Positions 1 through 64,000 of a stretch of DNA of 64,000 bases are shown here, piece after piece. Origin of the DNA: Thermovibrio ammonificans HB-1 (GTDB taxonomy: Bacteria > Aquificota > Aquificia > Desulfurobacteriales > Desulfurobacteriaceae). The notes below the pieces were generated by a model. It worked only from the letters and a program-made list of their open reading frames with translations. It made no database searches and was not told the DNA's origin. The stretch covers positions 264,418 through 328,417 of the forward strand of contig NC_014926.1 in NCBI RefSeq assembly GCF_000185805.1, read 5' to 3'. Numbering within the stretch: the stretch's first letter is position 1; each line of letters begins with the position of its first letter. The translations under genes and the position numbers were made by a program.

Positions 1-192
1 CGTCGCCGCGTTTAGTTAGGCGGCGAGAGCGAGTGTTTCGTCGGCAACTATTTTGGGTGCCTTTTTTACGAGGTTGGCGCCTCGGCCTGCCACTACCTGA
101 ACCTCTGCACCCCCGTCGAAACCGTTCACCCCCGTATTCAACTGTCCAGCACTATAATATAGGCCTGCACACAAAGAGGGCAACCGTTGAAA

Positions 193-1077
193 CTATTGAT
201 AGTCAAACTCTTCTAATATCCACTGCCTCCAATCGGTGCCGATTCTTCCCTTCCTCCTGTAGCGCTCCATAAGCTTGGGGCAGTGGCAGGTTCGCTCTAA
301 CCTGTAGAGCTTCTCCACGCAGAGCTTCACAACCTCCGGGAACCTTCTAACCGCCTGGTTCACCCTCTCCATCTCCTCTCCCGACACCATACCCTCAAAG
401 AGCTCTCCCTCCTTGAATGCTGCTTCCTTTACCCCTTCGGCAAAGTTGGTAACGTAGCACACTGCCCCGTAGCACATCTCGAGCTCCTTTGCCAGGAAAA
501 CCTCCGGAACGAGCGTCATACCCACAAGCTCTCCTCCCAGCCTCTCCATTGCCCTTATCTCGGCAGGGGTTTCGAGCCTGGGCCCTTCGGTACAGCAGTA
601 AACGCCTCCGTCGTGGACGGTCTCCTTTAACTCCTTTAAACTCTCCAGCAGACACTCCCTCACCTGCGGGCAGAAAACGGGGCTCTGCCTTACAAACCCC
701 AAGCCCCCGTTCTCGAAAAAGGTGGTCTTCCTGCCCTTTGTAAAGTCCAGAATGTCGTGGGGTACAACAAACTCCCCGGGTTTAAGGTCCCTTTTCAGCG
801 AGCCGGGGCCCGTCCAGGCGATAACCCTTTCTGCCCCGAGCTCCTTAGCTCCGTATATGTTGGCCCTGTAGTTCACGAAGGGGGCGGTTTTCGTGTAGTC
901 CCGCTCGCCGTGCCTCGAGAGAAACAGATACTCGAATCCGTTAGGGTGCTTTATGGTGTAAATCGGGTTGCTCAGCCCGAAGGGAGTCTCCACCCTTTTA
1001 ACGCCGACTACCTCTCCGAACTCCCCTTTCTCCAGCGTATAGGCGCCGCTTCCCCCTATTACCAGAACCTTACCCAC
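193..1077 (-). CDS. mtnP: 5'-methylthioadenosine / purine nucleoside phosphorylase
   Basis: N-terminus MGKVLVIGGSGAY and a PNP/MTAP-family body. GTG start preceded by AAGGAG. About 294 aa. Confidence 0.75.
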   Translation of the reverse strand: MGKVLVIGGSGAYTLEKGEFGEVVGVKRVETPFGLSNPIYTIKHPNGFEYLFLSRHGERDYTKTAPFVNYRANIYGAKELGAERVIAWTGPGSLKRDLKPGEFVVPHDILDFTKGRKTTFFENGGLGFVRQSPVFCPQVRECLLESLKELKETVHDGGVYCCTEGPRLETPAEIRAMERLGGELVGMTLVPEVFLAKELEMCYGAVCYVTNFAEGVKEAAFKEGELFEGMVSGEEMERVNQAVRRFPEVVKLCVEKLYRLERTCHCPKLMERYRRKGRIGTDWRQWILEEFDYQ

Positions 1078-1564
1078 GGTTTCTCCTTATGGGCGGTGGT
1101 GTTATCCTGTGGAGCTTGAAGCGCTCCGAGGCGAGCTCCTTTACCCAGTCGAGCTCGGAGCGGAAGCGCTGAACGAACGGGTCTATGGAGATTCCCCCCC
1201 GGGGGTTGAACTCTCCGTAAACCTCCAGGTAAAAGGGCTCGAGCAGGTTGAAGAGGTCGTCGGCTATTCGGTTCACTACATCTTCGTGGAAGTCTCTTGC
1301 GTCCCTGAAGGAAAAGAGGTATAGCTTCAGCGACTTGCTCTCAACCAGCCACCTATCCGGGATGTACTGGATGTAAATGGTTGCAAAGTCGGGCTGACCC
1401 GTTATCGGGCACAGGGTTGTAAACTCCGGGCAGTTGAACGACACCCAGTAGAAGCGGTCGGGAAACCTGTTGGGGAACCTCTCAAGGAGCTGGGGGCTGT
1501 ATTTGAAGGTGTACTCGGTTTTCCTGCCGAGCTTAGAGATGTTGCCAAAATCCTTCCTCTCCAA
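1070..1564 (-). CDS. queF: NADPH-dependent 7-cyano-7-deazaguanine (preQ0) reductase
   Basis: Diagnostic QueF motif CPEFTTLCPITGQPDF. TTG start. 164 aa. Confidence 0.8.
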   Translation of the reverse strand: MERKDFGNISKLGRKTEYTFKYSPQLLERFPNRFPDRFYWVSFNCPEFTTLCPITGQPDFATIYIQYIPDRWLVESKSLKLYLFSFRDARDFHEDVVNRIADDLFNLLEPFYLEVYGEFNPRGGISIDPFVQRFRSELDWVKELASERFKLHRITPPPIRRNRG

Positions 1565-1640
1565 AGTTCCTCCGGAAACTGTTTGACTCCATTGTAACCG
1601 AAGGGGAGGGTTTGAGGAGTGAATCTAAGTTCGGAAAGAG

Positions 1641-1668
1641 GGGGCAGCCTTTTGCTGCCCCTTTCTCC
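1641..1668. terminator. GC-rich hairpin GGGGCAGC-CTTTT-GCTGCCCC followed by TTTCTCC; possible terminator downstream of tRNA-Glu
   Basis: Perfect 8-bp stem seen in the sequence. The T-tract is weak, and the orientation relative to neighbouring genes is ambiguous. Confidence 0.3.
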
Positions 1669-1743
1669 ATAAAGGGGAGGGAGGGGGAAAAGGGGGGATT
1701 ATGAAGACTATCTCAAATCCACCCTTTTACGCGTCTGAAGAAG

Positions 1744-1823
<80 letters not shown>

Positions 1824-1964
1824 TTCTAACTTGCGCACTGCAGAATATAGGCTCTTTAGCCGGATGTGTCAACTTTCCGGCTAAAAATTTCTCCACTTGA
1901 CAAAACGGGGAGTTGAATGTAAATATTGGCTGCTTTCCCGCAAACACCACTAAGGAGGTAGTAG

Positions 1965-2564
1965 ATGAAAGTAGTAGAGGTGAAGGCTACCCGAAGGGAG
2001 AAGACCGGGAAAGAGGTAGCCAAGAAGCTGCGCAGGGAAGGCCTTCTTCCTGCCGTTATCTACGGTGGGGGAAGACCGGAAGCCACACCGATTGCCATTC
2101 CCGCCAAAGAGGTGCGCCGCATCAAGCACCACCACGGCCTCATCAAGGTGGACCTGGGCGACGAAGAGAGGATGTGCATCCTCAAGGACATCCAGTACAA
2201 CTGGCTCGGCGACGTTCCCATTCACGTCGACTTCCAGGAAGTTACCTTCGGTGAGACCCTCGAAGTTGTAGTTGAGCTTGAGTTCGTGGGAACTCCCGTC
2301 GGTGTTTCCGAAGAGGGCGGTGTTCTCGAAATCCTCAAGCGTGAAGTTGCAATCGAGACCCTTCCCAGGGAGATTCCCGAGAAAATCGTTGTTGACATCT
2401 CCAACCTTCACGCAGGAGACGCTCTCCACGTGAAAGACCTGCCCCTGCCCGAGGGTGCCAAGTTCGTAGACAGCCCCGACGAAACGGTTGTTGTTGTAAC
2501 CGAGCCTGAAGCTCAGCCCGAAGAGGCAGAAGAGGAAGCTTCCGAGGAGGCTAAGGAAGAGTAA
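1965..2564 (+). CDS. rplY: 50S ribosomal protein L25 / general stress protein Ctc
   Basis: L25/Ctc family N-terminus with an acidic C-terminal tail. AGGAGG RBS. Confidence 0.85.
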   Translation: MKVVEVKATRREKTGKEVAKKLRREGLLPAVIYGGGRPEATPIAIPAKEVRRIKHHHGLIKVDLGDEERMCILKDIQYNWLGDVPIHVDFQEVTFGETLEVVVELEFVGTPVGVSEEGGVLEILKREVAIETLPREIPEKIVVDISNLHAGDALHVKDLPLPEGAKFVDSPDETVVVVTEPEAQPEEAEEEASEEAKEE

Positions 2565-3130
2565 TGGTGAAGCTCGTCGTGGGCCTCGGAAACCCGGGAA
2601 GAGAGTATGAGAAGACCCGTCATAACGTCGGCTGGATGGTCCTCGACAGGCTTGCCGATAAGCTGGGGGTCTCTCTGAACCGGGAGAAGTTTAAGGGCCT
2701 TTACGGCGAGTATAGGGGTGAAAACGGTAAAGTTATACTGCTTAAGCCCTTAACCTACATGAACAGGAGCGGTGAGAGCGTATCCCAGTTCCTCCGCTAC
2801 TTTAAAATCGCCCCCGAGGAGATGGTTGTCGTTTACGACGACCTCGACCTTCCCCTTGGGAAGCTCCGCTTGAAGCCCAAAGGCAGCAGCGGAGGCCACA
2901 GGGGGGTAGAGTCGATAATACGGGAGCTCGGGACGTCCAACTTTCCCAGGCTAAAAGTTGGAATAGGAAGGCCGGCCAGGAAGGAGGAGGTTGTAGATTA
3001 CGTCCTCTCCCCCTTTGGCAGAGAGCAGTGGCCGGCAATCGAGGAGGCCGTTGATAGGGCTTCCGACTGCCTGAACCTTTTAATAAGCGGAGAGCCGCTC
3101 CAAACGGTAGCATCAAAATGCAACAGTTAG
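2564..3130 (+). CDS. pth: peptidyl-tRNA hydrolase
   Basis: N-terminus MVKLVVGLGNPGREYEKTRHNVGW is the classic Pth start. Start overlaps the rplY stop. Confidence 0.9.
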   Translation: MVKLVVGLGNPGREYEKTRHNVGWMVLDRLADKLGVSLNREKFKGLYGEYRGENGKVILLKPLTYMNRSGESVSQFLRYFKIAPEEMVVVYDDLDLPLGKLRLKPKGSSGGHRGVESIIRELGTSNFPRLKVGIGRPARKEEVVDYVLSPFGREQWPAIEEAVDRASDCLNLLISGEPLQTVASKCNS

Positions 3131-3140
3131 GGAGGTAAAG

Positions 3141-3521
3141 ATGAGGGAGTACTACTACGAGATGGTTTACATACTCAGGCCCACAATGAGCGACGAAGAG
3201 ACAAACGCCGCCATAGAGAAGGTAAACTCCTACGTTGAGAGGTACGGCGGAGAGGTCCTCAAGGTAGACAAGTGGGGTAAGAGGCAGCTTGCATACCCCA
3301 TTAACGACTACGACAAAGGCTTTTACGTCCTTGAGTACATAAGGACCGACAAGAGGGACTTCGTTAGGAATATGGAGAACTTCTTTAGAATTAACGAAGA
3401 CGTTATAAGGTTCCTCCTCTTCAGGCTGAAGCCTTCAGAGGTTAAGGAGTTGAAGGAGAAGCTCGGTAAGAAAGAGGAGGCTGTAGCAGCTTCCTCCGAA
3501 GAGAATAAGGGAGAAGAGTAA
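3141..3521 (+). CDS. rpsF: 30S ribosomal protein S6
   Basis: S6 family N-terminus. Lies in the conserved rpsF-ssb-rpsR cluster. Confidence 0.9.
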   Translation: MREYYYEMVYILRPTMSDEETNAAIEKVNSYVERYGGEVLKVDKWGKRQLAYPINDYDKGFYVLEYIRTDKRDFVRNMENFFRINEDVIRFLLFRLKPSEVKELKEKLGKKEEAVAASSEENKGEE

Positions 3522-3898
3522 TGCTCAACAGGGTTTTGCTTATCGGTCGCCTCGTTGCCGACCCTCAGCTGCAGCACACCCAAGGGGGAACCCCTTTCAC
3601 CAGGTTCAGGATTGCCGTTAACAGGCCTTACCGGGACCGGAACGGCAACTGGCAGGAGGATACCCTCTTCATCGACGTAGTTGTTTGGGGTGATGCTGCA
3701 GACAGAATTGTGAGCAGAATCTCTAAGGGTAACAGGGTCTTCGTTGAGGGAAGCCTCAGGCAGTCTTCCTGGGAGACCGAGTCCGGAGAGAAGCGCAGCC
3801 GTATAGAGGTTCGCGCCGATAGGGTTTTAGCCCTCGACCCCCGTTCAAGGGAGCAGGAAGGGGGTCTTGAAGAGATTAACGACGATATCGAATTCTAA
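3521..3898 (+). CDS. ssb: single-stranded DNA-binding protein
   Basis: OB-fold SSB sequence with an acidic C-terminal tail ending DDIEF. Confidence 0.85.
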   Translation: MLNRVLLIGRLVADPQLQHTQGGTPFTRFRIAVNRPYRDRNGNWQEDTLFIDVVVWGDAADRIVSRISKGNRVFVEGSLRQSSWETESGEKRSRIEVRADRVLALDPRSREQEGGLEEINDDIEF

Positions 3899-3913
3899 TT
3901 GGGAGGTAAGAGG

Positions 3914-4156
3914 ATGAGTAACGGACTTCCTCAGAGGCGTTTTGTTAGGAGGAGGAAATACTGTAAGTTCTGTGCTGAGAAGATAGAGAGGATTGACTAT
4001 AAAAACGTTGAGCTTCTCAAGTCCTTCATCTCCGAGAGGGGTAGGATAATCCCCAGGAGGATTTCCGGCGTCTGCTCCAAGCACCAGAGGCAGCTTGCAA
4101 GGGCCGTAAAGAGGGCAAGGCACCTTGCTCTCCTTCCATTTGTTAAGATGGACTAA
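3914..4156 (+). CDS. rpsR: 30S ribosomal protein S18
   Basis: S18 family sequence. The ATG at 3914 follows a GGGAGG RBS. The six-frame ORF track extends 5 codons upstream from a TTG. Confidence 0.9.
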
Positions 4157-4160
4157 GGAG

Positions 4161-4961
4161 ATGGCAGGGGAGAGAAGGCCTTTTTTCGTTTACCTGCTTG
4201 TTCTTTCCGGAGCCGGAGTGCTTTATCAGAGCCCGGCCCTGGCACCTACAGGGCTGGGGCTTTCTCTTTTCGTTCCGGCCCTTTTCAACCTGGCCTTAAG
4301 GGGCGTTTCACTGCCCGCTGTGCTCTTTGGGACGGCAGTTGTTGAGGTTCTGCTCGCCCTGTTGAATCCCCAGGTGGCCCTTGATGTGGGGTACTTTCCG
4401 TTTTTGGGCCTTCTCTTTTACCTGTTTAAGGAAAGGCCTGCCGCTGCGGTTCTGTCGGGTGCCGCTCTTCTCTTTGGGGGAAGCTTAATAGAGGAGCTTC
4501 TCTTTGGCCTCCCCAAGGAGGTTACCCAGTTTAAGGAGTTTATGGCCCTTAGGCTGGGTATTTACGCTTACACGGCCCTCCTTGTAAGCGTTGCGGCTTA
4601 CGGCTTAACCCTTCTGCTTGAAAGGCGGGGGGAGCTCTTCTTCAAGCTGAAGTTCGGCTTCTGGACTGCGGTTTTCTTTATCATTTCCGCCGCAGCCTCT
4701 CTGCTCCTTAAGGGGAGCGCTAAGGTTGTTTCCGAGAACTTCCTCATAGCTTCCCTCGGCTTTCTTACGGCTCAGGGAATACCGGTTTTCTTCCACTTCG
4801 TTAGGCGGTTTTCTCCCCTTATGAAGTTGATTATTTTCTTTGCGGTGCTAATTTTTCCACTGGGGTTTTTGGCCACGGCCCTTGTTTTGGGGCTTCTCGA
4901 TAACTGGTTCGACTTCAGAAAACTGAAAGGAGGTGAGGAAGATGGAAGTAATCCTGCTTAA
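4161..4961 (+). CDS. polytopic membrane protein (YybS/DUF2232-like position between rpsR and rplI)
   Basis: Multiple hydrophobic segments. ATG at 4161 follows AAGGAG. Genomic position matches the yybS-like gene of the rpsF-ssb-rpsR-rplI cluster. Confidence 0.45.
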   Translation: MAGERRPFFVYLLVLSGAGVLYQSPALAPTGLGLSLFVPALFNLALRGVSLPAVLFGTAVVEVLLALLNPQVALDVGYFPFLGLLFYLFKERPAAAVLSGAALLFGGSLIEELLFGLPKEVTQFKEFMALRLGIYAYTALLVSVAAYGLTLLLERRGELFFKLKFGFWTAVFFIISAAASLLLKGSAKVVSENFLIASLGFLTAQGIPVFFHFVRRFSPLMKLIIFFAVLIFPLGFLATALVLGLLDNWFDFRKLKGGEEDGSNPA

Positions 4962-5394
4962 GGATATGGAGAACCTCGGAAAGGTTGGCGACATAGTGAA
5001 GGTAAAGGACGGCTACGCAAGGAACTACCTTATACCTTCCGGCATAGCCCTTCCCGCTACAAAGTCTAACATCGCAAGGGTTAAGAACGAGCTTCAGTCC
5101 CTTAAGAAGAAGGCCGAGAGGCAGCTGGCCAGGTACAAGGAGCTTGCCGAGAAGCTCAACGCAACCCGCATCACAATTGAGCACGAGGCCGGAGAAGAGG
5201 GCAAGCTCTTTGGCTCCGTTACAACTTCCCAGATTGAAAAGGCCCTCCACCAAGCCGGCTTTGAGGATGTTGAGAAGAAGCAGATTATCCTTGAGAGGCC
5301 CATCAGGGAGACCGGAACTTACGAGGTTAAGATTCACCTCTTTAAAGACGTTGAGGCTACCGTAACGGTAGACGTTGTTCCCCTGAAGAAGTAA
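4942..5394 (+). CDS. rplI: 50S ribosomal protein L9
   Basis: Sequence MEVILLKDMENLGKVGDIVKVKDGYARNYLIP. AAGGAGG RBS. Confidence 0.9.
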   Translation: MEVILLKDMENLGKVGDIVKVKDGYARNYLIPSGIALPATKSNIARVKNELQSLKKKAERQLARYKELAEKLNATRITIEHEAGEEGKLFGSVTTSQIEKALHQAGFEDVEKKQIILERPIRETGTYEVKIHLFKDVEATVTVDVVPLKK

Positions 5395-5429
5395 CCAGCG
5401 GCCGTGGGCCCAACTTAAGGAGGTAGGCC

Positions 5430-5957
5430 ATGGAGTTTGTCGGAAGACACATTATGATGGACGCAACCGTAAGCGACATAAGCCGTATTAACGCAATTCA
5501 GCCGGTTTACGACTACATGGAGGAGCTGGCCAGGAAGCTCGATATGACCCTGGTCTACCCTCCTATTGTGGCCCGTTTCCCCTTTGCCCAGTCGGAGCTT
5601 GAGCAGTTCGTAAAGAAGCTCTCGGAGGAGAACGTTAAGAGCAGGACTCTCGAGTTTATGGAGGAGACCCTCAAGAGGAGGGCTACCGAAGACAGCGGCG
5701 TTTCGGGAGTCTCCATCTGGCTCGAGAGCCACTGCACAATCCACACCTGGCCCGAGGAGAAGTTCTTCAGCCTCGACGCCTACTCCTGTAAAGACTTTGA
5801 CCCTATGGTGGCCTTTGAGCTTACCGTTAAGTGGTTTAAGGTTGAGTACGCCTCCTTTGTAGACGTTGAGCGCTACATCGGAGGTCCGTGCATCATAAAG
5901 GCCTACGAGTACAAAGACGGCAAGCTCACCCCTTGTGAGCCCTCACTTGCCAAGTAA
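5430..5957 (+). CDS. speH: S-adenosylmethionine decarboxylase proenzyme, pyruvoyl-dependent (SpeH-type), with insertion
   Basis: Self-processing motif ESHCTIHTWPE. 175 aa, compared with roughly 125-130 aa for typical SpeH. Confidence 0.7.
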   Translation: MEFVGRHIMMDATVSDISRINAIQPVYDYMEELARKLDMTLVYPPIVARFPFAQSELEQFVKKLSEENVKSRTLEFMEETLKRRATEDSGVSGVSIWLESHCTIHTWPEEKFFSLDAYSCKDFDPMVAFELTVKWFKVEYASFVDVERYIGGPCIIKAYEYKDGKLTPCEPSLAK

Positions 5958-6782
5958 CTTTAACCCCAACTTATAGAGCTCACCCTTGGGGCGGCCGGTT
6001 ATCCTGGCCGCCTCCTTCGCAGCCTCCTTCAGTTTCATTCCCGACTCGAGCAGCTTCCTGAGGACCTCTTCCGGCTCCTCAACCCTCTCCCTACCGGGCG
6101 GAAAGAGTAAAACGAACTCCCCCTTTACCATTCCCCTCTCCCGCAGCTCCTTTAAAAGCTCTTCCGGTGTACCCTTCAGGAAGGCTTCGTTCACCTTCGT
6201 TATCTCTTTGAACAGGGCCACGGTTGCGTCGGGGTAGAGCTCCGACAGCAGCGTAAGGGTCTTCTCGAGGCGGTGGGGAGACTCGTAGGCAACCACCGTG
6301 TAGGGAAGCTCAACGGCTTCTTTCAGGGCCTCTTTTAGCTGCCCCTCCTTCCTCGGCAGGAAGCCTACAAACAGAAACCTGTCGGTGGGAAGGCCCGACG
6401 CAGATAGGGCCGCAGTTACCGCAGACGGCCCCGGAACGGGCGTAACCTCAATTCCCTCTTCCCGTGCCAGTTTAACAACCCTGTAGCCGGGGTCGCTTAT
6501 GCAAGGGGTTCCGGCGTCGCTTACAAGGGCGCAGGACTCGCCCCCCTTCAGCCTCTCAACTATCTCCTTTGCCGCCTGCTCCTCGTTGTGCTCGTGGTAG
6601 CTGAGAAGCTCTTTCCCCTCTATGCCGTAGTGCTTAAGGAGTTTTCTCGTCTGCCGTGTATCCTCGCAGGCTATAAAGTCGCAGCCTTTAAGAACTTCCA
6701 GCGCCCGGAGCGTTATGTCCTTTAGGTTCCCTATGGGAGTTGCTACAACGTATAGCCTTCCTACCCCCTTACCGCTATACAT
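5943..6782 (-). CDS. rsmI: 16S rRNA (cytidine1402-2'-O)-methyltransferase
   Basis: Motifs LYVVATPIGNLKDIT and CEDTR, an RsmI tetrapyrrole-methylase fold. Confidence 0.85.
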   Translation of the reverse strand: MYSGKGVGRLYVVATPIGNLKDITLRALEVLKGCDFIACEDTRQTRKLLKHYGIEGKELLSYHEHNEEQAAKEIVERLKGGESCALVSDAGTPCISDPGYRVVKLAREEGIEVTPVPGPSAVTAALSASGLPTDRFLFVGFLPRKEGQLKEALKEAVELPYTVVAYESPHRLEKTLTLLSELYPDATVALFKEITKVNEAFLKGTPEELLKELRERGMVKGEFVLLFPPGRERVEEPEEVLRKLLESGMKLKEAAKEAARITGRPKGELYKLGLKLLGK

Positions 6783-7141
6783 TCCACCTCTACACTTGCC
6801 CCTGCCGGAAGCCCTTTTACCTCTACCACCGCCCGCGTCGGCAGAACGGGGCAGCCCGAGAAGAACTCCCTGTAAACTTCGTTAAACTCTTTGAACCTAC
6901 TTATGTCGGTTGTGTAAACGGTTACCTTTACTATGCTGCACCTGCTCCCTCCGGCCGCCTCAACAACGGCCTTCAGGTTGTTGAGTGCCTGAAGGGCCTC
7001 CTCCCTGAACTCCTCCTTGAGCTTTCCCGTTTTAGGGTCTATCCCCAGCTGGCCCGATACAAAAATTAGGTTTCCGTAGAGGATTCCCTGGCTGTAGGGC
7101 CCAAGGGGAAGAGGGGCTTTGTCGGTTTTTATTACCTTCAT
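6761..7141 (-). CDS. ridA: RidA/YjgF family reactive-intermediate deaminase
   Basis: N-terminal APLPLGPYSQG with a C-terminal RidA signature. Confidence 0.85.
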   Translation of the reverse strand: MKVIKTDKAPLPLGPYSQGILYGNLIFVSGQLGIDPKTGKLKEEFREEALQALNNLKAVVEAAGGSRCSIVKVTVYTTDISRFKEFNEVYREFFSGCPVLPTRAVVEVKGLPAGASVEVECIAVRG

Positions 7142-7237
7142 TGGAGCTCCGACGTGTTGAATTGAGACATAAATAATTATAGATTAATGCTCGCTAAATT
7201 TAAAGTTTTTATTCCACTTGTTTTATATTATTAATAG

Positions 7238-7266
7238 TTGCACAAAATTGAAGTTTACTATAAAAT
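7238..7266 (+). promoter_or_regulatory. sigma70-like promoter TTGCAC-N17-TATAAAAT upstream of arsR-accD
   Basis: Near-consensus -35 and -10 hexamers with a 17-bp spacer, in the AT-rich divergent region between ridA and arsR. Confidence 0.35.
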
Positions 7267-7294
7267 CTTTAGTAAAGATTCTGTGGGAGGCGGT

Positions 7295-7609
7295 ATGGCG
7301 GAGAAGAAGGAGAACATTATCCTCGACGACGACAGGATTGAAGAGGGCGCTGAGTGCCTGAAGGCTCTGGCATCTCCTGTGAGGCTAAAAATCCTCTTTA
7401 CGCTTAAAGACAAACCCATGTGCGTTACCGACCTTGAGCAGGAGCTCGGCATCTCCCAGTCTTCACTCTCTCAGCACCTGAGGACCCTGCGTTACAAGGG
7501 AATCGTTGCCAAAACCCGTAAGGGGAATAAAGTTTACTATACGATTTCTTCCGAGGCCTTCAGGGAGCTTCTGAACCTGCTCCCTCAGATAGCCTGCTTC
7601 AGGGGATAG
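7295..7609 (+). CDS. ArsR/SmtB-family transcriptional regulator
   Basis: HTH segment CVTDLEQELGISQSSLSQHLRTLRYKGIV. The ATG at 7295 follows GGGAGG. The six-frame ORF track extends upstream into the promoter. Confidence 0.75.
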   Translation: MAEKKENIILDDDRIEEGAECLKALASPVRLKILFTLKDKPMCVTDLEQELGISQSSLSQHLRTLRYKGIVAKTRKGNKVYYTISSEAFRELLNLLPQIACFRG

Positions 7610-7612
7610 TAG

Positions 7613-8452
7613 ATGTTAGACCGGCTCTTTAAGAGGAGGCGTCCGGAGCAGAAAGGGCAGCTTCAGCTTCCCTCGGGTTTGTGGGTAAAGTGTGAGGAGT
7701 GTAAGGCTCTCCTCTTTAAGGGGGAGCTTGAGAACGCCCAGTGGGTCTGTCCTAAGTGCGGCTACCACTTTCCGGTGCCGGCAAGGGACAGGCTCTACAT
7801 GCTGTTTGACAACGGGGACTTTCAGGAGCTTGACGCCGACCTTGAGCCGGTAGACTACCTCTCTTTTAAAGACCGTAAGCCCTACACTCAGCGGATAGAG
7901 GAAGCCCAGAAGAAAACGGGCCTTAAAGACTCCGTTGTTAACGCCAGGGGCAGAATAGACGGTAAAGAGGCCCTTGTAAGCTGCTTCGATTTCCGGTTTA
8001 TGGGCGGCAGTATGGGCTCGGTGGCCGGCGAGAAGGTAACGAGAAACATAGAAAGGGCTGCCGAAGAGGGTATCCCCTTCATCTGCATCACCGCCTCCGG
8101 CGGGGCGAGGATGCAGGAGGGGATAATCTCCCTTATGCAGATGGCTAAAACCTCGGCGGCCCTTGCACGTCTTGAGGAAAGGGGGGTGCCTTTTATATCG
8201 GTCCTCACCCATCCAACAATGGGTGGGGTGTCGGCAAGCTTTGCCTTTCTTGGAGACGTGATTATTGCAGAGCCTAAGGCTCTTATAGGTTTCGCCGGCC
8301 CCCGAGTTATTGAACAGACGATAAGACAGAAGCTCCCCAAAGGGTTCCAGAGGGCGGAGTTCCTCCTGGAGCACGGCCTTATAGATATGGTTGTGGAGAG
8401 GCCGAAGCTGAAGGGAGTTCTCTCTAAGCTGATAACTCTTCTCGGAGGCTAA
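7613..8452 (+). CDS. accD: acetyl-CoA carboxylase carboxyltransferase beta subunit
   Basis: N-terminal CxxC...CxxC zinc ribbon (CEECKALL...CPKCGYHF) followed by a carboxyltransferase domain. Confidence 0.9.
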   Translation: MLDRLFKRRRPEQKGQLQLPSGLWVKCEECKALLFKGELENAQWVCPKCGYHFPVPARDRLYMLFDNGDFQELDADLEPVDYLSFKDRKPYTQRIEEAQKKTGLKDSVVNARGRIDGKEALVSCFDFRFMGGSMGSVAGEKVTRNIERAAEEGIPFICITASGGARMQEGIISLMQMAKTSAALARLEERGVPFISVLTHPTMGGVSASFAFLGDVIIAEPKALIGFAGPRVIEQTIRQKLPKGFQRAEFLLEHGLIDMVVERPKLKGVLSKLITLLGG

Positions 8453-8453
8453 G

Positions 8454-8693
8454 GTGGCTTCTACCAAGGCGGAGAGACTTGCAAGGACAATCGTTGCAGA
8501 CTTTTTCCTCTACAACCAGGATAAGATAGATAAGGGCCTTTTGAACGATAACCTCTTTGAGCTCCTTAAGGGCGAGATAGAGGACTCCGTTGCCTTCTAC
8601 AAGGAGAACGCAGGCGGAAACCTTACCCTCTTTTGGGATAACCTCTTCAACAAGCTCATGCAGAGAGAAGCGAAACTCCTGGAGAGCCGTTAA
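8454..8693 (+). CDS. hypothetical small protein
   Basis: 79-aa ORF with a GTG start, tightly packed between accD and mfd. No recognisable motif. Confidence 0.35.
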   Translation: MASTKAERLARTIVADFFLYNQDKIDKGLLNDNLFELLKGEIEDSVAFYKENAGGNLTLFWDNLFNKLMQREAKLLESR

Positions 8694-8701
8694 AGGTTTA
8701 G

Positions 8702-11700
8702 ATGTTTGACAGGGCTTTAAAGGTTCTTTCCGGCCAGCTCAAAGAGGGGACGGCAAAGGCCTCCTCCCTTCCGGGAGCTTCAAAAGCCCTCGTTCTGAAG
8801 AAACTGAAGAAGCTCGTTGCCCCGAGCTTCGTGGTTGTTCCCACCCCTCAGCTTGCAGACGCATTTGCCCAAGATTTAAACAGGTTGGGCGTTAGGGCCC
8901 TCTTCCTGCCTCCCCTCGACGTTCTCCCGCTGGACCTCTCCTCTCCCCTGGCAAGGAGCCAGTACTTGCGCCACAGGGCGCTGCTTGAGCTTTTAGAGGG
9001 GGAGTTTGACTACGTTGTCCTCACCCCCGAGTCCCTCTACAGGCGGGTTCTGCCTCCGGAGTTCCTGATAGAGCTCTCCCTTGAGTTTAAAAGGGGAGAA
9101 ACCGCCGACGTTTCCGGCCTTCCCGAAAGGTTTATCGAGCTCGGCTTTAGGAGGGTTGACTCTGAGCCCGAGGAGCTTGAGTTCTCGTTGAAGGGCTCCA
9201 GCCTTGAGTTTGTGACTCCCCTCGGCGAGAGGGTTGTTGTTGAGTTCTTCGGCGACGAGGTAGAGGAGCTGAGCGTAAACGGCTCTCCTGCAGAGAGGTT
9301 TATTCTGCCTCCGGCCCTTGAGCTTCCCCAGAGCAGGGAGAGGCTTAAGGAGATTGAGAAGCTCTACCCAGAGCTGGTTGAGAGGCACCTGCTGTTGGGA
9401 GAGCTCAGCGGTGCAGAGAGGCTTCTGCCCGAGGTGGTTAAACTCGTTCCAGTTACCGAGTACACCGGTGAGCTTCCCCTCGTGGTTGTGGAGCCCGACC
9501 AGGTGAGGGCCGTTACCGACTCTTTCTTCTCCCAGGTGAGGGAGAACTACAAGCTCCTTGAGAGGGAAGGTATCCCCTCTGCCGCCCCCGAGGAGTTTGT
9601 GTGTGAGCTTGAGCTGCCCCAGAAGCTCTTCTTGTACGACAAGAAGGTGAAGAACGCCGTAGACTTCCAGCTTCAACCCCTGCCCTCGGTAGACGACGAC
9701 AACCTAAAAGAGGTTTTAAAGGGCCTTTCCGGCTACAGGGTGACCCTTGTTTACCAAACGGAGACCCTGAGGGAGGAGGCAGAGAAGCTTGCGGCCGGCT
9801 ACGGCGTTGAGCTGGAGCTCTTCAAGGGGGACTCAGCCGGAGGCTTCAGGCTCGATGTCTCAAAGAGGGCCTGGCTTACCGAGAGCCTCTTTGTTGCTCA
9901 AGCTCCTAAGAAGGAAGACGTTACGGCCCTTGAACCGGGAACCCTTGTTGTTCACAGGGATTACGGTATAGGAATTTTCCAGGGAATAGTAAGCAGGGAG
10001 ATAGGAGGGAAAACTTACGACTTTATCGAGATTGAGTATGCCGGCGGCGAGAGGCTTTACGCTCCCTTTACCCAGATAGACCGCATCTACAGGTACACCG
10101 GCTACAGGGGGAAGACCCCCAAGCTCGACAAGCTGGGCGGAACCTCCTGGAAGAACCTTGAGAGGCGGGTAAAGGCCTCTCTGGTGAAGTTTGCAAAGGA
10201 GCTTGCCCAGCTCTACAAGGAGCGTAAGAGCGCCGTAGGCGAAAGGCTCAAGGGCGACGAGGCCCTCTTAAGGGAGTTCGAGAGGCGCTTCCCCTACAGG
10301 CTCACCCCGGACCAGTCGAAGGCCATAAGGGAAGTTTACAGGGATATGGAGTCGGAACGCCCGATGGACCGCCTCATCTGCGGCGACGTGGGCTTCGGGA
10401 AGACCGAGGTTGCCATGAGGGCCGCCATGAAGGCGGTAACGTCGGGTAAACAGGTTGCAGTTATAGCCCCTACTACCGTTCTTGCCGACCAGCACTACAG
10501 GACTTTCAGAAAGCGTTTTAAGGGCTTTCCCGTAAAAATAGAGATGCTCTCCCGTTTTAAGAGCAAGAAGGAGCAGAGGGAGATTCTCGAGAAGCTCAAA
10601 AGGGGCGAAGTGGACATAGTTATAGGAACCCACCGGTTAACCCAGGACGACGTTGAGTTTAAAGACCTGGGGCTTTTGATAATAGACGAAGAGCACCGCT
10701 TCGGCGTGAAGACCAAGGAGAAGCTGACTAAGCTGAAGTCTAACATAGACGTTCTCTACCTTTCGGCTACGCCCATCCCCAGAACCCTCTACTCTGCCCT
10801 TTCTGGCTTTAGGGATATCTCCCTCATAGAGACCCCTCCGGCGGGGAGGCGCGGAACCAAGGTTGTTGTTTCCCGCTACAGCGACGAGCTGTTTAAGGCG
10901 GCGATAGAGAGGGAGTTGGCCAGGGGCGGCCAGGTTTTCATAGTTCAGAACGACATCTCAAAGCTTGAGGAGATAAAGGAGAAGGTTGAGCGGCTCTTCC
11001 CGGGCGTTAAGGTGGGGGTTGTTCACGGTCAGATGAGGAGCTCCCAGATAGAAAAGGTTATGCACCAGTTCTTCGAGGGAGAGCTTCAGGTCCTTGTCTC
11101 TACGGCAATAGTTGAGTCGGGCCTTGACGTTCCCACGGCCAATACCCTGATAGTTATAGGGGCGGAAAGGTTCGGCCTTTCCCAGCTCTACCAGCTTAAA
11201 GGTAGGGTCGGCAGGGGCGTTGAGAAGGGTTACTGTTACCTGTTTACAACTCCCGGGGTGAAGCTTACAGCCGAGGCCGTTAAGAGGCTGGAGGCGATGA
11301 AGAAGCTCGCCCCCCTGGGGGGAGGTTTCCGGCTTGCCCTTAAAGACCTTGAGATAAGGGGTGCCGGCACGCTGCTCGGGCCCAAGCAGAGCGGTTTTGT
11401 AGAGTCTGTGGGGCTCGACCTTTACATGAAGCTCTTTGAAGAGGTGGCCAAGGAGCAGGAGGAGTCGGGAGACGTTAAGATAAACCTTCCCTACGAAGCC
11501 TTTATACCCGAAGACTTTGTGGAAGACCCGAAGGAGAAGCTCAAGCTCTACAGCCAGCTTGCCGCCTCTGCCAACCCCGACGAGCTCCTTGAGAAGTTGA
11601 AAGAGGTTAGGGGATACCTTCCAGACCCCCTCGTTAACCTGTTTAAGGTTATGAAGCTCAAGCGGATAGCCAAGGAGCTCGGGGTGAAGGAGGTAGCCAT

Positions 11701-11878
11701 GGCCCCCTCCGGAAGGGTTATAATAGCTTTCGGCGATGAGGTTGCCGTGTCGCCCGAGCGCTTGGTGGAGTTTGTTAAGGAGAGCGGGGGAACTTTTACC
11801 CCCGACAGGAAGCTCTACATTCAGGTTAAAGACCTCGACGACCTTATCAATACCCTGTCTTCCTTAAAGGAGAGCTGA
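8702..11878 (+). CDS. mfd: transcription-repair coupling factor
   Basis: 1058 aa. Contains a RecG-like SF2 helicase core (GDVGFGKTEVAMRA, DEEHRFGV) and a TRCF C-terminal domain. Confidence 0.9.
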   Translation: MFDRALKVLSGQLKEGTAKASSLPGASKALVLKKLKKLVAPSFVVVPTPQLADAFAQDLNRLGVRALFLPPLDVLPLDLSSPLARSQYLRHRALLELLEGEFDYVVLTPESLYRRVLPPEFLIELSLEFKRGETADVSGLPERFIELGFRRVDSEPEELEFSLKGSSLEFVTPLGERVVVEFFGDEVEELSVNGSPAERFILPPALELPQSRERLKEIEKLYPELVERHLLLGELSGAERLLPEVVKLVPVTEYTGELPLVVVEPDQVRAVTDSFFSQVRENYKLLEREGIPSAAPEEFVCELELPQKLFLYDKKVKNAVDFQLQPLPSVDDDNLKEVLKGLSGYRVTLVYQTETLREEAEKLAAGYGVELELFKGDSAGGFRLDVSKRAWLTESLFVAQAPKKEDVTALEPGTLVVHRDYGIGIFQGIVSREIGGKTYDFIEIEYAGGERLYAPFTQIDRIYRYTGYRGKTPKLDKLGGTSWKNLERRVKASLVKFAKELAQLYKERKSAVGERLKGDEALLREFERRFPYRLTPDQSKAIREVYRDMESERPMDRLICGDVGFGKTEVAMRAAMKAVTSGKQVAVIAPTTVLADQHYRTFRKRFKGFPVKIEMLSRFKSKKEQREILEKLKRGEVDIVIGTHRLTQDDVEFKDLGLLIIDEEHRFGVKTKEKLTKLKSNIDVLYLSATPIPRTLYSALSGFRDISLIETPPAGRRGTKVVVSRYSDELFKAAIERELARGGQVFIVQNDISKLEEIKEKVERLFPGVKVGVVHGQMRSSQIEKVMHQFFEGELQVLVSTAIVESGLDVPTANTLIVIGAERFGLSQLYQLKGRVGRGVEKGYCYLFTTPGVKLTAEAVKRLEAMKKLAPLGGGFRLALKDLEIRGAGTLLGPKQSGFVESVGLDLYMKLFEEVAKEQEESGDVKINLPYEAFIPEDFVEDPKEKLKLYSQLAASANPDELLEKLKEVRGYLPDPLVNLFKVMKLKRIAKELGVKEVAMAPSGRVIIAFGDEVAVSPERLVEFVKESGGTFTPDRKLYIQVKDLDDLINTLSSLKES

Positions 11879-11879
11879 T

Positions 11880-12590
11880 ATGAGAAGAGCAGCTTTAGCA
11901 GCTTTTGCCGCTTTTGCCGTTTCTGCTACCGGAGCCTTTGCCGCTCAGCCTCCGGCAAAGCCTGTTAAGGAGGTGAAGCTCGACAGGCAGACAAAGAGGG
12001 AGTTCTTCCTCTCTCTAAGGAGCGGCGACTTTAAGAAAGCGGAAGAGCTCATTGCGTCGGGTAGAGTACCCGTAGACTACCGTAACAAGTTCGACCAAAC
12101 TCCCCTCTACTACGCCGTAGACGCAGACAACGTTGAGTTCGCCAAGTTCCTTATAGAGCACGGTGCAAATGTGAACGCCACCGACTACTTCGGCCTCACC
12201 CCCTTACACGAGGCGGTCGTAAGGGGTAGCTATAGAGTTGCCAAGCTCCTTATAGAGCACGGTGCAAAGGTAAACGCCACCGATAAGTACGGCTACACCC
12301 CCCTTCACCTTACGGCCATTTACAACAGGCCCAGGCTTGCCAAGCTCTTAATAGAACACGGGGCAGATGTGAACGCTAAGGACAACTACGGGAACACTCC
12401 CCTCCACTACTGTGCCACTACCAAGGGGAGTGAAGCCGTTGCCAAGGTTCTCCTTGAAAACGGAGCAAACCCCAACGTTAAGAACAACAGGGGTAAAACT
12501 CCCCTCGACCTTGCAAACGAGAGTAAGAACTTTAAAGTTTCAAGGCTTATAGCCACCTACCTTGAGAAGGCCCAGTCTAAGGGGAAGTAG
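11880..12590 (+). CDS. secreted ankyrin-repeat protein
   Basis: Signal peptide MRRAALAAFAAFAVSATGAFA. At least four ankyrin repeats of the form TPLH...GANVNAxD. Confidence 0.75.
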   Translation: MRRAALAAFAAFAVSATGAFAAQPPAKPVKEVKLDRQTKREFFLSLRSGDFKKAEELIASGRVPVDYRNKFDQTPLYYAVDADNVEFAKFLIEHGANVNATDYFGLTPLHEAVVRGSYRVAKLLIEHGAKVNATDKYGYTPLHLTAIYNRPRLAKLLIEHGADVNAKDNYGNTPLHYCATTKGSEAVAKVLLENGANPNVKNNRGKTPLDLANESKNFKVSRLIATYLEKAQSKGK

Positions 12591-12598
12591 CCGGCAGG

Positions 12599-13093
12599 CT
12601 ACATCCCCAGTTTTATCAGGAGTTTGCCGTTCTTCACCTCTACTCCTTTTACCAGCTTCGCCTTTGAGCCTTTAATTGTATAAACGGGAATTCTGTAGAG
12701 CTTCTCCCCCAGCAGCCGTTCTATGAGGCTGCTCCACTTCCGGGCGTTAAACTCCTTTCCGCCGAGCTTAATGCCCTTAACTTCAAGCCCGGTAAGGTAA
12801 ACGGTTGCACTCTTCGGGTCGTACTCGAAGCGGCCTATGGCGTCCAGGCTTCCCTTTATCTTCTTCACTCCCGCCAGGTTCAGCACGTAGCTCAGTTTAA
12901 CTTCTCCCCTGTTGCCGTTGAGGAGGTTAACTTGGGGGTTCTTTAGAACTACCTCTGCAAGCGAGTAGCGCTTTTTAACGGGGAAAACCTTTTTTACTTT
13001 GGCGTTAACCTCCGTTTGCGGAACCGTTAGCGTGTAGCTGACGCAGGATGCGAGAATCAGCAGGGAGCTTAAAAGGGGAATAAACCTCTTCAT
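12599..13093 (-). CDS. DUF1439/YceB-like lipoprotein
   Basis: Internal start MKRFIPLLSSLLILASC carries a lipobox. The ORF track's longer N-terminal extension is rejected. Confidence 0.45.
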   Translation of the reverse strand: MKRFIPLLSSLLILASCVSYTLTVPQTEVNAKVKKVFPVKKRYSLAEVVLKNPQVNLLNGNRGEVKLSYVLNLAGVKKIKGSLDAIGRFEYDPKSATVYLTGLEVKGIKLGGKEFNARKWSSLIERLLGEKLYRIPVYTIKGSKAKLVKGVEVKNGKLLIKLGM

Positions 13094-13170
13094 TGCCCCT
13101 CCCTTTAACAAATTCTTAACTCCTTTGGTAATAAACTCTACGGTAACACAGTATACAACGGGAGGAGCCG

Positions 13171-14319
13171 ATGAGAAAACTGCTTTTGGGGGCTTTGGTT
13201 GCCCTACTTTCGGGCGGAGCCGCAAGCGGAGCGACTATTCTCATCAACGGCGTGCCTGTGAGCAAGCTCTACGTAGACAGTGAAGGTAGGCTCTACCTTA
13301 CTCCGGGGCCTGGCAGGAAGCCCGTTGAGATTTCCATTCCCAAGAGCACCGTTTCGCCCTCTACGCCCGTTGTCACGTCGGATAGGAAGCTGAAGGTTGG
13401 GGGAACGGCCTACATTCACTGGGACTACGACACCGAAAACTCTAAGGAGCATAACGCCTTTAAGATAACAAGGAACTACGTTGAGCTGAGGGGCTACTTC
13501 AACGGTAAAGACTACTTCAGGACAACCTTGGACGTTAAGCAGAGCGACGCCGTAGACAACGGCTCTTACGTTGTAAGGCTCAAGTACGCCTACGTTTACT
13601 TCCACCGTGTTCTGCCCCACACCGGGGTTGAGCTGGGTCTGGTTCACAGGCCCTGGATAGACTGGGAGGAGCACCATGCCTGGTTCCACAGGGACCTTGA
13701 GGAGACGCTTATAGAGAACAAGAGGGGTGCCCACCTTATGAACTCGGCAGACCTGGGTGCCGACTTTAAAGGCCACTACGGCATAGCTTCTTGGGAGTTC
13801 GGCCTGTTCAACGGCGAGGGTTACCACGGAGAGGAGGAGAGTTCCCACTTCGGAAAGTCCGTTGAGGCAAGGCTCTCTTTGAACCTCTTCAAGAACTTCT
13901 GGCTCTCGGGCCATACCGCCCACAACTTCGACTACAAGGGTCTGGGTATGGACAGGCACATCTACCAGGTTCACGCCGTTTACAACGGCCCCTACTTCCT
14001 TGTGGCGGGCCAGTACATCTGGGACAAGGACCACTACTACAGCGCCCCCGACGTGAAACAGAGGGGGTATTCCTTTAACGCCGACTTGAAGCTCAGGCCC
14101 TTTACTGGCGTTCCCGCCGGCCTGCTTGCCCGCTACGACCACTGGGACCCTAACACCGACCGCTCCAACGACGTGAAGAAGCACTACGTTGCCGGCGTTT
14201 ACTATAGGCTCAACCACCACGTTAAGCTTACCGTTGCAGACGATAGGCTCATTGCGGGTTCCAACTCCGGTATGTCCGACGCAAACACCGTTATGGCGGT
14301 TGCGGAGGTTAAGTGGTAG
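13171..14319 (+). CDS. outer-membrane beta-barrel porin, probably phosphate-selective (OprO/OprP-like)
   Basis: Signal peptide, an aromatic-rich beta-barrel pattern, and a terminal ...VAEVKW. Lies immediately upstream of pstS. Confidence 0.55.
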   Translation: MRKLLLGALVALLSGGAASGATILINGVPVSKLYVDSEGRLYLTPGPGRKPVEISIPKSTVSPSTPVVTSDRKLKVGGTAYIHWDYDTENSKEHNAFKITRNYVELRGYFNGKDYFRTTLDVKQSDAVDNGSYVVRLKYAYVYFHRVLPHTGVELGLVHRPWIDWEEHHAWFHRDLEETLIENKRGAHLMNSADLGADFKGHYGIASWEFGLFNGEGYHGEEESSHFGKSVEARLSLNLFKNFWLSGHTAHNFDYKGLGMDRHIYQVHAVYNGPYFLVAGQYIWDKDHYYSAPDVKQRGYSFNADLKLRPFTGVPAGLLARYDHWDPNTDRSNDVKKHYVAGVYYRLNHHVKLTVADDRLIAGSNSGMSDANTVMAVAEVKW

Positions 14320-14372
14320 GCCGATTTGTTTTGTGGTTTAATTACCGAAAAAGCCGATAGGAGGGAACTCTT

Positions 14373-15449
14373 ATGTTAAAAGGGAAAAAAGCTGTTTTTG
14401 CCTTAATGCTACCTGCCGTTACCCTGGTTGCCGGCTGTTTCGGCGGTTCGGGCTCTAAAGAGAGCGGTAAGTCCGAAAGTGCCGGGCACAAAAGCTCCAA
14501 GGTGGTTATAAACGGTGCAGGTGCTACGTTCCCCTACCCGGTTTACGTGAACTGGGCCAAAGAGTACTACAAGGCTACAGGTATAAAGGTTAACTACCAG
14601 GGTATAGGCTCCGGCGGCGGAATCAGGCAGGTTACCGAGAGAACCGTTGATTTTGGCGGTTCCGACAAGATGCTCTCTCCGAAGGAGCTCGACAAGAGGC
14701 GCCTTTACCAGTTTCCGGCCATAGTTGGGGCGATTGTTGTTGTGTATAACCTGCCCGGCGTTGGCGACGGGGAGTTGAAGCTCTCCAACAAGACCGTTGC
14801 CGACATTTTCCTGGGTAAGGTGAAGTACTGGGACAACCCCGAGATTAAGTCGGATAACCCGGGTGTGAAGCTTTCCCACCAGCGTATAACCGTAATCCAC
14901 AGGGCCGAAGGCTCCGGAACCACCTGGAACTTTACCTACTGGCTGAGCCAGGTTTCTCCGGAGTGGAAGGAAAAAGTGGGTTACGGCAAAGTTGTAAACT
15001 GGCCCACCGGAATAGGCGCAAAGGGTAACGCCGGTGTTACAAACTACGTTAAACAGACCCCGGGTGCCATAGGCTACGTTGAATACGCCTACAAGCTCCA
15101 GAACAACCTTGCGGCCGCTCAGCTTCAGACCAAGGAGGGCAACTTCGTGAAGCCCTCGGAGCAAGCCTTTAAAGCTGCGGCCTCCCACGCTTCCTGGACT
15201 ATGAAGGACCACTTCTACCTGCCGGGTAACTTGCTCTTACAGCCTGGGAAGGAGAGCTGGCCCCTTACCGCCGCAAGTATGATTCTCCTCCCCAGGGAGA
15301 GGAAGGAGCGTAACAAGCTCGTTATTGAGTTCTTCGACTGGTCTTTCAAGCACGGAGACCCGATAGCCGTTAAACTCGGCTACGTTCCCCTTCCCGAGAA
15401 AACCAAGGAGATGGTCAGGGAGTACTGGAAGGAAGTGGTTCTCAAGTAG
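14373..15449 (+). CDS. pstS: phosphate ABC transporter substrate-binding protein
   Basis: Lipoprotein signal followed by the PstS motif ATFPYPVY...GIGSGGG. Confidence 0.85.
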   Translation: MLKGKKAVFALMLPAVTLVAGCFGGSGSKESGKSESAGHKSSKVVINGAGATFPYPVYVNWAKEYYKATGIKVNYQGIGSGGGIRQVTERTVDFGGSDKMLSPKELDKRRLYQFPAIVGAIVVVYNLPGVGDGELKLSNKTVADIFLGKVKYWDNPEIKSDNPGVKLSHQRITVIHRAEGSGTTWNFTYWLSQVSPEWKEKVGYGKVVNWPTGIGAKGNAGVTNYVKQTPGAIGYVEYAYKLQNNLAAAQLQTKEGNFVKPSEQAFKAAASHASWTMKDHFYLPGNLLLQPGKESWPLTAASMILLPRERKERNKLVIEFFDWSFKHGDPIAVKLGYVPLPEKTKEMVREYWKEVVLK

Positions 15450-15476
15450 CATTTGCATATAGTAGAAGAGTCGAAT

Positions 15477-15506
15477 GGGCCGCCTTCGGGCGGCCTTTCT
15501 TTTTTC
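15477..15506 (+). terminator. Rho-independent terminator after pstS
   Basis: Hairpin GGGCCGCC-TTCG-GGCGGCC followed by TTTCTTTTTT. Confidence 0.6.
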
Positions 15507-15656
15507 GGGGAGGTGCCGGAGGGACGATGGGTAGAATTTAACTTATGTTTCAAATCAAAATAGTGCAAGTCTAATTTTCTAAATAGTTGTTGAAGTGTTG
15601 GAAACGGCTTCCCGGGCGTCTATTTTTTCCTGTTAAACCCTTTTGTTCGGGAGAGT

Positions 15657-18467
15657 ATGAGCGGCAAGATTGTTGTAAGGGGAGCCAGGCAGCACAACCT
15701 GAAGAACGTAGACCTTGAGATTCCGAAAAACAGCCTTGTTGTTATAACGGGAGTTTCCGGTTCCGGGAAATCCTCTCTGGCCTTTGATACCCTCTACGCC
15801 GAGGGGCAGAGGCGTTACGTTGAGAGCCTTTCGGCCTACGCCAGGCAGTTCCTCGAGCTTATGGAGAAGCCCGATGTAGACTCCATAGAGGGACTCTCTC
15901 CGGCCATAGCCATCGACCAGAAAACGGTTTCTAAAAACCCCCGCTCAACTGTGGGAACTACAACCGAGATTCACGACTACCTCAGGCTCCTTTTTGCGAG
16001 GGTGGGAACGCCCTACTGTCCGGAGTGTAACGTTCCCGTTGAGCCCCAAACCGTAGAGTCTATTGTGGATAGGGTTCTGGAGCTTGAGGGTAAGAGGGTT
16101 CTCATTCTCTCGCCGGTTGTCAGGGAGCGGAAGGGAGAGCACAGGGAGCTCCTTGAGAGGCTCTTGAAGCAGGGATTCAGGCGTTTCCGGATTGACGGGA
16201 AGTTCTACAGGGCCGAAGAGGTTCTTTCTCTTAAGTTGGAGAAGAAGGTAAAGCACACCGTTGAGGTGGTTGTAGATAGGCTGAAGGTCTCCTCTAAGGA
16301 TAAGACCCGCATAGCCGACTCTGTGGAGCTTGCAACGGCCCTTTCGGAGGGGCTCATTGTGGTTCACGACTACGATACCGGCGAGGAGAAGCTCTACTCC
16401 ACGAGGAGTTCGTGTCCCATCTGCGGTTTCAGTTTTAAGGAGATATCACCCCGGCTCTTTTCGTTTAACAGCCCTCTGGGGGCGTGTCCCGAGTGCGGGG
16501 GGCTCGGTTTTAGGCTCGCAGTTGACCCGGAGCTCCTCATCGATTTCGAGAAGCCGCTCCTTTACGCCTTTGAGATAACCAAGTGGGCGAAGTTCGAGTA
16601 CCTTATGGACCTTATAGAAACCGGCTGTGAGCAGTTGGGAATTTCACCCCTCACGCCGGTTAAGGAGCTCACCCGGGAGCAGCTTCACTTCCTCCTTTAC
16701 TCTCCCAAGGGTTCGGTGCGGGTTTACAACACCGTTCCCTACAGCAGGGGAAACTACAGGCCCTACTACTTTGAGGGGATAGCCCGCCACCTTGAGCGGC
16801 GTTACAGGGAGACCGAGTCGGAAACCGTGAAGGAGTTGATAGAGCCCTACCTTACCGAGGTTGAGTGTGAAGCCTGTAAGGGGAAGAGGCTCAACCGGGA
16901 GGCCCTTTCGGTTTACGTTGGAGGTAGGAACATCGCCCAGGTTGAGTCTATGTCGGTCGGTGAGTGTTACGCCTTTATAGAGGGCCTGAAGTTTACGGGG
17001 CAGAAGGAGAAAATCGCCACCCCCATTCTGAAGGAGATAAAGAACAGGCTGAAGTTCCTTTTGGATGTGGGCCTCGATTACCTGACCCTCGATAGGAGAA
17101 CCTCTACCCTCTCCGGAGGGGAGTCTCAGCGGATAAGGCTTGCAACTCAGGTGGGTTCAAGGCTTTCGGGTGTTCTCTACGTTCTCGACGAGCCCAGTAT
17201 AGGGCTTCACCAGAGGGATAACAGGAGGCTGATAGAGACCCTTAAGGGTCTGAGGGATTTGGGGAATACCGTTGTGGTTGTTGAGCACGACCTTGAAACC
17301 ATAGAGAGCGCCGACTTCATAGTTGACATGGGCCCCGGAGCCGGCCAGCACGGGGGTAGGGTGGTTGCCTGCGGCTCCCCGGAAGAGGTGAAGAAACACC
17401 CGGACTCCCTTACGGGTAAGTACCTTTCGGGGAAGCTATCGATAGAGGTGCCGAAAAAGCGCAGGAGGCCCGGGGAGCGGAAGCTCCGGGTTGTGGGGGC
17501 AAGGGAGCACAACTTAAAGAACATCACGGTTGAGTTCCCGTTGGGGCTGTTTATCTGCGTTACGGGTGTTTCCGGTTCGGGTAAGTCTACGCTCGTTAAC
17601 GAGATTCTTTATAAGGCCCTTGCAAGGCACATCTACGGCAGTAAGGTTCACCCGGGAGAGCACGACCGTATAGAGGGGCTTGAGTACGTTGATAAGGTGG
17701 TTAGGGTGGACCAGTCTCCAATCGGCAGGACTCCTCGTTCCAACCCGGCCACCTACGTTGACGTTTTTACTCCCATAAGGGAGCTCTTTGCCTCAACTCC
17801 CGAGGCGCGGGCCAGGGGCTATAAGAAAGGACGTTTCTCTTTTAACGTTCCGGGCGGCAGGTGTGAGGCGTGTAAGGGGGAAGGGCTTATAAAGGTGGAG
17901 ATGCACTTCCTCCCCGATATTTATGTGACTTGCGACGTTTGTGGGGGTAAGCGGTTTAACAGGGAGACCCTTGAGATTACCTATAAGGGTAAGAACATCT
18001 ACGAAGTTCTGGAGATGACGGTTGAAGAGGCCATGGAGTTTTTCAAGAACCACCCGAAAATTTTTAACAAGCTGAAGACTTTGTACGATGTTGGCCTCGG
18101 CTACATAAAGCTCGGACAGCCGGCAACCACCCTCTCGGGAGGGGAAGCCCAGAGGGTAAAGCTTGCTAAGGAGCTCTCTAAGAGGGCTACGGGAAAAACG
18201 GTTTACATTCTCGATGAACCTACAACGGGGCTTCACATTCACGATGTTAAGAAGCTTATATCGGTTCTTCAGAGGCTCGTTGATAAGGGTAACACCGTTA
18301 TTGTGATTGAGCACAACCTCGACCTTATAAAGTGTGCAGACTGGATAGTGGACCTGGGCCCCGAAGGGGGAGACAGGGGCGGAGAGGTTGTTGCCACCGG
18401 AACCCCCGAGGAGGTTGCAAAAACGAATACCTGGACCGGTAGGTTTTTAAGGGAGCTTCTCGGTTAA
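15657..18467 (+). CDS. uvrA: excinuclease ABC subunit A
   Basis: 936 aa. Two ABC ATPase modules plus zinc fingers, with the typical UvrA N-terminus. Confidence 0.95.
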
Positions 18468-18524
18468 CCTTTTTACCCGGGGCCTCCCTTAAAATAGGGG
18501 CTTAAACCGGTTTCGGAGGTTGGT

Positions 18525-18881
18525 ATGAGGGTCTTGCTGATTCTGAACAGGCAGCCTTACGACGGCACCGATGTTACCTGGAATGCGCTGCGGCTTGCGG
18601 GAAAGCTCCTTGAAAAGGGAGCCGTTGTGAGGATTTTCCTGATGAACGATGCTGTTGACCTTGCAAGGGAGGAAACCGTTAAACCCGACTCCTACGACCA
18701 AGACCTTGTTGCGATGCTTAAGGAGCTGATTTCAAAGGGAGTTCCCGTTAAAGTGTGCGGAACCTGTATGGCCCGCTGCGGGATTCATAAGGGTAAGCCC
18801 TACTTTGAGGGGGCGGAGAAGGCCACGATGAACGACCTTGTTGAGTGGGTTCTCGACAGCGATAAGGTTCTGACCTTTTAA
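18525..18881 (+). CDS. DsrE/DsrF/TusD-like sulfur-relay family protein
   Basis: 118 aa with a DsrE-like fold and a CGTC cysteine motif. Confidence 0.65.
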   Translation: MRVLLILNRQPYDGTDVTWNALRLAGKLLEKGAVVRIFLMNDAVDLAREETVKPDSYDQDLVAMLKELISKGVPVKVCGTCMARCGIHKGKPYFEGAEKATMNDLVEWVLDSDKVLTF

Positions 18882-18909
18882 CGGAAGGAGGGCTTTAAGC
18901 CCTCCTTCT

Positions 18910-19638
18910 TTAAGAGAGCTCTTTCATTGCCGCTTCGTGGCAGACGCGGCAGTCCATCTTAGTCTTCTGCCTTCCCTTTATCGGCTTGGGCTTGAAGCCC
19001 TCGAAGTGGTAGGCGTTCAGTAGCTCTACCGTTTTGGCCGCAACTGTGGCCGTTAGCCTTGCGCACCTTTCTGAGCGCTCTTTGCTGTTGTAGAGTATCG
19101 GCCTGCCGAAGAAGACCGAAGCCACCTGGCACCACCTCTGAACCGATACGTGGCACAGGGGAGAGTGGGCCACGCTCTTGGGAAACTTCTCAAGGCCCGG
19201 CTTGCAGACCGGCGGCTGGTAGGTGGGTAGCTGGGTGTTCTGGTACCACTCAAACAGGGTGTCTATCATCGGCTTGAAGTCTTTACAGGTAAGGTTAAAA
19301 ATGGCGGCTGCGCCGTTTAGGGTTCCGCATACAGTTCCCCAGCCGGCTATACCGCCCCCGCCGTACCAGAACATAAGGGAGGGTATTCCCATGTAAGGGC
19401 CACCGACTTTCTCCTTGAGTGCGTCTATTATCGTTCTGAAAACGCCGTCGCAGCATTCGTGTTTGAAGTACTCGCTGTATGCCCTGTCTGCTATCTCTTT
19501 CGGGTCGAGTTTAACGTAGGGGAAGGGGAGCTTCGGGTCTTTTGTCTCTCCGAGTGCCGCCTTCAGGCCCGTAACACCCCCAACTGCAACCCCGAGTCCG
19601 GCTATGAGCCCCTTCTTGAGGAAGTCTCTCCTTTCCAT
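18910..19638 (-). CDS. Tat-secreted Cys-rich redox protein (C_GCAxxG_C_C family-like)
   Basis: Twin-arginine signal MERRDFLKKG and multiple conserved Cys including GTVCGTLNGAAA. AGGAGG RBS. Confidence 0.5.
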   Translation of the reverse strand: MERRDFLKKGLIAGLGVAVGGVTGLKAALGETKDPKLPFPYVKLDPKEIADRAYSEYFKHECCDGVFRTIIDALKEKVGGPYMGIPSLMFWYGGGGIAGWGTVCGTLNGAAAIFNLTCKDFKPMIDTLFEWYQNTQLPTYQPPVCKPGLEKFPKSVAHSPLCHVSVQRWCQVASVFFGRPILYNSKERSERCARLTATVAAKTVELLNAYHFEGFKPKPIKGRQKTKMDCRVCHEAAMKELS

Positions 19639-19712
19639 GGTCCCTCCTTTTACCACTTTAAAGTGGTGAAATTTGGTTTAGTATAACATAGCAGAACTTC
19701 ATCTGTTGGAGA

Positions 19713-20462
19713 GTGGGGTTGTCTCAGAGAGAGAGCTTCGAAGTAGAAGAGCTTCTAAAAGAATTCGGCCTCAACTCCTACGAGGCCCGCTGCTATCTTG
19801 CGCTCCTGAGGCTGGGTAAGGCACCCGCCTCAGAGGTTTCCAAAGTATCCTCTGTTCCGCCTCAGCGGGTTTACGACTCCCTTTCCTCCCTTGAGGATAA
19901 GGGTTTCGTTCAGGTTGTTAACTCCCGCCCCAAGCTCTACGTTCCCTTTCCCGTGAGGGAGGCCCTCCTGAACAGACTCTACCAACTGAAGCTCGAGTTT
20001 GAGCGGCGTGAGCGCTTCCTGAGGGGGTTGATAGAGGAGGTTGAGCGGCTCGTATCGAGGCAGGTTGAGTTTCCCTCGCCCTCCGGCGGTGAAGTTTTCA
20101 CCATAGAGGGTGAAAAGGCGATAACTTCAACCGCCCTAAGGCTTATCTCCTCGGCCCGGGAGAGCGTGAAGGTGGCGGGCATCAGGCCGCTGTTCACATT
20201 CGGCTGCAGGGGGAACCTCGGCCGCTACCTGAAAGAGGGGGTTAAGGTTTTGGCCGTTGGCGTTTTCGATGAGCCGTGTAAGAGGGAGATATCGCGCTTA
20301 GGGGGCGTTTACGTTGAGAAGAAGGTGGACTGCAGTTACCTGCTTATAGTCGACGGCGGGAAGCTCCTATACGTTTACTCCGGCGGCAGGGGGCTGTTTA
20401 CCGAGAACAAGGGGGTTGTTGCCCCGTTTCTTGCATATTTTGATAACTTGATTAATAATTAG
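19713..20462 (+). CDS. TrmB-family transcriptional regulator
   Basis: N-terminal TrmB-type wHTH segment YEARCYLALLRLGKAPASEVSKVSSVPPQRVYDSLSSLEDKGFV. Start codon is uncertain. Confidence 0.5.
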   Translation: MGLSQRESFEVEELLKEFGLNSYEARCYLALLRLGKAPASEVSKVSSVPPQRVYDSLSSLEDKGFVQVVNSRPKLYVPFPVREALLNRLYQLKLEFERRERFLRGLIEEVERLVSRQVEFPSPSGGEVFTIEGEKAITSTALRLISSARESVKVAGIRPLFTFGCRGNLGRYLKEGVKVLAVGVFDEPCKREISRLGGVYVEKKVDCSYLLIVDGGKLLYVYSGGRGLFTENKGVVAPFLAYFDNLINN

Positions 20463-20497
20463 ATTGATTCAATTCTTAAACTCCGCTGGAGTGCCTG

Positions 20498-21526
20498 TTG
20501 AACGGTTCCCGCTTAAGACCCCTTTTCAGGAGGGCTGTTCAGGCTGCAGTCTTCGTTCTGATGGTGTGGGAGGTTTACCGCTTCTACCGCTTTGTCTACT
20601 ACGGTGCTCCCAAGCCCGACGCTACCGACGCCTTCTGTCCGATAGTGGGCACCTTCGACATCATAATGAAACTGAAAACCGGAATTACCGACCCCTTCCA
20701 CCCTGCCGCAATGGCTATTATCCTTGCCTCCGTGCTGACAACCCTCCTTGTGGGGAAGGTGTTCTGCTCCTACGTGTGCGTTGTCGGGACTTTCCTTGAC
20801 CTCCTCACCGGCCTTAGGAAAAGGTTCATTAACCTAAAGGCCCTGAGCGGTTTAGGCAAGAGGCTTACCTCCTGGCGCTACTACGGCCTTTTGGACCTCC
20901 TTTTAAGAACTCCCAAGTTTTTAATTGCCGGCTGGTTTATCTACACTATGGTCCGGTTTCCCCCGCAGGTTATGGTCGCCATAGCCCAAACATCCAACGC
21001 CTCGGCAGATATCTCCCTCTTTAAGTGGTGGGTGGAGCTCCTCAAAGGTGAACACCCCCTTGCAGCAGCCGTTATGGCGCTGATTCTTCTCTTTTCCCTC
21101 TTTATCCCCCGCTTCTGGTGTAGGTACCTGTGTCCGCTGGGTGCCCTTTACGGGGTTTTCAACCTCTTTTCCCTGGTTAGGATTCGCCGCGACAGGTGTA
21201 CCTGCAAGGGGTGCGGCTCGTGTAACGGCTGTTTCGTGGGGCTGAAACCTTCGAATATGGTTGAGTTTAACAACACCGAGTGTACGGCCTGTTTAGACTG
21301 CTCCGGCAAGTGCCCTACGGCCTCTATTGCCCCGGAGGTTCTCGGAAGGCGCTTCTCACCCCTTTTACACGCCCTTCTATCGGTGGCCCTCTTTTTCGGC
21401 TTTATAGGCCTCTTTATCCACTTGGGGCTGTGGCACTCTCAGGCGCCGAAGCACCTCCTTGCCCTCTTCCTCTACCGTAACGGCTTTGTGACTCCGTGGG
21501 TGAAAGAGACCCTCGGCCCGATGTAG
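20498..21526 (+). CDS. NapH/MauN-like membrane polyferredoxin (two 4Fe-4S motifs)
   Basis: Transmembrane segments plus CTCKGCGSCNGC and CTACLDCSGKCP cysteine clusters. Start is uncertain, either TTG at 20498 or ATG at 20561. Confidence 0.55.
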   Translation: MNGSRLRPLFRRAVQAAVFVLMVWEVYRFYRFVYYGAPKPDATDAFCPIVGTFDIIMKLKTGITDPFHPAAMAIILASVLTTLLVGKVFCSYVCVVGTFLDLLTGLRKRFINLKALSGLGKRLTSWRYYGLLDLLLRTPKFLIAGWFIYTMVRFPPQVMVAIAQTSNASADISLFKWWVELLKGEHPLAAAVMALILLFSLFIPRFWCRYLCPLGALYGVFNLFSLVRIRRDRCTCKGCGSCNGCFVGLKPSNMVEFNNTECTACLDCSGKCPTASIAPEVLGRRFSPLLHALLSVALFFGFIGLFIHLGLWHSQAPKHLLALFLYRNGFVTPWVKETLGPM

Positions 21527-21528
21527 CC

Positions 21529-21876
21529 CTACTTAACAGAGGGGGCCGGTTGGCTGTCTACGGTGTACCAGTCTTCGTGGACGTGGATTACCCTGCCGTC
21601 TTTCGTCTTTATTTCGTAGTCGCTCTGGGCGCTTACTGTGTGGGTGCTCTCCCTGTCGCTTCCGAAAACGTAGCCGAGAATTCCCCCGGCAACGGCGCCG
21701 TATAGGGCTGCATCTTTTGCCGGCGACTTGTAGTGTTTGTGGGTTGCGGCCCCTATTGCGGCTCCCCCTAAGGCTCCGAGCAGGGCTGCGTCCTCTTTTG
21801 AGAGGGTGGTGTCGGTGCCGCAGCCGGCGGTTGCCAGAAGGGCCAGCCCGCTAAGGGTTAATATCAACTTCCTCAT
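21529..21876 (-). CDS. glycine-zipper lipoprotein
   Basis: Lipobox MRKLILTLSGLALLATAGC followed by a G/A-rich glycine-zipper segment. Confidence 0.45.
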   Translation of the reverse strand: MRKLILTLSGLALLATAGCGTDTTLSKEDAALLGALGGAAIGAATHKHYKSPAKDAALYGAVAGGILGYVFGSDRESTHTVSAQSDYEIKTKDGRVIHVHEDWYTVDSQPAPSVK

Positions 21877-22186
21877 CGTACCTCTCCATAATCCGCTTAA
21901 ACTCATCAAGGACCTTACGCCTTATGTGGGCGTAAAGCTCCTTGCTGAGCGGCTCTACAACCGGGATAAACTCCCCGGTTCGGCTCTTCTTGGAGGGCAT
22001 CTGTATGAAGTAGCCCTTATTTGAATATATGATTTTTATATCCTTTATCTGCAGGATATCGTTAATCTTCACAGTTGCCACCGCCTTTACGCTACCGCCT
22101 ATTCCCGTAAGGTCGAAAGGGTAGATTTTTACCTCTGTAACCTCGAGTCCGCCTACCGGCAAGCGCTCTATCTCTTTACGGTTCAT
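21851..22186 (-). CDS. spoVG: SpoVG family protein
   Basis: Motif LEVTEVKIYPF...FIQMPSKKSRTGEFIPVVEPLSKEL is the typical SpoVG signature. Confidence 0.8.
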   Translation of the reverse strand: MNRKEIERLPVGGLEVTEVKIYPFDLTGIGGSVKAVATVKINDILQIKDIKIIYSNKGYFIQMPSKKSRTGEFIPVVEPLSKELYAHIRRKVLDEFKRIMERYDEEVDINP

Positions 22187-22610
22187 CTACCTTAACTCCC
22201 GAAGTGATTTCAGAGTAGATGGGAGAGTTGAGCTCCTGCCACCTCTTGAGCCTTCGGGTGGAGATAACCTGAATCGGCAGGTAGGTGCCCGTCTCCTCAA
22301 ACACCTTTATCCCTTTTTCCATTACGGGTTTTACCGCCTCCCTTTCGTTCTCCACTATTACAAAGAGCTCCACCTCTCCTTCCCTTACAACGGCCCTCAC
22401 TTCCCTGTGGGGAAGGGACCTCAGTAGTTGGGAGAGCCTTCTGACCGCCCGCTTTTTCTCCTCCGGAACGGCCAGTTTGTCCCACCACCGGGGTCTTTCC
22501 GCCTCCCCTTCCTCTGCAAACACCACTATCGCTTCCGTTCCCTCTTTGGGGTTACAGGGCTCTAACGGAACGAAGACTCCGTTTCGGAATACCGCTTTAA
22601 CGCTTTTCAC
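22176..22610 (-). CDS. hypothetical protein with AF2212/DUF104-like antitoxin-type N-terminal domain
   Basis: GTG start at 22610 is preceded by GGAGG. The N-terminus VKSVKAVFRNGVFVPLEP...EGTEAIVVF resembles DUF104. The ORF track's 5' extension is low-complexity and rejected. Confidence 0.4.
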   Translation of the reverse strand: MKSVKAVFRNGVFVPLEPCNPKEGTEAIVVFAEEGEAERPRWWDKLAVPEEKKRAVRRLSQLLRSLPHREVRAVVREGEVELFVIVENEREAVKPVMEKGIKVFEETGTYLPIQVISTRRLKRWQELNSPIYSEITSGVKVDEP

Positions 22611-22651
22611 CGTTTCCTCCGTAAGGGTTCTAATTTTAAAGAAAGGAGTTT

Positions 22652-23320
22652 TTGGGGTTGAATGTGCTCCTTTTTGAGAACAGATTCGATGCCGGGTTGA
22701 AGCTTGCCGAGCAGCTTCAGATTCCTGATAATGCCGTTTTGTTTGCCGTTCCCCGCGGGGGGGTTCCCGTTGCTTACGCAGTTGCCGTTGAGAAGGAGTT
22801 ACCCCTTGACCTTGTTGTTGTGAAGAAGCTCCCCGCTCCCTGGAACCCCGAGGCCGGCTTTGGGGCCATGGCACCAGACGGCACGGTTTTTTGGGCCGAT
22901 ACTTTGGGGGGAAGAGTCTCTATGGACACGGTTGTTGAGGTCGGCCGGAAAGTCCTTGAAGAGGTGAAGAGAAGGGAGAGGGTTTACAGGGGGAGCTCTC
23001 GCTACCCGGACCTTTTCGGCAGGCTCGCCGTTGTGATAGACGACGGTTTTGCCTCCGGCTATACCGCTGCCAGGGGAGCCAGCTTTTTAAGATGGCTTCA
23101 GCCCGAGCGGATATGGTGCGTTGCTCCCGTCTGCTCCGAAAAGGCTTTGAAGGTTCTGAGGGAGTTCTGCGACCGGGTTTTCTGCCTTCACGTTAGCAGG
23201 GAGCTTCCCTTCGCCGTTGCCTCCTTCTACGCAGACTTCCACGACTTGACCGATGAGGAAGTTCTGGCTTACCTTCAAGATTTAAGGCGCAGAGGACTTC
23301 TTTTAACGGAGGAGAGTTGA
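22652..23320 (+). CDS. phosphoribosyltransferase-domain protein
   Basis: PRTase PRPP-binding motif VIDDGFASGYT. Start is uncertain, TTG or GTG between 22652 and 22664. Confidence 0.6.
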   Translation: MGLNVLLFENRFDAGLKLAEQLQIPDNAVLFAVPRGGVPVAYAVAVEKELPLDLVVVKKLPAPWNPEAGFGAMAPDGTVFWADTLGGRVSMDTVVEVGRKVLEEVKRRERVYRGSSRYPDLFGRLAVVIDDGFASGYTAARGASFLRWLQPERIWCVAPVCSEKALKVLREFCDRVFCLHVSRELPFAVASFYADFHDLTDEEVLAYLQDLRRRGLLLTEES

Positions 23321-23691
23321 AGAGCGTAGAGCTTTTAAAAGTTGCCAGGGAGCACCTTGAGAACTGCTACTGCCCCTACTCGGGCGTTCAGGTTGTTGCA
23401 GTCCTGTTCGGCCCAAAAGGTCCCGTTGTTGGGGTGAACGTAGAGAACGCCTCTTACGGCCTTACCGTATGTGCAGAGCGAAGTGCTGTATTCTCTGCCG
23501 TCTCCCGCGGGTTGCGGGATTTTGAAGGGATTTTCATCTACTCTCCCCAGGTTATGCCCTACCCTTGCGGCGCCTGCAGGCAGGTGCTTTCGGAGTTCTT
23601 CCCTGAAGACTTTCAGGTTGTTGTGACAAACGGTAAGGAGGAAGAGAAGTTCACCCTCGGAGAGCTTCTCCCCTTCAACTTCAAGCTCTAA
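23317..23691 (+). CDS. cdd: cytidine deaminase
   Basis: Zinc ligands CAERSA ... PCGACRQ, and a CPYSGVQV substrate loop. Confidence 0.8.
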   Translation: MKSVELLKVAREHLENCYCPYSGVQVVAVLFGPKGPVVGVNVENASYGLTVCAERSAVFSAVSRGLRDFEGIFIYSPQVMPYPCGACRQVLSEFFPEDFQVVVTNGKEEEKFTLGELLPFNFKL

Positions 23692-23701
23692 AGGAGGTGC
23701 A

Positions 23702-24373
23702 ATGGCCAGAGTTCTCCTGGTTGAAGACGACGACTCCATAGGGGAACTTGTCACCTACTACTTAAAGAACAAGGGCTACGACGTAGAGTGGGTTCAAGAC
23801 GGCTTAGAGGCCAGGGAGCTCCTTAAGAGCCGTAAGTACGACATAATTGTTTTAGACCTTATGCTCCCCGGGGTAAACGGTTTAGACCTCTGTAGGGAGG
23901 TTCGCCTCAGGGGAATCAACAAGGACACCCCGATAATCGTCCTTACCGCTATCGGCGACGAAGACACCAAAGTCCACGGCCTTGAGGCCGGAGCCGACGA
24001 CTACGTTACAAAACCCTTCAGCATTAAGGAGCTCCTTGCCCGCATAGAGGCGGTTCTAAGGCGTGCCGGCTACAGCGAGGTGCTTGAGTTTGAGGGGATA
24101 GTAGAGGACAAGCGCTCTAAGTCGGTTACCGTAGACGGAAAGCCGATTCACCTTACAAAAACGGAGCTTCAGCTCCTTGAGTTCTTCCTGGAACACCCGG
24201 AGCAGCTCTTCTCCCGGGAAGAGCTCCTGGAGAAGATATGGGGCGTTGAACACAACGAGACAACGAGAACGGTAGACGTTTACATAAGCAGGCTGAGGAA
24301 GAAGCTGGGAGACAAGGGTAAATTCCTCAAAACCCTTCCCAGGCTGGGCTACAAGTTAACGAGGGAGGAGTGA
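23702..24373 (+). CDS. OmpR/PhoB-family response regulator
   Basis: Receiver domain with the phospho-acceptor DLMLPG, plus a winged-helix DNA-binding domain. No sensor kinase lies adjacent. Confidence 0.85.
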   Translation: MARVLLVEDDDSIGELVTYYLKNKGYDVEWVQDGLEARELLKSRKYDIIVLDLMLPGVNGLDLCREVRLRGINKDTPIIVLTAIGDEDTKVHGLEAGADDYVTKPFSIKELLARIEAVLRRAGYSEVLEFEGIVEDKRSKSVTVDGKPIHLTKTELQLLEFFLEHPEQLFSREELLEKIWGVEHNETTRTVDVYISRLRKKLGDKGKFLKTLPRLGYKLTREE

Positions 24374-24458
24374 TTCCTTCCTCGGCTTTTTGATTAAAGA
24401 GGAGATATAGTTTACTCGGTTGGGGTGGGTATAGTTAGAGGGAGTATAAATGGGAGGA

Positions 24459-24535
24459 TGGAGCGGGCGACGGGATTCGAACCCGCGACCCTCAGCTTGG
24501 AAGGCTGATGCTCTAGCCAGCTGAGCTACGCCCGC
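24459..24535 (-). tRNA. tRNA-Trp (CCA)
   Basis: Cloverleaf with anticodon loop CTTCCAA and an encoded 3' CCA. Confidence 0.85.
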
Positions 24536-24539
24536 TCAT

Positions 24540-24616
24540 TGGTTGCGGGGGCGGGATTTGAACCCGCGACCTCCGGGTTATGAGCCCGGCGAGCTACCAG
24601 ACTGCTCTACCCCGCG
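24540..24616 (-). tRNA. initiator tRNA-fMet (CAT)
   Basis: Anticodon loop CTCATAA with a GGG/CCC anticodon stem and a C1:A72 mismatch, all initiator hallmarks. Confidence 0.8.
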
Positions 24617-24620
24617 TCAG

Positions 24621-24706
24621 TGGTGGAGGGGGCAGGATTCGAACCTGCGTAGGCTTACGCCGGCGGATTTACAGTCCGCTGCCTTTGACCACTCGGCCAC
24701 CCCTCC
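24621..24706 (-). tRNA. tRNA-Tyr (GTA)
   Basis: Anticodon loop CTGTAAA and a long variable arm. 86 nt including CCA. Confidence 0.85.
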
Positions 24707-24710
24707 ACTC

Positions 24711-24787
24711 TGGTGCCGGCTGAGGGAGTCGAACCCCCGACCTGGTGATTACAAGTCACCCGCTCTAGCCAGCTGAGCTAAGCCGGC
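24711..24787 (-). tRNA. tRNA-Thr (TGT)
   Basis: Anticodon loop CTTGTAA and an encoded 3' CCA. Confidence 0.85.
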
Positions 24788-24807
24788 ACTCACTGTGGCC
24801 ACCGAAT

Positions 24808-24835
24808 AATATAGGAAGCAGTCCTGGAGTGTCAA
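24808..24835 (-). promoter_or_regulatory. consensus sigma70 promoter (TTGACA-N16-TATATT) for the Thr-Tyr-fMet-Trp tRNA operon
   Basis: On the minus strand, perfect TTGACA and TATATT hexamers about 20 bp upstream of the tRNA-Thr 5' end. Confidence 0.5.
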
Positions 24836-24883
24836 GGGATTTTTCTATAATTCTGGCCCAACCTTAATGTTCAGGTGGTGGCA

Positions 24884-25468
24884 ATGGAGATTCTCGTTGT
24901 TGGTCCCGTTAGGGGCAACGTTGAGAGGTTTAAAGGGCTCGTTGAGGTGGCCTCACCCGACTTGGTTGTTGCCATAGGTCCCCTTGGGCTTTCGGAGCCT
25001 CTGAAGCTCGGCAGAACTTGGTTTTTCGTGAGGGGGAAAGAGGATTCCCTTACCCCCCTTGCAAAGAGCGACGGTATAGATATGCTCTCCCGGGTTTTCA
25101 GGACCAAGGAAGGTGTTACCTTCTCCGGCATCAGCGGCTACTACGACCCCGTGGCCTCGAAGTTCACCAGGGCCCAGTGGGTAAAGGCGAGGGGAAAGCT
25201 GAGTAAGCGGCACGGCAACGCCGTTTTCGCCGAAGATATAGAGGCCCTGCTCGTTCCCTTCCAGAGGGCGGGGATAGAGCGGCTCGATTTCCTCGTCCTT
25301 GCCGATTCGCCGGAGAGACCTCCCTTCAAGCGGGTGGTAGAGGTTACAAGACCCAGGTATCTCTTTTACCCGGCGGCCTCTTACAGGAAGGAGCGGGTTG
25401 GGGATACGGTTTACATAGGGCTTGAGGATGTTGATTCCCCTAAGGGCAAGTACCTTTTGAAGCTTTAG
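24884..25468 (+). CDS. metallophosphoesterase-like protein with a degenerate metal-binding motif
   Basis: N-terminus ILVVGPVRGNVERF resembles the calcineurin-like GDxHG motif, but reads GPVRG. Confidence 0.35.
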   Translation: MEILVVGPVRGNVERFKGLVEVASPDLVVAIGPLGLSEPLKLGRTWFFVRGKEDSLTPLAKSDGIDMLSRVFRTKEGVTFSGISGYYDPVASKFTRAQWVKARGKLSKRHGNAVFAEDIEALLVPFQRAGIERLDFLVLADSPERPPFKRVVEVTRPRYLFYPAASYRKERVGDTVYIGLEDVDSPKGKYLLKL

Positions 25469-25515
25469 TTGTTAGAATTGATTCTCAATAAACTTCTTTT
25501 AGAGGTAGCAGAGCA

Positions 25516-28500
25516 ATGGGAAACTTTCATAAAGACTCCTGCGGAGTCGGCTTTATAGCAAACTTTAAAGGGGAGCGCTCTTACAGGGTTATAGATAGGG
25601 CCCTTGCGGCGGTATCCAACCTTACCCACAGGGGCGCCACACTTGCAGACGGCAGAACCGGAGACGGCTCGGGTATTCTGTTTCAGGTGCCACACGACTT
25701 CTTCTCTAAAGAGGCCAGGAGGCTCTCCCCCGACTTTAAGGCGACAGAGGTTGCCGTTGGAACGTTTTTCTTGAGCGGCAGTGTAGATGAAGCCCTTGAG
25801 CTTATTGAATCTGAGGTTAAGGCCGTCCTCGGCGATGCCGTTTTAAGGGACGTTCCTATTGACCCTTCCCAGTGCGGTGAGATAGCAAGGCGCTCGTTGC
25901 CGAAAATCGTTCAGGTGATAGCTCCCGCCTCTACTCCTGTTGAGGAGTACGTTCTGAGGCGCAGGCTCGAGAAGGGGTTAAAGAGCATAGACAGACGAAA
26001 CTACGTTGTCTCCCTTTCGAGTCGGCTCGTTGTTTACAAGGGGATGCTCCTTGCCCCTGACCTTAAGAGGTTTTTCCTCGACCTCCGGTGCGAGGAGCTC
26101 ACCTCCTCCTTTGCGATATTCCACCAGCGCTACTCTACAAACACGAACCCGGAGTGGAGGCTTGCTCAGCCCCTCAGGTTCATAGCCCACAACGGGGAGA
26201 TTAACACGATTACCGCAAACAGAAACCTCATTAAGGCCCTTGAGCCGATACTCTCTACACCTGCTCTCGGGGAGAGGATAAAGGAGGTTCTACCCCTTGT
26301 TGAGTTTGATGAGAGCGACTCGGCATCCCTCGACAGGGTTTACGAGCTGATGGTTGTTGCGGGGATAGACCCTGCAACTGCCATAACTGTTTTGATTCCT
26401 CCCGCTTACGAGCTTCTCACCCACCTTACCGGCGAGGAGAGGGCCTTCTTTGAGTACGCTTCCCTCCTTATGAAGCCCTGGGACGGCCCTGCCGCTATAG
26501 CCTTTACAGATGGAACGGTTGTGGGCGGGAAGCTCGACAGAAACGGCCTGAGGCCCGCCCGCTTCGTGGTTACCGAGGGAGGAGACGTTATCTTCGGCTC
26601 CGAAGTGGGAATGGTTGAGGTTCCCGAGAGTGAGGTTGTGCGCTTCGGCAGGTTGATGCCGGGAGAGATATTCACCGTTAACGTTGAGACCGGAGAGTTT
26701 AAGGATAACGACGAGATTCTGTCGGAGATAGCTTCAGAGCTTCGGGTTGAGCGCGAGGTAAGGAGGAAGCTCTACAGGCTTAAGGGTAAAAAGAAGGTAG
26801 AGCCCCGGGTAAGGGAAGGGCTCGGCAGAGAGCTTGTGAAGTTCTGCTACTCTACCGAAGACCTTGAAGAGGTTGTGGAGTATATGGCGGAGATGGGCAA
26901 GGAGCCCGTCTTCTCTATGGGGGACGATACCCCCATACCCAACCTCCTCGATAGGCCCTACCTGCTCTTCCGCCACTTTAAGCAGAGGTTTGCCCAGGTT
27001 ACGAACCCGCCGATAGACCCGATTAGGGAGAAGGCGGTTATGAGCTTGAAGCTCCGTCTCGGGGCTAAGGTTAACTTCCTGGAGCTCTCTGGGAAGCTGA
27101 GGCGGAGGATAGAGGTTGACTCCCCCCTCCTTACCCCTTCGGAGTTTGAGGAGATAAAGGGAACCGAGTTCCTCAACGTTAAGGAGTTTAAGCTTGAGTT
27201 CCGCGAGGACGAGACCCTCAGGGAAGGGCTCAAGAGGCTCTTTGAGTCGGTTAAGAGGGCCATCCTCGAGGAGAACGTAGAGATAATAATCCTTTCCGAC
27301 AGAGACGTTGAGCTTCCAATCCCATCGCTCCTTGCAACTTCGGGCCTGTGTGCCTTTCTGGAGAGGGAGAAGCTCCTCCACAGGGTTTCGCTGGTTGTTG
27401 AAACCGGGGAAGTCCGCGATACCCATCAGACGGCCGCCCTTGTGGCCTTCGGAGCTTCGGCCGTTCACCCCTACCTTGTTTTCGAGTACCTGAAATCTAA
27501 AGAGGTGGAGCTGAACAAGCCCTACTCAGAGCTCGAGGCCAACTACAAGGAGGCCGTAAACGCCGGCCTCTTGAAGATTATGTCCAAAATGGGGATTTCG
27601 GTTATCTCCTCCTACCACCGTTCCCACCTGTTTGACATTCTCGGAATAGGCAGGGAAGTTGTTGAGGAGTTCTTCCCCCATACGGCCTCCCCCGTTGACG
27701 GCATAGGCCTTGAGGAGATAGAACAGACCGTAAGGGAGAGGGTGAAGCTCTCCAAAGAGCTTCACGAGCCCTCTCCCAGCGGTGAGCTGAAGTTCCGCCC
27801 CGGCGGCATCCACCACTCCTGGAGCCCCAAAGTGGTTGCCGGCATATTCAAGGCCGCAAAGAGCGGTAGCTACGAAGAGTTCAGAAAAGTTGTAGAGGAA
27901 GTCCTCAAGAGGCCCACATACCTCAGAGACCTCCTTGAAATTAAGAGCGACAGGGAGCCCATTCCCATAGACCAAGTTGAACCTGTAGAGTCGATAGTGA
28001 AAAGGCTTATGGTTCCCGGGATGTCTATCGGGGCTCTCTCGAAAGTTGCCCACGAGGTAATAGCCGAGGCTATGAATATTCTCGGCTCAAAAAGCTGTAG
28101 CGGCGAAGGAGGAGAAGACCCTGCCCGCTACGGAACCATAAAGAACAGCAAAATAAAACAGGTTGCTTCCGGTAGGTTCGGCGTTACGCCCGCCTACCTT
28201 GCCTCCGCAGAGGAGATAGAGATAAAAATTGCTCAAGGTGCAAAGCCCGGCGAGGGCGGTCACCTGCCGGGCCACAAAGTTACCCCTTACATAGCCTCCC
28301 TCAGGTACTCCGTTCCCGGTGTTGCCCTTATATCGCCGCCTCCCCACCACGACATCTACTCCATTGAAGACCTTGCCCAGCTCATATACGACCTGAAACT
28401 TGCAAACCCCGAGGCGAGAATAGCTGTGAAGCTCGTTTCGGAGGTGGGCGTTGGAACCGTTGCCTGCGGAGTTGCAAAGGCCAAGGCCGACATCGTTCAG

Positions 28501-29856
28501 GTGAGCGGAGCTTCCGGCGGAACCGGAGCCTCTCCCCTCTCCTCCATTAAGGGGGCGGGTCTGCCCTGGGAGGTGGGCCTTGCGGAAACCCAGAAAGAGC
28601 TTATCCAGAATGAGCTCAGAGAGTCTGTAGGCCTCAGGGTAGACGGCGGCTTCAAAATCGGCAGAGACGTTGTTATTGCAGCCCTTTTAGGGGCCGAAGA
28701 GTTTGGTTTCGGCACCGCCGCCATGATTGCCGAAGGCTGCGTTATGGACCGCGACTGCCATACGAACCGCTGTCCGGTGGGCATAGCCACTCAAGACGAA
28801 AAACGCATAAAGAAGTTCAGGGGAGCCGTTGAAACCGTTGTCAACTACTTTAAGCTGGTTGCCGAGGATATCCGCCGCATACTTGCCCAAATGGGCTACA
28901 GGAGCCTCGACGAAATCATAGGCAGAACAGACCTCCTGGCGGAAAATACCGAGCTGAAAGAGCGCTATCCCCTTGCGAGGAAGCTCAACCTCTCCTTCAT
29001 CACCGGCGTTCCCGCTTACAGGCTGAAGAGGAAAGAGCTTCCCTACAACCCTGTAGTTTCCAAACTCAACGAACAGATAGTCAAAGACGTTCTTCCCCAC
29101 CTTAAAAAGGGAGAGCGGGTCTTTAAGGAATACCCCATAAAGAACACCGACAGGAGCGTAGGAGTTTCCCTTGCCTACCACATAGTTAAGCTCTTCGGAA
29201 ACGAAGGGCTTCCCACAAACCTTGTTCACTTAAGATTCAAAGGTGTTGCCGGTCAGAGCTTCGGTGCCTTCCTCCCTTCGGGGGTTCTCCTGGAAGTTGT
29301 CGGCGAGGCCAACGACTACGTTGCCAAAGGGCTCGGCGGCGGGATAGTAGTTTTACACTTCCCCGAGGAGTTTAGGGGCAACCCCACCGAGAACGTAATA
29401 GCCGGTAACACCATACTCTACGGAGCCACCGGCGGTGCCCTCTTTGCCTCCGGCGTTGTAGGCGAGAGGTTCGCCGTTAGAAACAGCGGAGCCGTTGCAG
29501 TTGTTGAAGGGGCAGGTCAGCACGCCTGCGAGTACATGGTAAGGGGTATCGTTGTAATTCTGGGCAGCGTCGGTAAGAACCTCGGGGCGGGAATGACCGG
29601 CGGAACGGCCTTCGTTCTCGACCCGGAAATCGAAGAGAAGATAAACAGAGACTACGTAGAAGTAAGAAGGCTGAACAGGCAGGACATCGACGTTCTCACC
29701 TCGCTGCTCATGAAACACTACAAGTTCACCAAGAGCCCAACCGCCGCAAGAGTTTTAGAGAACAGAGCCCTCCTTGAGTCCATAAGGAAGGTTGTTCCCA
29801 TAGGCGTAAAAGAACTCGAGCTGAAAGTATCCGGGGAGGATAAACTGCCCGATTAA
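25516..29856 (+). CDS. gltB: glutamate synthase large subunit
   Basis: 1446 aa. N-terminal Ntn amidotransferase domain (MGNFHKDSCGVGF), followed by FMN/Fe-S central and C-terminal domains. Confidence 0.95.
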   Translation: MGNFHKDSCGVGFIANFKGERSYRVIDRALAAVSNLTHRGATLADGRTGDGSGILFQVPHDFFSKEARRLSPDFKATEVAVGTFFLSGSVDEALELIESEVKAVLGDAVLRDVPIDPSQCGEIARRSLPKIVQVIAPASTPVEEYVLRRRLEKGLKSIDRRNYVVSLSSRLVVYKGMLLAPDLKRFFLDLRCEELTSSFAIFHQRYSTNTNPEWRLAQPLRFIAHNGEINTITANRNLIKALEPILSTPALGERIKEVLPLVEFDESDSASLDRVYELMVVAGIDPATAITVLIPPAYELLTHLTGEERAFFEYASLLMKPWDGPAAIAFTDGTVVGGKLDRNGLRPARFVVTEGGDVIFGSEVGMVEVPESEVVRFGRLMPGEIFTVNVETGEFKDNDEILSEIASELRVEREVRRKLYRLKGKKKVEPRVREGLGRELVKFCYSTEDLEEVVEYMAEMGKEPVFSMGDDTPIPNLLDRPYLLFRHFKQRFAQVTNPPIDPIREKAVMSLKLRLGAKVNFLELSGKLRRRIEVDSPLLTPSEFEEIKGTEFLNVKEFKLEFREDETLREGLKRLFESVKRAILEENVEIIILSDRDVELPIPSLLATSGLCAFLEREKLLHRVSLVVETGEVRDTHQTAALVAFGASAVHPYLVFEYLKSKEVELNKPYSELEANYKEAVNAGLLKIMSKMGISVISSYHRSHLFDILGIGREVVEEFFPHTASPVDGIGLEEIEQTVRERVKLSKELHEPSPSGELKFRPGGIHHSWSPKVVAGIFKAAKSGSYEEFRKVVEEVLKRPTYLRDLLEIKSDREPIPIDQVEPVESIVKRLMVPGMSIGALSKVAHEVIAEAMNILGSKSCSGEGGEDPARYGTIKNSKIKQVASGRFGVTPAYLASAEEIEIKIAQGAKPGEGGHLPGHKVTPYIASLRYSVPGVALISPPPHHDIYSIEDLAQLIYDLKLANPEARIAVKLVSEVGVGTVACGVAKAKADIVQVSGASGGTGASPLSSIKGAGLPWEVGLAETQKELIQNELRESVGLRVDGGFKIGRDVVIAALLGAEEFGFGTAAMIAEGCVMDRDCHTNRCPVGIATQDEKRIKKFRGAVETVVNYFKLVAEDIRRILAQMGYRSLDEIIGRTDLLAENTELKERYPLARKLNLSFITGVPAYRLKRKELPYNPVVSKLNEQIVKDVLPHLKKGERVFKEYPIKNTDRSVGVSLAYHIVKLFGNEGLPTNLVHLRFKGVAGQSFGAFLPSGVLLEVVGEANDYVAKGLGGGIVVLHFPEEFRGNPTENVIAGNTILYGATGGALFASGVVGERFAVRNSGAVAVVEGAGQHACEYMVRGIVVILGSVGKNLGAGMTGGTAFVLDPEIEEKINRDYVEVRRLNRQDIDVLTSLLMKHYKFTKSPTAARVLENRALLESIRKVVPIGVKELELKVSGEDKLPD

Positions 29857-29863
29857 TAAAGTT

Positions 29864-29892
29864 AAAGGGGGCTTGCGCCCCCTTATTTAATG
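29864..29892. terminator. bidirectional hairpin terminator between convergent gltB and purH
   Basis: AAAGGGGGC-TTGC-GCCCCCTT with A/T runs on both sides. Confidence 0.5.
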
Positions 29893-31482
29893 TCTGAAGT
29901 GGCGAATGCCCGTGAACACCATTGCCATACCGTGTTCGTTGGCCGCCTCTATAACCTCTTTGTCCCTTATCGAACCTCCCGGCTGGATGATTGCCGTTAC
30001 GCCCACCTTTGCCGCCTCGTCTACGCTGTCTCTGAAGGGGAAGAAGGCTTCCGAAGCCAGAACCGAGCCGTTGAGGTCTATGCCTACCATTTGGGCCTTC
30101 TCGGCTGCGCACCTGGCGGAGTCTACCCGGGAGGTTTGGCCTACGCCGATGGCAACGGCAACGCCGTCTTTTGCGTAAACAACTGAGTTGGATTTAACCC
30201 ACTTAACCACCTTAAAGGCAAACAGGAGGTCCTTCCACTCCTTCTCGGTGGGCTCCCTGTCTGTAACCACTTTGAGCTTTTCGGGGTCTACGGTTACGAG
30301 GTCTCTATCTTGAACGAGCAGTCCGCCGACAACCCGCCTGTAGTCGAAGGGCGAATCTGCTCCCCTCTTCTCAATCCCTGTAAGCCCGTCGGTTGTTAGA
30401 ACCCTGAGGTTCTTCTTCCTCTTTAGAACTTCCAGGGCTTCCTCGTCGTATTCGGGGGCGATGATGCACTCGTAGAACCTTTCGGTTATAAGCTCTGCCG
30501 CCTCTTTCGTAACTTTTGCGTTAAAGGCGATAATGCCGCCAAAGGCCGAGATTGGGTCCACTTTCAGGGCCTTCTCGTAGGCTTCCTGGGGCGTTTTACC
30601 CAGGGCAACGCCGCAGGGGTTTGCGTGTTTTATGATTGCACACGCCACCCCTTCGGTTTCGGGCTCAAACTCGAGAACGAGGTTCAGCGCTCCGTCGAGG
30701 TCGTAGATGTTGTTAAAGGAAAGCTCCTTCTCCCCGTGGAGCTTCCTCGCCCTGGTTACGCAGGGCTCCTTTACGAAGACCTCCCTGTAGAAGGCCCCCC
30801 TCTGGTGGGGGTTCTCGCCGTAGCGGAGGTCTTGAACCTTCTCAAAGGTTACCGTTAGGGGGGAGCGGAGCTCCCTGCACGCCAGTGGTTTACCCTCTTC
30901 ATCTATCGAGTAGAGGTAGTCTGCTATGAGGGCGTCGTAGTGGGCCGTAAGGTTAAAGGCTTTCCTTGCAAGGTAAAAGCGCGTTTTTAAAGATATTTCA
31001 CCGGTCTCCTTCAGCTCCTTCAGAACTCTGTCGTAGTCGGCCGGGTCTGTCACTATTGCAACGAACTTGTAGTTCTTTGCGGCGGCTCTAACCATGGTCG
31101 GGCCGCCGATGTCTATGTTCTCGATTATCTCTTCAAGGTCTGCACCCTTTGCAACGGTTTCCTTAAACGGGTAGAGGTTAATAACCAGCAGGTCTATGGG
31201 CTCTATCTCCAGCTCCTTCATGGCCCGAAGGTGCTCGTCTTTGTCGCGGCGAGCAAGGATGCCTCCGTGGACCTTCGGGTGGAGCGTTTTGACCCTTCCC
31301 TCCATAATTTCGGGGAATCCCGTCAGCTCCGATATCTCCCTCACCGGAATGCCGGCCCCCTTCAGGAGCTTCGCCGTTCCTCCCGTGGAGATGATTTCGA
31401 TTCCGAGCCTGCTGAGCTCTTTGGCAAACTCCACTATGTTGGTCTTATCCGAAACGGAAATCAGGGCTCTTGCAGGGCGCAT
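29887..31482 (-). CDS. purH: bifunctional AICAR transformylase / IMP cyclohydrolase
   Basis: MRPARALISVSDKTNIVEFAKEL... and a PurH C-terminus. The ATG at 31482 follows GGAGG. The ORF track's 46-codon N-terminal extension is rejected. Confidence 0.9.
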   Translation of the reverse strand: MRPARALISVSDKTNIVEFAKELSRLGIEIISTGGTAKLLKGAGIPVREISELTGFPEIMEGRVKTLHPKVHGGILARRDKDEHLRAMKELEIEPIDLLVINLYPFKETVAKGADLEEIIENIDIGGPTMVRAAAKNYKFVAIVTDPADYDRVLKELKETGEISLKTRFYLARKAFNLTAHYDALIADYLYSIDEEGKPLACRELRSPLTVTFEKVQDLRYGENPHQRGAFYREVFVKEPCVTRARKLHGEKELSFNNIYDLDGALNLVLEFEPETEGVACAIIKHANPCGVALGKTPQEAYEKALKVDPISAFGGIIAFNAKVTKEAAELITERFYECIIAPEYDEEALEVLKRKKNLRVLTTDGLTGIEKRGADSPFDYRRVVGGLLVQDRDLVTVDPEKLKVVTDREPTEKEWKDLLFAFKVVKWVKSNSVVYAKDGVAVAIGVGQTSRVDSARCAAEKAQMVGIDLNGSVLASEAFFPFRDSVDEAAKVGVTAIIQPGGSIRDKEVIEAANEHGMAMVFTGIRHFRH

Positions 31483-31570
31483 CTTCTCCTCCGTAAGCTG
31501 TTGTGGAGCAAATTTTACAGGAACGCCTTTTTCTGTCGTAAAATAACCTAAGTTCGGTTGGGGGATAACA

Positions 31571-32431
31571 ATGGAATCGCTCTTTCCTCTAATAGTTTTC
31601 TCCGGCTTCGGTGCCCTCATACTGGCCGTTGCCTCTGTGAAAATCGTCCCTCAGAAACAGGCCTGGATAGTGGAGAGGCTGGGCAAGTACCACAGGACCC
31701 TCTACGCCGGCCTCCACTTCATAGTTCCGTTCCTGGACGTTGTAAGGGCGAAGGTGAGCTTGAAGGAACAGGTTCTCGATATCCCGAAGCAGGAGGTTAT
31801 CACCAAGGACAACGTTGTTGTGCGGATAGACGCCGTCTGCTACTACACCGTGGTTAAGCCCGAAGACGCCGTTTACAACATAGAGAACCTTGAATACGCA
31901 ATTGTTCAAACTATCCAGACCAACCTGCGGGACATCATAGGAGGGATGGAACTTGACGAGATTCTCTCCTCCCGCGAGAAGATAAACGCCAGGATTAAAG
32001 AGGTTCTTCAGGGTGCCGCTTCCAGCTGGGGAATACTGATTAACAGGGTTGAAGTTAAAGAGATTGAGCCCCCTTCAAACATCGTTCAGGCGATGAGTAT
32101 GCTCATAGAGGCAGACAGGAAGAAGAGGGCCATGATTACAGAGGCCGAAGGTAAAAAGCGGGCCCAAGTGCTCGAGGCGGAAGGGTATAAACTTGCCAAG
32201 TGGCAGGAGGCGGAGGCCATAGAACGTATAGGAAAGGCCCAGGCGAACGCCCTCAGAAGCGTTGTGGAGGCCACCTCGAGCCCGGAGCTTGCGGCTAAGC
32301 TCCTAATCGGCGGAGACCTCGTTAAAGGTATAGAAAGGCTTGCCGCCTCTCAGAACGCGAAGTTTGTGGTTCTTCCCCCTTCTGTAGAGTCCCTCTTCAA
32401 GCTCCTCGGAGAGAAAGGTGGTAACGGCTGA
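31571..32431 (+). CDS. SPFH/band-7 (stomatin-like) protein
   Basis: N-terminal transmembrane segment, an SPFH domain, and a coiled-coil C-terminus. Confidence 0.85.
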   Translation: MESLFPLIVFSGFGALILAVASVKIVPQKQAWIVERLGKYHRTLYAGLHFIVPFLDVVRAKVSLKEQVLDIPKQEVITKDNVVVRIDAVCYYTVVKPEDAVYNIENLEYAIVQTIQTNLRDIIGGMELDEILSSREKINARIKEVLQGAASSWGILINRVEVKEIEPPSNIVQAMSMLIEADRKKRAMITEAEGKKRAQVLEAEGYKLAKWQEAEAIERIGKAQANALRSVVEATSSPELAAKLLIGGDLVKGIERLAASQNAKFVVLPPSVESLFKLLGEKGGNG

Positions 32432-32861
32432 TATCCTGCCATTCCTGCTTGTTACGGTGGGCTTCCTCCTGCTCGTTGTGGAGTTCTTCCTGTGGAGCTT
32501 CGTTGTTTTCCCGATAGGCTTTGCCTTTATAGCACTCGGTTTTGCCCTCCTCTTTCACCTGTCCCGATGGGCGGCCCTTGCCCTCTTTTTCGGCGTTGCC
32601 TCTGCAGGCTACACCCTCTCTTTTATCTACCTGAAGCGTCTTAAGGGAAAGGAGAACCTGCTCGAGGAGCTTCGCACCCAGCAAGGCGTGGTAATATCCC
32701 GCGTAGACGAATTTACCTACCTTGTCAGGTTCCCCTTAGGTGCCGGCGGCGAAGAGGTTTGGAACGCCTACTGCGAGAGGGAGCTCAAGTACGGCGACCG
32801 CGTTAGGGTTGTGGGCCTTAAGGGGAACAAGCTGCTGGTGGAGAAAGAGGAAGATGCTTAG
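32418..32861 (+). CDS. NfeD-family membrane protein (stomatin operon partner)
   Basis: Hydrophobic N-terminus and a C-terminal OB-like segment. Follows and overlaps the stomatin gene. Confidence 0.65.
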   Translation: MVTADILPFLLVTVGFLLLVVEFFLWSFVVFPIGFAFIALGFALLFHLSRWAALALFFGVASAGYTLSFIYLKRLKGKENLLEELRTQQGVVISRVDEFTYLVRFPLGAGGEEVWNAYCERELKYGDRVRVVGLKGNKLLVEKEEDA

Positions 32862-33927
32862 GTGGGCGGAAGTTCACCTCGACAGGCTGCTTTACAACTA
32901 CAGGCAGGTTGAAAAACTTTCCGGCCCCAAGAAACTGATAGCCGTTGTAAAGGCCAACGCCTACGGCCACGGGAGCGTAGCCGTTGCCCGGTTCCTCCAG
33001 GAGCAGACGGCCGTTTCCGCCTTTGCGGTTGCCACCTATGCAGAAGGGGTTCAACTGCGTGAGGCAGGCATACAGAGGCCGATTATCGTTATGTCCTCTA
33101 CCTTAGAGGAAGAGCTCGGCAGGGCCAGGGAGTTTCGCCTGATGCCCGTTGTTTACGACTTCTGGGAGCTGGAAAGGGCAAAGGAGCTTGAAGTTCCGTT
33201 TCACGTGAAGCTCGACACCGGAATGGGAAGGCTCGGTTTCCTCCCCTCCCAGTGGCAGGAGCTCCTCTGCTCCCTTCGTGGAGCCAAACTCGCCGGGGTT
33301 ATGACCCACTTCCCCTCCGCCGACGAAGACCCGGAGTTTACCGCCGGTCAGGCGAAGCTCTTCGGGGAGTTTGTAAAGGCCTTAAAAGGGGCTTTCCCGA
33401 AACTGTGGGTCCACTGCGATAACAGCGCCGCCCTGCCCCTTGGTCTGAACGGCCTCTTTACCCACTCAAGGGTGGGCCTTGCGCTTTATGGCTCAAAACC
33501 CTTTGGCGGCTACCCGGCCTCCTTAAAGCAGGTAATGGAGGTTAAGGCCCGGATAATCTCGGTAAAAGAGCTTCCCCCCGGCCACTCCGTCTCCTACGGG
33601 AGAACCTACACCACCTCCGGGAAGGAGAGGGTGGGGGTTGTAAGCTTCGGCTACGCCGACGGCCTTCCGAGGAGCCTGTCGGGCAGGGGAAGCTTCATCG
33701 TAAACGGCAGGCGCTGCCCGATTAGGGGGCGGGTCTGTATGGATATGACCGTTATCTCCCTTGAGGGCGTTGTTGCCGGCAAGGGGGGTGTTGCAACCGT
33801 AACCGGCCTTGAGCTTCCCTTTGAAGAACTGGCCCGCCTTGCAGGTACCATCCCCTACGAACTAATGTGTAGAATTAGTCCCAGAGTAGAGAGGGTTTAC
33901 CGTGGATTACAGAGTTTACGAACTTGA
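32854..33927 (+). CDS. alr: alanine racemase
   Basis: PLP-site motif VVKANAYGHG. The ATG at 32854 is the chosen start. The ORF track's upstream extension overlaps nfeD and is rejected. Confidence 0.85.
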   Translation: MLRWAEVHLDRLLYNYRQVEKLSGPKKLIAVVKANAYGHGSVAVARFLQEQTAVSAFAVATYAEGVQLREAGIQRPIIVMSSTLEEELGRAREFRLMPVVYDFWELERAKELEVPFHVKLDTGMGRLGFLPSQWQELLCSLRGAKLAGVMTHFPSADEDPEFTAGQAKLFGEFVKALKGAFPKLWVHCDNSAALPLGLNGLFTHSRVGLALYGSKPFGGYPASLKQVMEVKARIISVKELPPGHSVSYGRTYTTSGKERVGVVSFGYADGLPRSLSGRGSFIVNGRRCPIRGRVCMDMTVISLEGVVAGKGGVATVTGLELPFEELARLAGTIPYELMCRISPRVERVYRGLQSLRT

Positions 33928-34702
33928 AGTTCCGGCCTCCGAATACGACCTTGCAACTTCTGAACTCTTTGAGGCCGGTGCCCTCGGAGTAGAGGTAGTT
34001 TCCGAAGGAGAAACCGTAACCTTTAAAGCCTACTTTAAAGAGGGCTCCCTTCCCGAAAGGCTGAAGCCCTACCTTAAAAGCGTTTCCCCCCTGGAGGAGA
34101 GAGACTGGAACAGCGAGTGGAAGAAACACTACGCCCCTGTAAACGTGGGCAGCGGCATCTGGGTTGTTCCCTCCTGGATGAAGGGGGAGTTTAAAGAGCC
34201 CGAAGGTTCGCTCGTTATCTACATCCGTCCCGGCAGGGGGTTCGGGACGGGAACTCACGAAACTACAAAGCTCGCTATGAGGTTTATAAAGAAGCTCCTT
34301 AAAGAGGGAGACTCCTTCCTCGATGTCGGCTGCGGCAGCGGAATACTCTCGATACTTGCGGCAAAACTCGGGGCCTCTGAAGTTGTTGGGTGCGACATCC
34401 AGCCCAACCTCCAAGAGGAGATAGAGGAAAACCAGAGGCTCAACGGCATTGAGTTTACCTTTGTTGAAGGCAGCGTTAACGCCGTAAACGGCAAGTTCGA
34501 CCTTGTAGTTGCGAACATAGAGAAACACCACCTTGAACCCCTGCTTCCGCTCCTTGCCGAAAAGTTCAAAGGCACCCTTATTCTTTCCGGGATTCTCACC
34601 TCGCAAAGAGACCAGTTTGTTAAAACCCTTGAGAAGCTCGGCCTCAGAGTTGTTGAAGAGGCCAAAGAGGGGGAGTGGTGCGCGTTCGTGGCGAGAAAGT
34701 AG
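33902..34702 (+). CDS. prmA: ribosomal protein L11 methyltransferase
   Basis: PrmA N-terminal domain followed by the SAM-binding motif DVGCGSGILS. Confidence 0.85.
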   Translation: MDYRVYELEVPASEYDLATSELFEAGALGVEVVSEGETVTFKAYFKEGSLPERLKPYLKSVSPLEERDWNSEWKKHYAPVNVGSGIWVVPSWMKGEFKEPEGSLVIYIRPGRGFGTGTHETTKLAMRFIKKLLKEGDSFLDVGCGSGILSILAAKLGASEVVGCDIQPNLQEEIEENQRLNGIEFTFVEGSVNAVNGKFDLVVANIEKHHLEPLLPLLAEKFKGTLILSGILTSQRDQFVKTLEKLGLRVVEEAKEGEWCAFVARK

Positions 34703-35523
34703 ACCTTCACAGCCACTCAACCGCCTCCGATGGAACCTTCACTCCGTCGGAACTTGTTGAGCTTGCCCATCTGAAGGGAATAACCCTCTTCTCCCTCACA
34801 GACCACGACACGGTAGACGGCCTTCCTCAGGCCCGTTTAAGGGGCAGAGAGCTTGGGGTAAACGTTATCCCCGGCATAGAGGTAACCGCCGATACCTCCT
34901 TCCTCGGCCCCGGGAAGAGGGAGCTTCACATCCTCGGCTACTACTTTGACCCCGACTCAGAGCCCATCAGACACCTTACCGCCTTTTTTAAAGAGTCCCG
35001 AATAAAGCGAAACAAGGAGCTCCTTGCAAGGCTTGAAGAGAGGGGATTTCCCGTAACCTACGCCCAAATGGTGAAACGCTTCGGGGAGAACTTCGGAAAG
35101 CCCAACATTGCGAGGGTTCTCATAGATGCAGGTTTTTTCACTAACAGGGAACAGGCCATAGACTTCCTCTCCTCCTTGGGGGTTAAGCGGGAGAAAATGG
35201 ACTACAGAACTGTTTTAGAACTCATCACCGAAGCCGGAGGCCTGCCGGTTATCGCCCACCCGGTTACCACCGGCCTTAGCCACTCTCAGCTCTACTGCTT
35301 CCTCAAGGAGGCCAAAGAGGCCGGCCTTAAAGGGGTAGAAGTTTACCACTACCGTCACACTCCGAAAGACGTTGCGGCCCTTAACTGTATGGCTAAGGAG
35401 TTAGGCCTCTTCACGACCGCCGGCTCCGACTTTCACGGAGCGAATAAACCCTGTATAGAGCTTGGTTTCCTTAACGTTACTACTGCTCAGATAAACTTCC
35501 CGAACTACTGCCAGATAACTTGA
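34675..35523 (+). CDS. PHP-domain phosphoesterase (TrpH/YciV-like)
   Basis: PHP motif DLHSHSTASDG...LTDHD. Confidence 0.75.
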   Translation: MVRVRGEKVDLHSHSTASDGTFTPSELVELAHLKGITLFSLTDHDTVDGLPQARLRGRELGVNVIPGIEVTADTSFLGPGKRELHILGYYFDPDSEPIRHLTAFFKESRIKRNKELLARLEERGFPVTYAQMVKRFGENFGKPNIARVLIDAGFFTNREQAIDFLSSLGVKREKMDYRTVLELITEAGGLPVIAHPVTTGLSHSQLYCFLKEAKEAGLKGVEVYHYRHTPKDVAALNCMAKELGLFTTAGSDFHGANKPCIELGFLNVTTAQINFPNYCQIT

Positions 35524-35561
35524 CACAACGGGGGGAGAAATCTATATTTTGTGGTGCGGTT

Positions 35562-35637
<76 letters not shown>

Positions 35638-35674
35638 TTTTTATTTTTCCCGCCGAAAAAACAAAAACAATAGA

Positions 35675-35761
35675 GCCCGGGTGGCGGAACTGGCAGACGC
35701 ACGGGACTTAAAATCCCGGGGCCGCAAGGCCGTGCGGGTTCGATTCCCGCCCCGGGCACCA
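35675..35761 (+). tRNA. tRNA-Leu (TAA)
   Basis: Anticodon loop CTTAAAA, a long variable arm, and the acceptor pairing GCCCGGG/CCCGGGC. Confidence 0.9.
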
Positions 35762-37970
35762 TTGGTTGAGCCTCCTTTAGATATTCAAGTTTAAATTCTG
35801 ATTAATCTATCTTACTTGGGATAGTTTTGGAGCTTTTGAAACTTAGAGTTAGGTGGTTGCCTAAGATTCCAAATTATGAGATAATCAAAATTTAAAGACA
35901 ATGTTAAATCTAGCGGCACTAGCTATGTTTTAATTAAATCTTTGGGAATGAGCCCTTTGTTTATTAAAAATTTCTTAACTGCTTTTAATCGTGCAGCTAT
36001 GAAATTTTCAAAGTCATCTTCCTCTAATGCTTTAATAGCAGCTTCGTTTATGAAGTGACTTTTTAAAATTCTGTTTAACTCTTTAGTATTTCTTCCATTA
36101 CTTTTTAGTTTTTTAAGAAATTCTGAAGGTTTCTGGGCTCCTTTTAAAATTTTATTAGTCTCTGAACTAGATAATGTTCTATTAAGAACTATATCTGCTC
36201 TTTTCTTATTGCTAAAAAACTTTTTGGGGAATATATGTTCGTCTGTAGCCTTAAATAGAGTTAAGGTATTTCCGGATGCAAAGTCTTTTACTTTGTTTAA
36301 GAGTAAAAGAGCTATAAAGCCCTTGAGAAGTGCAGAACTTTTGGCTTTTGGTTTAAGAAGTTCTGAAAGATTGATAGACTCTATACCAATGAAGTGCTGT
36401 ATTTTCTCTTCTACATCTCTACCTTTTGAAAGCAGTTCATTTATAAAGCGTAGAAAATTTTTAAAGTCTTGGTAGGATTTTGTGGCAGCTCCTTCGTCAT
36501 AGCGTTCTGAGAATACGTTTAGGAAGTACCACTGTTTTATGTATTTTGTAAGTATATCTTCATTACTTAATAGCCACTTCTTAATATCAGTAAAGGTTTG
36601 TTGCTTCATGTGTGTAAGAAAATTAAAATTGCCTAATAGTTGCTGTTGCTTTTCTTTATCGGAGGTTTGTTGCTTTATGTGTGTAAGAAAAGCAAACATG
36701 GCAACTAATGGAACCAACATTGAAGTGTAAGGGAGGTTTTTGCTAACTGTTCCTAACTCGTTTTGGAGAAAGTCTAAGCTTTTCTCTAAGCCTATTTCTA
36801 AAGTTTCTTTATAGCTTTTGAAGTCTTTAGCTGAAATTGTAATTAGCTGTTTGGGTTTAGGTTCTTTGTTTAGAAGAAGAGCTAGAACTTTTAGTATTAG
36901 TGAGCTGTTAAGCTCTTTAAGATCTTTAAAGTATGAGAACTTATCCTTTATTTCTTCTATTACAATCTCTACATCTTGTTTTTTCAGACCTTCTTTTCGA
37001 AGTTTAGCAAAAAGCAAGTCTGTGGTGGAAAGTTTATAGCTGGTTCTATTGATCCGCTCAAAAATTTCTACTACATCTTCAAGTTTAACATCTTGAGGAA
37101 CAGTGATATAAAATACTTCAAATTCAAAAAATCTTCTAAGAGCGCTTCTTACCTTTTGAGCTTTTTCTTGTTCAAGAATTTCTCTTAAGTTATCGTAAAT
37201 TTCATCGATAATTGTGTCGTCAATTCTGCCATTACTGATAAGTTTTGATAAATTGATATATTCAATACTACCGTTGATGTTTTTTAAGAACTCTTGAAAT
37301 TTAAGTTCTGAATTAGTTTCTTTTTTGAGACTCTCAAATTTTTCTTTCAAATGAAAATATTCTTTTTGTAGTATTTTTCTGTATTCCCGATTAGTTTCAC
37401 TTTCGGTAGCATACACTATAGAATCTTGAAGTTCTCCTTTTATTAATTGGGGAATATATAGGTAGAATCTATGGGGATTTTTGCTACCTTGTAAAACTTG
37501 GTCTGTAGGTGTAATAGAGTAAAGGATAGAATTAAGTCTTTGTTGACCATCTAAGACAACGTTTACTATAGTGTTCTCATCAGGGGACTTTACATTTTGG
37601 TTTTTTAATGCTGGTAGAGGTTTTACTTGGAAGTCAATTTTCCCTTTAGTATTTTGATGAAAAAGGATAGTTCCTATAAAATAACCTCCAAGTATTGATG
37701 TTAAAAGCTCTTTTATATCTTCTGCTTTCCATATAAAGTCTCTTTGGAATTCGGGAATTAAAATTTCACTCTTGAAAGCCTTTTCAATAATGTTGCGAAT
37801 TTTGATTCTGTCTGTAGATAACATTAGAGGCATTTTATCCCCCTATGAAGTTAGTTCTGCTTTTAGAATTTAGGAGAATATTCTATCTGCTGCAAGTTTA
37901 TAGTGATGTCTTGGTAAAGTTCGAGCCTCCCTGCAACTCCTTTGCAATAGGAGTTAGTAGTCACTAAATT
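35762..37970. other. AT-rich genomic islet A (about 30% GC) inserted 3' of tRNA-Leu; single defence-type gene
   Basis: GC content drops sharply right after the tRNA-Leu 3' end and recovers at about 37970. Confidence 0.55.
35923..37833 (-). CDS. GmrSD-like DUF262/DUF1524 fusion nuclease (candidate type IV modification-dependent restriction enzyme)
   Basis: N-terminal DUF262 motifs PEFQRDFIW and VVLDGQQRLNSI. C-terminal His-Me/DUF1524-like DEHIFPKK...NRTLSSSETNKILKG. 636 aa in very AT-rich coding sequence. Confidence 0.65.
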   Translation of the reverse strand: MPLMLSTDRIKIRNIIEKAFKSEILIPEFQRDFIWKAEDIKELLTSILGGYFIGTILFHQNTKGKIDFQVKPLPALKNQNVKSPDENTIVNVVLDGQQRLNSILYSITPTDQVLQGSKNPHRFYLYIPQLIKGELQDSIVYATESETNREYRKILQKEYFHLKEKFESLKKETNSELKFQEFLKNINGSIEYINLSKLISNGRIDDTIIDEIYDNLREILEQEKAQKVRSALRRFFEFEVFYITVPQDVKLEDVVEIFERINRTSYKLSTTDLLFAKLRKEGLKKQDVEIVIEEIKDKFSYFKDLKELNSSLILKVLALLLNKEPKPKQLITISAKDFKSYKETLEIGLEKSLDFLQNELGTVSKNLPYTSMLVPLVAMFAFLTHIKQQTSDKEKQQQLLGNFNFLTHMKQQTFTDIKKWLLSNEDILTKYIKQWYFLNVFSERYDEGAATKSYQDFKNFLRFINELLSKGRDVEEKIQHFIGIESINLSELLKPKAKSSALLKGFIALLLLNKVKDFASGNTLTLFKATDEHIFPKKFFSNKKRADIVLNRTLSSSETNKILKGAQKPSEFLKKLKSNGRNTKELNRILKSHFINEAAIKALEEDDFENFIAARLKAVKKFLINKGLIPKDLIKT

Positions 37971-38004
37971 ATTGAGCCGAAGACCCCCCTCCAGGAGGTT
38001 CGCC

Positions 38005-38256
38005 ATGGACGTTGTTCTCTTTGTGATTGCCGTTACTTTCCTGATGAACCTGCCCTTCGGCTGGCTCAGAGAGGGTGTGAGGAAGTTCTCTCCTCAGTGG
38101 TTTCTCTACGTTCACCTGCCGATTCCGTTTATAATAGCTTTAAGGATTGGTCTTGGCGTTCCTTGGAAGTTTGCTCCCCTTCTCATCGTTGTTGCCATTC
38201 TCGGTCAGGCGGTAGGTGCAAGGCTCCGCAGGCGCCAAATGGTTGTGGAGGAGTAA
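38005..38256 (+). CDS. small hypothetical membrane protein
   Basis: AGGAGG RBS before the ATG at 38005. Two hydrophobic helices. The stop overlaps the hslV start (TAATG). Confidence 0.45.
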
Positions 38257-38786
38257 TGGATTTTCATGGAACTACCATCTGTGCCGTTTTGAGAGACGGC
38301 AAGGTGGCCATGGCCGGAGACGGCCAGGTTACCCTCGGCAATACCGTTTTTAAGAACGGCGCAAGGAAGGTAAGGAAGCTTTACGGAGGGCGCGTTCTTG
38401 CCGGCTTTGCAGGTTCTGTTGCCGACGCCTTTTCCTTGCTTGAAAGGTTTGAGGATAAGCTGCAGACTTACGGCGGTAACCTTTTGAAGTCGGCCGTTGA
38501 GCTTGCGAAGGATTGGAGAACCGATAGGATTCTCAGGCGTTTGGAGGCTATGCTACTTGTTGCCGATAAGAGCAGAATCCTCCTTATTTCCGGGAACGGC
38601 GACGTTATAGAGCCCGATATCCCGGTTATGGCCGTTGGTTCAGGGGGCCCTTACGCTCAGGCTGCGGCTACCGCTCTCTATCAGAATACCGAGCTTCCCG
38701 CCGCCGAAATTGCCCGCAAGGCCCTGGAGATTGCAGGTAACATCTGTATTTATACCAACACGAATATCGTTGTTGAAGAGCTTTAA
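38256..38786 (+). CDS. hslV: ATP-dependent protease subunit HslV
   Basis: [17 protein letters not shown]... with the N-terminal Thr protease active site after Met removal. Confidence 0.9.
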
Positions 38787-38795
38787 GGAGGAAGT

Positions 38796-40238
38796 ATGTT
38801 GAAACGCCTCTTTGGGGGCGAAGAGCCTCGCAGGGAGTCCGGCTCTACCGAGGAGTTCCTCACCCCCCGCCGGATAGTTGAGGAGCTCGATAAGTACGTT
38901 GTCGGCCAGAGGGAGGCCAAGAAGGCCGTTGCAATAGCCCTCAGGAACAGGTGGCGCCGTCAGAGGCTCCCCGAGGAGATGAGGGACGAGGTTGTCCCGA
39001 AGAACATCATTATGATAGGGCCCACGGGTGTGGGGAAAACGGAGATAGCCCGCAGGCTGGCGAAGCTCGTTAAGGCTCCCTTCATAAAGGTTGAGGCTAC
39101 GAAGTTTACCGAGGTCGGCTACGTAGGCCGAGACGTTGAGTCTATAATCCGCGACCTTGTAGAGATAGCCGTTAATATGGTGAAGGAAGAGAAGATGGCC
39201 CAAGTGGAGGAGCGGGCCAGAGAGCTTGCCTATGAGCGCCTTGCCGAGTATATGGTTCCCGAACCCAAACACCCTCAGCAGCAGTCGGTTCAGAACCTTT
39301 TCGACATCTTCTTCCCCTCTCCGGCAAGGCAGAAGGACCACGACTACGAGGCCGAGCTTTCAAGGCTTAAGGACGAGAGGAACAGGATTAAGAAGCTTCT
39401 AAAGGAGGGGAAGCTCGACGACGAGATTGTTGAGATTCCCGTTACTGTAGAGACTACTCCCGGTATAAACGTTGTGGGCTTAGGAGGGGACATCTCGAAC
39501 CTTCAAGATGTTCTCTCTTCCATACTGCCCAAGCCCAAGAAGCTCCGAAAGATGAAGGTTAAGGAAGCCATTCGCTACCTCACCCAGGAAGAGGCCTCCA
39601 AGCTCATAGATATGGATGAGGTTATCAGGGAGGCTATAGACAGGGCCGAAAATCAGGGAATCATCTTCATAGACGAAATAGATAAGGTGGCCTCCCGTGA
39701 AGGGGCGCGGGGCCCCGATGTCTCAAGGGAGGGAGTCCAGAGGGACCTTCTTCCTATAGTTGAAGGCTCTAAAGTTTCTACCAAGTACGGCCTTGTGAGA
39801 ACCGACCACATGCTCTTTATAGCCGCCGGAGCTTTTCACGTTGCAAAGCCGTCGGACCTCCTTCCCGAGCTTCAGGGCCGCTTCCCCATAAGGGTAGAGC
39901 TTAAACCCCTTACAAAGGAAGATTTTGTGAGAATCCTCACAGAGCCCAAAAACGCCCTTACAAAGCAGTATAAAGCCTTGCTTGAAACCGAAGGGGTGGA
40001 GCTTGAGTTTACCCCGGACGGCATAGAGGAGATTGCCCGCATAGCCGAGGAGGCAAACGAGAGGGCCGAGAACATAGGTGCCAGGAGGCTCCACACGGTT
40101 ATGGAGAAGCTCCTTGAAGAGGTCTCCTTTATGGCTCCGGAGATGAAGGGGCAGAAAGTTGTAGTAGATAGGGATTTTGTGAGGGAGAAGCTCTCCGACA
40201 TAATTCAAGACGAAGACCTTACCAAGTACGTTCTTTAG
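38796..40238 (+). CDS. hslU: ATP-dependent protease ATPase subunit HslU
   Basis: Motif [17 protein letters not shown] and Walker [17 protein letters not shown]+ protein with an I-domain insertion. Confidence 0.9.
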
Positions 40239-40246
40239 GAGTTGTT

Positions 40247-41278
40247 TTGAGGCTTGAGGAGATTTTTCAAAAAGTTCCCGTTATAGGCGAGGCTTACCTT
40301 ACCTTCAGCCAGCCCGAGAACTTCTACCTTACGGGCTTTCGCTCAACTTTTGGCGTTACGGTGGTTACCGCTAAGGGAGACGCCCTTTTCCTCACAGACG
40401 GCCGCTACTTTGAAGAGGCCAAGAAGCAGGTGAAGAACTTTAAGCTTGTTCTCTGGAAAGGTTGGGAAACCCTGAAAGAGGTGTTAAAAGGGCTCTCTTT
40501 GGAGTCTGTATCTGTTGACCCTTCAAGGCTCTCCCTTGCAAACTACCGAAAGCTTCAGGAGTTCATTCAAGTTGTGGAGGCTCCCGGCTTTATATCCCAG
40601 TTCAGGGCCAGGAAAACTCCCCGGGAAATCTCCCTCATCACAAGGGCTGTTCAGATAGCAGAGCTTTCCCTGAAAAGCGTTTTGCACCTTCTAAAACCCG
40701 GAATTACAGAGCTTGAGTTCCGCAGGGAGCTTATAAACGCCTTCTTTAAGTTCGGGGGAGAGGGAGAGGCCTTCCCCACCATAGTCGCCTCGGGTCCCGG
40801 TTCCGCAATTCCCCACTGGCAGACCTCAAACAGGGAGATAAAAGACGGCGACGTTGTAATAGTAGACTTCGGAACCGTTTACGGCGGCTACGTTTCCGAT
40901 ATTACAAGGACTTTCCTCGTAGGGAACGTTCCGTCGCAGATGAAAGAGGTTTACACCGTAGTTAAAGAGGCTCAGGAGCTCGGGGTTTCCCTTTTAAAGG
41001 CGGGGAAGGCCTGTAAAGAGATGGATTCGGCCGTTAGGGAGTTTATCGCCTCTAAAGGTTACGGGGAGTTCTTCGTCCACTCCCTCGGTCACGGAATAGG
41101 AATAGAGGTGCATGAAGCTCCCACTCTTTCTATCCGTTCAGACCAAGTCCTTCAAGAGGGAAACGTTGTTACCGTTGAGCCGGGTATCTACATCCCGGAG
41201 CTCGGCGGCGTTCGAATAGAAGACGACTGCCTTGTCACTGTTGAGGGAAGTTTCCTTATTTCACATGTCATCGTTTAA
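40247..41278 (+). CDS. M24-family Xaa-Pro aminopeptidase / prolidase
   Basis: Creatinase-type N-terminal domain plus M24 metal-ligand motifs HSLGHGIGIEVHE and VEPGIY...RIEDD. Confidence 0.8.
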   Translation: MRLEEIFQKVPVIGEAYLTFSQPENFYLTGFRSTFGVTVVTAKGDALFLTDGRYFEEAKKQVKNFKLVLWKGWETLKEVLKGLSLESVSVDPSRLSLANYRKLQEFIQVVEAPGFISQFRARKTPREISLITRAVQIAELSLKSVLHLLKPGITELEFRRELINAFFKFGGEGEAFPTIVASGPGSAIPHWQTSNREIKDGDVVIVDFGTVYGGYVSDITRTFLVGNVPSQMKEVYTVVKEAQELGVSLLKAGKACKEMDSAVREFIASKGYGEFFVHSLGHGIGIEVHEAPTLSIRSDQVLQEGNVVTVEPGIYIPELGGVRIEDDCLVTVEGSFLISHVIV

Positions 41279-42128
41279 CTACTCTGCCTAATCGGATTTT
41301 AAAATCAGTTATTTCTTTCTCTACTTTACTTCCTACGTTTAAAAAGAAGTCTGCTTCTTCTATTACAGGAGTATTCTTTCCAAATTTAAACTTGGTTAAT
41401 AAAATTATTTCTCCTTCTACTTCATATTCTTTTACCAGATTTAAATCTATAAAGTGTAAAGAAGGTGAATTTTGTGGGATTTTTTCCAGTTGCCACTCAT
41501 CCTTAGTTCTATCATCGCTGACTTCAATTACCTCGATTAGAGAGAGTTCTCCATAACCGTATCTTACATCTCCTCCAATGTAAATAGGGCGGTTTTTCAT
41601 ATTTTTAAGGTAATTTTCATGCTCTTGCTCTTTTAAATTGACGAATCCTATCCAGTGTATTTGCTCGTGTTTTTCTATAGAAAAATCTTTAAAAGGAACT
41701 TCCTGTTTGGGATTTGGTAGAATGAAGTCAAGCTCATGTAGACTTTCGTCTTTTGCTCTTCTGCTTAGTGGCTCTATCGCTGTTTGTATAATATTGTCCA
41801 CTAAGTAGAATCTAAACATGTCTTCGTAAAGACAGTTTGAGTTAATATCAAAGCAGAACATACCTTCTTTATAAGAAGGCTTTAGCAATTTTGTGCCGTT
41901 AGCATCGAAACTGGGATAGAAGTTAGTTATTTCTTCGAATAAAGAGCTTGTTTCATCTTTGTCTAATTTAGCCGCCTCATCTTTAAAAAAAATTGAAAAA
42001 TGGTTAGTTAGAGCTCCCCACATAGTTTGCCCTGGAATGAAGATTGCTGTTTCTTTTATAACACCCCACTTAAATGAACCTATATGAATAGGTTGTTCTT
42101 GTCTGAAAACCAATTTATACCAACCCAC
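41268..42128 (-). CDS. cmr3: Cas5-group RAMP, Cmr3-like
   Basis: N-terminus WYKLVFRQEQPIHIG...IFIPGQTMWGALTNHF parallels the Cmr3 consensus (h-FR-x-RPF ... IPGSTVAGAIRT). Confidence 0.55.
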   Translation of the reverse strand: MGWYKLVFRQEQPIHIGSFKWGVIKETAIFIPGQTMWGALTNHFSIFFKDEAAKLDKDETSSLFEEITNFYPSFDANGTKLLKPSYKEGMFCFDINSNCLYEDMFRFYLVDNIIQTAIEPLSRRAKDESLHELDFILPNPKQEVPFKDFSIEKHEQIHWIGFVNLKEQEHENYLKNMKNRPIYIGGDVRYGYGELSLIEVIEVSDDRTKDEWQLEKIPQNSPSLHFIDLNLVKEYEVEGEIILLTKFKFGKNTPVIEEADFFLNVGSKVEKEITDFKIRLGRVVKR

Positions 42129-42130
42129 TG

Positions 42131-42502
42131 TTAATCTCCTAAACTTTTTGCATGATATCTGGCATAGATAAGAGTCTTTTCTAAAAGTTGTTTGATGAAA
42201 AGAAGTTTATGTAGATCTTCAGATATAGATTGAAAATAATTTTCAAAACTCTCTTCTTCGCTTTTTTCTTTTACAAATTTCATTACTCTCATTAATTCGT
42301 TGAATAAAGCATGATCATTTATGTCTTTTCGAGATCTTGCCCAAACCCACATAGCATAGACACCATTGTTTGCTAAAACTCCAAGTAGTTTATTTATTTC
42401 AGTTTCTTCTAATATTCCTTCCGACACTATTTCATAAGAAATTTTACTTATTAGAGCTTCTAAACTTTCTACCTTTTGGTTAGACATCTTGATTTCCTCC
42501 AT
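42131..42502 (-). CDS. cmr5: small alpha-helical subunit, Cmr5/Cas11-like
   Basis: 123 aa and predicted all-helical. Sits in the cmr5 position between the cmr4-like and cmr3-like genes. Confidence 0.4.
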   Translation of the reverse strand: MEEIKMSNQKVESLEALISKISYEIVSEGILEETEINKLLGVLANNGVYAMWVWARSRKDINDHALFNELMRVMKFVKEKSEEESFENYFQSISEDLHKLLFIKQLLEKTLIYARYHAKSLGD

Positions 42503-43667
42503 CTGAATTGTTTTTTTTCTCTTGTAAATTTATTACTAACCTTCCAAAGCCTCTTGTTGTCATACCACCTATACCAAGGGTTTCATAAAAATGTTTGCTG
42601 TCCTCTAAAGCATTTTTTAAATCCCCTACTTCAGGAAGGGGGGTTAATTTTTCTTCAATCTCTCCAAAGCTTTTCTTATCGAAGATTCTTATATTTCCGT
42701 AAAAGATTGTGCCCCTTGGAATAGCTTCAGATGTGAATAACGCACCTTCTTTTGCCGCACCAGTGATTGGGTCTATAGAAACAGAAGTTCTAACTTCAAG
42801 GTTTGAGTTAACTATGTGCGGAAATAAATCTTCGGGAACAATGATTATATCTTTAGGTTCTAATTTAAAGCTACCAAACTCACTTATGTCGTTGGTGAGG
42901 CTTATATTATGTTTGCTAGTATCTACTTCCAAATATAACCAGCCTAGATTTAAATGAGAAATATCTTCTTCACTATTGTGAATTCTTATTTTTTTGTCTG
43001 TAGGTTTACTTTCATCAATTCCTGTCTTTCTCAGTTTTGAAGCTGTTGTTATCCATTTTGTTCCTTTTATTGTAAAAACGGGGAAAAGTATAATTTCCAA
43101 ATCACTAAAAAATAACATCCCTTGCCAGCTAATATCTTTTTTAGAAAAACCAAAACCTTTACAAACTATACAATGTCCACAGTGCCCTGTATTTTCTACT
43201 GAGTCGTTTAAATCTTCAAAATATTTATCAGGAGCTTCATCTTGCCCAGCACATTTAATTCCGATAAATCTATTCCCTTCAAATAGAATCCATTTCTTGT
43301 TATTTGAATCTTCTATGTTAAAGATTTGCTTCATAAATTCCTTTCTTTCATTGGAATCTAACGCTGACCAAATTGATTTTCCCTTTGATCTTAGGAATTC
43401 GTTCAACTTATTTTTCCTTTCAGATTTATTAATTTTGAATTTATCATTAGAAAAATATTTATGAACCTCTAAGACAACATAATATCTCCAAGTTCCGGCT
43501 AAACTGCTACCGGGAATTTTGGGAACATTTGTTATTGGGTCTCTTACAATAGTATTGTCCACCCTACCGATTGTGTATCCACCAGTTCCAATGTAAATTG
43601 GGTCGGAAGCCATTGCAAATATTTCTAATTCTTTTACTGGGTTATTATTTCCCGTCCTCTGGCTCAT
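42480..43667 (-). CDS. cmr4: Cas7-group RAMP, Cmr4-like backbone subunit with CxxC zinc knuckle
   Basis: IYIGTGGYTIGRVDNTIVRDPITNVPKIPGSSLAG matches the Cmr4/Csm3 G-loop. Also carries a C-terminal G-rich loop GIGGMTTRGFGRL and a CGHCIVC motif. Confidence 0.6.
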   Translation of the reverse strand: MSQRTGNNNPVKELEIFAMASDPIYIGTGGYTIGRVDNTIVRDPITNVPKIPGSSLAGTWRYYVVLEVHKYFSNDKFKINKSERKNKLNEFLRSKGKSIWSALDSNERKEFMKQIFNIEDSNNKKWILFEGNRFIGIKCAGQDEAPDKYFEDLNDSVENTGHCGHCIVCKGFGFSKKDISWQGMLFFSDLEIILFPVFTIKGTKWITTASKLRKTGIDESKPTDKKIRIHNSEEDISHLNLGWLYLEVDTSKHNISLTNDISEFGSFKLEPKDIIIVPEDLFPHIVNSNLEVRTSVSIDPITGAAKEGALFTSEAIPRGTIFYGNIRIFDKKSFGEIEEKLTPLPEVGDLKNALEDSKHFYETLGIGGMTTRGFGRLVINLQEKKNNSDGGNQDV

Positions 43668-43668
43668 C

Positions 43669-46600
43669 TTAAACCTCCTTTAACATTGTATGCCAGAATT
43701 CAAACATATCTATGAATAGATAAAGGTTTTTTGTGTTAGATAAAGCTTCTCTTAATTTCTCTAAATATTCCTGTGAATTTAAATTTACGTCTATGTCGAA
43801 GATTTCCTTAAAAAGTATTCTTCTGTTTATATCATGTAAGTCTAAGTATCTATAAAACATTGGAGCAAACATATAACTGTAATCTGTTCCGAAGTTTTCG
43901 TCTTCTATTTCTGGAAGCTTTGAGTATATAAACTCTACGATTTTGAATAATCGACTTCTTTGATAATTTTTCCCCGTAATTAATTTTTTGAACGCTTTAA
44001 ATTTATCCCAATATTTCTCTATCTCATAAGGTCTATTAGATTTACGCTTAATAGCTCTTTTGTATTTATTGTTTTCATCATAAAAAATATCGTTTTTTCT
44101 TGTATTCGTGTCCATGAATTCAAAATCGAAAGTGTTTGAGACTATTTCCACACTACTATTTTGAGGGAATTTGTCTATTGTGCTAATCCATTTTTTCCAA
44201 TTGTTGTTTGGTTTAATGTAAAAGTTATAATCTTTTTCATACATGTTGTTCCAATAGAGAGAGTAATACCTTTCAGTGTTGTTTATTGATTCTTCTATCG
44301 AGGCTAAAGATAATTTTTTCTTTTGATAAATACAGAATTCACTAATACATTTTGACTCATACAATTTATTTATATCTTTAACATCTCTTCTTATCCTTCT
44401 TAAAGCTTTCAAATTTACATAAGCAGGTCTTTTATAATGAGAAACCACAATTCCTATATGTAGCGGAAGTTTACCATGCACATATTTAAATTCTCTATTG
44501 TATCTTTCCATTACTCCGTCTATAAATTTCTCTAAATACTCTGCAGGGATAACAACTTGATAGCTTTTAGGTGATGGGTCAGTAATTTTAGCAAAAGGTT
44601 TATAGGAAATAAATTTGATGGCTTTTATATCGCTACTAGATATTGAAAATAGCTCATTTTTATCATTTGACCTCCTAAATTTTATACTGTGGAAATTAAA
44701 CTCTTGGAGGAAATTCCTTTCTTGCTCAATAGAGGAAAATAAGTTATTAAGTTTTTCATTTAACTTTTCAATGTTTTCTGGATTACTTTCTTTTCTAAGC
44801 TCGCCTAAAATTTCCTTAGACTTATTTCCATATTTTTTTATAAAATCTTCAATACTAGAAATTAAGTAGAATCTAACTTTATTTCCTTTAGGTTGAGCCC
44901 AATATAGAAGTCCATCTCCTTCTAATTCTTCTCCAGTGCTTTTAATTTTATTAGCAATATTTTCGTTTTCTATTTCAAAACAAATTCTTTGTTTTCTCCA
45001 TTTTGGAATATCCAAAATAGTATCCAAATTTATGTGTATATCTTCAAAAAATTCCCTCGTTGTTTCCCAAATTCTTCTAAGTCTAGCAGGTGAAGGGTTT
45101 TTTCTGAGTAAAAATTGGAGTAAGAGAATCGCTAAAAGGTCTACAGCAGGGTCGCTTTCACTAGTAAATTCTTCCCATTTTATTTTTTCATTTATCCAAT
45201 CTATCTTAGAGTTCAAAGAAGTTTCTTTTATCCAGCTTTCCCATTGTGTCCCGAGTATATTATCAAAGAATAGGCTTTCAGCATTTAAATTTCCCACTTT
45301 TTTTAATTCTTCATTTCTAGTAAAACTTAAATGTAACCAATCTTTATCTACTCTTTTTTTCTTTGAAATAATATTTTCTTTTATGCTCTCAATAAGTTGT
45401 TGACTTTTATTTTCTTCGATTTTTATGATTGTATTCAACAAATTCCCATTCAACCAATCCTCAAGCTCAAATTTTAGGGAAATATAGGCAACTCTATTAT
45501 TTTTATCTTTTACCTCATCCAGCCAGATGGTTTCACCAGAAATATTATCAATCCATTGGGAAACCTGTTTGTGATGAGTTCTATTATCACAAACTTCACA
45601 AATTGTCGGACTATTGTTTTTTTCTTTATCACTTTCGTAAATTAATCTAACCTGGCATATTGGACATATTCCAATAGCTTTTCCTTTTTTAGTTCTTAAT
45701 AGCCATAAATTCAAATCTTTCTTTCTTTTAGCTTTTAAGAAGTTATTTTTAGCATTTTCTAATAAATAAGAAAGGTTCATTAATCCTCTTGAAGCTTTAG
45801 TTAGGAAAATAGCAGGGTAAAATTCATCTTCAGTTTCTCTTTCAAAAATTTCATAAATTTTATTTTCCAGTTCTCTAAGTTCATTTTTTAATTTAGTCAT
45901 ATTTACATTTTCATCTGCTCCTAAATTATCCCCAACTATAAAATAAATTCCTGTTTCATCTCTATAAATTTCATTGCCTATTGGATACTCAACTTCTAAA
46001 AGTTTTTTAATCTCTTCATCTATTTTTTCTGTAATTTCTCTATACCACTGGATAGAAGCAAGTTTTAAACCTTTTTCTGCTAGTCCAAATTTGTCATATT
46101 GTATTCCTAAAATTCGCCATTTTACCTCTCTGATACTTTCCACTACTTTAGATGTTAAAATATAATTAGATATGAGAGCTTTAAATAAAGAAGAAGTTAC
46201 AAAAGTTTGTTGCCACAATGAGACTTCATTATTAGGAAATCTATCATCTGATATTAAATTATCTAGATATTTTTTTAATTTTATTTTTAATCCAATGCAA
46301 TTTTTGTAAATTTCATCTATTTTATTTTGATATTCTTCTTTTTTTGTATCTCCAAGAATAAAAAAGATTTTTTTTATCTCTTTAATTAATTCATCTTTAG
46401 TAAAGTCTCCTCTTGTATATTTTGAATCTTTTATAGCTCCAAATGGGTTGGATAAATTGTTAATTTTTTCTGATTTTATATTTGCTTTTTCAAACTGACT
46501 ATTTGTTATTTCGCTAAGGTTATAGTAGATTTTTAATAAATTATCCCATTTATTCCTCCAATTTTTTAAAAAATCTTTATATAAATAAAATCTTTCACCT

Positions 46601-46773
46601 AGTATATGAACATCTATACTAAACAAATTTTCTAACTCTAAGTCCATATCTTCTTGTTTATTCAAACCAACTACTTTTTCCCATAAAGCAAATAAACTTC
46701 CTATTTCAGCTTTTAAAATTTCACCTCTGTATTGTTCTAATCTATTTAAATCTAATCCTGACATCTTTCCCAC
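43669..46773 (-). CDS. cas10: large subunit, Cas10/Cmr2-like, with no detectable HD or GGDD catalytic motifs
   Basis: 1034 aa. Sits in the operon position of cas10. Has a treble-clef Zn finger CPICQ...CEVC at about residue 370. No HD dyad near the N-terminus and no GGDD/GGDE anywhere. Confidence 0.45.
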   Translation of the reverse strand: MGKMSGLDLNRLEQYRGEILKAEIGSLFALWEKVVGLNKQEDMDLELENLFSIDVHILGERFYLYKDFLKNWRNKWDNLLKIYYNLSEITNSQFEKANIKSEKINNLSNPFGAIKDSKYTRGDFTKDELIKEIKKIFFILGDTKKEEYQNKIDEIYKNCIGLKIKLKKYLDNLISDDRFPNNEVSLWQQTFVTSSLFKALISNYILTSKVVESIREVKWRILGIQYDKFGLAEKGLKLASIQWYREITEKIDEEIKKLLEVEYPIGNEIYRDETGIYFIVGDNLGADENVNMTKLKNELRELENKIYEIFERETEDEFYPAIFLTKASRGLMNLSYLLENAKNNFLKAKRKKDLNLWLLRTKKGKAIGICPICQVRLIYESDKEKNNSPTICEVCDNRTHHKQVSQWIDNISGETIWLDEVKDKNNRVAYISLKFELEDWLNGNLLNTIIKIEENKSQQLIESIKENIISKKKRVDKDWLHLSFTRNEELKKVGNLNAESLFFDNILGTQWESWIKETSLNSKIDWINEKIKWEEFTSESDPAVDLLAILLLQFLLRKNPSPARLRRIWETTREFFEDIHINLDTILDIPKWRKQRICFEIENENIANKIKSTGEELEGDGLLYWAQPKGNKVRFYLISSIEDFIKKYGNKSKEILGELRKESNPENIEKLNEKLNNLFSSIEQERNFLQEFNFHSIKFRRSNDKNELFSISSSDIKAIKFISYKPFAKITDPSPKSYQVVIPAEYLEKFIDGVMERYNREFKYVHGKLPLHIGIVVSHYKRPAYVNLKALRRIRRDVKDINKLYESKCISEFCIYQKKKLSLASIEESINNTERYYSLYWNNMYEKDYNFYIKPNNNWKKWISTIDKFPQNSSVEIVSNTFDFEFMDTNTRKNDIFYDENNKYKRAIKRKSNRPYEIEKYWDKFKAFKKLITGKNYQRSRLFKIVEFIYSKLPEIEDENFGTDYSYMFAPMFYRYLDLHDINRRILFKEIFDIDVNLNSQEYLEKLREALSNTKNLYLFIDMFEFWHTMLKEV

Positions 46774-47918
46774 CCTTTGTTCTTTGGTTTTTCGGGTAAT
46801 TCTATATTTTTATCTAAACAAATCTTCTTTTCTGATTCTAAAATTTCAAACCTTCCCCAGCCTAATTTTGTTTTAGCTCCAACTCCTTTGTTTGCTAAAA
46901 CTTTTAAAGCTTCAATTAAGTTGCCTAAATCTTTCTGGATTTCCTCTCTTAACTCTTCATCTGTTTTCAAAATCCCGTCAAAAGGAATATAAATTAATTG
47001 GAAAATTCCTTCTGTTCCTGCTGGGACTACTTCGTAATGAATTGGATTTTTTCCGGCTCTTTTTCTTCTATCGTGAGGATTGATTATTTCAAGAGAAAGT
47101 TCATCAAAATAGGTTGGATAAAATATGGCTCTTCCTTTGTGAGTTTGGAATTCTAAAGAAAGATAAGAATAGGAGTTTTTGTATTTTTCCCATACTTTGA
47201 CAGCAAGTAAGTTACTAATATCTTTATAGTTTTGTGCGTTATTTACATTTTCTATTAGTTCCTGATTTATTTCCAATCCTAACTCAAACAGAACAAATTT
47301 TAGAAACTCTTCTTTATATTTTTGTAAATTTTCATGTTCATTCCTTTTGAGTTTATTTTTTAGATACTCCTCCAATGTTTTTATACTTTCTGAACCTGCT
47401 CCGAATATTCTTAGAAAACTTTCTATAGCTTTTCGACTGTTTTCTAAAGTATTAGCTTTATTTATTAATTCTCTAAACGCATGGGCTAAAGCTCCTTTCC
47501 AGGCAGAGCCTCTAATCATTGGAACTTTGAAATTTGTTTCTTTTAAAATAGGGTTTTGAATTATATAAAATTCATCATCATCTTTTGAAAAATAAGGAGC
47601 TTTGAGTTTAAATTTAAACCAAATTGCAAAGGAATATTTAGGAAGTTTTTCTACATAGCTTTGTAGATTTGATAAGTTATTGTTTTCATCATTTTCAAAA
47701 ATGCCCGAAATCCGTTTTATTTGTTGATTATTACCAATCTCATATTTTTTATTTTTTCTATTCTTAATAGAACCTTTATGATTTTCTAACTCTTTAGTTT
47801 TATTCTTCACATAACCAAATTTTAACCTAATAAAACTTTTAAATGAATTTTCTGTTTTTCTGAAAATTTCTCCGCTATTTTCCTTATATTCAACATAAAC
47901 TTCAAATTTAGCCATCAC
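46752..47918 (-). CDS. cmr6: Cas7-group RAMP, Cmr6-like
   Basis: MIRGSAWKGALAHAF (an IPGSS-KGALR-type motif) and a C-terminal G-rich loop GVGAKTKLGWGRFEI. Roughly 130-aa Lys/Asn-rich N-terminal extension. Confidence 0.55.
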   Translation of the reverse strand: MMAKFEVYVEYKENSGEIFRKTENSFKSFIRLKFGYVKNKTKELENHKGSIKNRKNKKYEIGNNQQIKRISGIFENDENNNLSNLQSYVEKLPKYSFAIWFKFKLKAPYFSKDDDEFYIIQNPILKETNFKVPMIRGSAWKGALAHAFRELINKANTLENSRKAIESFLRIFGAGSESIKTLEEYLKNKLKRNEHENLQKYKEEFLKFVLFELGLEINQELIENVNNAQNYKDISNLLAVKVWEKYKNSYSYLSLEFQTHKGRAIFYPTYFDELSLEIINPHDRRKRAGKNPIHYEVVPAGTEGIFQLIYIPFDGILKTDEELREEIQKDLGNLIEALKVLANKGVGAKTKLGWGRFEILESEKKICLDKNIELPEKPKNKGWERCQD

Positions 47919-49170
47919 TTTTACCTTCCAAATTTAGTAATCCGGCAATAGATAAAAATCCTGCTTTCAGTTGTTTATTTTCTTTATGTATAAATGGAAG
48001 TATTTTTGAACCTTCTCCTCGCTCGCCCAATAATTTGTGCCTGAATTTTTTCCATTGCATAATATCTTCACATTTATAGCTTTTACCTTTACATTCTATC
48101 TCTTTATTTTTTTGAAATTCTTTCCTATTATTAAAACATTCATTTTCAAATTTACTTTTATTATTTTGTTCTTTTTCTTCACAAATATGTCTTAAGCAAT
48201 CTCTTATATCTAATTTCTTTTTAAGGAGATATTTTATATTTTCATAGATATTACTACTATCGCTATTTTCTGAGAGTCTAAAAATAATAAATCTTTCAGG
48301 TATATTTTTTATATTTTCTTTAAAAACTTCCTCTTTTTTACAATTAAATTGAAAATTTTTCTTATTTATATATAAGATTGAAGAATGAGGAGAAGAATTT
48401 AAACCAATTTCACAAGATAACACTAGTTCTTTCCAAGAAAAATGAGTTTTGGAAAAATGAGTTTTGTCAAATAATTCAAAATCAGTTTTTCTCCAGTTGT
48501 TAATAGGATTATTATTGTTATTTTCTTTTACTTCCAAAACTTCTAACCTCCCATATCCTATATTCCACTTCCCACCCCAAAAGCCGTATTTATCCATAAA
48601 AGTTAAAAGTGGATAGAAAATTAGTTCTATAATTTCTTCCTCTACTTCAAAGATAACTTCAAAGTTCCCATAAAAGTATGGTTTAGCGAAATAAAAAACT
48701 GACCATGTCTTGTTAGACCTTTGGGGGCAATCTCCGTTTTCTTTAATTTCATAATTTACCTTATTTAAGCATATTCTATTTGGTAAATTGAGTTTATCCC
48801 CGAAACAGTAACCGCTTGAGTATTTAATCTCCTTTATTTCTATCAAACTTTTCCAATTTGTTGTCCCAAAGATAATTGAGGGATAAGGTATATCTTGTTC
48901 TAATAAACATTTAATTTTATCTTTAAAAGAATTCCCTTTGTTAGCCAAGCAATTTTTAAAATCTTTTCTATTTACTTCTTTTTCAAACCTACCTAATTTG
49001 GGGCTAAAGTGTTTTCTTTTACAAATCCCACTAAAATAACAAATAACTTCGAACCAAAATCTTAAACTTCCAATTAAAGAAGAAGGTCGTATTTCACAAT
49101 TTTCCCGCCAGGCATCGCCCGTCCATAAGGGAGTTATTGTGTTAAATTTTACAGCTATCTCCTTTTTCAC
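47908..49170 (-). CDS. cmr1: Cas7-group RAMP, Cmr1-like
   Basis: N-terminal ITPLWTGDAW...IRPSSLIGSLRFWFEVI matches the Cmr1/Cmr6 hallmark. Also has the G-rich loop YGFWGGKWNIGYGRLEV. GTG start. Cys- and Lys-rich C-terminal third. Confidence 0.55.
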   Translation of the reverse strand: MKKEIAVKFNTITPLWTGDAWRENCEIRPSSLIGSLRFWFEVICYFSGICKRKHFSPKLGRFEKEVNRKDFKNCLANKGNSFKDKIKCLLEQDIPYPSIIFGTTNWKSLIEIKEIKYSSGYCFGDKLNLPNRICLNKVNYEIKENGDCPQRSNKTWSVFYFAKPYFYGNFEVIFEVEEEIIELIFYPLLTFMDKYGFWGGKWNIGYGRLEVLEVKENNNNNPINNWRKTDFELFDKTHFSKTHFSWKELVLSCEIGLNSSPHSSILYINKKNFQFNCKKEEVFKENIKNIPERFIIFRLSENSDSSNIYENIKYLLKKKLDIRDCLRHICEEKEQNNKSKFENECFNNRKEFQKNKEIECKGKSYKCEDIMQWKKFRHKLLGERGEGSKILPFIHKENKQLKAGFLSIAGLLNLEGKSDG

Positions 49171-49225
49171 CCATCCCTCAGGTTATGGATTTTTTGGGTC
49201 AAAAGTTTTATTTAGGATATCATAA

Positions 49226-50359
<1,134 letters not shown>

Positions 50360-50360
50360 G

Positions 50361-50651
50361 TCAGTCGATTGGTGAGAATATAACCTTGTTAACGAGGATT
50401 TCTCCCCGTTTTGTTCTCACTACGAGGAACCCTTTTAGCCCTTCGTGGTTTGCGATTTTTTTCAGTAGCTTCCCGATTTCCTTAAAGCACTCTTCCTTCT
50501 CTCTGCACTTTAGCACGGCGTCGAGCACTATAACTTCGCCTCTTTTCAGGTAGACTTCAACTTCCCCCTTCTCTTTCAGGGCTTTCCAGAACTCGGAGCT
50601 GTTGACTTTTATCCTCTTTTGAACTTCCCTCTCGATGATTTTTACGGTCAC
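50361..50651 (-). CDS. hypothetical small protein
   Basis: 96-aa ORF with no recognisable motif. Confidence 0.3.
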
Positions 50652-50738
50652 GGCTGCCCCCTCTGGGCGTGGTTTCCCGAAATGAATAGAATTTACTCAA
50701 CAGTTTGTAGAAACCAATTTTACCAGCAGGAGGAAGGT

Positions 50739-51242
50739 ATGTCGGAAGTTCTCAAGGGAAGGGCTTTTAAGTTCGGAGACGACGTTAATACCGACGAGAT
50801 AATACCGGCCCGTTACCTTAACACTTCGGACCCTAAGGAGCTTGCAAAGCACGTTATGGAGGACGCAGACCCCGAGTTTCCCAAAAAGGTTCAGCCCGGG
50901 GATATTATCGTTGCCGGTAAGAACTTCGGCTGCGGCTCTTCGAGGGAGCACGCTCCCATAGCCATTAAGGCGGCCGGTGTTTCTGCGGTTATAGCCAAGT
51001 CTTTCGCGAGGATTTTCTACAGGAACGCAATCAACATCGGCCTTCCGATTTTTGAGTCTCCCGAGGCTGTTGAGGGGATTGAAGAGGGTGATGTTGTTGA
51101 AATCAACCCAGAAACCGGAGTGATAAGGAATTTGACTAAGGGGACCGAGTTTAAGGCCACCCCGATTCCCGAGGATATAAGGAAGATTATGGAGGCCGGC
51201 GGCCTTATGGAATACGCCAAGCAGAAGTTGGGATTAAAGTAG
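50739..51242 (+). CDS. leuD: 3-isopropylmalate dehydratase small subunit
   Basis: [23 protein letters not shown]... is a short-form LeuD. AGGAGGAAGG RBS. The upstream part of the ORF-track ORF is rejected. Confidence 0.85.
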
Positions 51243-51253
51243 GAGGTGAGAAG

Positions 51254-52333
51254 GTGCGTAAGTTCAAGATTGCAGTTCTGCCCGGTGATGGTATAGGTCC
51301 GGAGATTGTAAAGCAGGCCGTAAAGGTTATGGAGGCTGCTGCCGAGAAGTTCGGTTTCGGCCTTGAGCTCAACTACGGCCTCATCGGCGGCGCCGCGATA
51401 GACGAAACCGGCGTTCCTTTCCCCGAGGAGACAAAGGAGCTCATTCTGTCGTCTGACGCGGTTCTCCTCGGAGCCGTTGGAGGGCCCAAGTGGGATAACC
51501 TCCCCTTTGAGATAAGGCCCGAGAGGGCGCTTTTGGGGATGAGGAAGCTCCTTAACGCCTTCGCCAACCTGCGCCCCGCAAGGCTCTACGATGAGCTCAT
51601 AGACGCTTCCACTTTAAAGCCCGAGGTTGTAAGGGGCGTAGACATTATGGTTATAAGGGAGCTGACGAGCGGCATTTACTTTGGTATCCCGAAGGGGATA
51701 TTCGTAGACGGCGACGAGAGGGTGGGAATCAACACCCTTCGCTACTACGAGCACGAAGTTGAGAGAATCGCGAAGGTTGCCTTTGAGGTTGCCCGCAAGA
51801 GGAATAAGAAGGTAACGAGCGTAGATAAGGCGAACGTTTTGGAGGCTACCGTTCTGTGGCGGGAGGTTGTTGAGAGGGTTCACGAGAACTACCCCGACGT
51901 TGAGCTTCAACACATGTACGTAGACAACGCCGCAATGCAGATTATCAGGTGGCCCAAGCAGTTCGACGTAATAGTAACCACCAACATGTTCGGCGACATC
52001 CTCTCCGATGCCTGTGCAATGCTTACTGGCTCTTTGGGAATGCTCCCCTCTGCCTCTATCGGCGGCAAGATAGGGCTTTACGAGCCGATTCACGGCTCCG
52101 CCCCGGATATTGCCGGTCAGAATATCGCCAACCCGATAGCCACCATAAACTCTGCCGGTATGATGTTCACCTACTCCTTTGATATGCCGGAAGTTGAGGA
52201 GGCGATAGATAAAGCGGTTAGAGCAGTTCTGGCAAAAGGTTACAGGACGAGGGATATCTACTCCGAGGGAACGAAGCTCGTTTCCACCGAGGAGATGGGA
52301 GACCTTATAGCAGAAGAACTTAAGAACCTTTAA
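51254..52333 (+). CDS. leuB: 3-isopropylmalate dehydrogenase
   Basis: N-terminus [15 protein letters not shown] and the NMFGDILSD motif. Confidence 0.9.
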
Positions 52334-52344
52334 AGGGGTGAGCT

Positions 52345-53361
52345 ATGAAAGGTTACACCGTTGCCGTTGTAGGTGCCACGGGAGCAGTCGGGCAGGAGAT
52401 GCTGAAGATACTCGAGGAGAGGGACTTTCCCGTTGCAAAGCTGAAAGCCCTTGCCTCTGCCCGCTCTGCCGGCAAAAAGGTGAAGTTTAAGGGAGAAGAG
52501 GTTACCGTTGAGGAGCTTCGCCCCGAAAGCTTTGAAGGCGTAGATATCGCCCTCTTCTCCGCCGGCGGCGACAGGAGCAGGCAGTTTGCCCCCGAGGCGG
52601 TAAAGCGGGGAGCAGTGGTTATAGACAACAGCTCCGCCTTCAGGATGGAGCCCGACGTTCCCCTGGTTGTTCCCGAAGTTAACCCCGAAGACGTTGAGTG
52701 GCATAAGGGGATAATTGCCAACCCCAACTGCTCCACCATACAGATGGTTGTTGTCTTAAAGCCCCTTCACGACCTTGCAAAAATAAAACGGGTTGTTGTT
52801 GCAACCTACCAGGCTGTTTCCGGGGCCGGCGCTCAGGCTATAGAGGAGCTTAAGGAACAAACGAAGGCCGTTCTTGAGGGAAGGCCCGTTCCTCCGGCCA
52901 ACAAGATACCCCGCCAGATAGCCTTCAACTGCGTTCCCCACATAGACAAGTTCTTCGACGACGGCTACACCCGGGAAGAGCACAAGATGATTAACGAGAC
53001 CAAAAAAATTATGCACGACGACTCCATAAAGGTTTCCCCCACCTGCGTTAGGGTTCCGGTTTTCGTGGGTCACTCAGAGGTTGTGAACATCGAGTTTGAG
53101 AAGCCCATAACAGTTGAGCAGGCGAGGGAGGCCCTCGAGAGAGCTCCCGGCGTTGAGGTGGTTGACGACTTTAAAAACCACATTTACCCCACCCCCATAG
53201 ACGTTGCGGGCAAGGACCCTGTGCTTGTGGGCAGAATCAGGCGAGATGATACAATAGAAAACGGCCTCAACCTGTGGATTGTCGGCGATAACCTTAGGAA
53301 AGGCGCGGCCCTCAACGCCGTTCAGATTGCGGAACTCCTCGTTGAAAAGGGGCTCGTTTAA
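52345..53361 (+). CDS. asd: aspartate-semialdehyde dehydrogenase
   Basis: NAD(P)-binding motif VAVVGATGAVGQ and the active-site sequence NPNCSTI. Confidence 0.9.
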   Translation: MKGYTVAVVGATGAVGQEMLKILEERDFPVAKLKALASARSAGKKVKFKGEEVTVEELRPESFEGVDIALFSAGGDRSRQFAPEAVKRGAVVIDNSSAFRMEPDVPLVVPEVNPEDVEWHKGIIANPNCSTIQMVVVLKPLHDLAKIKRVVVATYQAVSGAGAQAIEELKEQTKAVLEGRPVPPANKIPRQIAFNCVPHIDKFFDDGYTREEHKMINETKKIMHDDSIKVSPTCVRVPVFVGHSEVVNIEFEKPITVEQAREALERAPGVEVVDDFKNHIYPTPIDVAGKDPVLVGRIRRDDTIENGLNLWIVGDNLRKGAALNAVQIAELLVEKGLV

Positions 53362-53373
53362 GGGGGAACTTCG

Positions 53374-53733
53374 ATGGAAGAGCTTTTAAAGCAACTTTTA
53401 AGTGAAAACCCTGAGCTTCAAGCCCTCCTCGTTGTAGACGAGGAGGGTATAGTTGTTTACAAGGAGAGCCGGGAAGGGCTGCCGTTCGACCCGGAGGAAG
53501 CGGCCGTAGAGCTCATCACGCCCAGCACCAGAATAGACGAGTTCCTTCACGACTCCCTGGAAGAGGAAAAGGGGCTCGAGGAGTTTATAGTCTTCTCGAG
53601 GCGTTACCTCTTCCTCGTTTATAAACTGGTGAACGAGACCTTCCTCGTTGCCGTCTCCTCCAGAACGCCCCTTTACGGCCGCCTGAGGTTCAGGCTCAGG
53701 TCTAAATTAAAAGAGGTGATAAAACAGCTGTAG
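53374..53733 (+). CDS. Roadblock/LC7 (MglB-like) domain protein
   Basis: 119 aa with the pattern ALLVVDEEGIVVYKESREG, typical of Roadblock/LC7 proteins. Confidence 0.55.
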   Translation: MEELLKQLLSENPELQALLVVDEEGIVVYKESREGLPFDPEEAAVELITPSTRIDEFLHDSLEEEKGLEEFIVFSRRYLFLVYKLVNETFLVAVSSRTPLYGRLRFRLRSKLKEVIKQL

Positions 53734-53746
53734 CAGGAGGGGAGAG

Positions 53747-54439
53747 ATGGCGAAGCTCTGGTACCTGGGCCACTCCACTTTCTACCTGGAAGGTGAAGGC
53801 GTTAAGGCCCTTATAGACCCGTTTTTAAGCGGGAACCCGTGGAAGATAGCATCTCCGGAGGACTTTACAGACCTCAACTACATCTTCGTAACTCACGGCC
53901 ACGGCGACCACTTGGGAGACGCCGTAGAGATTGCAAAAAGAACAGGCGCCACCGTTGTCAGCATCTTCGAGGTGTGCCAGTACTGCAACCTCAAAGGGGT
54001 TAACAACATTCACGCAATGCACATAGGGGGCTCTTACAACTTCCCCTTCGGGAGGGTGAAGCTCGTTCCCGCCGCCCACGGCTCCTCGGTTATAGAGAAC
54101 GACCAGGTTATTACCCTCGGAACTCCCTGCGGAATCCTTATAGAGGTAGAGGGTAAAACCGTTTACCACGCCGGAGACACCGGCCTTATAGCCGATATGG
54201 AGCTTCTGGGCCGCTACGAAGATATCCACATCGCCCTCCTTCCGATAGGCGGCAACTTCACAATGGATGTGAGGGATGCGGCCATTGCCGCCGAAATGGT
54301 TAAGCCCAAACTGGCCGTTCCCATGCACTTTAAGACCTGGCCCATAATAGAGGCCGAACCCGAAGAGTTTAAAGCTCTTGCAGAGGCAAGGGGCGTTCCC
54401 GTAGAGGTTCTACAACCCGGTGATACCTTAGAGTTCTAA
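53747..54439 (+). CDS. MBL-fold metal-dependent hydrolase (UPF0173-like)
   Basis: Metal-binding motif VTHGHGDHLGD and downstream HAGDTG. Confidence 0.8.
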   Translation: MAKLWYLGHSTFYLEGEGVKALIDPFLSGNPWKIASPEDFTDLNYIFVTHGHGDHLGDAVEIAKRTGATVVSIFEVCQYCNLKGVNNIHAMHIGGSYNFPFGRVKLVPAAHGSSVIENDQVITLGTPCGILIEVEGKTVYHAGDTGLIADMELLGRYEDIHIALLPIGGNFTMDVRDAAIAAEMVKPKLAVPMHFKTWPIIEAEPEEFKALAEARGVPVEVLQPGDTLEF

Positions 54440-55188
54440 TGCGGATTGGTGCTACTCTCTCGGGCGGCTTCGTGAAAGGGGTCGCCCACATCGGATTCCT
54501 TGAAGCGCTGGAGTATAAAGGTATCCCCCCTTCTTTCGTTGCCGGTTCAAGTGCAGGGGCGCTTGTAGGCGCCCTTTACTCTTTCGGACTCTCCACGAAA
54601 AAAATCTTAGAAATAGCCAAAGGTTTGTCCTGGAAAGACCTTGCAAGGCCTTCCCTGAAAGGGGGGCTTTTCAAGCTCGAGGGGCTCTACTCCATTTTGA
54701 AGGAAATCGTTGGCGATGCCCGTATAGAAGAGCTTCCCCTCCCTTTCGGCCTTGCGGTTGTAAACTTGAGAACCCTAAAAGTGGAATTTAAACGGGAGGG
54801 CCCTCTTGCAGACCTGGTTGTGGCCTCCTGCTCGGTTCCCCCTCTTTTCTCTCCTTGGAAAGTAGGCAGCGACTACTACGCCGACGGCGGCCTCAGAAAC
54901 TGCCTTCCCGCCGAAATGGCTAAGGCCGCCGGCGTTGAGTTAAACGTTTGTTGCAGCGTTAACGGCTACACCTACGCCTTTAACCCCAACTCCCTCCTCG
55001 ACGTTGCCGTTAGGGCTTCCCTTGCCACCGTAATAGAGAACCAGGAAACCCGTGAGCGCTACTGTGATATCATTGTGAACCTTTCACTTGAAGGTAACCC
55101 CTTGAGCTTCGATATGGTAGAGCTCTTTTACAGAACCGGCTACGATGAAACCTTAAAAAAACTTGAAGGAGGGGTGCCTTGGCTGTAA
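54439..55188 (+). CDS. patatin-like phospholipase
   Basis: Oxyanion hole GGFVKG, nucleophile GSSAG and catalytic DGG. Confidence 0.8.
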
Positions 55189-55457
55189 AGGCCATTCACG
55201 CTTTCGTCTCGGGCAGGGTTCAGGGGGTAGGCTACAGGGCCTTTACCCGCAAGGTTGCAAGAGAGCTCGGGCTTGTGGGTTTCGTTCGCAACCTGCCCGA
55301 CGGCAGAGTTGAAGTTTACGCGGAAGGGGAGGAGGAGAAGCTGCAGGAGCTCCTTCGGCACCTTAAGAAGGGGCCATATTTTGCGAGGGTAGACTCTATA
55401 GAGGTTACCACCACGGAGCCAAGAGGTGGCTATGAGGAGTTTGTTATTACTTATTAG
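55179..55457 (+). CDS. acyP: acylphosphatase
   Basis: Acylphosphatase signatures [11 protein letters not shown] and [13 protein letters not shown]. Confidence 0.8.
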
Positions 55458-56484
55458 CCTGCTGTTTGCTTGCAATGCGGCTTTGGGAGAGGTTATCTAC
55501 CGGGTAAAGAGGGGAGATTCCCTCGGCAAAATAGCCCAGAAGTTCCACGTAACCGTAAGGGAGCTTAAAAGGGCCAACCGCCTTAAGGGGAATACCATAT
55601 ACGTGGGGCAGAAGCTCGTAATCCCCGTTAAATCTAACGGCCGTTTAAAAAGGGAGAAGAGCGCTACCAGAACCGTTTACAGAATTTATCGGGTAAAGCG
55701 GGGCGATACGCTGGGGAAAATCGCTGCCCGCTTTCACACAACCGTAAGGGAGCTTAAAAAGATTAACCGCCTCAGGAGTAACCGTATATACGTAGGGCAA
55801 AGGTTAAAGGTTCCCGTTAGAGTAAAAGTTGCTTCTGCATCCTCTTCTAAAGCCGCCACTTCGGCCGGAATCGTAAGAAAGGGAGGCGCCGTTTTCGTTC
55901 CCGAAGGGCTCACAAAGGTGCCGATATACAAGTATTACAGGGTTAAACGGGGCGATTCCGTTTTAAAAATTGCCAAAAAGCTCCACGTGTCGCCCCGAAT
56001 GATAATAAGACTCAACCACCTTAAAAGACCTTACATACTCAGGCCCGGCCAGAGGTTGAAGATACTCGTAGGCTACAAAGACGTTCTCAAACTAAACAGA
56101 CCCATAGCCTTCCGCTTCCCCCTCGACGGCCGCGTAGACCCAACCGTTAGAGAGAAGGGATACCCCGGTATATTCATACTCAGCCCTCCCGGGGCTCCTG
56201 TAAAGGCCGCCGAAACGGGAATAGTGAAGTTTGCAGGAGAAGACAGTAAGCTCCTTAAAGCCTACGGTAAAATGGTTATCATTCAGCACCCCGAAGGTTA
56301 CAGAACGGTTTACGCAAACTTAGGCTCCATAGACGTAAAGCCCAATCAACTTGTGAAAAGGGGTCAGGTTATAGGCACTGCCGGCACCTCGGGAGTTTGG
56401 GGAAGGAGCGGCATCTACTTCGATATCAGTAAAGTTTACAGGGGGAAAACCTACCACATCAATCCGTTAGAAGTTTTAAAGTGA
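55432..56484 (+). CDS. LysM-repeat / M23 peptidoglycan metalloendopeptidase
   Basis: Signal peptide, four LysM repeats ([13 protein letters not shown]...), and a C-terminal M23 domain. Confidence 0.85.
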
Positions 56485-56791
56485 TTGGCAGGCTTGGCCA
56501 GAACCCCTTTTGAACCTTTCGGCAGGCCCCGTTCGGCTTACGGCCGTAGAGTTTCTCTCTGCACTTGTGGTTTGAGCTTGTTCTAAAAGGAGATTTTAAA
56601 AGATTTGCTGCATTCCATCATAAAATCTTCAGAACCAGACTTTTTCATAGGGCCACAAGGTTTTCAGACTTTATATTAGATTATCATCATAAGCTTAATG
56701 GAGGTTCGCTGCACTTGACCCCCTTTTCACGCTGTTCTAATTTTGAGATAGCAGAAGCGGCTCTTTAACTTTCCGAATACGGCAAATGTGG

Positions 56792-57331
56792 GTTTGAAAT
56801 GCCCTATAAGGGATTGTGACGTCAGGTGGTTGTAGAGGACGTAGTGGCCGTTGACGGGTTTGAAATGCCCTATAAGGGATTGTGACTTCGAGAACCATCT
56901 GGTTAACCCTCTGAGGAGTTACGTTTGAAATGCCCTATAAGGGATTGTGACACGCTTTCGAGGGCCGAAATCAGCTTCCCTGCTGCGGTTTGAAATGCCC
57001 TATAAGGGATTGTGACCAAGGGTGAGAGTCTGGGGCGTGTCGTTCATTACCGGGTTTGAAATGCCCTATAAGGGATTGTGACTTTTTACGAATAAGTTTT
57101 TCAAACCTGTGAGAAGCAAAGTTTGAAATGCCCTATAAGGGATTGTGACCCTCGTCTGGCCGACGGGCGGCGGTTGATTAGGTTCAGGTTTGAAATGCCC
57201 TATAAGGGATTGCGACGAGTAATCGTAGTCGTAGCGGACCACGGCACCCTATAAGGGATTGTGCCTTGCTTTTTCACGAACTCGGAGTAGGCCTTCTTAA
57301 CGGTTTGAAACGCCCTACAAGGGATTACATC
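56792..57331 (+). CRISPR. CRISPR array: nine repeats (two terminal degenerate), eight spacers; no adjacent cas genes
   Basis: 29-nt repeat GTTTGAAATGCCCTATAAGGGATTGTGAC at 56792, 56858, 56923, 56988, 57054, 57121 and 57188 (the last with one mismatch), with 36-38-nt unique spacers. Decayed copies at 57245-57265 and 57303-57331. An AT-rich leader-like stretch lies upstream at 56560-56790. Confidence 0.9.
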
Positions 57332-57395
57332 GGGCGGCTGTGGTGAGTGGAATAGCAGGGCTTTCCCTGAGCTCGGTTTTAATGGTTGCTTAAGC

Positions 57396-58838
57396 CTACT
57401 CTTTCCAGAAGGAGGGGAGCAGCAGGGTCAGAACAGACATTACCTCGAGCCTTCCTAAAACCATCTCTATGGAAAGGAGCAGTTTGTCTATCGGTGAGAA
57501 AAAGGCAAAGTTCCCTGCCGGCCCTACTTTTTCGAGCCCGGGGCCCGAGCCGGTTATACAGGCAACCGATGCCGAAAACGAGGTGATTATGTCGTGGCCG
57601 GAAAGGGAAATTAGGAACCCGAACAGCAGGGTTGTAGAGAAGAATATCGAGATAAACGCCCATATGTTGTTCATCAGCGAGTAGTCTACAACTTTCTTCC
57701 CGAGGACTATCCTGTAAACCATTCGCGGGTGAAGGGTTTTCTTCATCTCGTAGTAGGTGGTTTTTGCCATTGTTACTATTCTGAACTGCTTTAACCCTCC
57801 GGCTGTAGAGCCCGAGCTTCCCCCCATAATCTCAAGCAGCATCATTAAGGCCTGTGTAACCGGCGGCCACTTGGTGTAGTCGGCTACGCCAAAGCCTGTT
57901 GTTGTTATTGCAGATATAACTGCAAAGGAGCCGAACCTCAGGGCCTCAAGTAGCGAGTGGTAGGTCCCCTTAAAGTATAGAACCAAAGTGGTAAACGCTA
58001 CGGCAAAAGCAACTATGGCCATAAAGGAGCGGAACTCGTAATAGGAGTAAATCGCTTTCAGCGAGCGGTTTTTAAGGGCCAGGTAGTAGGTGAGCAGGTT
58101 TGTGGCTCCTGCCAGCATGAAAAAGGAAACAATCACCTCTATAAGGGGGGAGTGGTATTCACCTATACTGCCGTTTTTCGTTGAGAACCCTCCCGTTGCT
58201 ATTGTTGCAAAGGCGTGGTTAACTGCGTCGTAAAGGGGCATACCGGCCGCAACAAGGGCTATCACCTCTGCCGCCGTTAGAGCCACGTAAACGGCGAGAA
58301 TCACCCTTGCCATCTCTTTAACTTTGGGAACGAGCCGCTCCTCTACCGCTTTCGACGCCTCGAACCGCATCAGTTGGGCTCCTCCCGCTCCGAAGGCCGG
58401 CAGAACCGAAAGGGAGAAGACAACGAACCCTACGCCCCCTATCCAGTGGGTTGTTGAGCGCCACAGTAGAACGCTCTTTGGTAGCGCCTCTATGTTTGTG
58501 AGAATAGAGGCTCCCGTGGTTGTAAAACCGGAAACCGATTCAAAGTAGGCGTCTATAAAGTTTTTTATTGCTCCGGTCTCCTGGTAGACAAGTGCCGATA
58601 TCGCCGGGAACAGAAACCAGGTAAGGCTGACTGTAAGCAGGGCCTCTTTTATGTTCAGCTCCCCACCCTCTATCTGCAGGGCTATCAGGAACAGCGCCCC
58701 CGTAAGGGCTACGGGGTATAAGTAGTAGTGGAACAGGCCGTCTTTACACCAGAGGGAGTAGAAGAAGGGGATAAAGTAGGAGAGGCTCAGGAAAAAGAGT
58801 AAAGTGGCAACGTATTTGAATACCAGCTGAAACCTCAT
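57396..58838 (-). CDS. trkH: Trk-type potassium uptake protein TrkH
   Basis: 480-aa polytopic membrane protein of the TrkH/KtrB family. Confidence 0.85.
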   Translation of the reverse strand: MRFQLVFKYVATLLFFLSLSYFIPFFYSLWCKDGLFHYYLYPVALTGALFLIALQIEGGELNIKEALLTVSLTWFLFPAISALVYQETGAIKNFIDAYFESVSGFTTTGASILTNIEALPKSVLLWRSTTHWIGGVGFVVFSLSVLPAFGAGGAQLMRFEASKAVEERLVPKVKEMARVILAVYVALTAAEVIALVAAGMPLYDAVNHAFATIATGGFSTKNGSIGEYHSPLIEVIVSFFMLAGATNLLTYYLALKNRSLKAIYSYYEFRSFMAIVAFAVAFTTLVLYFKGTYHSLLEALRFGSFAVISAITTTGFGVADYTKWPPVTQALMMLLEIMGGSSGSTAGGLKQFRIVTMAKTTYYEMKKTLHPRMVYRIVLGKKVVDYSLMNNIWAFISIFFSTTLLFGFLISLSGHDIITSFSASVACITGSGPGLEKVGPAGNFAFFSPIDKLLLSIEMVLGRLEVMSVLTLLLPSFWKE

Positions 58839-58841
58839 TGC

Positions 58842-60137
58842 CTACCTTCTCTTTACGCAGATAACCGTATCTCCGGGCTCAATTACCGTTTCCCCGGTTG
58901 CTAAGAGAACGGTGTTCCCCCTCTTTATGGCGATAATCAAATTGCACTCACCTTTTAGGAACTGCTTGGCCTCTTTCACTTTGAAAGACCTCTCTGCCGA
59001 TACCCGAATCTCTATAACGTCTAAGTTCTCGGCAAGCTCCAGGAACTCCAAAACGGCCCTCTTGCTTAGGCTCCTGTAAACCTTAGAGGCTATGAGCTTC
59101 CTCGGAACTATCGGTATGTCAACGCCTATAGACTCTATAATCGTTTCGTATTCCGGGTGGAATATGAGGGCGCACGCCCTTTTGCACTTAAACTTCTTTG
59201 CGAGAATTGCAGAGAGAACGTTACTCTCTTCGTCGTCCGATACGGCAACCGTTAAGTCGGCCTTCTCTATCTCCTCTTCCTTCAAAAGCTCTACGTCGGT
59301 AGGTTCTCCGTGTAGAACCATAACGTTGGGAAACTTGCCTGCAATCTCCTCGCACACGCTGAGGTCCGGCGAGATGAACTTAACGGTTACCTCCTTCGTC
59401 TCAGAGAGCTTAAGGAGTATCTCGTCGGTGTAGCGTGAGTAACCCAAAACGAAAACCAGCCTTGTAGGTGTGTAGGATATCTGTAGGGTCTCAACCAGCC
59501 TGTAAACGTCTTGCTCTTTAACTGCAACGTAGATTTTATCCCCGGGGTAGAGGGTGGTTTTGCCGTTGGGTATCAGTATCTCTCCTTCCCTTTCTACCGC
59601 TACAACTGTAAACTCTACCGAGCGGCGCGCTTCTTGGAGCTCTTCGAGCCGTTTGCCGGCAAGGAAGTCCTCTACCTTAACTTCGTACTTGAAAATCAGG
59701 AGTCCTTCGTTTTCCAGCCTGCTTACAGACAGGGCAAAGGGGTAACGAACGGCCATTACAACCGTTGTGACCACCTCGCTTAAAACGTTAACCGTTTCGT
59801 AGCCCAAAAGCTCCTTTACCGGCGGAGACGAAAAGGCCTTATTGTTTACCCTTACGATGATGTGTTTCTTCTGAAACAGCGACCGTAGAAGAACCGCTAT
59901 GGAAACGTTCTTTTCGTCGTTTTCGGTAACAACTATGAAAAGGTCGAAGTCTTTGACCTGCTTCAGGCAGTTAACTTCAAGGGCGTTGCAGGTAACCCCG
60001 AGAACGTCGTAGCTGTAGGCTATCTGCTCAACCTTTGAGGGGTCTACGTCTACTACGGCTACCTCGTAGCCCTCTTTAGAGAGCCTCTTTGCAAGGTAAC
60101 TGCCGACAACGCCGGCTCCAATTATAGCTACGCGCAT
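58842..60137 (-). CDS. trkA: Trk system potassium uptake protein TrkA
   Basis: Two RCK-N/RCK-C units. N-terminal NAD-binding motif MRVAIIGAGVVG. Confidence 0.85.
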   Translation of the reverse strand: MRVAIIGAGVVGSYLAKRLSKEGYEVAVVDVDPSKVEQIAYSYDVLGVTCNALEVNCLKQVKDFDLFIVVTENDEKNVSIAVLLRSLFQKKHIIVRVNNKAFSSPPVKELLGYETVNVLSEVVTTVVMAVRYPFALSVSRLENEGLLIFKYEVKVEDFLAGKRLEELQEARRSVEFTVVAVEREGEILIPNGKTTLYPGDKIYVAVKEQDVYRLVETLQISYTPTRLVFVLGYSRYTDEILLKLSETKEVTVKFISPDLSVCEEIAGKFPNVMVLHGEPTDVELLKEEEIEKADLTVAVSDDEESNVLSAILAKKFKCKRACALIFHPEYETIIESIGVDIPIVPRKLIASKVYRSLSKRAVLEFLELAENLDVIEIRVSAERSFKVKEAKQFLKGECNLIIAIKRGNTVLLATGETVIEPGDTVICVKRR

Positions 60138-60193
60138 CGGACTCCTTCTCGGTTTTTTTAAAGTGGGGGCGCAGAGCCCCCACCATTATATTC

Positions 60194-61204
60194 CTACTGC
60201 GCGTAGCTGTGAAGGCCCGGAATTATAAGGTTTACGCCGTAGTAGGTGAATATAACGCTGAGGAATCCCACAATTGTGAAGTAGGCAAGGGGTTTACCGG
60301 AAAGTCCCTTAATGTAGCGGGCGTGGAGGTATGCTGCGTAAACGAGCCAGGTAATCAGCGACCAGGTCTCTTTAGGGTCCCAAGACCAGTAGCCGCCCCA
60401 AGCGTACTTTGCCCAAACGGCACCGAGGATGATTCCGATTGTTAAGAAAACGAATCCGACTGCAACCGACTGGTACATAATCTGTTCCATCAGCTGAGTA
60501 GAGGGGAATATCTTCGATACGCCGGTTTTCTTAATGAGGTAGAGTATTCCGCAGAAAATGGCGGCTGCAACTGCAGAAACGGCAAGGAACAGGGGAACGT
60601 TCTCCCTGTAGGCAGAGTAGATGATGAAGAAGAAGATGAACCAAGTGGTTACGAAAACCACCGCCCAGTCTTTTGCCGTTGTGTCGTCCCTCTTGGCAAA
60701 GTAGGCGTAGGCTACACCTGCACTTACGGCTGCCGCTGCGTAGCCAATGAAGGTTGTTACAACGTGGAACAGTAGCCAGTTACTCTGGAGCGCGGGAACG
60801 AGGGGTTGGGCTTCCTCGCTGAAGCCGAGGATTTGGGTTGAGAGCTCCCCTATGAGGGCCAAGGGGATTACGAACATCCCGAAGGCCTTGTTCTTGTACT
60901 TCCACTCAAAGAGCAGGTAGAGGAGAACTGCGGTCCAGCCAAAGAGCATGAGGGATTCGTACATGTTGGTGAAGGGGGCGTACTTGTAGAAGGCGGTCCA
61001 GTCGGAGACCATGTTCACCCGGGCTTTCTCTATACCCCTCAGGATGAAACCGGCTCCCTGGATGATTACGCCGAGCCAGGCAAAGCCCGTGGCCAGCTTA
61101 GACGACCACGAAGACTTGGAGAAGGTGTAGATGGTGTAGAAGAGAAACGCCAGGAAGTAGGCAACCATTCCGGCGTTAAACAGCGTTACCGAGGTGATTG
61201 TCAT
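60194..61204 (-). CDS. ccsA: cytochrome c-type biogenesis protein CcsA/ResC
   Basis: Trp-rich WWD segment WGGYWSWDPKETWSLITW. Confidence 0.85.
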   Translation of the reverse strand: MTITSVTLFNAGMVAYFLAFLFYTIYTFSKSSWSSKLATGFAWLGVIIQGAGFILRGIEKARVNMVSDWTAFYKYAPFTNMYESLMLFGWTAVLLYLLFEWKYKNKAFGMFVIPLALIGELSTQILGFSEEAQPLVPALQSNWLLFHVVTTFIGYAAAAVSAGVAYAYFAKRDDTTAKDWAVVFVTTWFIFFFIIYSAYRENVPLFLAVSAVAAAIFCGILYLIKKTGVSKIFPSTQLMEQIMYQSVAVGFVFLTIGIILGAVWAKYAWGGYWSWDPKETWSLITWLVYAAYLHARYIKGLSGKPLAYFTIVGFLSVIFTYYGVNLIIPGLHSYAQ

Positions 61205-62532
61205 GACTCATCCTCCTTAGGGGTATTTTGGCAGTATGAAGACTTTAAAACCCCTAAGACCTTCTCCAAGTCTTGGGCCAGCCCCTCTGTTCCTTTATTT
61301 GTAAGGCCTCCTATTACAAGCCTCGTTTTCTCTTCACCCTTCTTCTCTATTCTCGCCCACACTCTCCTGTGGGGAACGAAGAAGGCGACTATAAGTCCCA
61401 CTATTAATATTGTGCTGCCCACCCATACTATCCAAGTTCCCGGGTCTTTGGATACCTGGAGTCCGGTGTAGAAGACTGGCTTGAAGTCTACAACCGAGAA
61501 GAGCTTGTCGGTTCCCGGAACTCTGTAGAACATGAAGGGCCTTATTGTGGCGTCTTGGACCTTTCCGTTCTCTATCAGCTCAACGCCCAGGGTTCCGGTG
61601 TTACCGTCGAGGCTGACTATTCTCAGGTAAACGCCTTTACCGAACTTCACAGGTTGGCCGAAGGCCACACCCACCAGTTTTTCGTGGCCTTTGGTGTCCC
61701 TTACCCTCAGGAAGGCCTCTCCCTGCCCGTAGCTTGCCTGGTAGAAGTAGATGCCCCTGTACTTTAGGGGCTTGTTAACTTCTATCGTTTTCCTTAGAAC
61801 GGGTTTACCGTTCTCTATGATGGTTAGGTCGGAGATGTAGGCTTTCGGCATTCCAGAGGGGTAGAAGTCTATTTTGAACTTGTTGCACTTAACGTAGAAG
61901 GGCAGCTCTATTATTTTGGGGCCCGAGAAGAAGCTTACGAGGTTGCTTGCCGTTCCCTCTGCAAGGTTCATGTAGCCCCTGTAGCCGAATATGGCGGTTA
62001 CGAGCCCGCCGATGAGAACGACCAGAACTCCCAGGTGGACTATGTACACGCCGAACCGGGCGAATACGTGTTTATCGGCGAATACGTGGATTTCGTTTTC
62101 GGTCTCTTTGGCCACTTCTACTTTGTATTTCAGCTGTTTTAGGGCTTCTATTACCTTCTCTTTTACTGCCTGAGCGGGTGCCGATAGGGTTATGGAGTGG
62201 GAGACCCTGAGGCTCTTTTCATACCCCGGAGGAAGCGTTTTCCGGGGCTCCATGGCCACTTTCCAGATTTTCGGGAGCCTCTTTATTGAGCAGACAATCA
62301 GGTTTATGGCAAGGAGCGTGAGGAGCGAGATGTACCACCAGGAGTGGTAAACGTCGGTGAAACCGAGGAACTTCATTATTTTGTAGGTGGTTTCACCGTA
62401 TTCCATGAGGTACTTTTCGGGGTTCTGCTGCTGTTCGATGATTGTTCCGACGATGGAGGTGACTGCCAGGGTGAGGAGGAGAACAATCGCCAGCTTAACC
62501 GAGCTGAAGAAGTCGTATATGGCTTTGAACAT
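61201..62532 (-). CDS. ccsB: cytochrome c biogenesis protein CcsB/ResB (Ccs1)
   Basis: N-terminal transmembrane helices, a large periplasmic domain and a C-terminal transmembrane helix. Overlaps ccsA. Confidence 0.8.
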   Translation of the reverse strand: MFKAIYDFFSSVKLAIVLLLTLAVTSIVGTIIEQQQNPEKYLMEYGETTYKIMKFLGFTDVYHSWWYISLLTLLAINLIVCSIKRLPKIWKVAMEPRKTLPPGYEKSLRVSHSITLSAPAQAVKEKVIEALKQLKYKVEVAKETENEIHVFADKHVFARFGVYIVHLGVLVVLIGGLVTAIFGYRGYMNLAEGTASNLVSFFSGPKIIELPFYVKCNKFKIDFYPSGMPKAYISDLTIIENGKPVLRKTIEVNKPLKYRGIYFYQASYGQGEAFLRVRDTKGHEKLVGVAFGQPVKFGKGVYLRIVSLDGNTGTLGVELIENGKVQDATIRPFMFYRVPGTDKLFSVVDFKPVFYTGLQVSKDPGTWIVWVGSTILIVGLIVAFFVPHRRVWARIEKKGEEKTRLVIGGLTNKGTEGLAQDLEKVLGVLKSSYCQNTPKEDES

Positions 62533-62578
62533 CGGCGGCTCCTTGCTGTCTGTGTTTTCGCACTTTCAGGATATTTAA

Positions 62579-63703
62579 TCAAAGGGTATTAGAAAAGTCA
62601 AGAATTCCAAATTGTTGCCCCTCTTTAATCAAAGGCTCGAAAGGGGTTGAGTGGTTTCCTTTTGCTACTGTAAATAGTGCGGTTTCGCCATAGTGTTGTA
62701 GGTTTAAAACCTTTGCACCTTTGTAGGTGATGAGGGGTAGGAGCTCCCTCAGCGGAACTCTGCAGCCGAGCTGGTAGTAAAGGCACCGAAGCTCTTCAAC
62801 TACCGATAGTGAAACGTTGCTGCTGAGTCCGTCGGTCCCGAGCCCTACTTTCTCTAATGTGAGTAGCTCTTCAACGGGCGGGAAGCCGGTTTTAAGGTGG
62901 AGGTTGCTTCTGGGGCACAGAACTGCCGAGGCTTTGGCCTTCCTCAGCTCTTTTGCTTCTTTGGGGCTCAGGTTTGTGCAGTGGACTGCTATGAGGTTTT
63001 CGTTTAGGGCGTTGAGTTTTTTGAGGTAGTCCACTATCCCTTCTGCACAGAGTTTCTCGTACCGTTTTCTGCCTATGGTGGGGTAGATGAGGCTTTCGAA
63101 CCTGTTGGGCAGGCACTTGGCAAAGAGCTGTTCGTCGGGGGTTTCTGCAAGGTGCATCTGGAATTTGTATCCCCTTTCGAGGCTGTCGGTTGCTATCTTT
63201 TTTATGGCCGTTGCCGAAACCGAGTAGATTGAGTGGATTGAGAGGGGAGGGGGGATTTCTTTGGGGTTTAGGTCTTTTCCTATGAACTCTCTGAAGGTAA
63301 CTGCTTTAACCGGCAGTTTTACGCTGGGGGCAACCCCGAAGGAGGAGATATCGCCTACGTAGTAGGTTCCGCTCTTTTTTATCAGCTCTGCCCCTTTCCT
63401 GACGGCCCTTTCTATCTCTGGGAGCGTTTTTGTTGCCCTGCTTCCGATTATCCACAGGAGCCACTGGAAGAAGTCTTTGAAGTTATCGGGGTTGAAGTTG
63501 AGGTTTGAGAGCTCTAAGTGGGTGTGGCAGTTTACAAAGGGCGGGTAGAGAACCCCTTCTATTTGAATCCACTTTTTGAACTCGCCTTCCGGCTTGCGCC
63601 TGTGGTAGGCCTCTATTCGGCCGTTTTTTATTACTATGAAGGGGTTTTTAAGGACTTCCCCGTTCGGTTTTACGGCCCAGGATGGGTTAATTACCGCTCT
63701 CAC
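62579..63703 (-). CDS. amidohydrolase-family metal-dependent hydrolase/deaminase
   Basis: Metal-binding His at CHTHLELSN and the later HLAE and HCTNL motifs. GTG start. Confidence 0.65.
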   Translation of the reverse strand: MRAVINPSWAVKPNGEVLKNPFIVIKNGRIEAYHRRKPEGEFKKWIQIEGVLYPPFVNCHTHLELSNLNFNPDNFKDFFQWLLWIIGSRATKTLPEIERAVRKGAELIKKSGTYYVGDISSFGVAPSVKLPVKAVTFREFIGKDLNPKEIPPPLSIHSIYSVSATAIKKIATDSLERGYKFQMHLAETPDEQLFAKCLPNRFESLIYPTIGRKRYEKLCAEGIVDYLKKLNALNENLIAVHCTNLSPKEAKELRKAKASAVLCPRSNLHLKTGFPPVEELLTLEKVGLGTDGLSSNVSLSVVEELRCLYYQLGCRVPLRELLPLITYKGAKVLNLQHYGETALFTVAKGNHSTPFEPLIKEGQQFGILDFSNTL

Positions 63704-64000
63704 AGTGGATTCCTTTTACCAGTTTTGCGGCCTCTTCTTTTGTAGAGACTTTGCCGAGGGCCTGAAGCTCCAGTAGTTTCTCTTTTATTTTCCCTACGCA
63801 TTTGCCCGGTTTTGAGAGCCCTTTGATTTCCATTATCTCCTCGCCTGTAAGTAGGGGCTTTAGGTTTTTAATTCGTTCTTTAAAGAATTTAATCAGGTGG
63901 CGGGTGAACTCGGTGTAGAGGGGAAGCTCTTTCTCTTTCTCCCGGGAGGTTGCGCACAGGTCGGCGGCTCCGTGTAGGAGAACGTGGGGGGCGTAGGGTT
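63684..64000 (-). CDS. C-terminal fragment of a tRNA nucleotidyltransferase / poly(A) polymerase-family protein (partial; N-terminus lies beyond the window)
   Basis: The reverse frame reads through to the window edge as ...LLTGEEIMEIKGLSKPGKCVGKIKEKL..., which resembles the CCA-adding-enzyme C-terminal LLTGxDLxxLGxKPGPxxGxIL segment. Confidence 0.35.

What the first reader, a model, noticed from the sequence alone, without database searches (positions are those of the whole stretch)
43669..46773. Large subunit retains the Cas10 Zn finger but lacks both the HD nuclease and GGDD cyclase signatures
The 1034-aa ORF occupies the cas10 slot and carries a treble-clef-like CPICQ...CEVC zinc finger at about residue 370, where Cas10 has one between its Palm domains. 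I could not find an HD dyad in the first 200 residues or any GGDD/GGDE/SGDD motif. If confirmed, the complex could neither cleave ssDNA nor synthesise cyclic oligoadenylates. That would explain the absence of any CARF or SAVED ancillary gene. Interference would rest solely on the Cmr4-like backbone, whose N-terminal loop (...GRVDNTIVRD...) retains Asp residues. This is more reduced than typical III-C Cas10, which keeps the HD domain.
Basis: seen in the sequence. Interest (0 to 1): 0.75.

Follow-up and report, generated by a model that had tools for sequence, protein, structure and literature searches.

The report
Catalytically dead Cas10 (Csx11), type III-C
The large gene is Csx11, the known Cas10-like large subunit of a standard type III-C CRISPR module in Thermovibrio ammonificans; it lacks both Cas10 catalytic motifs, but so does a large known clade of such proteins, so it is a clear yet ordinary example.

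Summary
The ORF is on the minus strand. Its likely start is the ATG at 46764, which gives 1031 aa. It is 100% identical to the NCBI protein 'CRISPR-associated protein, Csx11 family [Thermovibrio ammonificans HB-1]'. It matches TIGR02682 (Csx11) end to end (E 4.6e-201) and PADLOC Cas10c. It sits in the canonical III-C operon cmr1-cmr6-csx11-cmr4-cmr5-cmr3.

A tree built without the N-terminus shows one HD-less clade (134 of 204 sequences). Loss of HD is therefore clade-wide, not special to this gene. Published surveys already report that III-C lacks cyclase sites and effectors and that only half keep HD. The Cmr4 catalytic Asp is kept (120/120 homologs). The most likely function is a scaffold for RNA-guided RNA cleavage. 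Novelty is low.

The parts
47908..49170 (-). cmr1 (420 aa), first gene of the III-C operon
   Evidence: PADLOC Cmr1 2.9e-147; TIGR01894 6.4e-10; Pfam RAMPs
46752..47918 (-). cmr6 (388 aa)
   Evidence: PADLOC Cmr6 2.5e-95; TIGR01898 3e-10
43669..46764 (-). csx11 / cas10c, the large subunit. 1031 aa from the ATG at 46764; the ORF extends to a GTG at 46773.
46675..46710 (-). Degenerate HD motif I: AEIGSLFALWEK. HD-bearing relatives read AEIGALIHDLGK here.
   Evidence: Alignments; motif tally; coordinates checked
46486..46515 (-). Degenerate second N-terminal motif: SEITNSQFEK. HD-bearing relatives read CDxxDSGxDKG, and most of this clade reads CENINSGIDKG.
45940..45987 (-). Palm1 hairpin YPIGNEIYRDETGIYF, in the most conserved part of the protein
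   Evidence: Invariant residues; conserved across the family; Palm1 region 61% mean identity
45589..45666 (-). Four-cysteine zinc finger: CPICQ...CEVC
44536..44592 (-). Palm2 beta-hairpin region AKITDPSPKSYQVVIPAEY, where active Cas10 carries GGDD
   Evidence: Secondary structure of the model. Alignment shows the family-wide ...VPA... motif and no acidic pair. Relatives hit Pfam Cas10-Cmr2_palm2 just downstream of it.
42480..43667 (-). cmr4 (395 aa), the backbone RNase subunit
   Evidence: TIGR02580 2e-29, above its cutoff; PADLOC Cmr4 1.4e-39
43539..43568 (-). Cmr4 catalytic loop GRVDNTIVRD (Asp37)
   Evidence: Aligns to Pfu Cmr4 LGVVDQPIQRE. The Asp is present in 120/120 closest homologues.
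42131..42502 (-). cmr5 (123 aa), the small subunit
   Evidence: PADLOC III-C-specific Cmr5 model, 5e-45
41268..42128 (-). cmr3 (286 aa), the Cas5-type subunit
   Evidence: PADLOC Cmr3 1.1e-75
56792..57334 (+). Orphan CRISPR array of 8 repeats (GTTTGAAATGCCCTATAAGGGATTGTGAC). It is a possible in-trans source of crRNA.
   Evidence: The repeat resembles arrays that sit beside III-C loci in other genomes. The link to this module is an inference.

Best explanation
The gene encodes Csx11 (Cas10c), the large subunit of a complete, horizontally acquired type III-C (Cmr-like) effector module. It keeps the Cas10 architecture: two Palm domains, a zinc finger and a C-terminal helical domain. Both Cas10 active sites are gone. 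The Palm2 hairpin has no GGDD, which is true of the whole Csx11 family. The N-terminal HD domain has lost its metal ligands, which is true of the whole clade this protein belongs to.

Inferred mechanism: Csx11 acts as a structural subunit. With Cmr3 it holds the 5' tag of a crRNA supplied in trans and nucleates the Cmr4/Cmr5 filament, which is capped by Cmr1 and Cmr6. The only remaining catalytic activity of the complex is crRNA-guided cleavage of complementary RNA by Asp37 of each Cmr4 copy. There is no cOA signalling and no Cas10 DNase.

Shown here: identity, fold, loss of motifs, clade distribution and retention of the Cmr4 Asp. Inferred: the scaffold role, the crRNA source and RNA-only interference.
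For: Identity:
- TIGR02682 Csx11 670.7 bits against a cutoff of 249, full length.
- PADLOC Cas10c, plus III-C models for all five partner proteins.
- 100% identical to the annotated Csx11 of T. ammonificans HB-1.
- The same gene order occurs in S. azorense, Caldicellulosiruptor and a metagenomic HD-bearing locus.

Fold:
- AF2 model with pLDDT 82 and pTM 0.88.
- Foldseek top 50 hits are all Cas10 chains.

Cyclase loss:
- No GG dipeptide in the protein.
- The Palm2 hairpin region reads ...VPA... across the family, including HD-bearing members.
- The literature says the same of III-C.

HD loss:
- Motif tally at the aligned position: FN 105, HD 54, AL 19 (the state of this protein) and smaller classes.
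- HH and CDxxDS in HD-bearing members are replaced here.
- The tree shows one HD-less clade of 134 out of 204 sequences.
- The N-terminal 170 aa are the least conserved region (31% identity, against 61% for Palm1) and have low pLDDT.

Cmr4 activity: GRVDNTIVRD aligns to the Pfu Cmr4 catalytic loop and is identical in 111 of 120 homologues, with the Asp in 120/120.

No CARF, SAVED or HEPN gene among the window ORFs scanned.

The operon is intact, with overlapping or abutting genes.
Against: - No type III-C system has been characterised biochemically in the literature I could search, so RNA-only interference is extrapolated from III-A and III-B.
- In studied type III systems, target-RNA cleavage alone usually gives weak immunity (my own knowledge).
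- Several strongly conserved family-specific blocks are more than a plain scaffold obviously needs: Palm1 YRDETG, NPSPARLRRIW and TFDFEF.D.N.RR.
- There is no cas6 and no adjacent array in the window, so the crRNA supply is unproven.
- The window's CRISPR repeat was not found in the genome collection, so the rest of the genome could not be examined.
Confidence: 0.8

Rival explanations
1. Csx11 is not merely a scaffold. The HD-less, cyclase-less clade has a different, undescribed ligand-binding or catalytic site. Candidates are the conserved acidic Palm1 hairpin (YRDETG) and the family-specific TFDFEF.D.N.RR block. Such a site could, for example, sense nucleotides made by a co-resident type III system, or carry a new nuclease activity.
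For: Palm1 is the most conserved region (61% mean identity), although it is the degenerate Palm domain in canonical Cas10 (my own knowledge). Invariant polar residues include E257, N264, E265, D269, S325, R326, D880, E882 and R889. Several of these blocks are kept in the HD-bearing clade too. The family is large and under purifying selection, with 1166 clusters at 50% identity.
Against: Conservation in Palm1 can be explained by its contacts with Cmr3 and the crRNA 5' tag. No known catalytic motif was recognised: Pfam finds nothing, and profile searches of the PDB find nothing. The first-strand Asp expected in an active Palm domain is not conserved across the family, since the QYD position varies between D and N. 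I had no model coordinates with which to test spatial clustering of these residues.
Confidence: 0.1
2. The module works only together with factors encoded elsewhere. One option is that it shares crRNAs and Cas6 with another CRISPR-Cas locus and acts as an RNA-cleaving auxiliary to a catalytically competent type III or type I system. Another is that it recruits a host nuclease in trans.
For: The window has no cas6, cas1 or cas2 and no adjacent array; the nearest array is 7.6 kb away and orphan. III-C loci mostly lack arrays (Makarova 2025). In S. azorense the module abuts a type I-B locus with cas6 and an array, and a csx1 gene lies 9 kb from the Caldicellulosiruptor module.
Against: Dependence on an in-trans crRNA supply is compatible with the main explanation and is not really a separate mechanism. 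No conserved extra gene accompanies the six-gene module in the four loci inspected.
Confidence: 0.07
3. The module is a non-functional or decaying passenger on a recently acquired island. On this view the extra decay of the N-terminal motifs in this protein reflects relaxed selection on the whole system.
For: The island is 29% GC against 53% for the surrounding genome. The N-terminal motifs are more degenerate here than in most of the clade: SEITNSQFEK against CENINSGIDKG. pLDDT is low for residues 30-120.
Against: All six ORFs are intact and tightly packed. Every invariant residue of the family outside the N-terminus is kept. The Cmr4 catalytic loop is identical to the clade consensus. The nearest relative, P0002 (58% identity), shares the same N-terminal variant, so that variant is inherited and not private decay.
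Confidence: 0.03

Closest known systems
Csx11 / Cas10c, large subunit of subtype III-C (TIGR02682; 'MTH326-like' module of Makarova et al. 2011 and 2015)
   Same: Full-length model match. Same six-gene operon order. Inactivated Palm2 cyclase. Four-cysteine zinc finger. No associated CARF or SAVED effectors. This protein is already annotated under this name in NCBI.
   Different: Nothing at the family level. Within the family it belongs to the HD-less clade and to a minority N-terminal variant (ALWEK rather than FNLGK), with extra decay of the NSGIDKG motif.
HD-bearing Csx11 proteins (for example Altiarchaeales and Pseudothermotoga MAG proteins; metagenomic locus L003)
   Same: They pass the same TIGR02682 cutoff. 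They are collinear along the whole length, with the same zinc finger, the same Palm2 ...VPA... hairpin region, the same operon and a Cmr4 that keeps its Asp.
   Different: They keep ILLAEIGALIHDLGK, an HH motif and CDxxDSGxDKG, and give weak HD/Cas3_HD Pfam and NCBIfam hits. They are therefore predicted to keep ssDNase activity, which this protein is not.
Canonical Cas10 (Csm1 of III-A, Cmr2 of III-B)
   Different: Only 8-15% identity, and no sequence-level hit even with a profile. No GGDD and no HD dyad. Extra insertions: a variable region at about aa 441-535 and a beta-rich block at about aa 801-912.
[quoted passage not shown] 2025, PMC12669027)
   Same: Cas10 cyclase inactivated, cOA signalling and ancillary effectors lost, and usually no adaptation genes.
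   Different: These subtypes are reported to keep an active HD and to have lost the Cas7 catalytic Asp, so they are predicted to target DNA. Here the pattern is reversed: HD lost and the Cmr4 Asp kept, which predicts RNA targeting.

Membership tests
Cas10 superfamily (type III large subunit) | Cas10 overall fold with two Palm (cyclase/polymerase-like) domains | tested here: met
Cas10 superfamily (type III large subunit) | Four-cysteine zinc finger following Palm1 | tested here: met
   C370, C373, C392 and C395 (1034-aa numbering). They are invariant in 107 homologues and in the HD-bearing clade. The treble-clef geometry itself was not checked.
Cas10 superfamily (type III large subunit) | Encoded in an operon with Cas5 (Cmr3/Csm4), Cas7 RAMPs and Cas11 | tested here: met
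   Cmr1, Cmr6, Cmr4, Cmr5 and Cmr3 were all identified.
Catalytically active Cas10 (cOA synthase) | GGDD-type motif (or accepted variants such as AGDD, GGDE, SGDD) on the Palm2 hairpin | tested here: not met
   No GG dipeptide anywhere in the protein. The hairpin region reads AKITDPSPKSYQVVIPAEY, and the family-wide motif there is ...VPA....
Catalytically active Cas10 (HD ssDNase) | N-terminal HD dyad plus the downstream His and Asp metal ligands | tested here: not met
   LFALWEK stands where relatives have LIHDLGK. The HH and CDxxDS motifs are replaced. There is only one His in the first 200 aa.
Csx11 / Cas10c (subtype III-C signature protein) | Full-length match to TIGR02682 above the curated cutoff | tested here: met
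   670.7 bits against a cutoff of 248.95; residues 8-1030 match model positions 2-1006 of 1007. PADLOC Cas10c E 7.2e-122.
Subtype III-C locus | Gene set and order cmr1-cmr6-cas10(csx11)-cmr4-cmr5-cmr3 with an inactivated cyclase | tested here: met
   The same order occurs in L001, L002 and L003. The reference order is as I recall it from Makarova 2015, a paper that is not held in the library.
Active Cmr4/Csm3 backbone RNase | Catalytic Asp in the N-terminal G-x-V-D-x-x-I-x-R-[DE] loop | tested here: met
   Asp37 aligns to the Pfu Cmr4 loop LGVVDQPIQRE. It is present in 120/120 homologues. Activity itself cannot be tested here.
cOA-signalling type III system | CARF or SAVED ancillary effector encoded nearby | tested here: not met
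   None found among the roughly 54 ORFs scanned across the 64-kb window.

The most novel reading that the evidence does not exclude
The HD-less, cyclase-less Csx11 clade is found, among named sources, only in thermophiles, and is strongly conserved in Palm1 and in family-specific blocks. It may not be a dead scaffold. It may have a new ligand-binding or catalytic function, or it may define a multi-subunit type III effector whose immunity rests on RNA cleavage alone. No such mechanism has been demonstrated for any Cas10-containing system.
Probability: 0.12. Interest if true: 0.6.

Novelty: already known. Interest (0 to 1): 0.22.

Why it matters
Type III-C has not been characterised biochemically in any paper I could find. 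Members that lack both Cas10 activities raise a real question: how does a Cas10-containing effector defend a cell with neither DNase nor cOA signalling? This locus is compact, intact and thermostable, from a cultured organism (Thermovibrio ammonificans HB-1), so it could serve as a test case. The finding itself adds little. The protein is already annotated as Csx11. Cyclase inactivation defines the subtype. Absence of HD in about half of III-C systems has been published. The modest additions here are two: within the sampled family, HD loss maps to one clade (HD to FN, with the other ligands lost in parallel), and the Cmr4 catalytic loop is almost invariant in that clade.

Tried and rejected
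- Sequence searches of the PDB, with the single protein and with a 107-sequence profile, gave no Cas10 hit. Only fold comparison showed the relationship.
- Pfam gave nothing for the protein itself.
- Tandem Repeats Finder did not detect the CRISPR array. The repeat finder did.
- An exact scan of genome contigs for the CRISPR repeat found nothing. I therefore could not check the rest of the genome for cas6, other Cas10 genes or CARF genes.
- A megablast of the island against plasmids found no match.
- Makarova 2015 (PMC5426118) is not held in the library.
- I searched for flanking direct repeats at the island borders and found only one 10-mer, which is probably chance.
- I considered whether IPAE is the direct GGDD equivalent. 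The model's secondary structure instead places the hairpin turn at DPSPK just upstream. Neither is GGDD-like, so the conclusion does not change.
- I considered a cryptic active site in Palm1 (QYD plus YRDE). The first-strand Asp is not conserved across the family, so I kept this only as a low-probability rival.
Full report
**What is there**

The ORF at 43669-46773 is real but lies on the minus strand. From the GTG at 46773 it has 1034 codons. The annotated protein and nearly all homologues begin three codons later at an ATG (46764), which gives 1031 aa.

It is 100% identical to the NCBI entry 'CRISPR-associated protein, Csx11 family [Thermovibrio ammonificans HB-1]'.

NCBIfam TIGR02682 (Csx11) matches it end to end: E 4.6e-201, 670.7 bits against a cutoff of 249. 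PADLOC calls it Cas10c, the 'CAS-III-C effector large subunit' (E 7.2e-122). Pfam finds nothing.

It is the third gene of a tightly packed minus-strand operon:
- cmr1, 47908-49170
- cmr6, 46752-47918
- csx11
- cmr4, 42480-43667
- cmr5, 42131-42502
- cmr3, 41268-42128

The partner genes are identified by strong PADLOC models, including III-C-specific ones. This is the textbook III-C gene order. I found the same order next to homologues in Sulfurihydrogenibium azorense, in Caldicellulosiruptor hydrothermalis and in a metagenomic contig.

The operon is a 29% GC island in a 53% GC genome. It sits exactly between pepQ and tgt.

**Is it a Cas10?**

Sequence alone does not show it. Neither the protein nor a 107-sequence profile hits any solved Cas10.

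An AlphaFold2 model built on that alignment is confident: mean pLDDT 82 and pTM 0.88. The weak regions are residues 30-120 and two loops.

The Cas10 fold with Palm domains is therefore confirmed, at 8-15% identity.

**The three motifs**

*Zinc finger.* CPIC (aa 370-373) and CEVC (aa 392-395) hold four of the protein's eight cysteines. All four are invariant in 107 homologues and in distant family members.

*Cyclase.* The protein has no GG dipeptide at all. In the model, the Palm2 hairpin, the following helix and the next strand read AKITDPSPKSYQVVIPAEY...GKLPLHIGIVV. Across the whole family, HD-bearing members included, this region is ...[FL]x[ILV]VPA... with no conserved acidic pair. Relatives hit Pfam Cas10-Cmr2_palm2 over the segment just after it, one of them above the gathering score. 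This agrees with the literature: 'inactivated Cas10 (Csx11 subfamily)' (PMC3150331), and cyclase inactivated in III-C (PMC12669027).

*HD.* The first 979 residues contain no HD, and the first 200 contain one His. A profile search of 1.8 billion representative proteins found 1166 family clusters. The more distant ones still pass the Csx11 cutoff. They read ILLAEIGALIHDLGK exactly where most close homologues read ILKAEIGALLFNLGK and this protein reads ILKAEIGSLFALWEK.

The HD-bearing members also carry an HH motif and CDxxDSGxDKG, and they give weak Cas3_HD/HD hits. The FN group has CENINSGIDKG instead. This protein has SEITNSQFEK. The N-terminal domain is therefore a decayed HD domain, not a missing one.

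**How unusual is that?**

Among the 253 family sequences collected, the two residues at the HD position are FN in 105, HD in 54, AL in 19 (the state of this protein), SL in 10, HM in 8, HL in 6, HN in 3 and TL in 3, plus five singletons. In 40 sequences, mostly fragments, the motif could not be located.

I built a neighbour-joining tree from residues 170 to the end only, so the motif could not influence it. It splits cleanly. One clade of 70 sequences always keeps the His (HD, or HM/HL/HN). One clade of 134 sequences never has H or D. This protein is inside the second clade.

Loss of the dyad is therefore best explained by a single event at the base of that clade. Among the sources that carry a name, the clade is found only in thermophiles: Persephonella, Sulfurihydrogenibium, Thermosipho, Caldicellulosiruptor, Thermoanaerobacter and Methanocaldococcus.

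Hoikkala, Graham and White 2024 already state that cyclase sites and known effectors are absent from III-C, and that only half of III-C systems have a recognisable HD (PMC11229360).

It is typical of its clade. What is particular to it and its nearest relative (P0002, 58% identity) is further erosion of the second N-terminal motif. The N-terminal 170 residues are the least conserved part of the protein: 31% mean identity, against 61% for Palm1.

**Surroundings**

No CARF, SAVED or HEPN protein was found among about 54 ORFs scanned across the window.

There is no cas6, cas1 or cas2 in the window. An eight-repeat CRISPR array lies 7.6 kb away at 56792-57334, between an M23 peptidase gene and trkH. 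Its repeat resembles those beside other III-C loci. It is a plausible crRNA source, but this is an inference.

I could not reach the rest of the genome.

**Mechanism**

Cmr4 keeps its catalytic loop. GRVDNTIVRD (aa 34-43) aligns with LGVVDQPIQRE of P. furiosus Cmr4. The Asp in that loop is the catalytic D26, by my own knowledge of that protein. The loop is identical in 111 of the 120 closest homologues, and the Asp is present in all 120. An HD-bearing III-C locus keeps the Asp too.

The best-supported reading is that Csx11 is a structural large subunit and that the complex is a crRNA-guided RNase with no cOA signalling and no Cas10 DNase. [quoted passage not shown]

The identity, the fold, the motif losses and the Cmr4 conservation are shown. 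The scaffold-only role and RNA-only immunity are inferred. I found no biochemical study of any III-C system.

**Rivals**

- A new site in Csx11. Palm1 is unusually conserved, and blocks such as YRDETG, NPSPARLRRIW and TFDFEF.D.N.RR are invariant. Interfaces with Cmr3 and the crRNA could explain this, and the first-strand Asp expected in an active Palm domain is not conserved.
- Dependence on partners encoded elsewhere. This is compatible with the main model.
- A decaying passenger. This is unlikely, because all six ORFs are intact and the family invariants are kept.

**Verdict**

The object is an already annotated member of a known family, and its 'double inactivation' has already been described at the subtype level. 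Interest is low to moderate, mainly as a clean candidate for the still missing biochemistry of III-C.

Noticed in passing
window 35923-37833 (- strand): A second low-GC island (31% GC against 53%) encodes a 636-aa protein. It has a GmrSD_N/DUF262 domain (Pfam 1.5e-26) and matches PADLOC HEC-05 and PDC-M55C. It is probably a type IV restriction-like defence gene, acquired separately and lying about 3.4 kb from the III-C island.
   Followed up: partly
window 56792-57334 (+ strand): An orphan CRISPR array of 8 repeats (GTTTGAAATGCCCTATAAGGGATTGTGAC, spacers 36-38 nt, last repeat degenerate) lies among housekeeping genes with no cas gene beside it. The repeat resembles arrays next to III-C loci in S. 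azorense and Caldicellulosiruptor. Spacer targets were not searched.
   Followed up: partly
Csx11 family alignment (window 46675-46710 and homologues): Within the HD-less clade there are two N-terminal variants, FNLGKTH...CENINSGIDKG and [AST]LW[DE]K...ESLNSGIDKG. They are scattered across the tree built from the rest of the protein. This suggests either exchange of the N-terminal module or repeated parallel decay.
   Followed up: no
window 42480-43667 (- strand), Cmr4 aa ~70-180: This Cmr4 is long (395 aa against about 300 for solved Cmr4 proteins). It has an insertion of about 110 aa after the catalytic loop, followed by a GHCGHCIVCKGFG cysteine motif. The insertion was not analysed.
   Followed up: no
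window 41268-41278 and 49171-49225: The low-GC III-C island is inserted very tightly. The 3' end of cmr3 overlaps the 3' end of pepQ by 11 bp, and only 55 bp separate the cmr1 start from the divergent tgt start. No convincing flanking direct repeats were found.
   Followed up: partly
window 11880-12590 (+ strand): A 236-aa ankyrin-repeat protein (Pfam Ank families, E about 1e-47) has three 99-bp DNA repeats at 12141-12407. Ankyrin-repeat proteins are uncommon in bacteria.
   Followed up: no
HD-bearing Csx11 clade (P0191, P0201, P0211, P0222, P0199, P0216 and others): Several sub-groups of the His-retaining clade have lost only the Asp of the dyad (HL, HM, HN), which suggests further independent partial inactivation of the HD site.
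   Followed up: no

Follow-up and report, generated by a model that had tools for sequence, protein, structure and literature searches.

The CRISPR array at positions 56792-57331 of the 64,000-nt stretch of Thermovibrio ammonificans HB-1 DNA analysed here (the window) is separated by 7.6 kb from the closest cas gene, a cmr1 starting at 49170, which raises the question of whether the array is functional and, if so, which machinery matures its guide RNAs (crRNAs) and which effector uses them. The array is the likely guide-RNA source for the type III-C effector operon to which this cmr1 belongs, as judged from comparison with related loci. The genome in which it lies had already been published and catalogued, both the HB-1 sequence and CRISPR surveys covering it being in the literature. 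The genome paper described several CRISPRs, of which the largest lies close to rRNA operon 2, and a genome GC content of 52.1% (PMC5441870), and a comparison of the Aquificales placed T. ammonificans among the species whose CRISPR clusters have associated cas genes (PMC4227106).

The array is built on the 29-nt unit GTTTGAAATGCCCTATAAGGGATTGTGAC, which occurred seven times with no more than one mismatch per copy, at 56792, 56858, 56923, 56988, 57054, 57121 and 57188. A search of the window with this unit, allowing up to three mismatches, returned seven matches, against 0.00 expected from 100 dinucleotide-preserving shuffles. The spacers, each of them unique, measured 37, 36, 36, 37, 38, 38, ~30 (truncated) and 37 nt in order, so the locus has the build of a CRISPR array: three or more direct repeats, 23-50 nt long and nearly identical, with unique spacers of even length between them. 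The alternative of a tandem repeat unrelated to CRISPR was rejected, the spacers being unique and Tandem Repeats Finder silent at the array coordinates. Repeats 1-6 were 100% identical, with the 3′ end GTGAC, and repeat 7 differed by T26C (...GCGAC), while the terminal repeat carried six mismatches to the unit. The start-to-start spacing at repeat 8 was 49 nt, compared with 66-67 nt elsewhere, and the same repeat was intact in the related strains L001 and L005, as GTTTGAAATGCCCTATAAGGGATTGCGCC, which shows that the window strain has lost ~17 nt by a deletion that took the last part of spacer 7 and the first part of repeat 8. The repeat search thus agreed with the seven intact repeats and two decayed terminal copies of the original prediction. 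The features of the array and of its surroundings are collected in Table 1.

Table 1. Coordinates of the CRISPR array, its flanks and the type III-C operon in the window.
Feature	Position	Strand	Basis or remark
Leader	56485-56791	+	44% GC; 38.5% over 56560-56790
Seven intact repeats and spacers S1-S6	56792-57216	+	repeat search, spacer comparison
Spacer S1	56821-56857	+	spacer coordinates
Spacer S2	56887-56922	+	spacer coordinates
Spacer S3	56952-56987	+	spacer coordinates
Spacer S4	57017-57053	+	spacer coordinates
Spacer S5	57083-57120	+	spacer coordinates
Spacer S6	57150-57187	+	spacer coordinates
Shortened spacer 7 (57217-57246) joined to the last 19 nt of repeat 8 (57247-57265, CCCTATAAGGGATTGTGCC)	57217-57265	+	
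Spacer S8, the oldest (57266-57302), followed by the decayed terminal repeat (57303-57331, GTTTGAAACGCCCTACAAGGGATTACATC)	57266-57331	+	
Terminator-like hairpin and T-run between array and convergent trkH	57358-57384	+	weak: 2 sites vs 1.4 expected
LysM/M23 peptidase gene (flank, outside the system)	55432-56484	+	Pfam, exact-protein look-up
trkH (flank, outside the system)	57396-58838	-	Pfam
cmr1 (RAMP), first gene of the operon	47908-49170	-	PADLOC Cmr1 E=2.9e-147; Pfam RAMPs
cmr6 (RAMP)	46752-47915	-	PADLOC Cmr6 E=2.5e-95
cas10, Csx11/III-C type, 1031 aa	43669-46764	-	PADLOC Cas10c E=7.2e-122
cmr4 (Cas7 backbone)	42480-43667	-	PADLOC Cmr4 E=1.4e-39
cmr5 (small subunit)	42131-42487	-	PADLOC Cmr5 (III-C) E=5e-45
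cmr3 (Cas5-like subunit)	41268-42128	-	PADLOC Cmr3 E=1.1e-75

The spacers averaged 53% GC (range 29-66%) and the repeat 41%, compared with 53% for the host. The predicted spacer length of 36-38 nt stood and the predicted predominance of 55-60% GC did not, and the host-like composition attributed to the whole array applied to its spacers only. Pfam confirmed the LysM/M23 peptidase gene and trkH as the flanks of the array; cas genes were absent for 7 kb around it, and a search of every large ORF with Pfam and PADLOC found no cas6, cas1, cas2 or cas3 in the window. A cas operon lying just outside the region, which the original prediction had named as a finding that would count against it, was not encountered in the ~6 kb past the high end of the window that could be read through L001. 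The claim that the effector has no other candidate source of crRNAs holds inside the window, where neither a second array nor stray repeat-like elements were found, and fails genome-wide, given the several CRISPRs of the genome paper. Other HB-1 CRISPR arrays could serve the III-C effector instead.

Comparison among strains bore on both the orientation and the activity of the array. Independent assemblies were retrieved by exact look-up of the TrkH and LysM peptidase proteins, and every contig broke at repeat 1 or within the array. The sister-strain contigs L001 (GCA_054012175.1) and L005 had only S8 and the terminal repeat in common with HB-1 and differed from it in the spacers towards the leader; these two elements were in fact common to all the sampled strains (L001-L006), and a metagenomic variant (L004) was without spacer 6 and one repeat. 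Because the sister strains agree in the spacer at the high end and diverge in those at lower coordinates, the leader is placed on the low-coordinate side, and spacers were acquired recently in the HB-1 lineage. The turnover is very recent, since the spacers differ between strains whose flanks, in the case of L001, are 99.2% identical to the window. Moreover, position 26 was a derived T in the six leader-proximal HB-1 repeats and a C in repeat 7, in the intact repeat 8 of L001 and L005 and in the other sister-strain repeats; it was a T in the truncated repeat 8 of HB-1. This gradient fits the serial copying of a mutated first repeat as new spacers were taken up. The high-end decay, the strain differences and the gradient at position 26 together assign the leader to the interval upstream of repeat 1 and the crRNAs to the plus strand, and the locus showed the polarity of an AT-rich leader (38-44% GC), a degenerate terminal repeat at the opposite end and spacer turnover at the leader end. 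That the array is real and active, with its leader on the low-coordinate side and transcription on the plus strand, is, taken as a whole, nearly certain.

The leader was identical in the independent assemblies L012 and L016, and contained a TTGACC box (56715-56720) and a CTCTTTAAC...GAATACGG motif placed 10-31 nt upstream of repeat 1. In an alignment with the leaders of the Sulfurihydrogenibium azorense array and of the L141 and L229 arrays that follow cas2, the HB-1 leader had a TTGA box in common with them and, close to the point where leader and first repeat meet, a GAATA-G motif, a resemblance that is no more than suggestive. The candidate promoter derived from this alignment is a weak assignment, because a sigma-70 consensus scan of the leader called none. 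With leader homology added to the high-end decay, the strain comparison and the repeat polymorphism, the originally proposed leader side and transcribed strand gained in strength.

The repeat itself identifies the kind of machinery to be expected. According to folding prediction, positions 11-21 form CCCU-AUA-AGGG, a G+C stem of 4 bp ending 8 nt before the 3′ end of the repeat, a geometry that in this model is that of a Cas6 substrate yielding an 8-nt 5′ tag. The original prediction had seen little internal palindrome in the repeat, which this stem directly upstream of the tag contradicts; its assignment to the class 1 repeats processed by Cas6 was supported. Classification of the repeat gave a divided outcome: among the Rfam CRISPR-DR families the best match, CRISPR-DR36, reached 13.5 bits against a gathering threshold of 38, and pattern searches placed the repeat in a family of I-B type. 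The hairpin combined with ATTGNNAC was found in more than 100 arrays among the matches listed for genomes, mostly with 37-nt cyanobacterial repeats, and these loci had cas6 near the array in at least 11 cases and cas1-cas2 in at least 16. A second pattern recovered from metagenomes at least 120 arrays of 30-nt repeats, such as GTTTGTAGCGTACCTATAAGGGATTGAAAC, and a metagenome-assembled genome of the Aquificales carried a repeat of related type, GTTTTTATGTCCCTATAAGGGTTTGAAAC. Searches with the degenerate repeat GTTTGAAANNCCCNNNNNGGGATTGNGAC gave no match in the genome and metagenome contig collections, in which the source genome, or the window, is apparently masked; were the masking confined to the window, this would imply that HB-1 has no further array with this repeat. 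The HB-1 repeat had no match in a plasmid collection from which the T. ammonificans plasmid (NC_014917/CP002445) is absent.

The HB-1 repeat is, on sequence similarity, a divergent member of a family of ~30-nt repeats of the form ...CCTAT(A/G)AGGGATTGAAAC. Its nearest relatives among the matches listed, which are 30-nt repeats of I-B type, agreed with it at 24-25 of 29 positions. The tag ATTGAAAC occurred in 216 of the 220 arrays sampled from the matches listed; the HB-1 tag, ATTGTGAC or ATTGCGAC, keeps six of the eight positions of this family norm, ATTGTGAC differing at two. The family adjoins cas6-cas1-cas2 cassettes of subtype I-B, and I-B together with III-C modules in S. azorense and one other genome. 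Among the matches listed, 31 metagenomic loci of the family had at least 3 kb of non-array flank, and homologues of the I-B genes cas1b, cas2, cas3, cas5, cas7 or cas6 were present in 12 of them, while none had III-C genes beside the array. In Weizmannia coagulans, the same repeat family was typed as I-B (PMC8954581). Type III complexes of Thermus thermophilus use the ATTGCGAC form of the tag, as RNA AUUGCGAC, for their crRNA 5′ handle (PMC8157118).

On the other side of the 7.6-kb interval, the island at 41268-49170 has 29% GC, compared with 53% in the rest of the window, and sharp borders; it measures 7.9 kb and is inserted between pepP and tgt. Its six genes adjoin one another with overlaps, all on the minus strand, in the order cmr1-cmr6-cas10-cmr4-cmr5-cmr3 that is also found in Persephonella sp. 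IF05-L8 (L019), L141 and S. azorense (L142). By gene content the island amounts to a type III-C effector operon with nothing missing, and by composition it is foreign, that is, horizontally acquired; it held no integrase, array, cas6, cas1 or cas2. The original description of a Cmr-like island was right as to the cmr genes and needs relabelling as type III-C, with a Cas10 of Csx11 type. This Cas10 was 100% identical over 1031 aa to the protein named Csx11 by NCBI for T. ammonificans HB-1. A motif scan found no cyclase motif (GGDD/GGDE) in it, nor in 10 homologues inspected, and none of the N-terminal His/HD residues present in some relatives, such as P0011; a CxxC...CxxC motif was observed at residues 367-392. 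The GRVDN loop of Cmr4 is kept as an N-terminal GTGGYTIGRVDN motif, which looks like a candidate catalytic-Asp motif. In Cmr complexes, structural work has shown that Cmr3 binds the crRNA 5′ tag. A survey likewise described III-C loci as devoid of cyclase sites, with an HD domain in half of them only (PMC11229360). The published proteome reported Csx11 (Theam_0342) and Cmr1 (Theam_0344) at very low abundance and no further CRISPR-annotated protein. In a sister strain, this site is occupied by a divergent allele of the III-C operon, and recombination has left a breakpoint within cmr1. The other large ORFs of the window were, according to Pfam and PADLOC, all housekeeping genes apart from one GmrSD restriction gene of low GC.

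Could this effector use the crRNAs of the array? In S. azorense, I-B genes, cas1 and cas2 are followed by an array (GTTTTTAGAGTGCCTATGAGGAATTGAAAC), cas6 and then the III-C genes, and in GCA_017880035.1 (L141) the order is cas3, cas4, cas1, cas2, an array (GTTTTAAGCCTACCTATGAGGGATTGAAAC), the III-C genes and a second array, whereas the III-C operon of the Persephonella strain stands alone. From the adjacency in the first two genomes, the III-C effectors of this clade presumably use crRNAs of the same repeat family. This strengthened the originally suggested compatibility between array and effector. A repeat family firmly tied to another subtype whose Cas6 does not suit Cmr loading had been named as a finding that would speak against that suggestion; the family identified is of I-B type and lies beside III-C operons in these two genomes. 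The compatibility is also unassured on account of the tags, which differ by two bases between HB-1 (ATTGTGAC) and the III-C-adjacent arrays (ATTGAAAC), the donor of the island being probably AT-rich and a user of ATTGAAAC. On balance, the chance that the III-C effector uses the crRNAs of the HB-1 array seems somewhat better than even.

The reading we favour, with a confidence that goes a little beyond an even chance, is that of a functional cas-remote array, of a ~30-nt family usually served by I-B Cas6, whose crRNAs are loaded in trans into the III-C effector. The array would be transcribed on the plus strand from its AT-rich leader, and each repeat would fold into the CCCU/AGGG hairpin, at the 3′ base of which a Cas6 encoded outside the window may cut, producing crRNAs with the 8-nt 5′ tag AUUGUGAC, or AUUGCGAC in older units. 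A Cas1-Cas2 module, also encoded outside the window, would insert new spacers next to the leader. The crRNAs could then be loaded into the Cmr1-Cmr6-Cas10(Csx11)-Cmr4-Cmr5-Cmr3 complex of the 29%-GC island, and they may be shared with a type I system encoded in another part of the genome. Because Cas10 lacks the cyclase and HD motifs, interference by this complex is expected to affect RNA only, through Cmr4 cleavage of complementary transcripts, with neither cyclic-oligoadenylate signalling nor DNA cleavage. Points that weigh against this reading are the absence of cas6, cas1 and cas2 from the window, the lack of T. ammonificans proteins among the best 120 matches to the Cas6 and Cas1b of relatives, the divergent tag, the empty protospacer searches and the other CRISPR arrays of the genome.

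A less probable account, though one to be taken seriously, is that the array is a detached part of a type I (probably I-B) system whose cas6-cas1-cas2 genes lie in another region of the HB-1 chromosome, and that the III-C effector uses another array or none, so that the proximity of 7.6 kb would be coincidental. The repeat family is overwhelmingly tied to I-B adaptation and interference genes, and this account would also be in keeping with the lack of III-C neighbours in the 31 flanked metagenomic loci, the different GC contents of island and array, the other, larger CRISPRs of the genome and a tag unlike the ATTGAAAC of III-C-adjacent arrays. However, queries with the Cas6 of S. azorense and with the Cas1b of L141 returned no T. 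ammonificans protein among their best 120 matches, which reached down to 39% and 59% identity, respectively. Moreover, III-C operons without their own cas6 or arrays typically borrow crRNAs, and III-C and I-B share one array of this family in L141 and S. azorense. Use by a type I system and use by the III-C effector are therefore not mutually exclusive.

It is improbable that the array is a decaying relic, left unprocessed and unused in a strain that lost, or never had, the cas6, cas1 and cas2 genes for this repeat. The absence of cas genes around it, the same empty Cas6 and Cas1b queries and the internal deletion that damaged one spacer-repeat unit could all be read in this way, as could the failure to find spacer targets in the collections searched. 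In this respect the proposed search for protospacers came back empty: the ten spacers had no match in phages and only a 24-nt chance match (E=0.1) in plasmids, six spacer cores (22-23-mers) had none in viral contigs, where vent viruses are poorly sampled, and neither a match nor a self-match was obtained with up to nine mismatches in the window and the related loci retrieved. Against decay stand the complete identity of the six leader-proximal repeats, the spacer turnover between strains with near-identical flanks and the conservation of the leader across assemblies; in Anabaena, furthermore, orphan arrays with a related hairpin-and-tag repeat are processed by a remote Cas6.

In another account, of comparably low probability, HB-1 would have no Cas6 at all, and maturation of the crRNAs, with their atypical tag AUUGUGAC, would fall to a housekeeping RNase or to the III-C complex, an effector which, without cyclase or HD motifs, would only cleave RNA and might be regulatory rather than defensive. 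RNase E matures the crRNAs of the Synechocystis III-Bv system.

Very unlikely, finally, is the arrival of array and island as one mobile CRISPR-Cas locus later split by rearrangement, which the same-family arrays and homologous leader motifs abutting the III-C operons of relatives and a repeat (41% GC) more AT-rich than the host would favour, but which is opposed by seven intervening host-GC housekeeping genes (tgt, leuD, leuB, asd and others) in the same order in independent assemblies, by the low GC and sharp borders of the island, by spacers that resemble the host (53% GC), unlike an AT-rich donor, and by the tag. The original prediction had held, from their difference in composition, that the two were probably acquired separately. 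That difference is real (29% GC in the island, 48% in the array), and separate acquisition is plausible; a look-up of tgt for a strain with the array and without the island retrieved none, every contig found being island-bearing.

Reading the locus as a remote array whose crRNAs are borrowed by the III-C effector leaves current understanding standing, and the finding is an ordinary one, because good documentation already exists for arrays remote from cas genes as well as for III-C modules without an array, and the genome is published. Its practical value lies in annotation, as it ties a cas-less array to an I-B-type family and to a plausible III-C user. Within type III, subtype III-C has received comparatively little study, and HB-1, which is culturable and combines one compact III-C operon, a small array and strain-level spacer variation, could be a simple model of how III-C effectors borrow crRNAs and act without signalling or DNase activity.

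Among known systems, the closest repeats are those of I-B type with 30 nt (GTTT...ACCTAT(A/G)AGG(G/A)ATTGAAAC), as in S. azorense Az-Fu1 and W. coagulans. The HB-1 array resembles them in its 29-30-nt class, its 36-38-nt spacers, its GTTT start and the small predicted hairpin that immediately precedes an 8-nt tag of the form ATTGxxAC, and has leader motifs in common with some of them. It differs in the length of its repeat (29 nt), in a CCC stem in place of (A/T)CC, in the tag ATTGTGAC/ATTGCGAC and in the absence of an adjacent cas6-cas4-cas1-cas2 cassette. The tag of the older HB-1 repeats and of the sister strain equals the handle AUUGCGAC of T. thermophilus III-A and III-B crRNAs, although the organism and the Cas10 families differ; the Thermus repeat is 36 nt long.

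The orphan arrays of Anabaena sp. PCC 7120, which are processed in trans by a distant Cas6 (Reimann et al. 2020, bioRxiv 10.1101/2020.04.14.041012), are likewise free of cas genes, lie among housekeeping genes and depend on a Cas6 encoded elsewhere. The sampled cyanobacterial repeats share the hairpin and the ATTGxxAC 3′ end, whereas they are 37 nt long and belong to I-D and III-D systems, and their processing was demonstrated experimentally, that of the HB-1 array being predicted. As for the effector, the III-C modules that borrow crRNAs, such as those accompanying I-B systems in Methanosarcina mazei and S. azorense, have the same gene order and, like that of HB-1, lack a cyclase motif as well as cas1 and cas2. 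The HB-1 module differs from them in being isolated, with no attached cas6 or array, as in Persephonella, and in lacking the HD motif as well.

A contig from a sister strain (ENA ERZ27262685), aligned with window positions 47541-55863, was 98.8% identical to HB-1 from the gene of the LysM/M23 peptidase down to position 48782, which lies within cmr1. Past this point, the alignment was reduced to patches of 84-91% identity, and the cmr1 product of the sister strain was 375 aa long versus 420 aa in the window. The identity drop inside cmr1, together with the shorter Cmr1, places a diverged allele of the type III-C operon at the same pepP-tgt site in the sister strain. This suggests that one allele was replaced by another at this site through recombination.

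The GC transitions were razor-sharp at both edges of the III-C island (41268-41278 and 49171-49225). The island had neither an integrase nor a tRNA gene, and it was not flanked by repeats. On the low side, 11 nt (41268-41278) were shared between the cmr3 stop codon region and the 3′ end of pepP, and on the opposite side cmr1 was separated by 55 nt from the longest tgt ORF (49226) and by 88 nt from the called tgt start (49259). A GmrSD-family gene located 3.4 kb from this island constitutes a second foreign defence islet in the window; it was found immediately downstream of two tRNA genes.

Coordinates of features in the window
Feature	Position	Strand	Remarks
tmRNA gene, 5′ part	1-133	-	cut off by window edge
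tRNA-Phe and tRNA-Leu genes	35562-35761		beside GmrSD-family gene
GmrSD-family (type IV restriction) protein gene	35923-37833	-	32% GC; Pfam GmrSD_N E=1.5e-26; PADLOC HEC-05/PDC-M55
Csx11-type Cas10 gene	43669-46764	-

Elsewhere, a 236-aa ankyrin-repeat protein, unusual for bacteria, was encoded directly downstream of mfd (11880-12590, + strand), and its gene presented a 99-nt DNA periodicity, seen as direct repeats.

The CRISPR array also varied at the population level, as revealed by comparing window positions 57083-57331 with two sister-strain contigs (L001 and L005) and a metagenomic variant (JGI 3300048635). The latter lacked spacer 6 and one repeat relative to the window array; both sister-strain contigs preserved an intact repeat 8 and shared the oldest spacer with the window, the spacers upstream of it being different.

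In the published HB-1 proteome, Theam_0342 (Csx11) and Theam_0344 (Cmr1) were detected during nitrate-reducing growth with an NSAF of about 0.00%, and were the only CRISPR-annotated proteins in the table (PMC5441870, Figure 3-source data 1). The Csx11-type Cas10 of the window has no GGDD cyclase motif, nor does it have the HD residues that homologues such as that of Persephonella atlantica keep near the N-terminus; it retains a zinc-finger-like CxxC...CxxC motif at residues 367-392.
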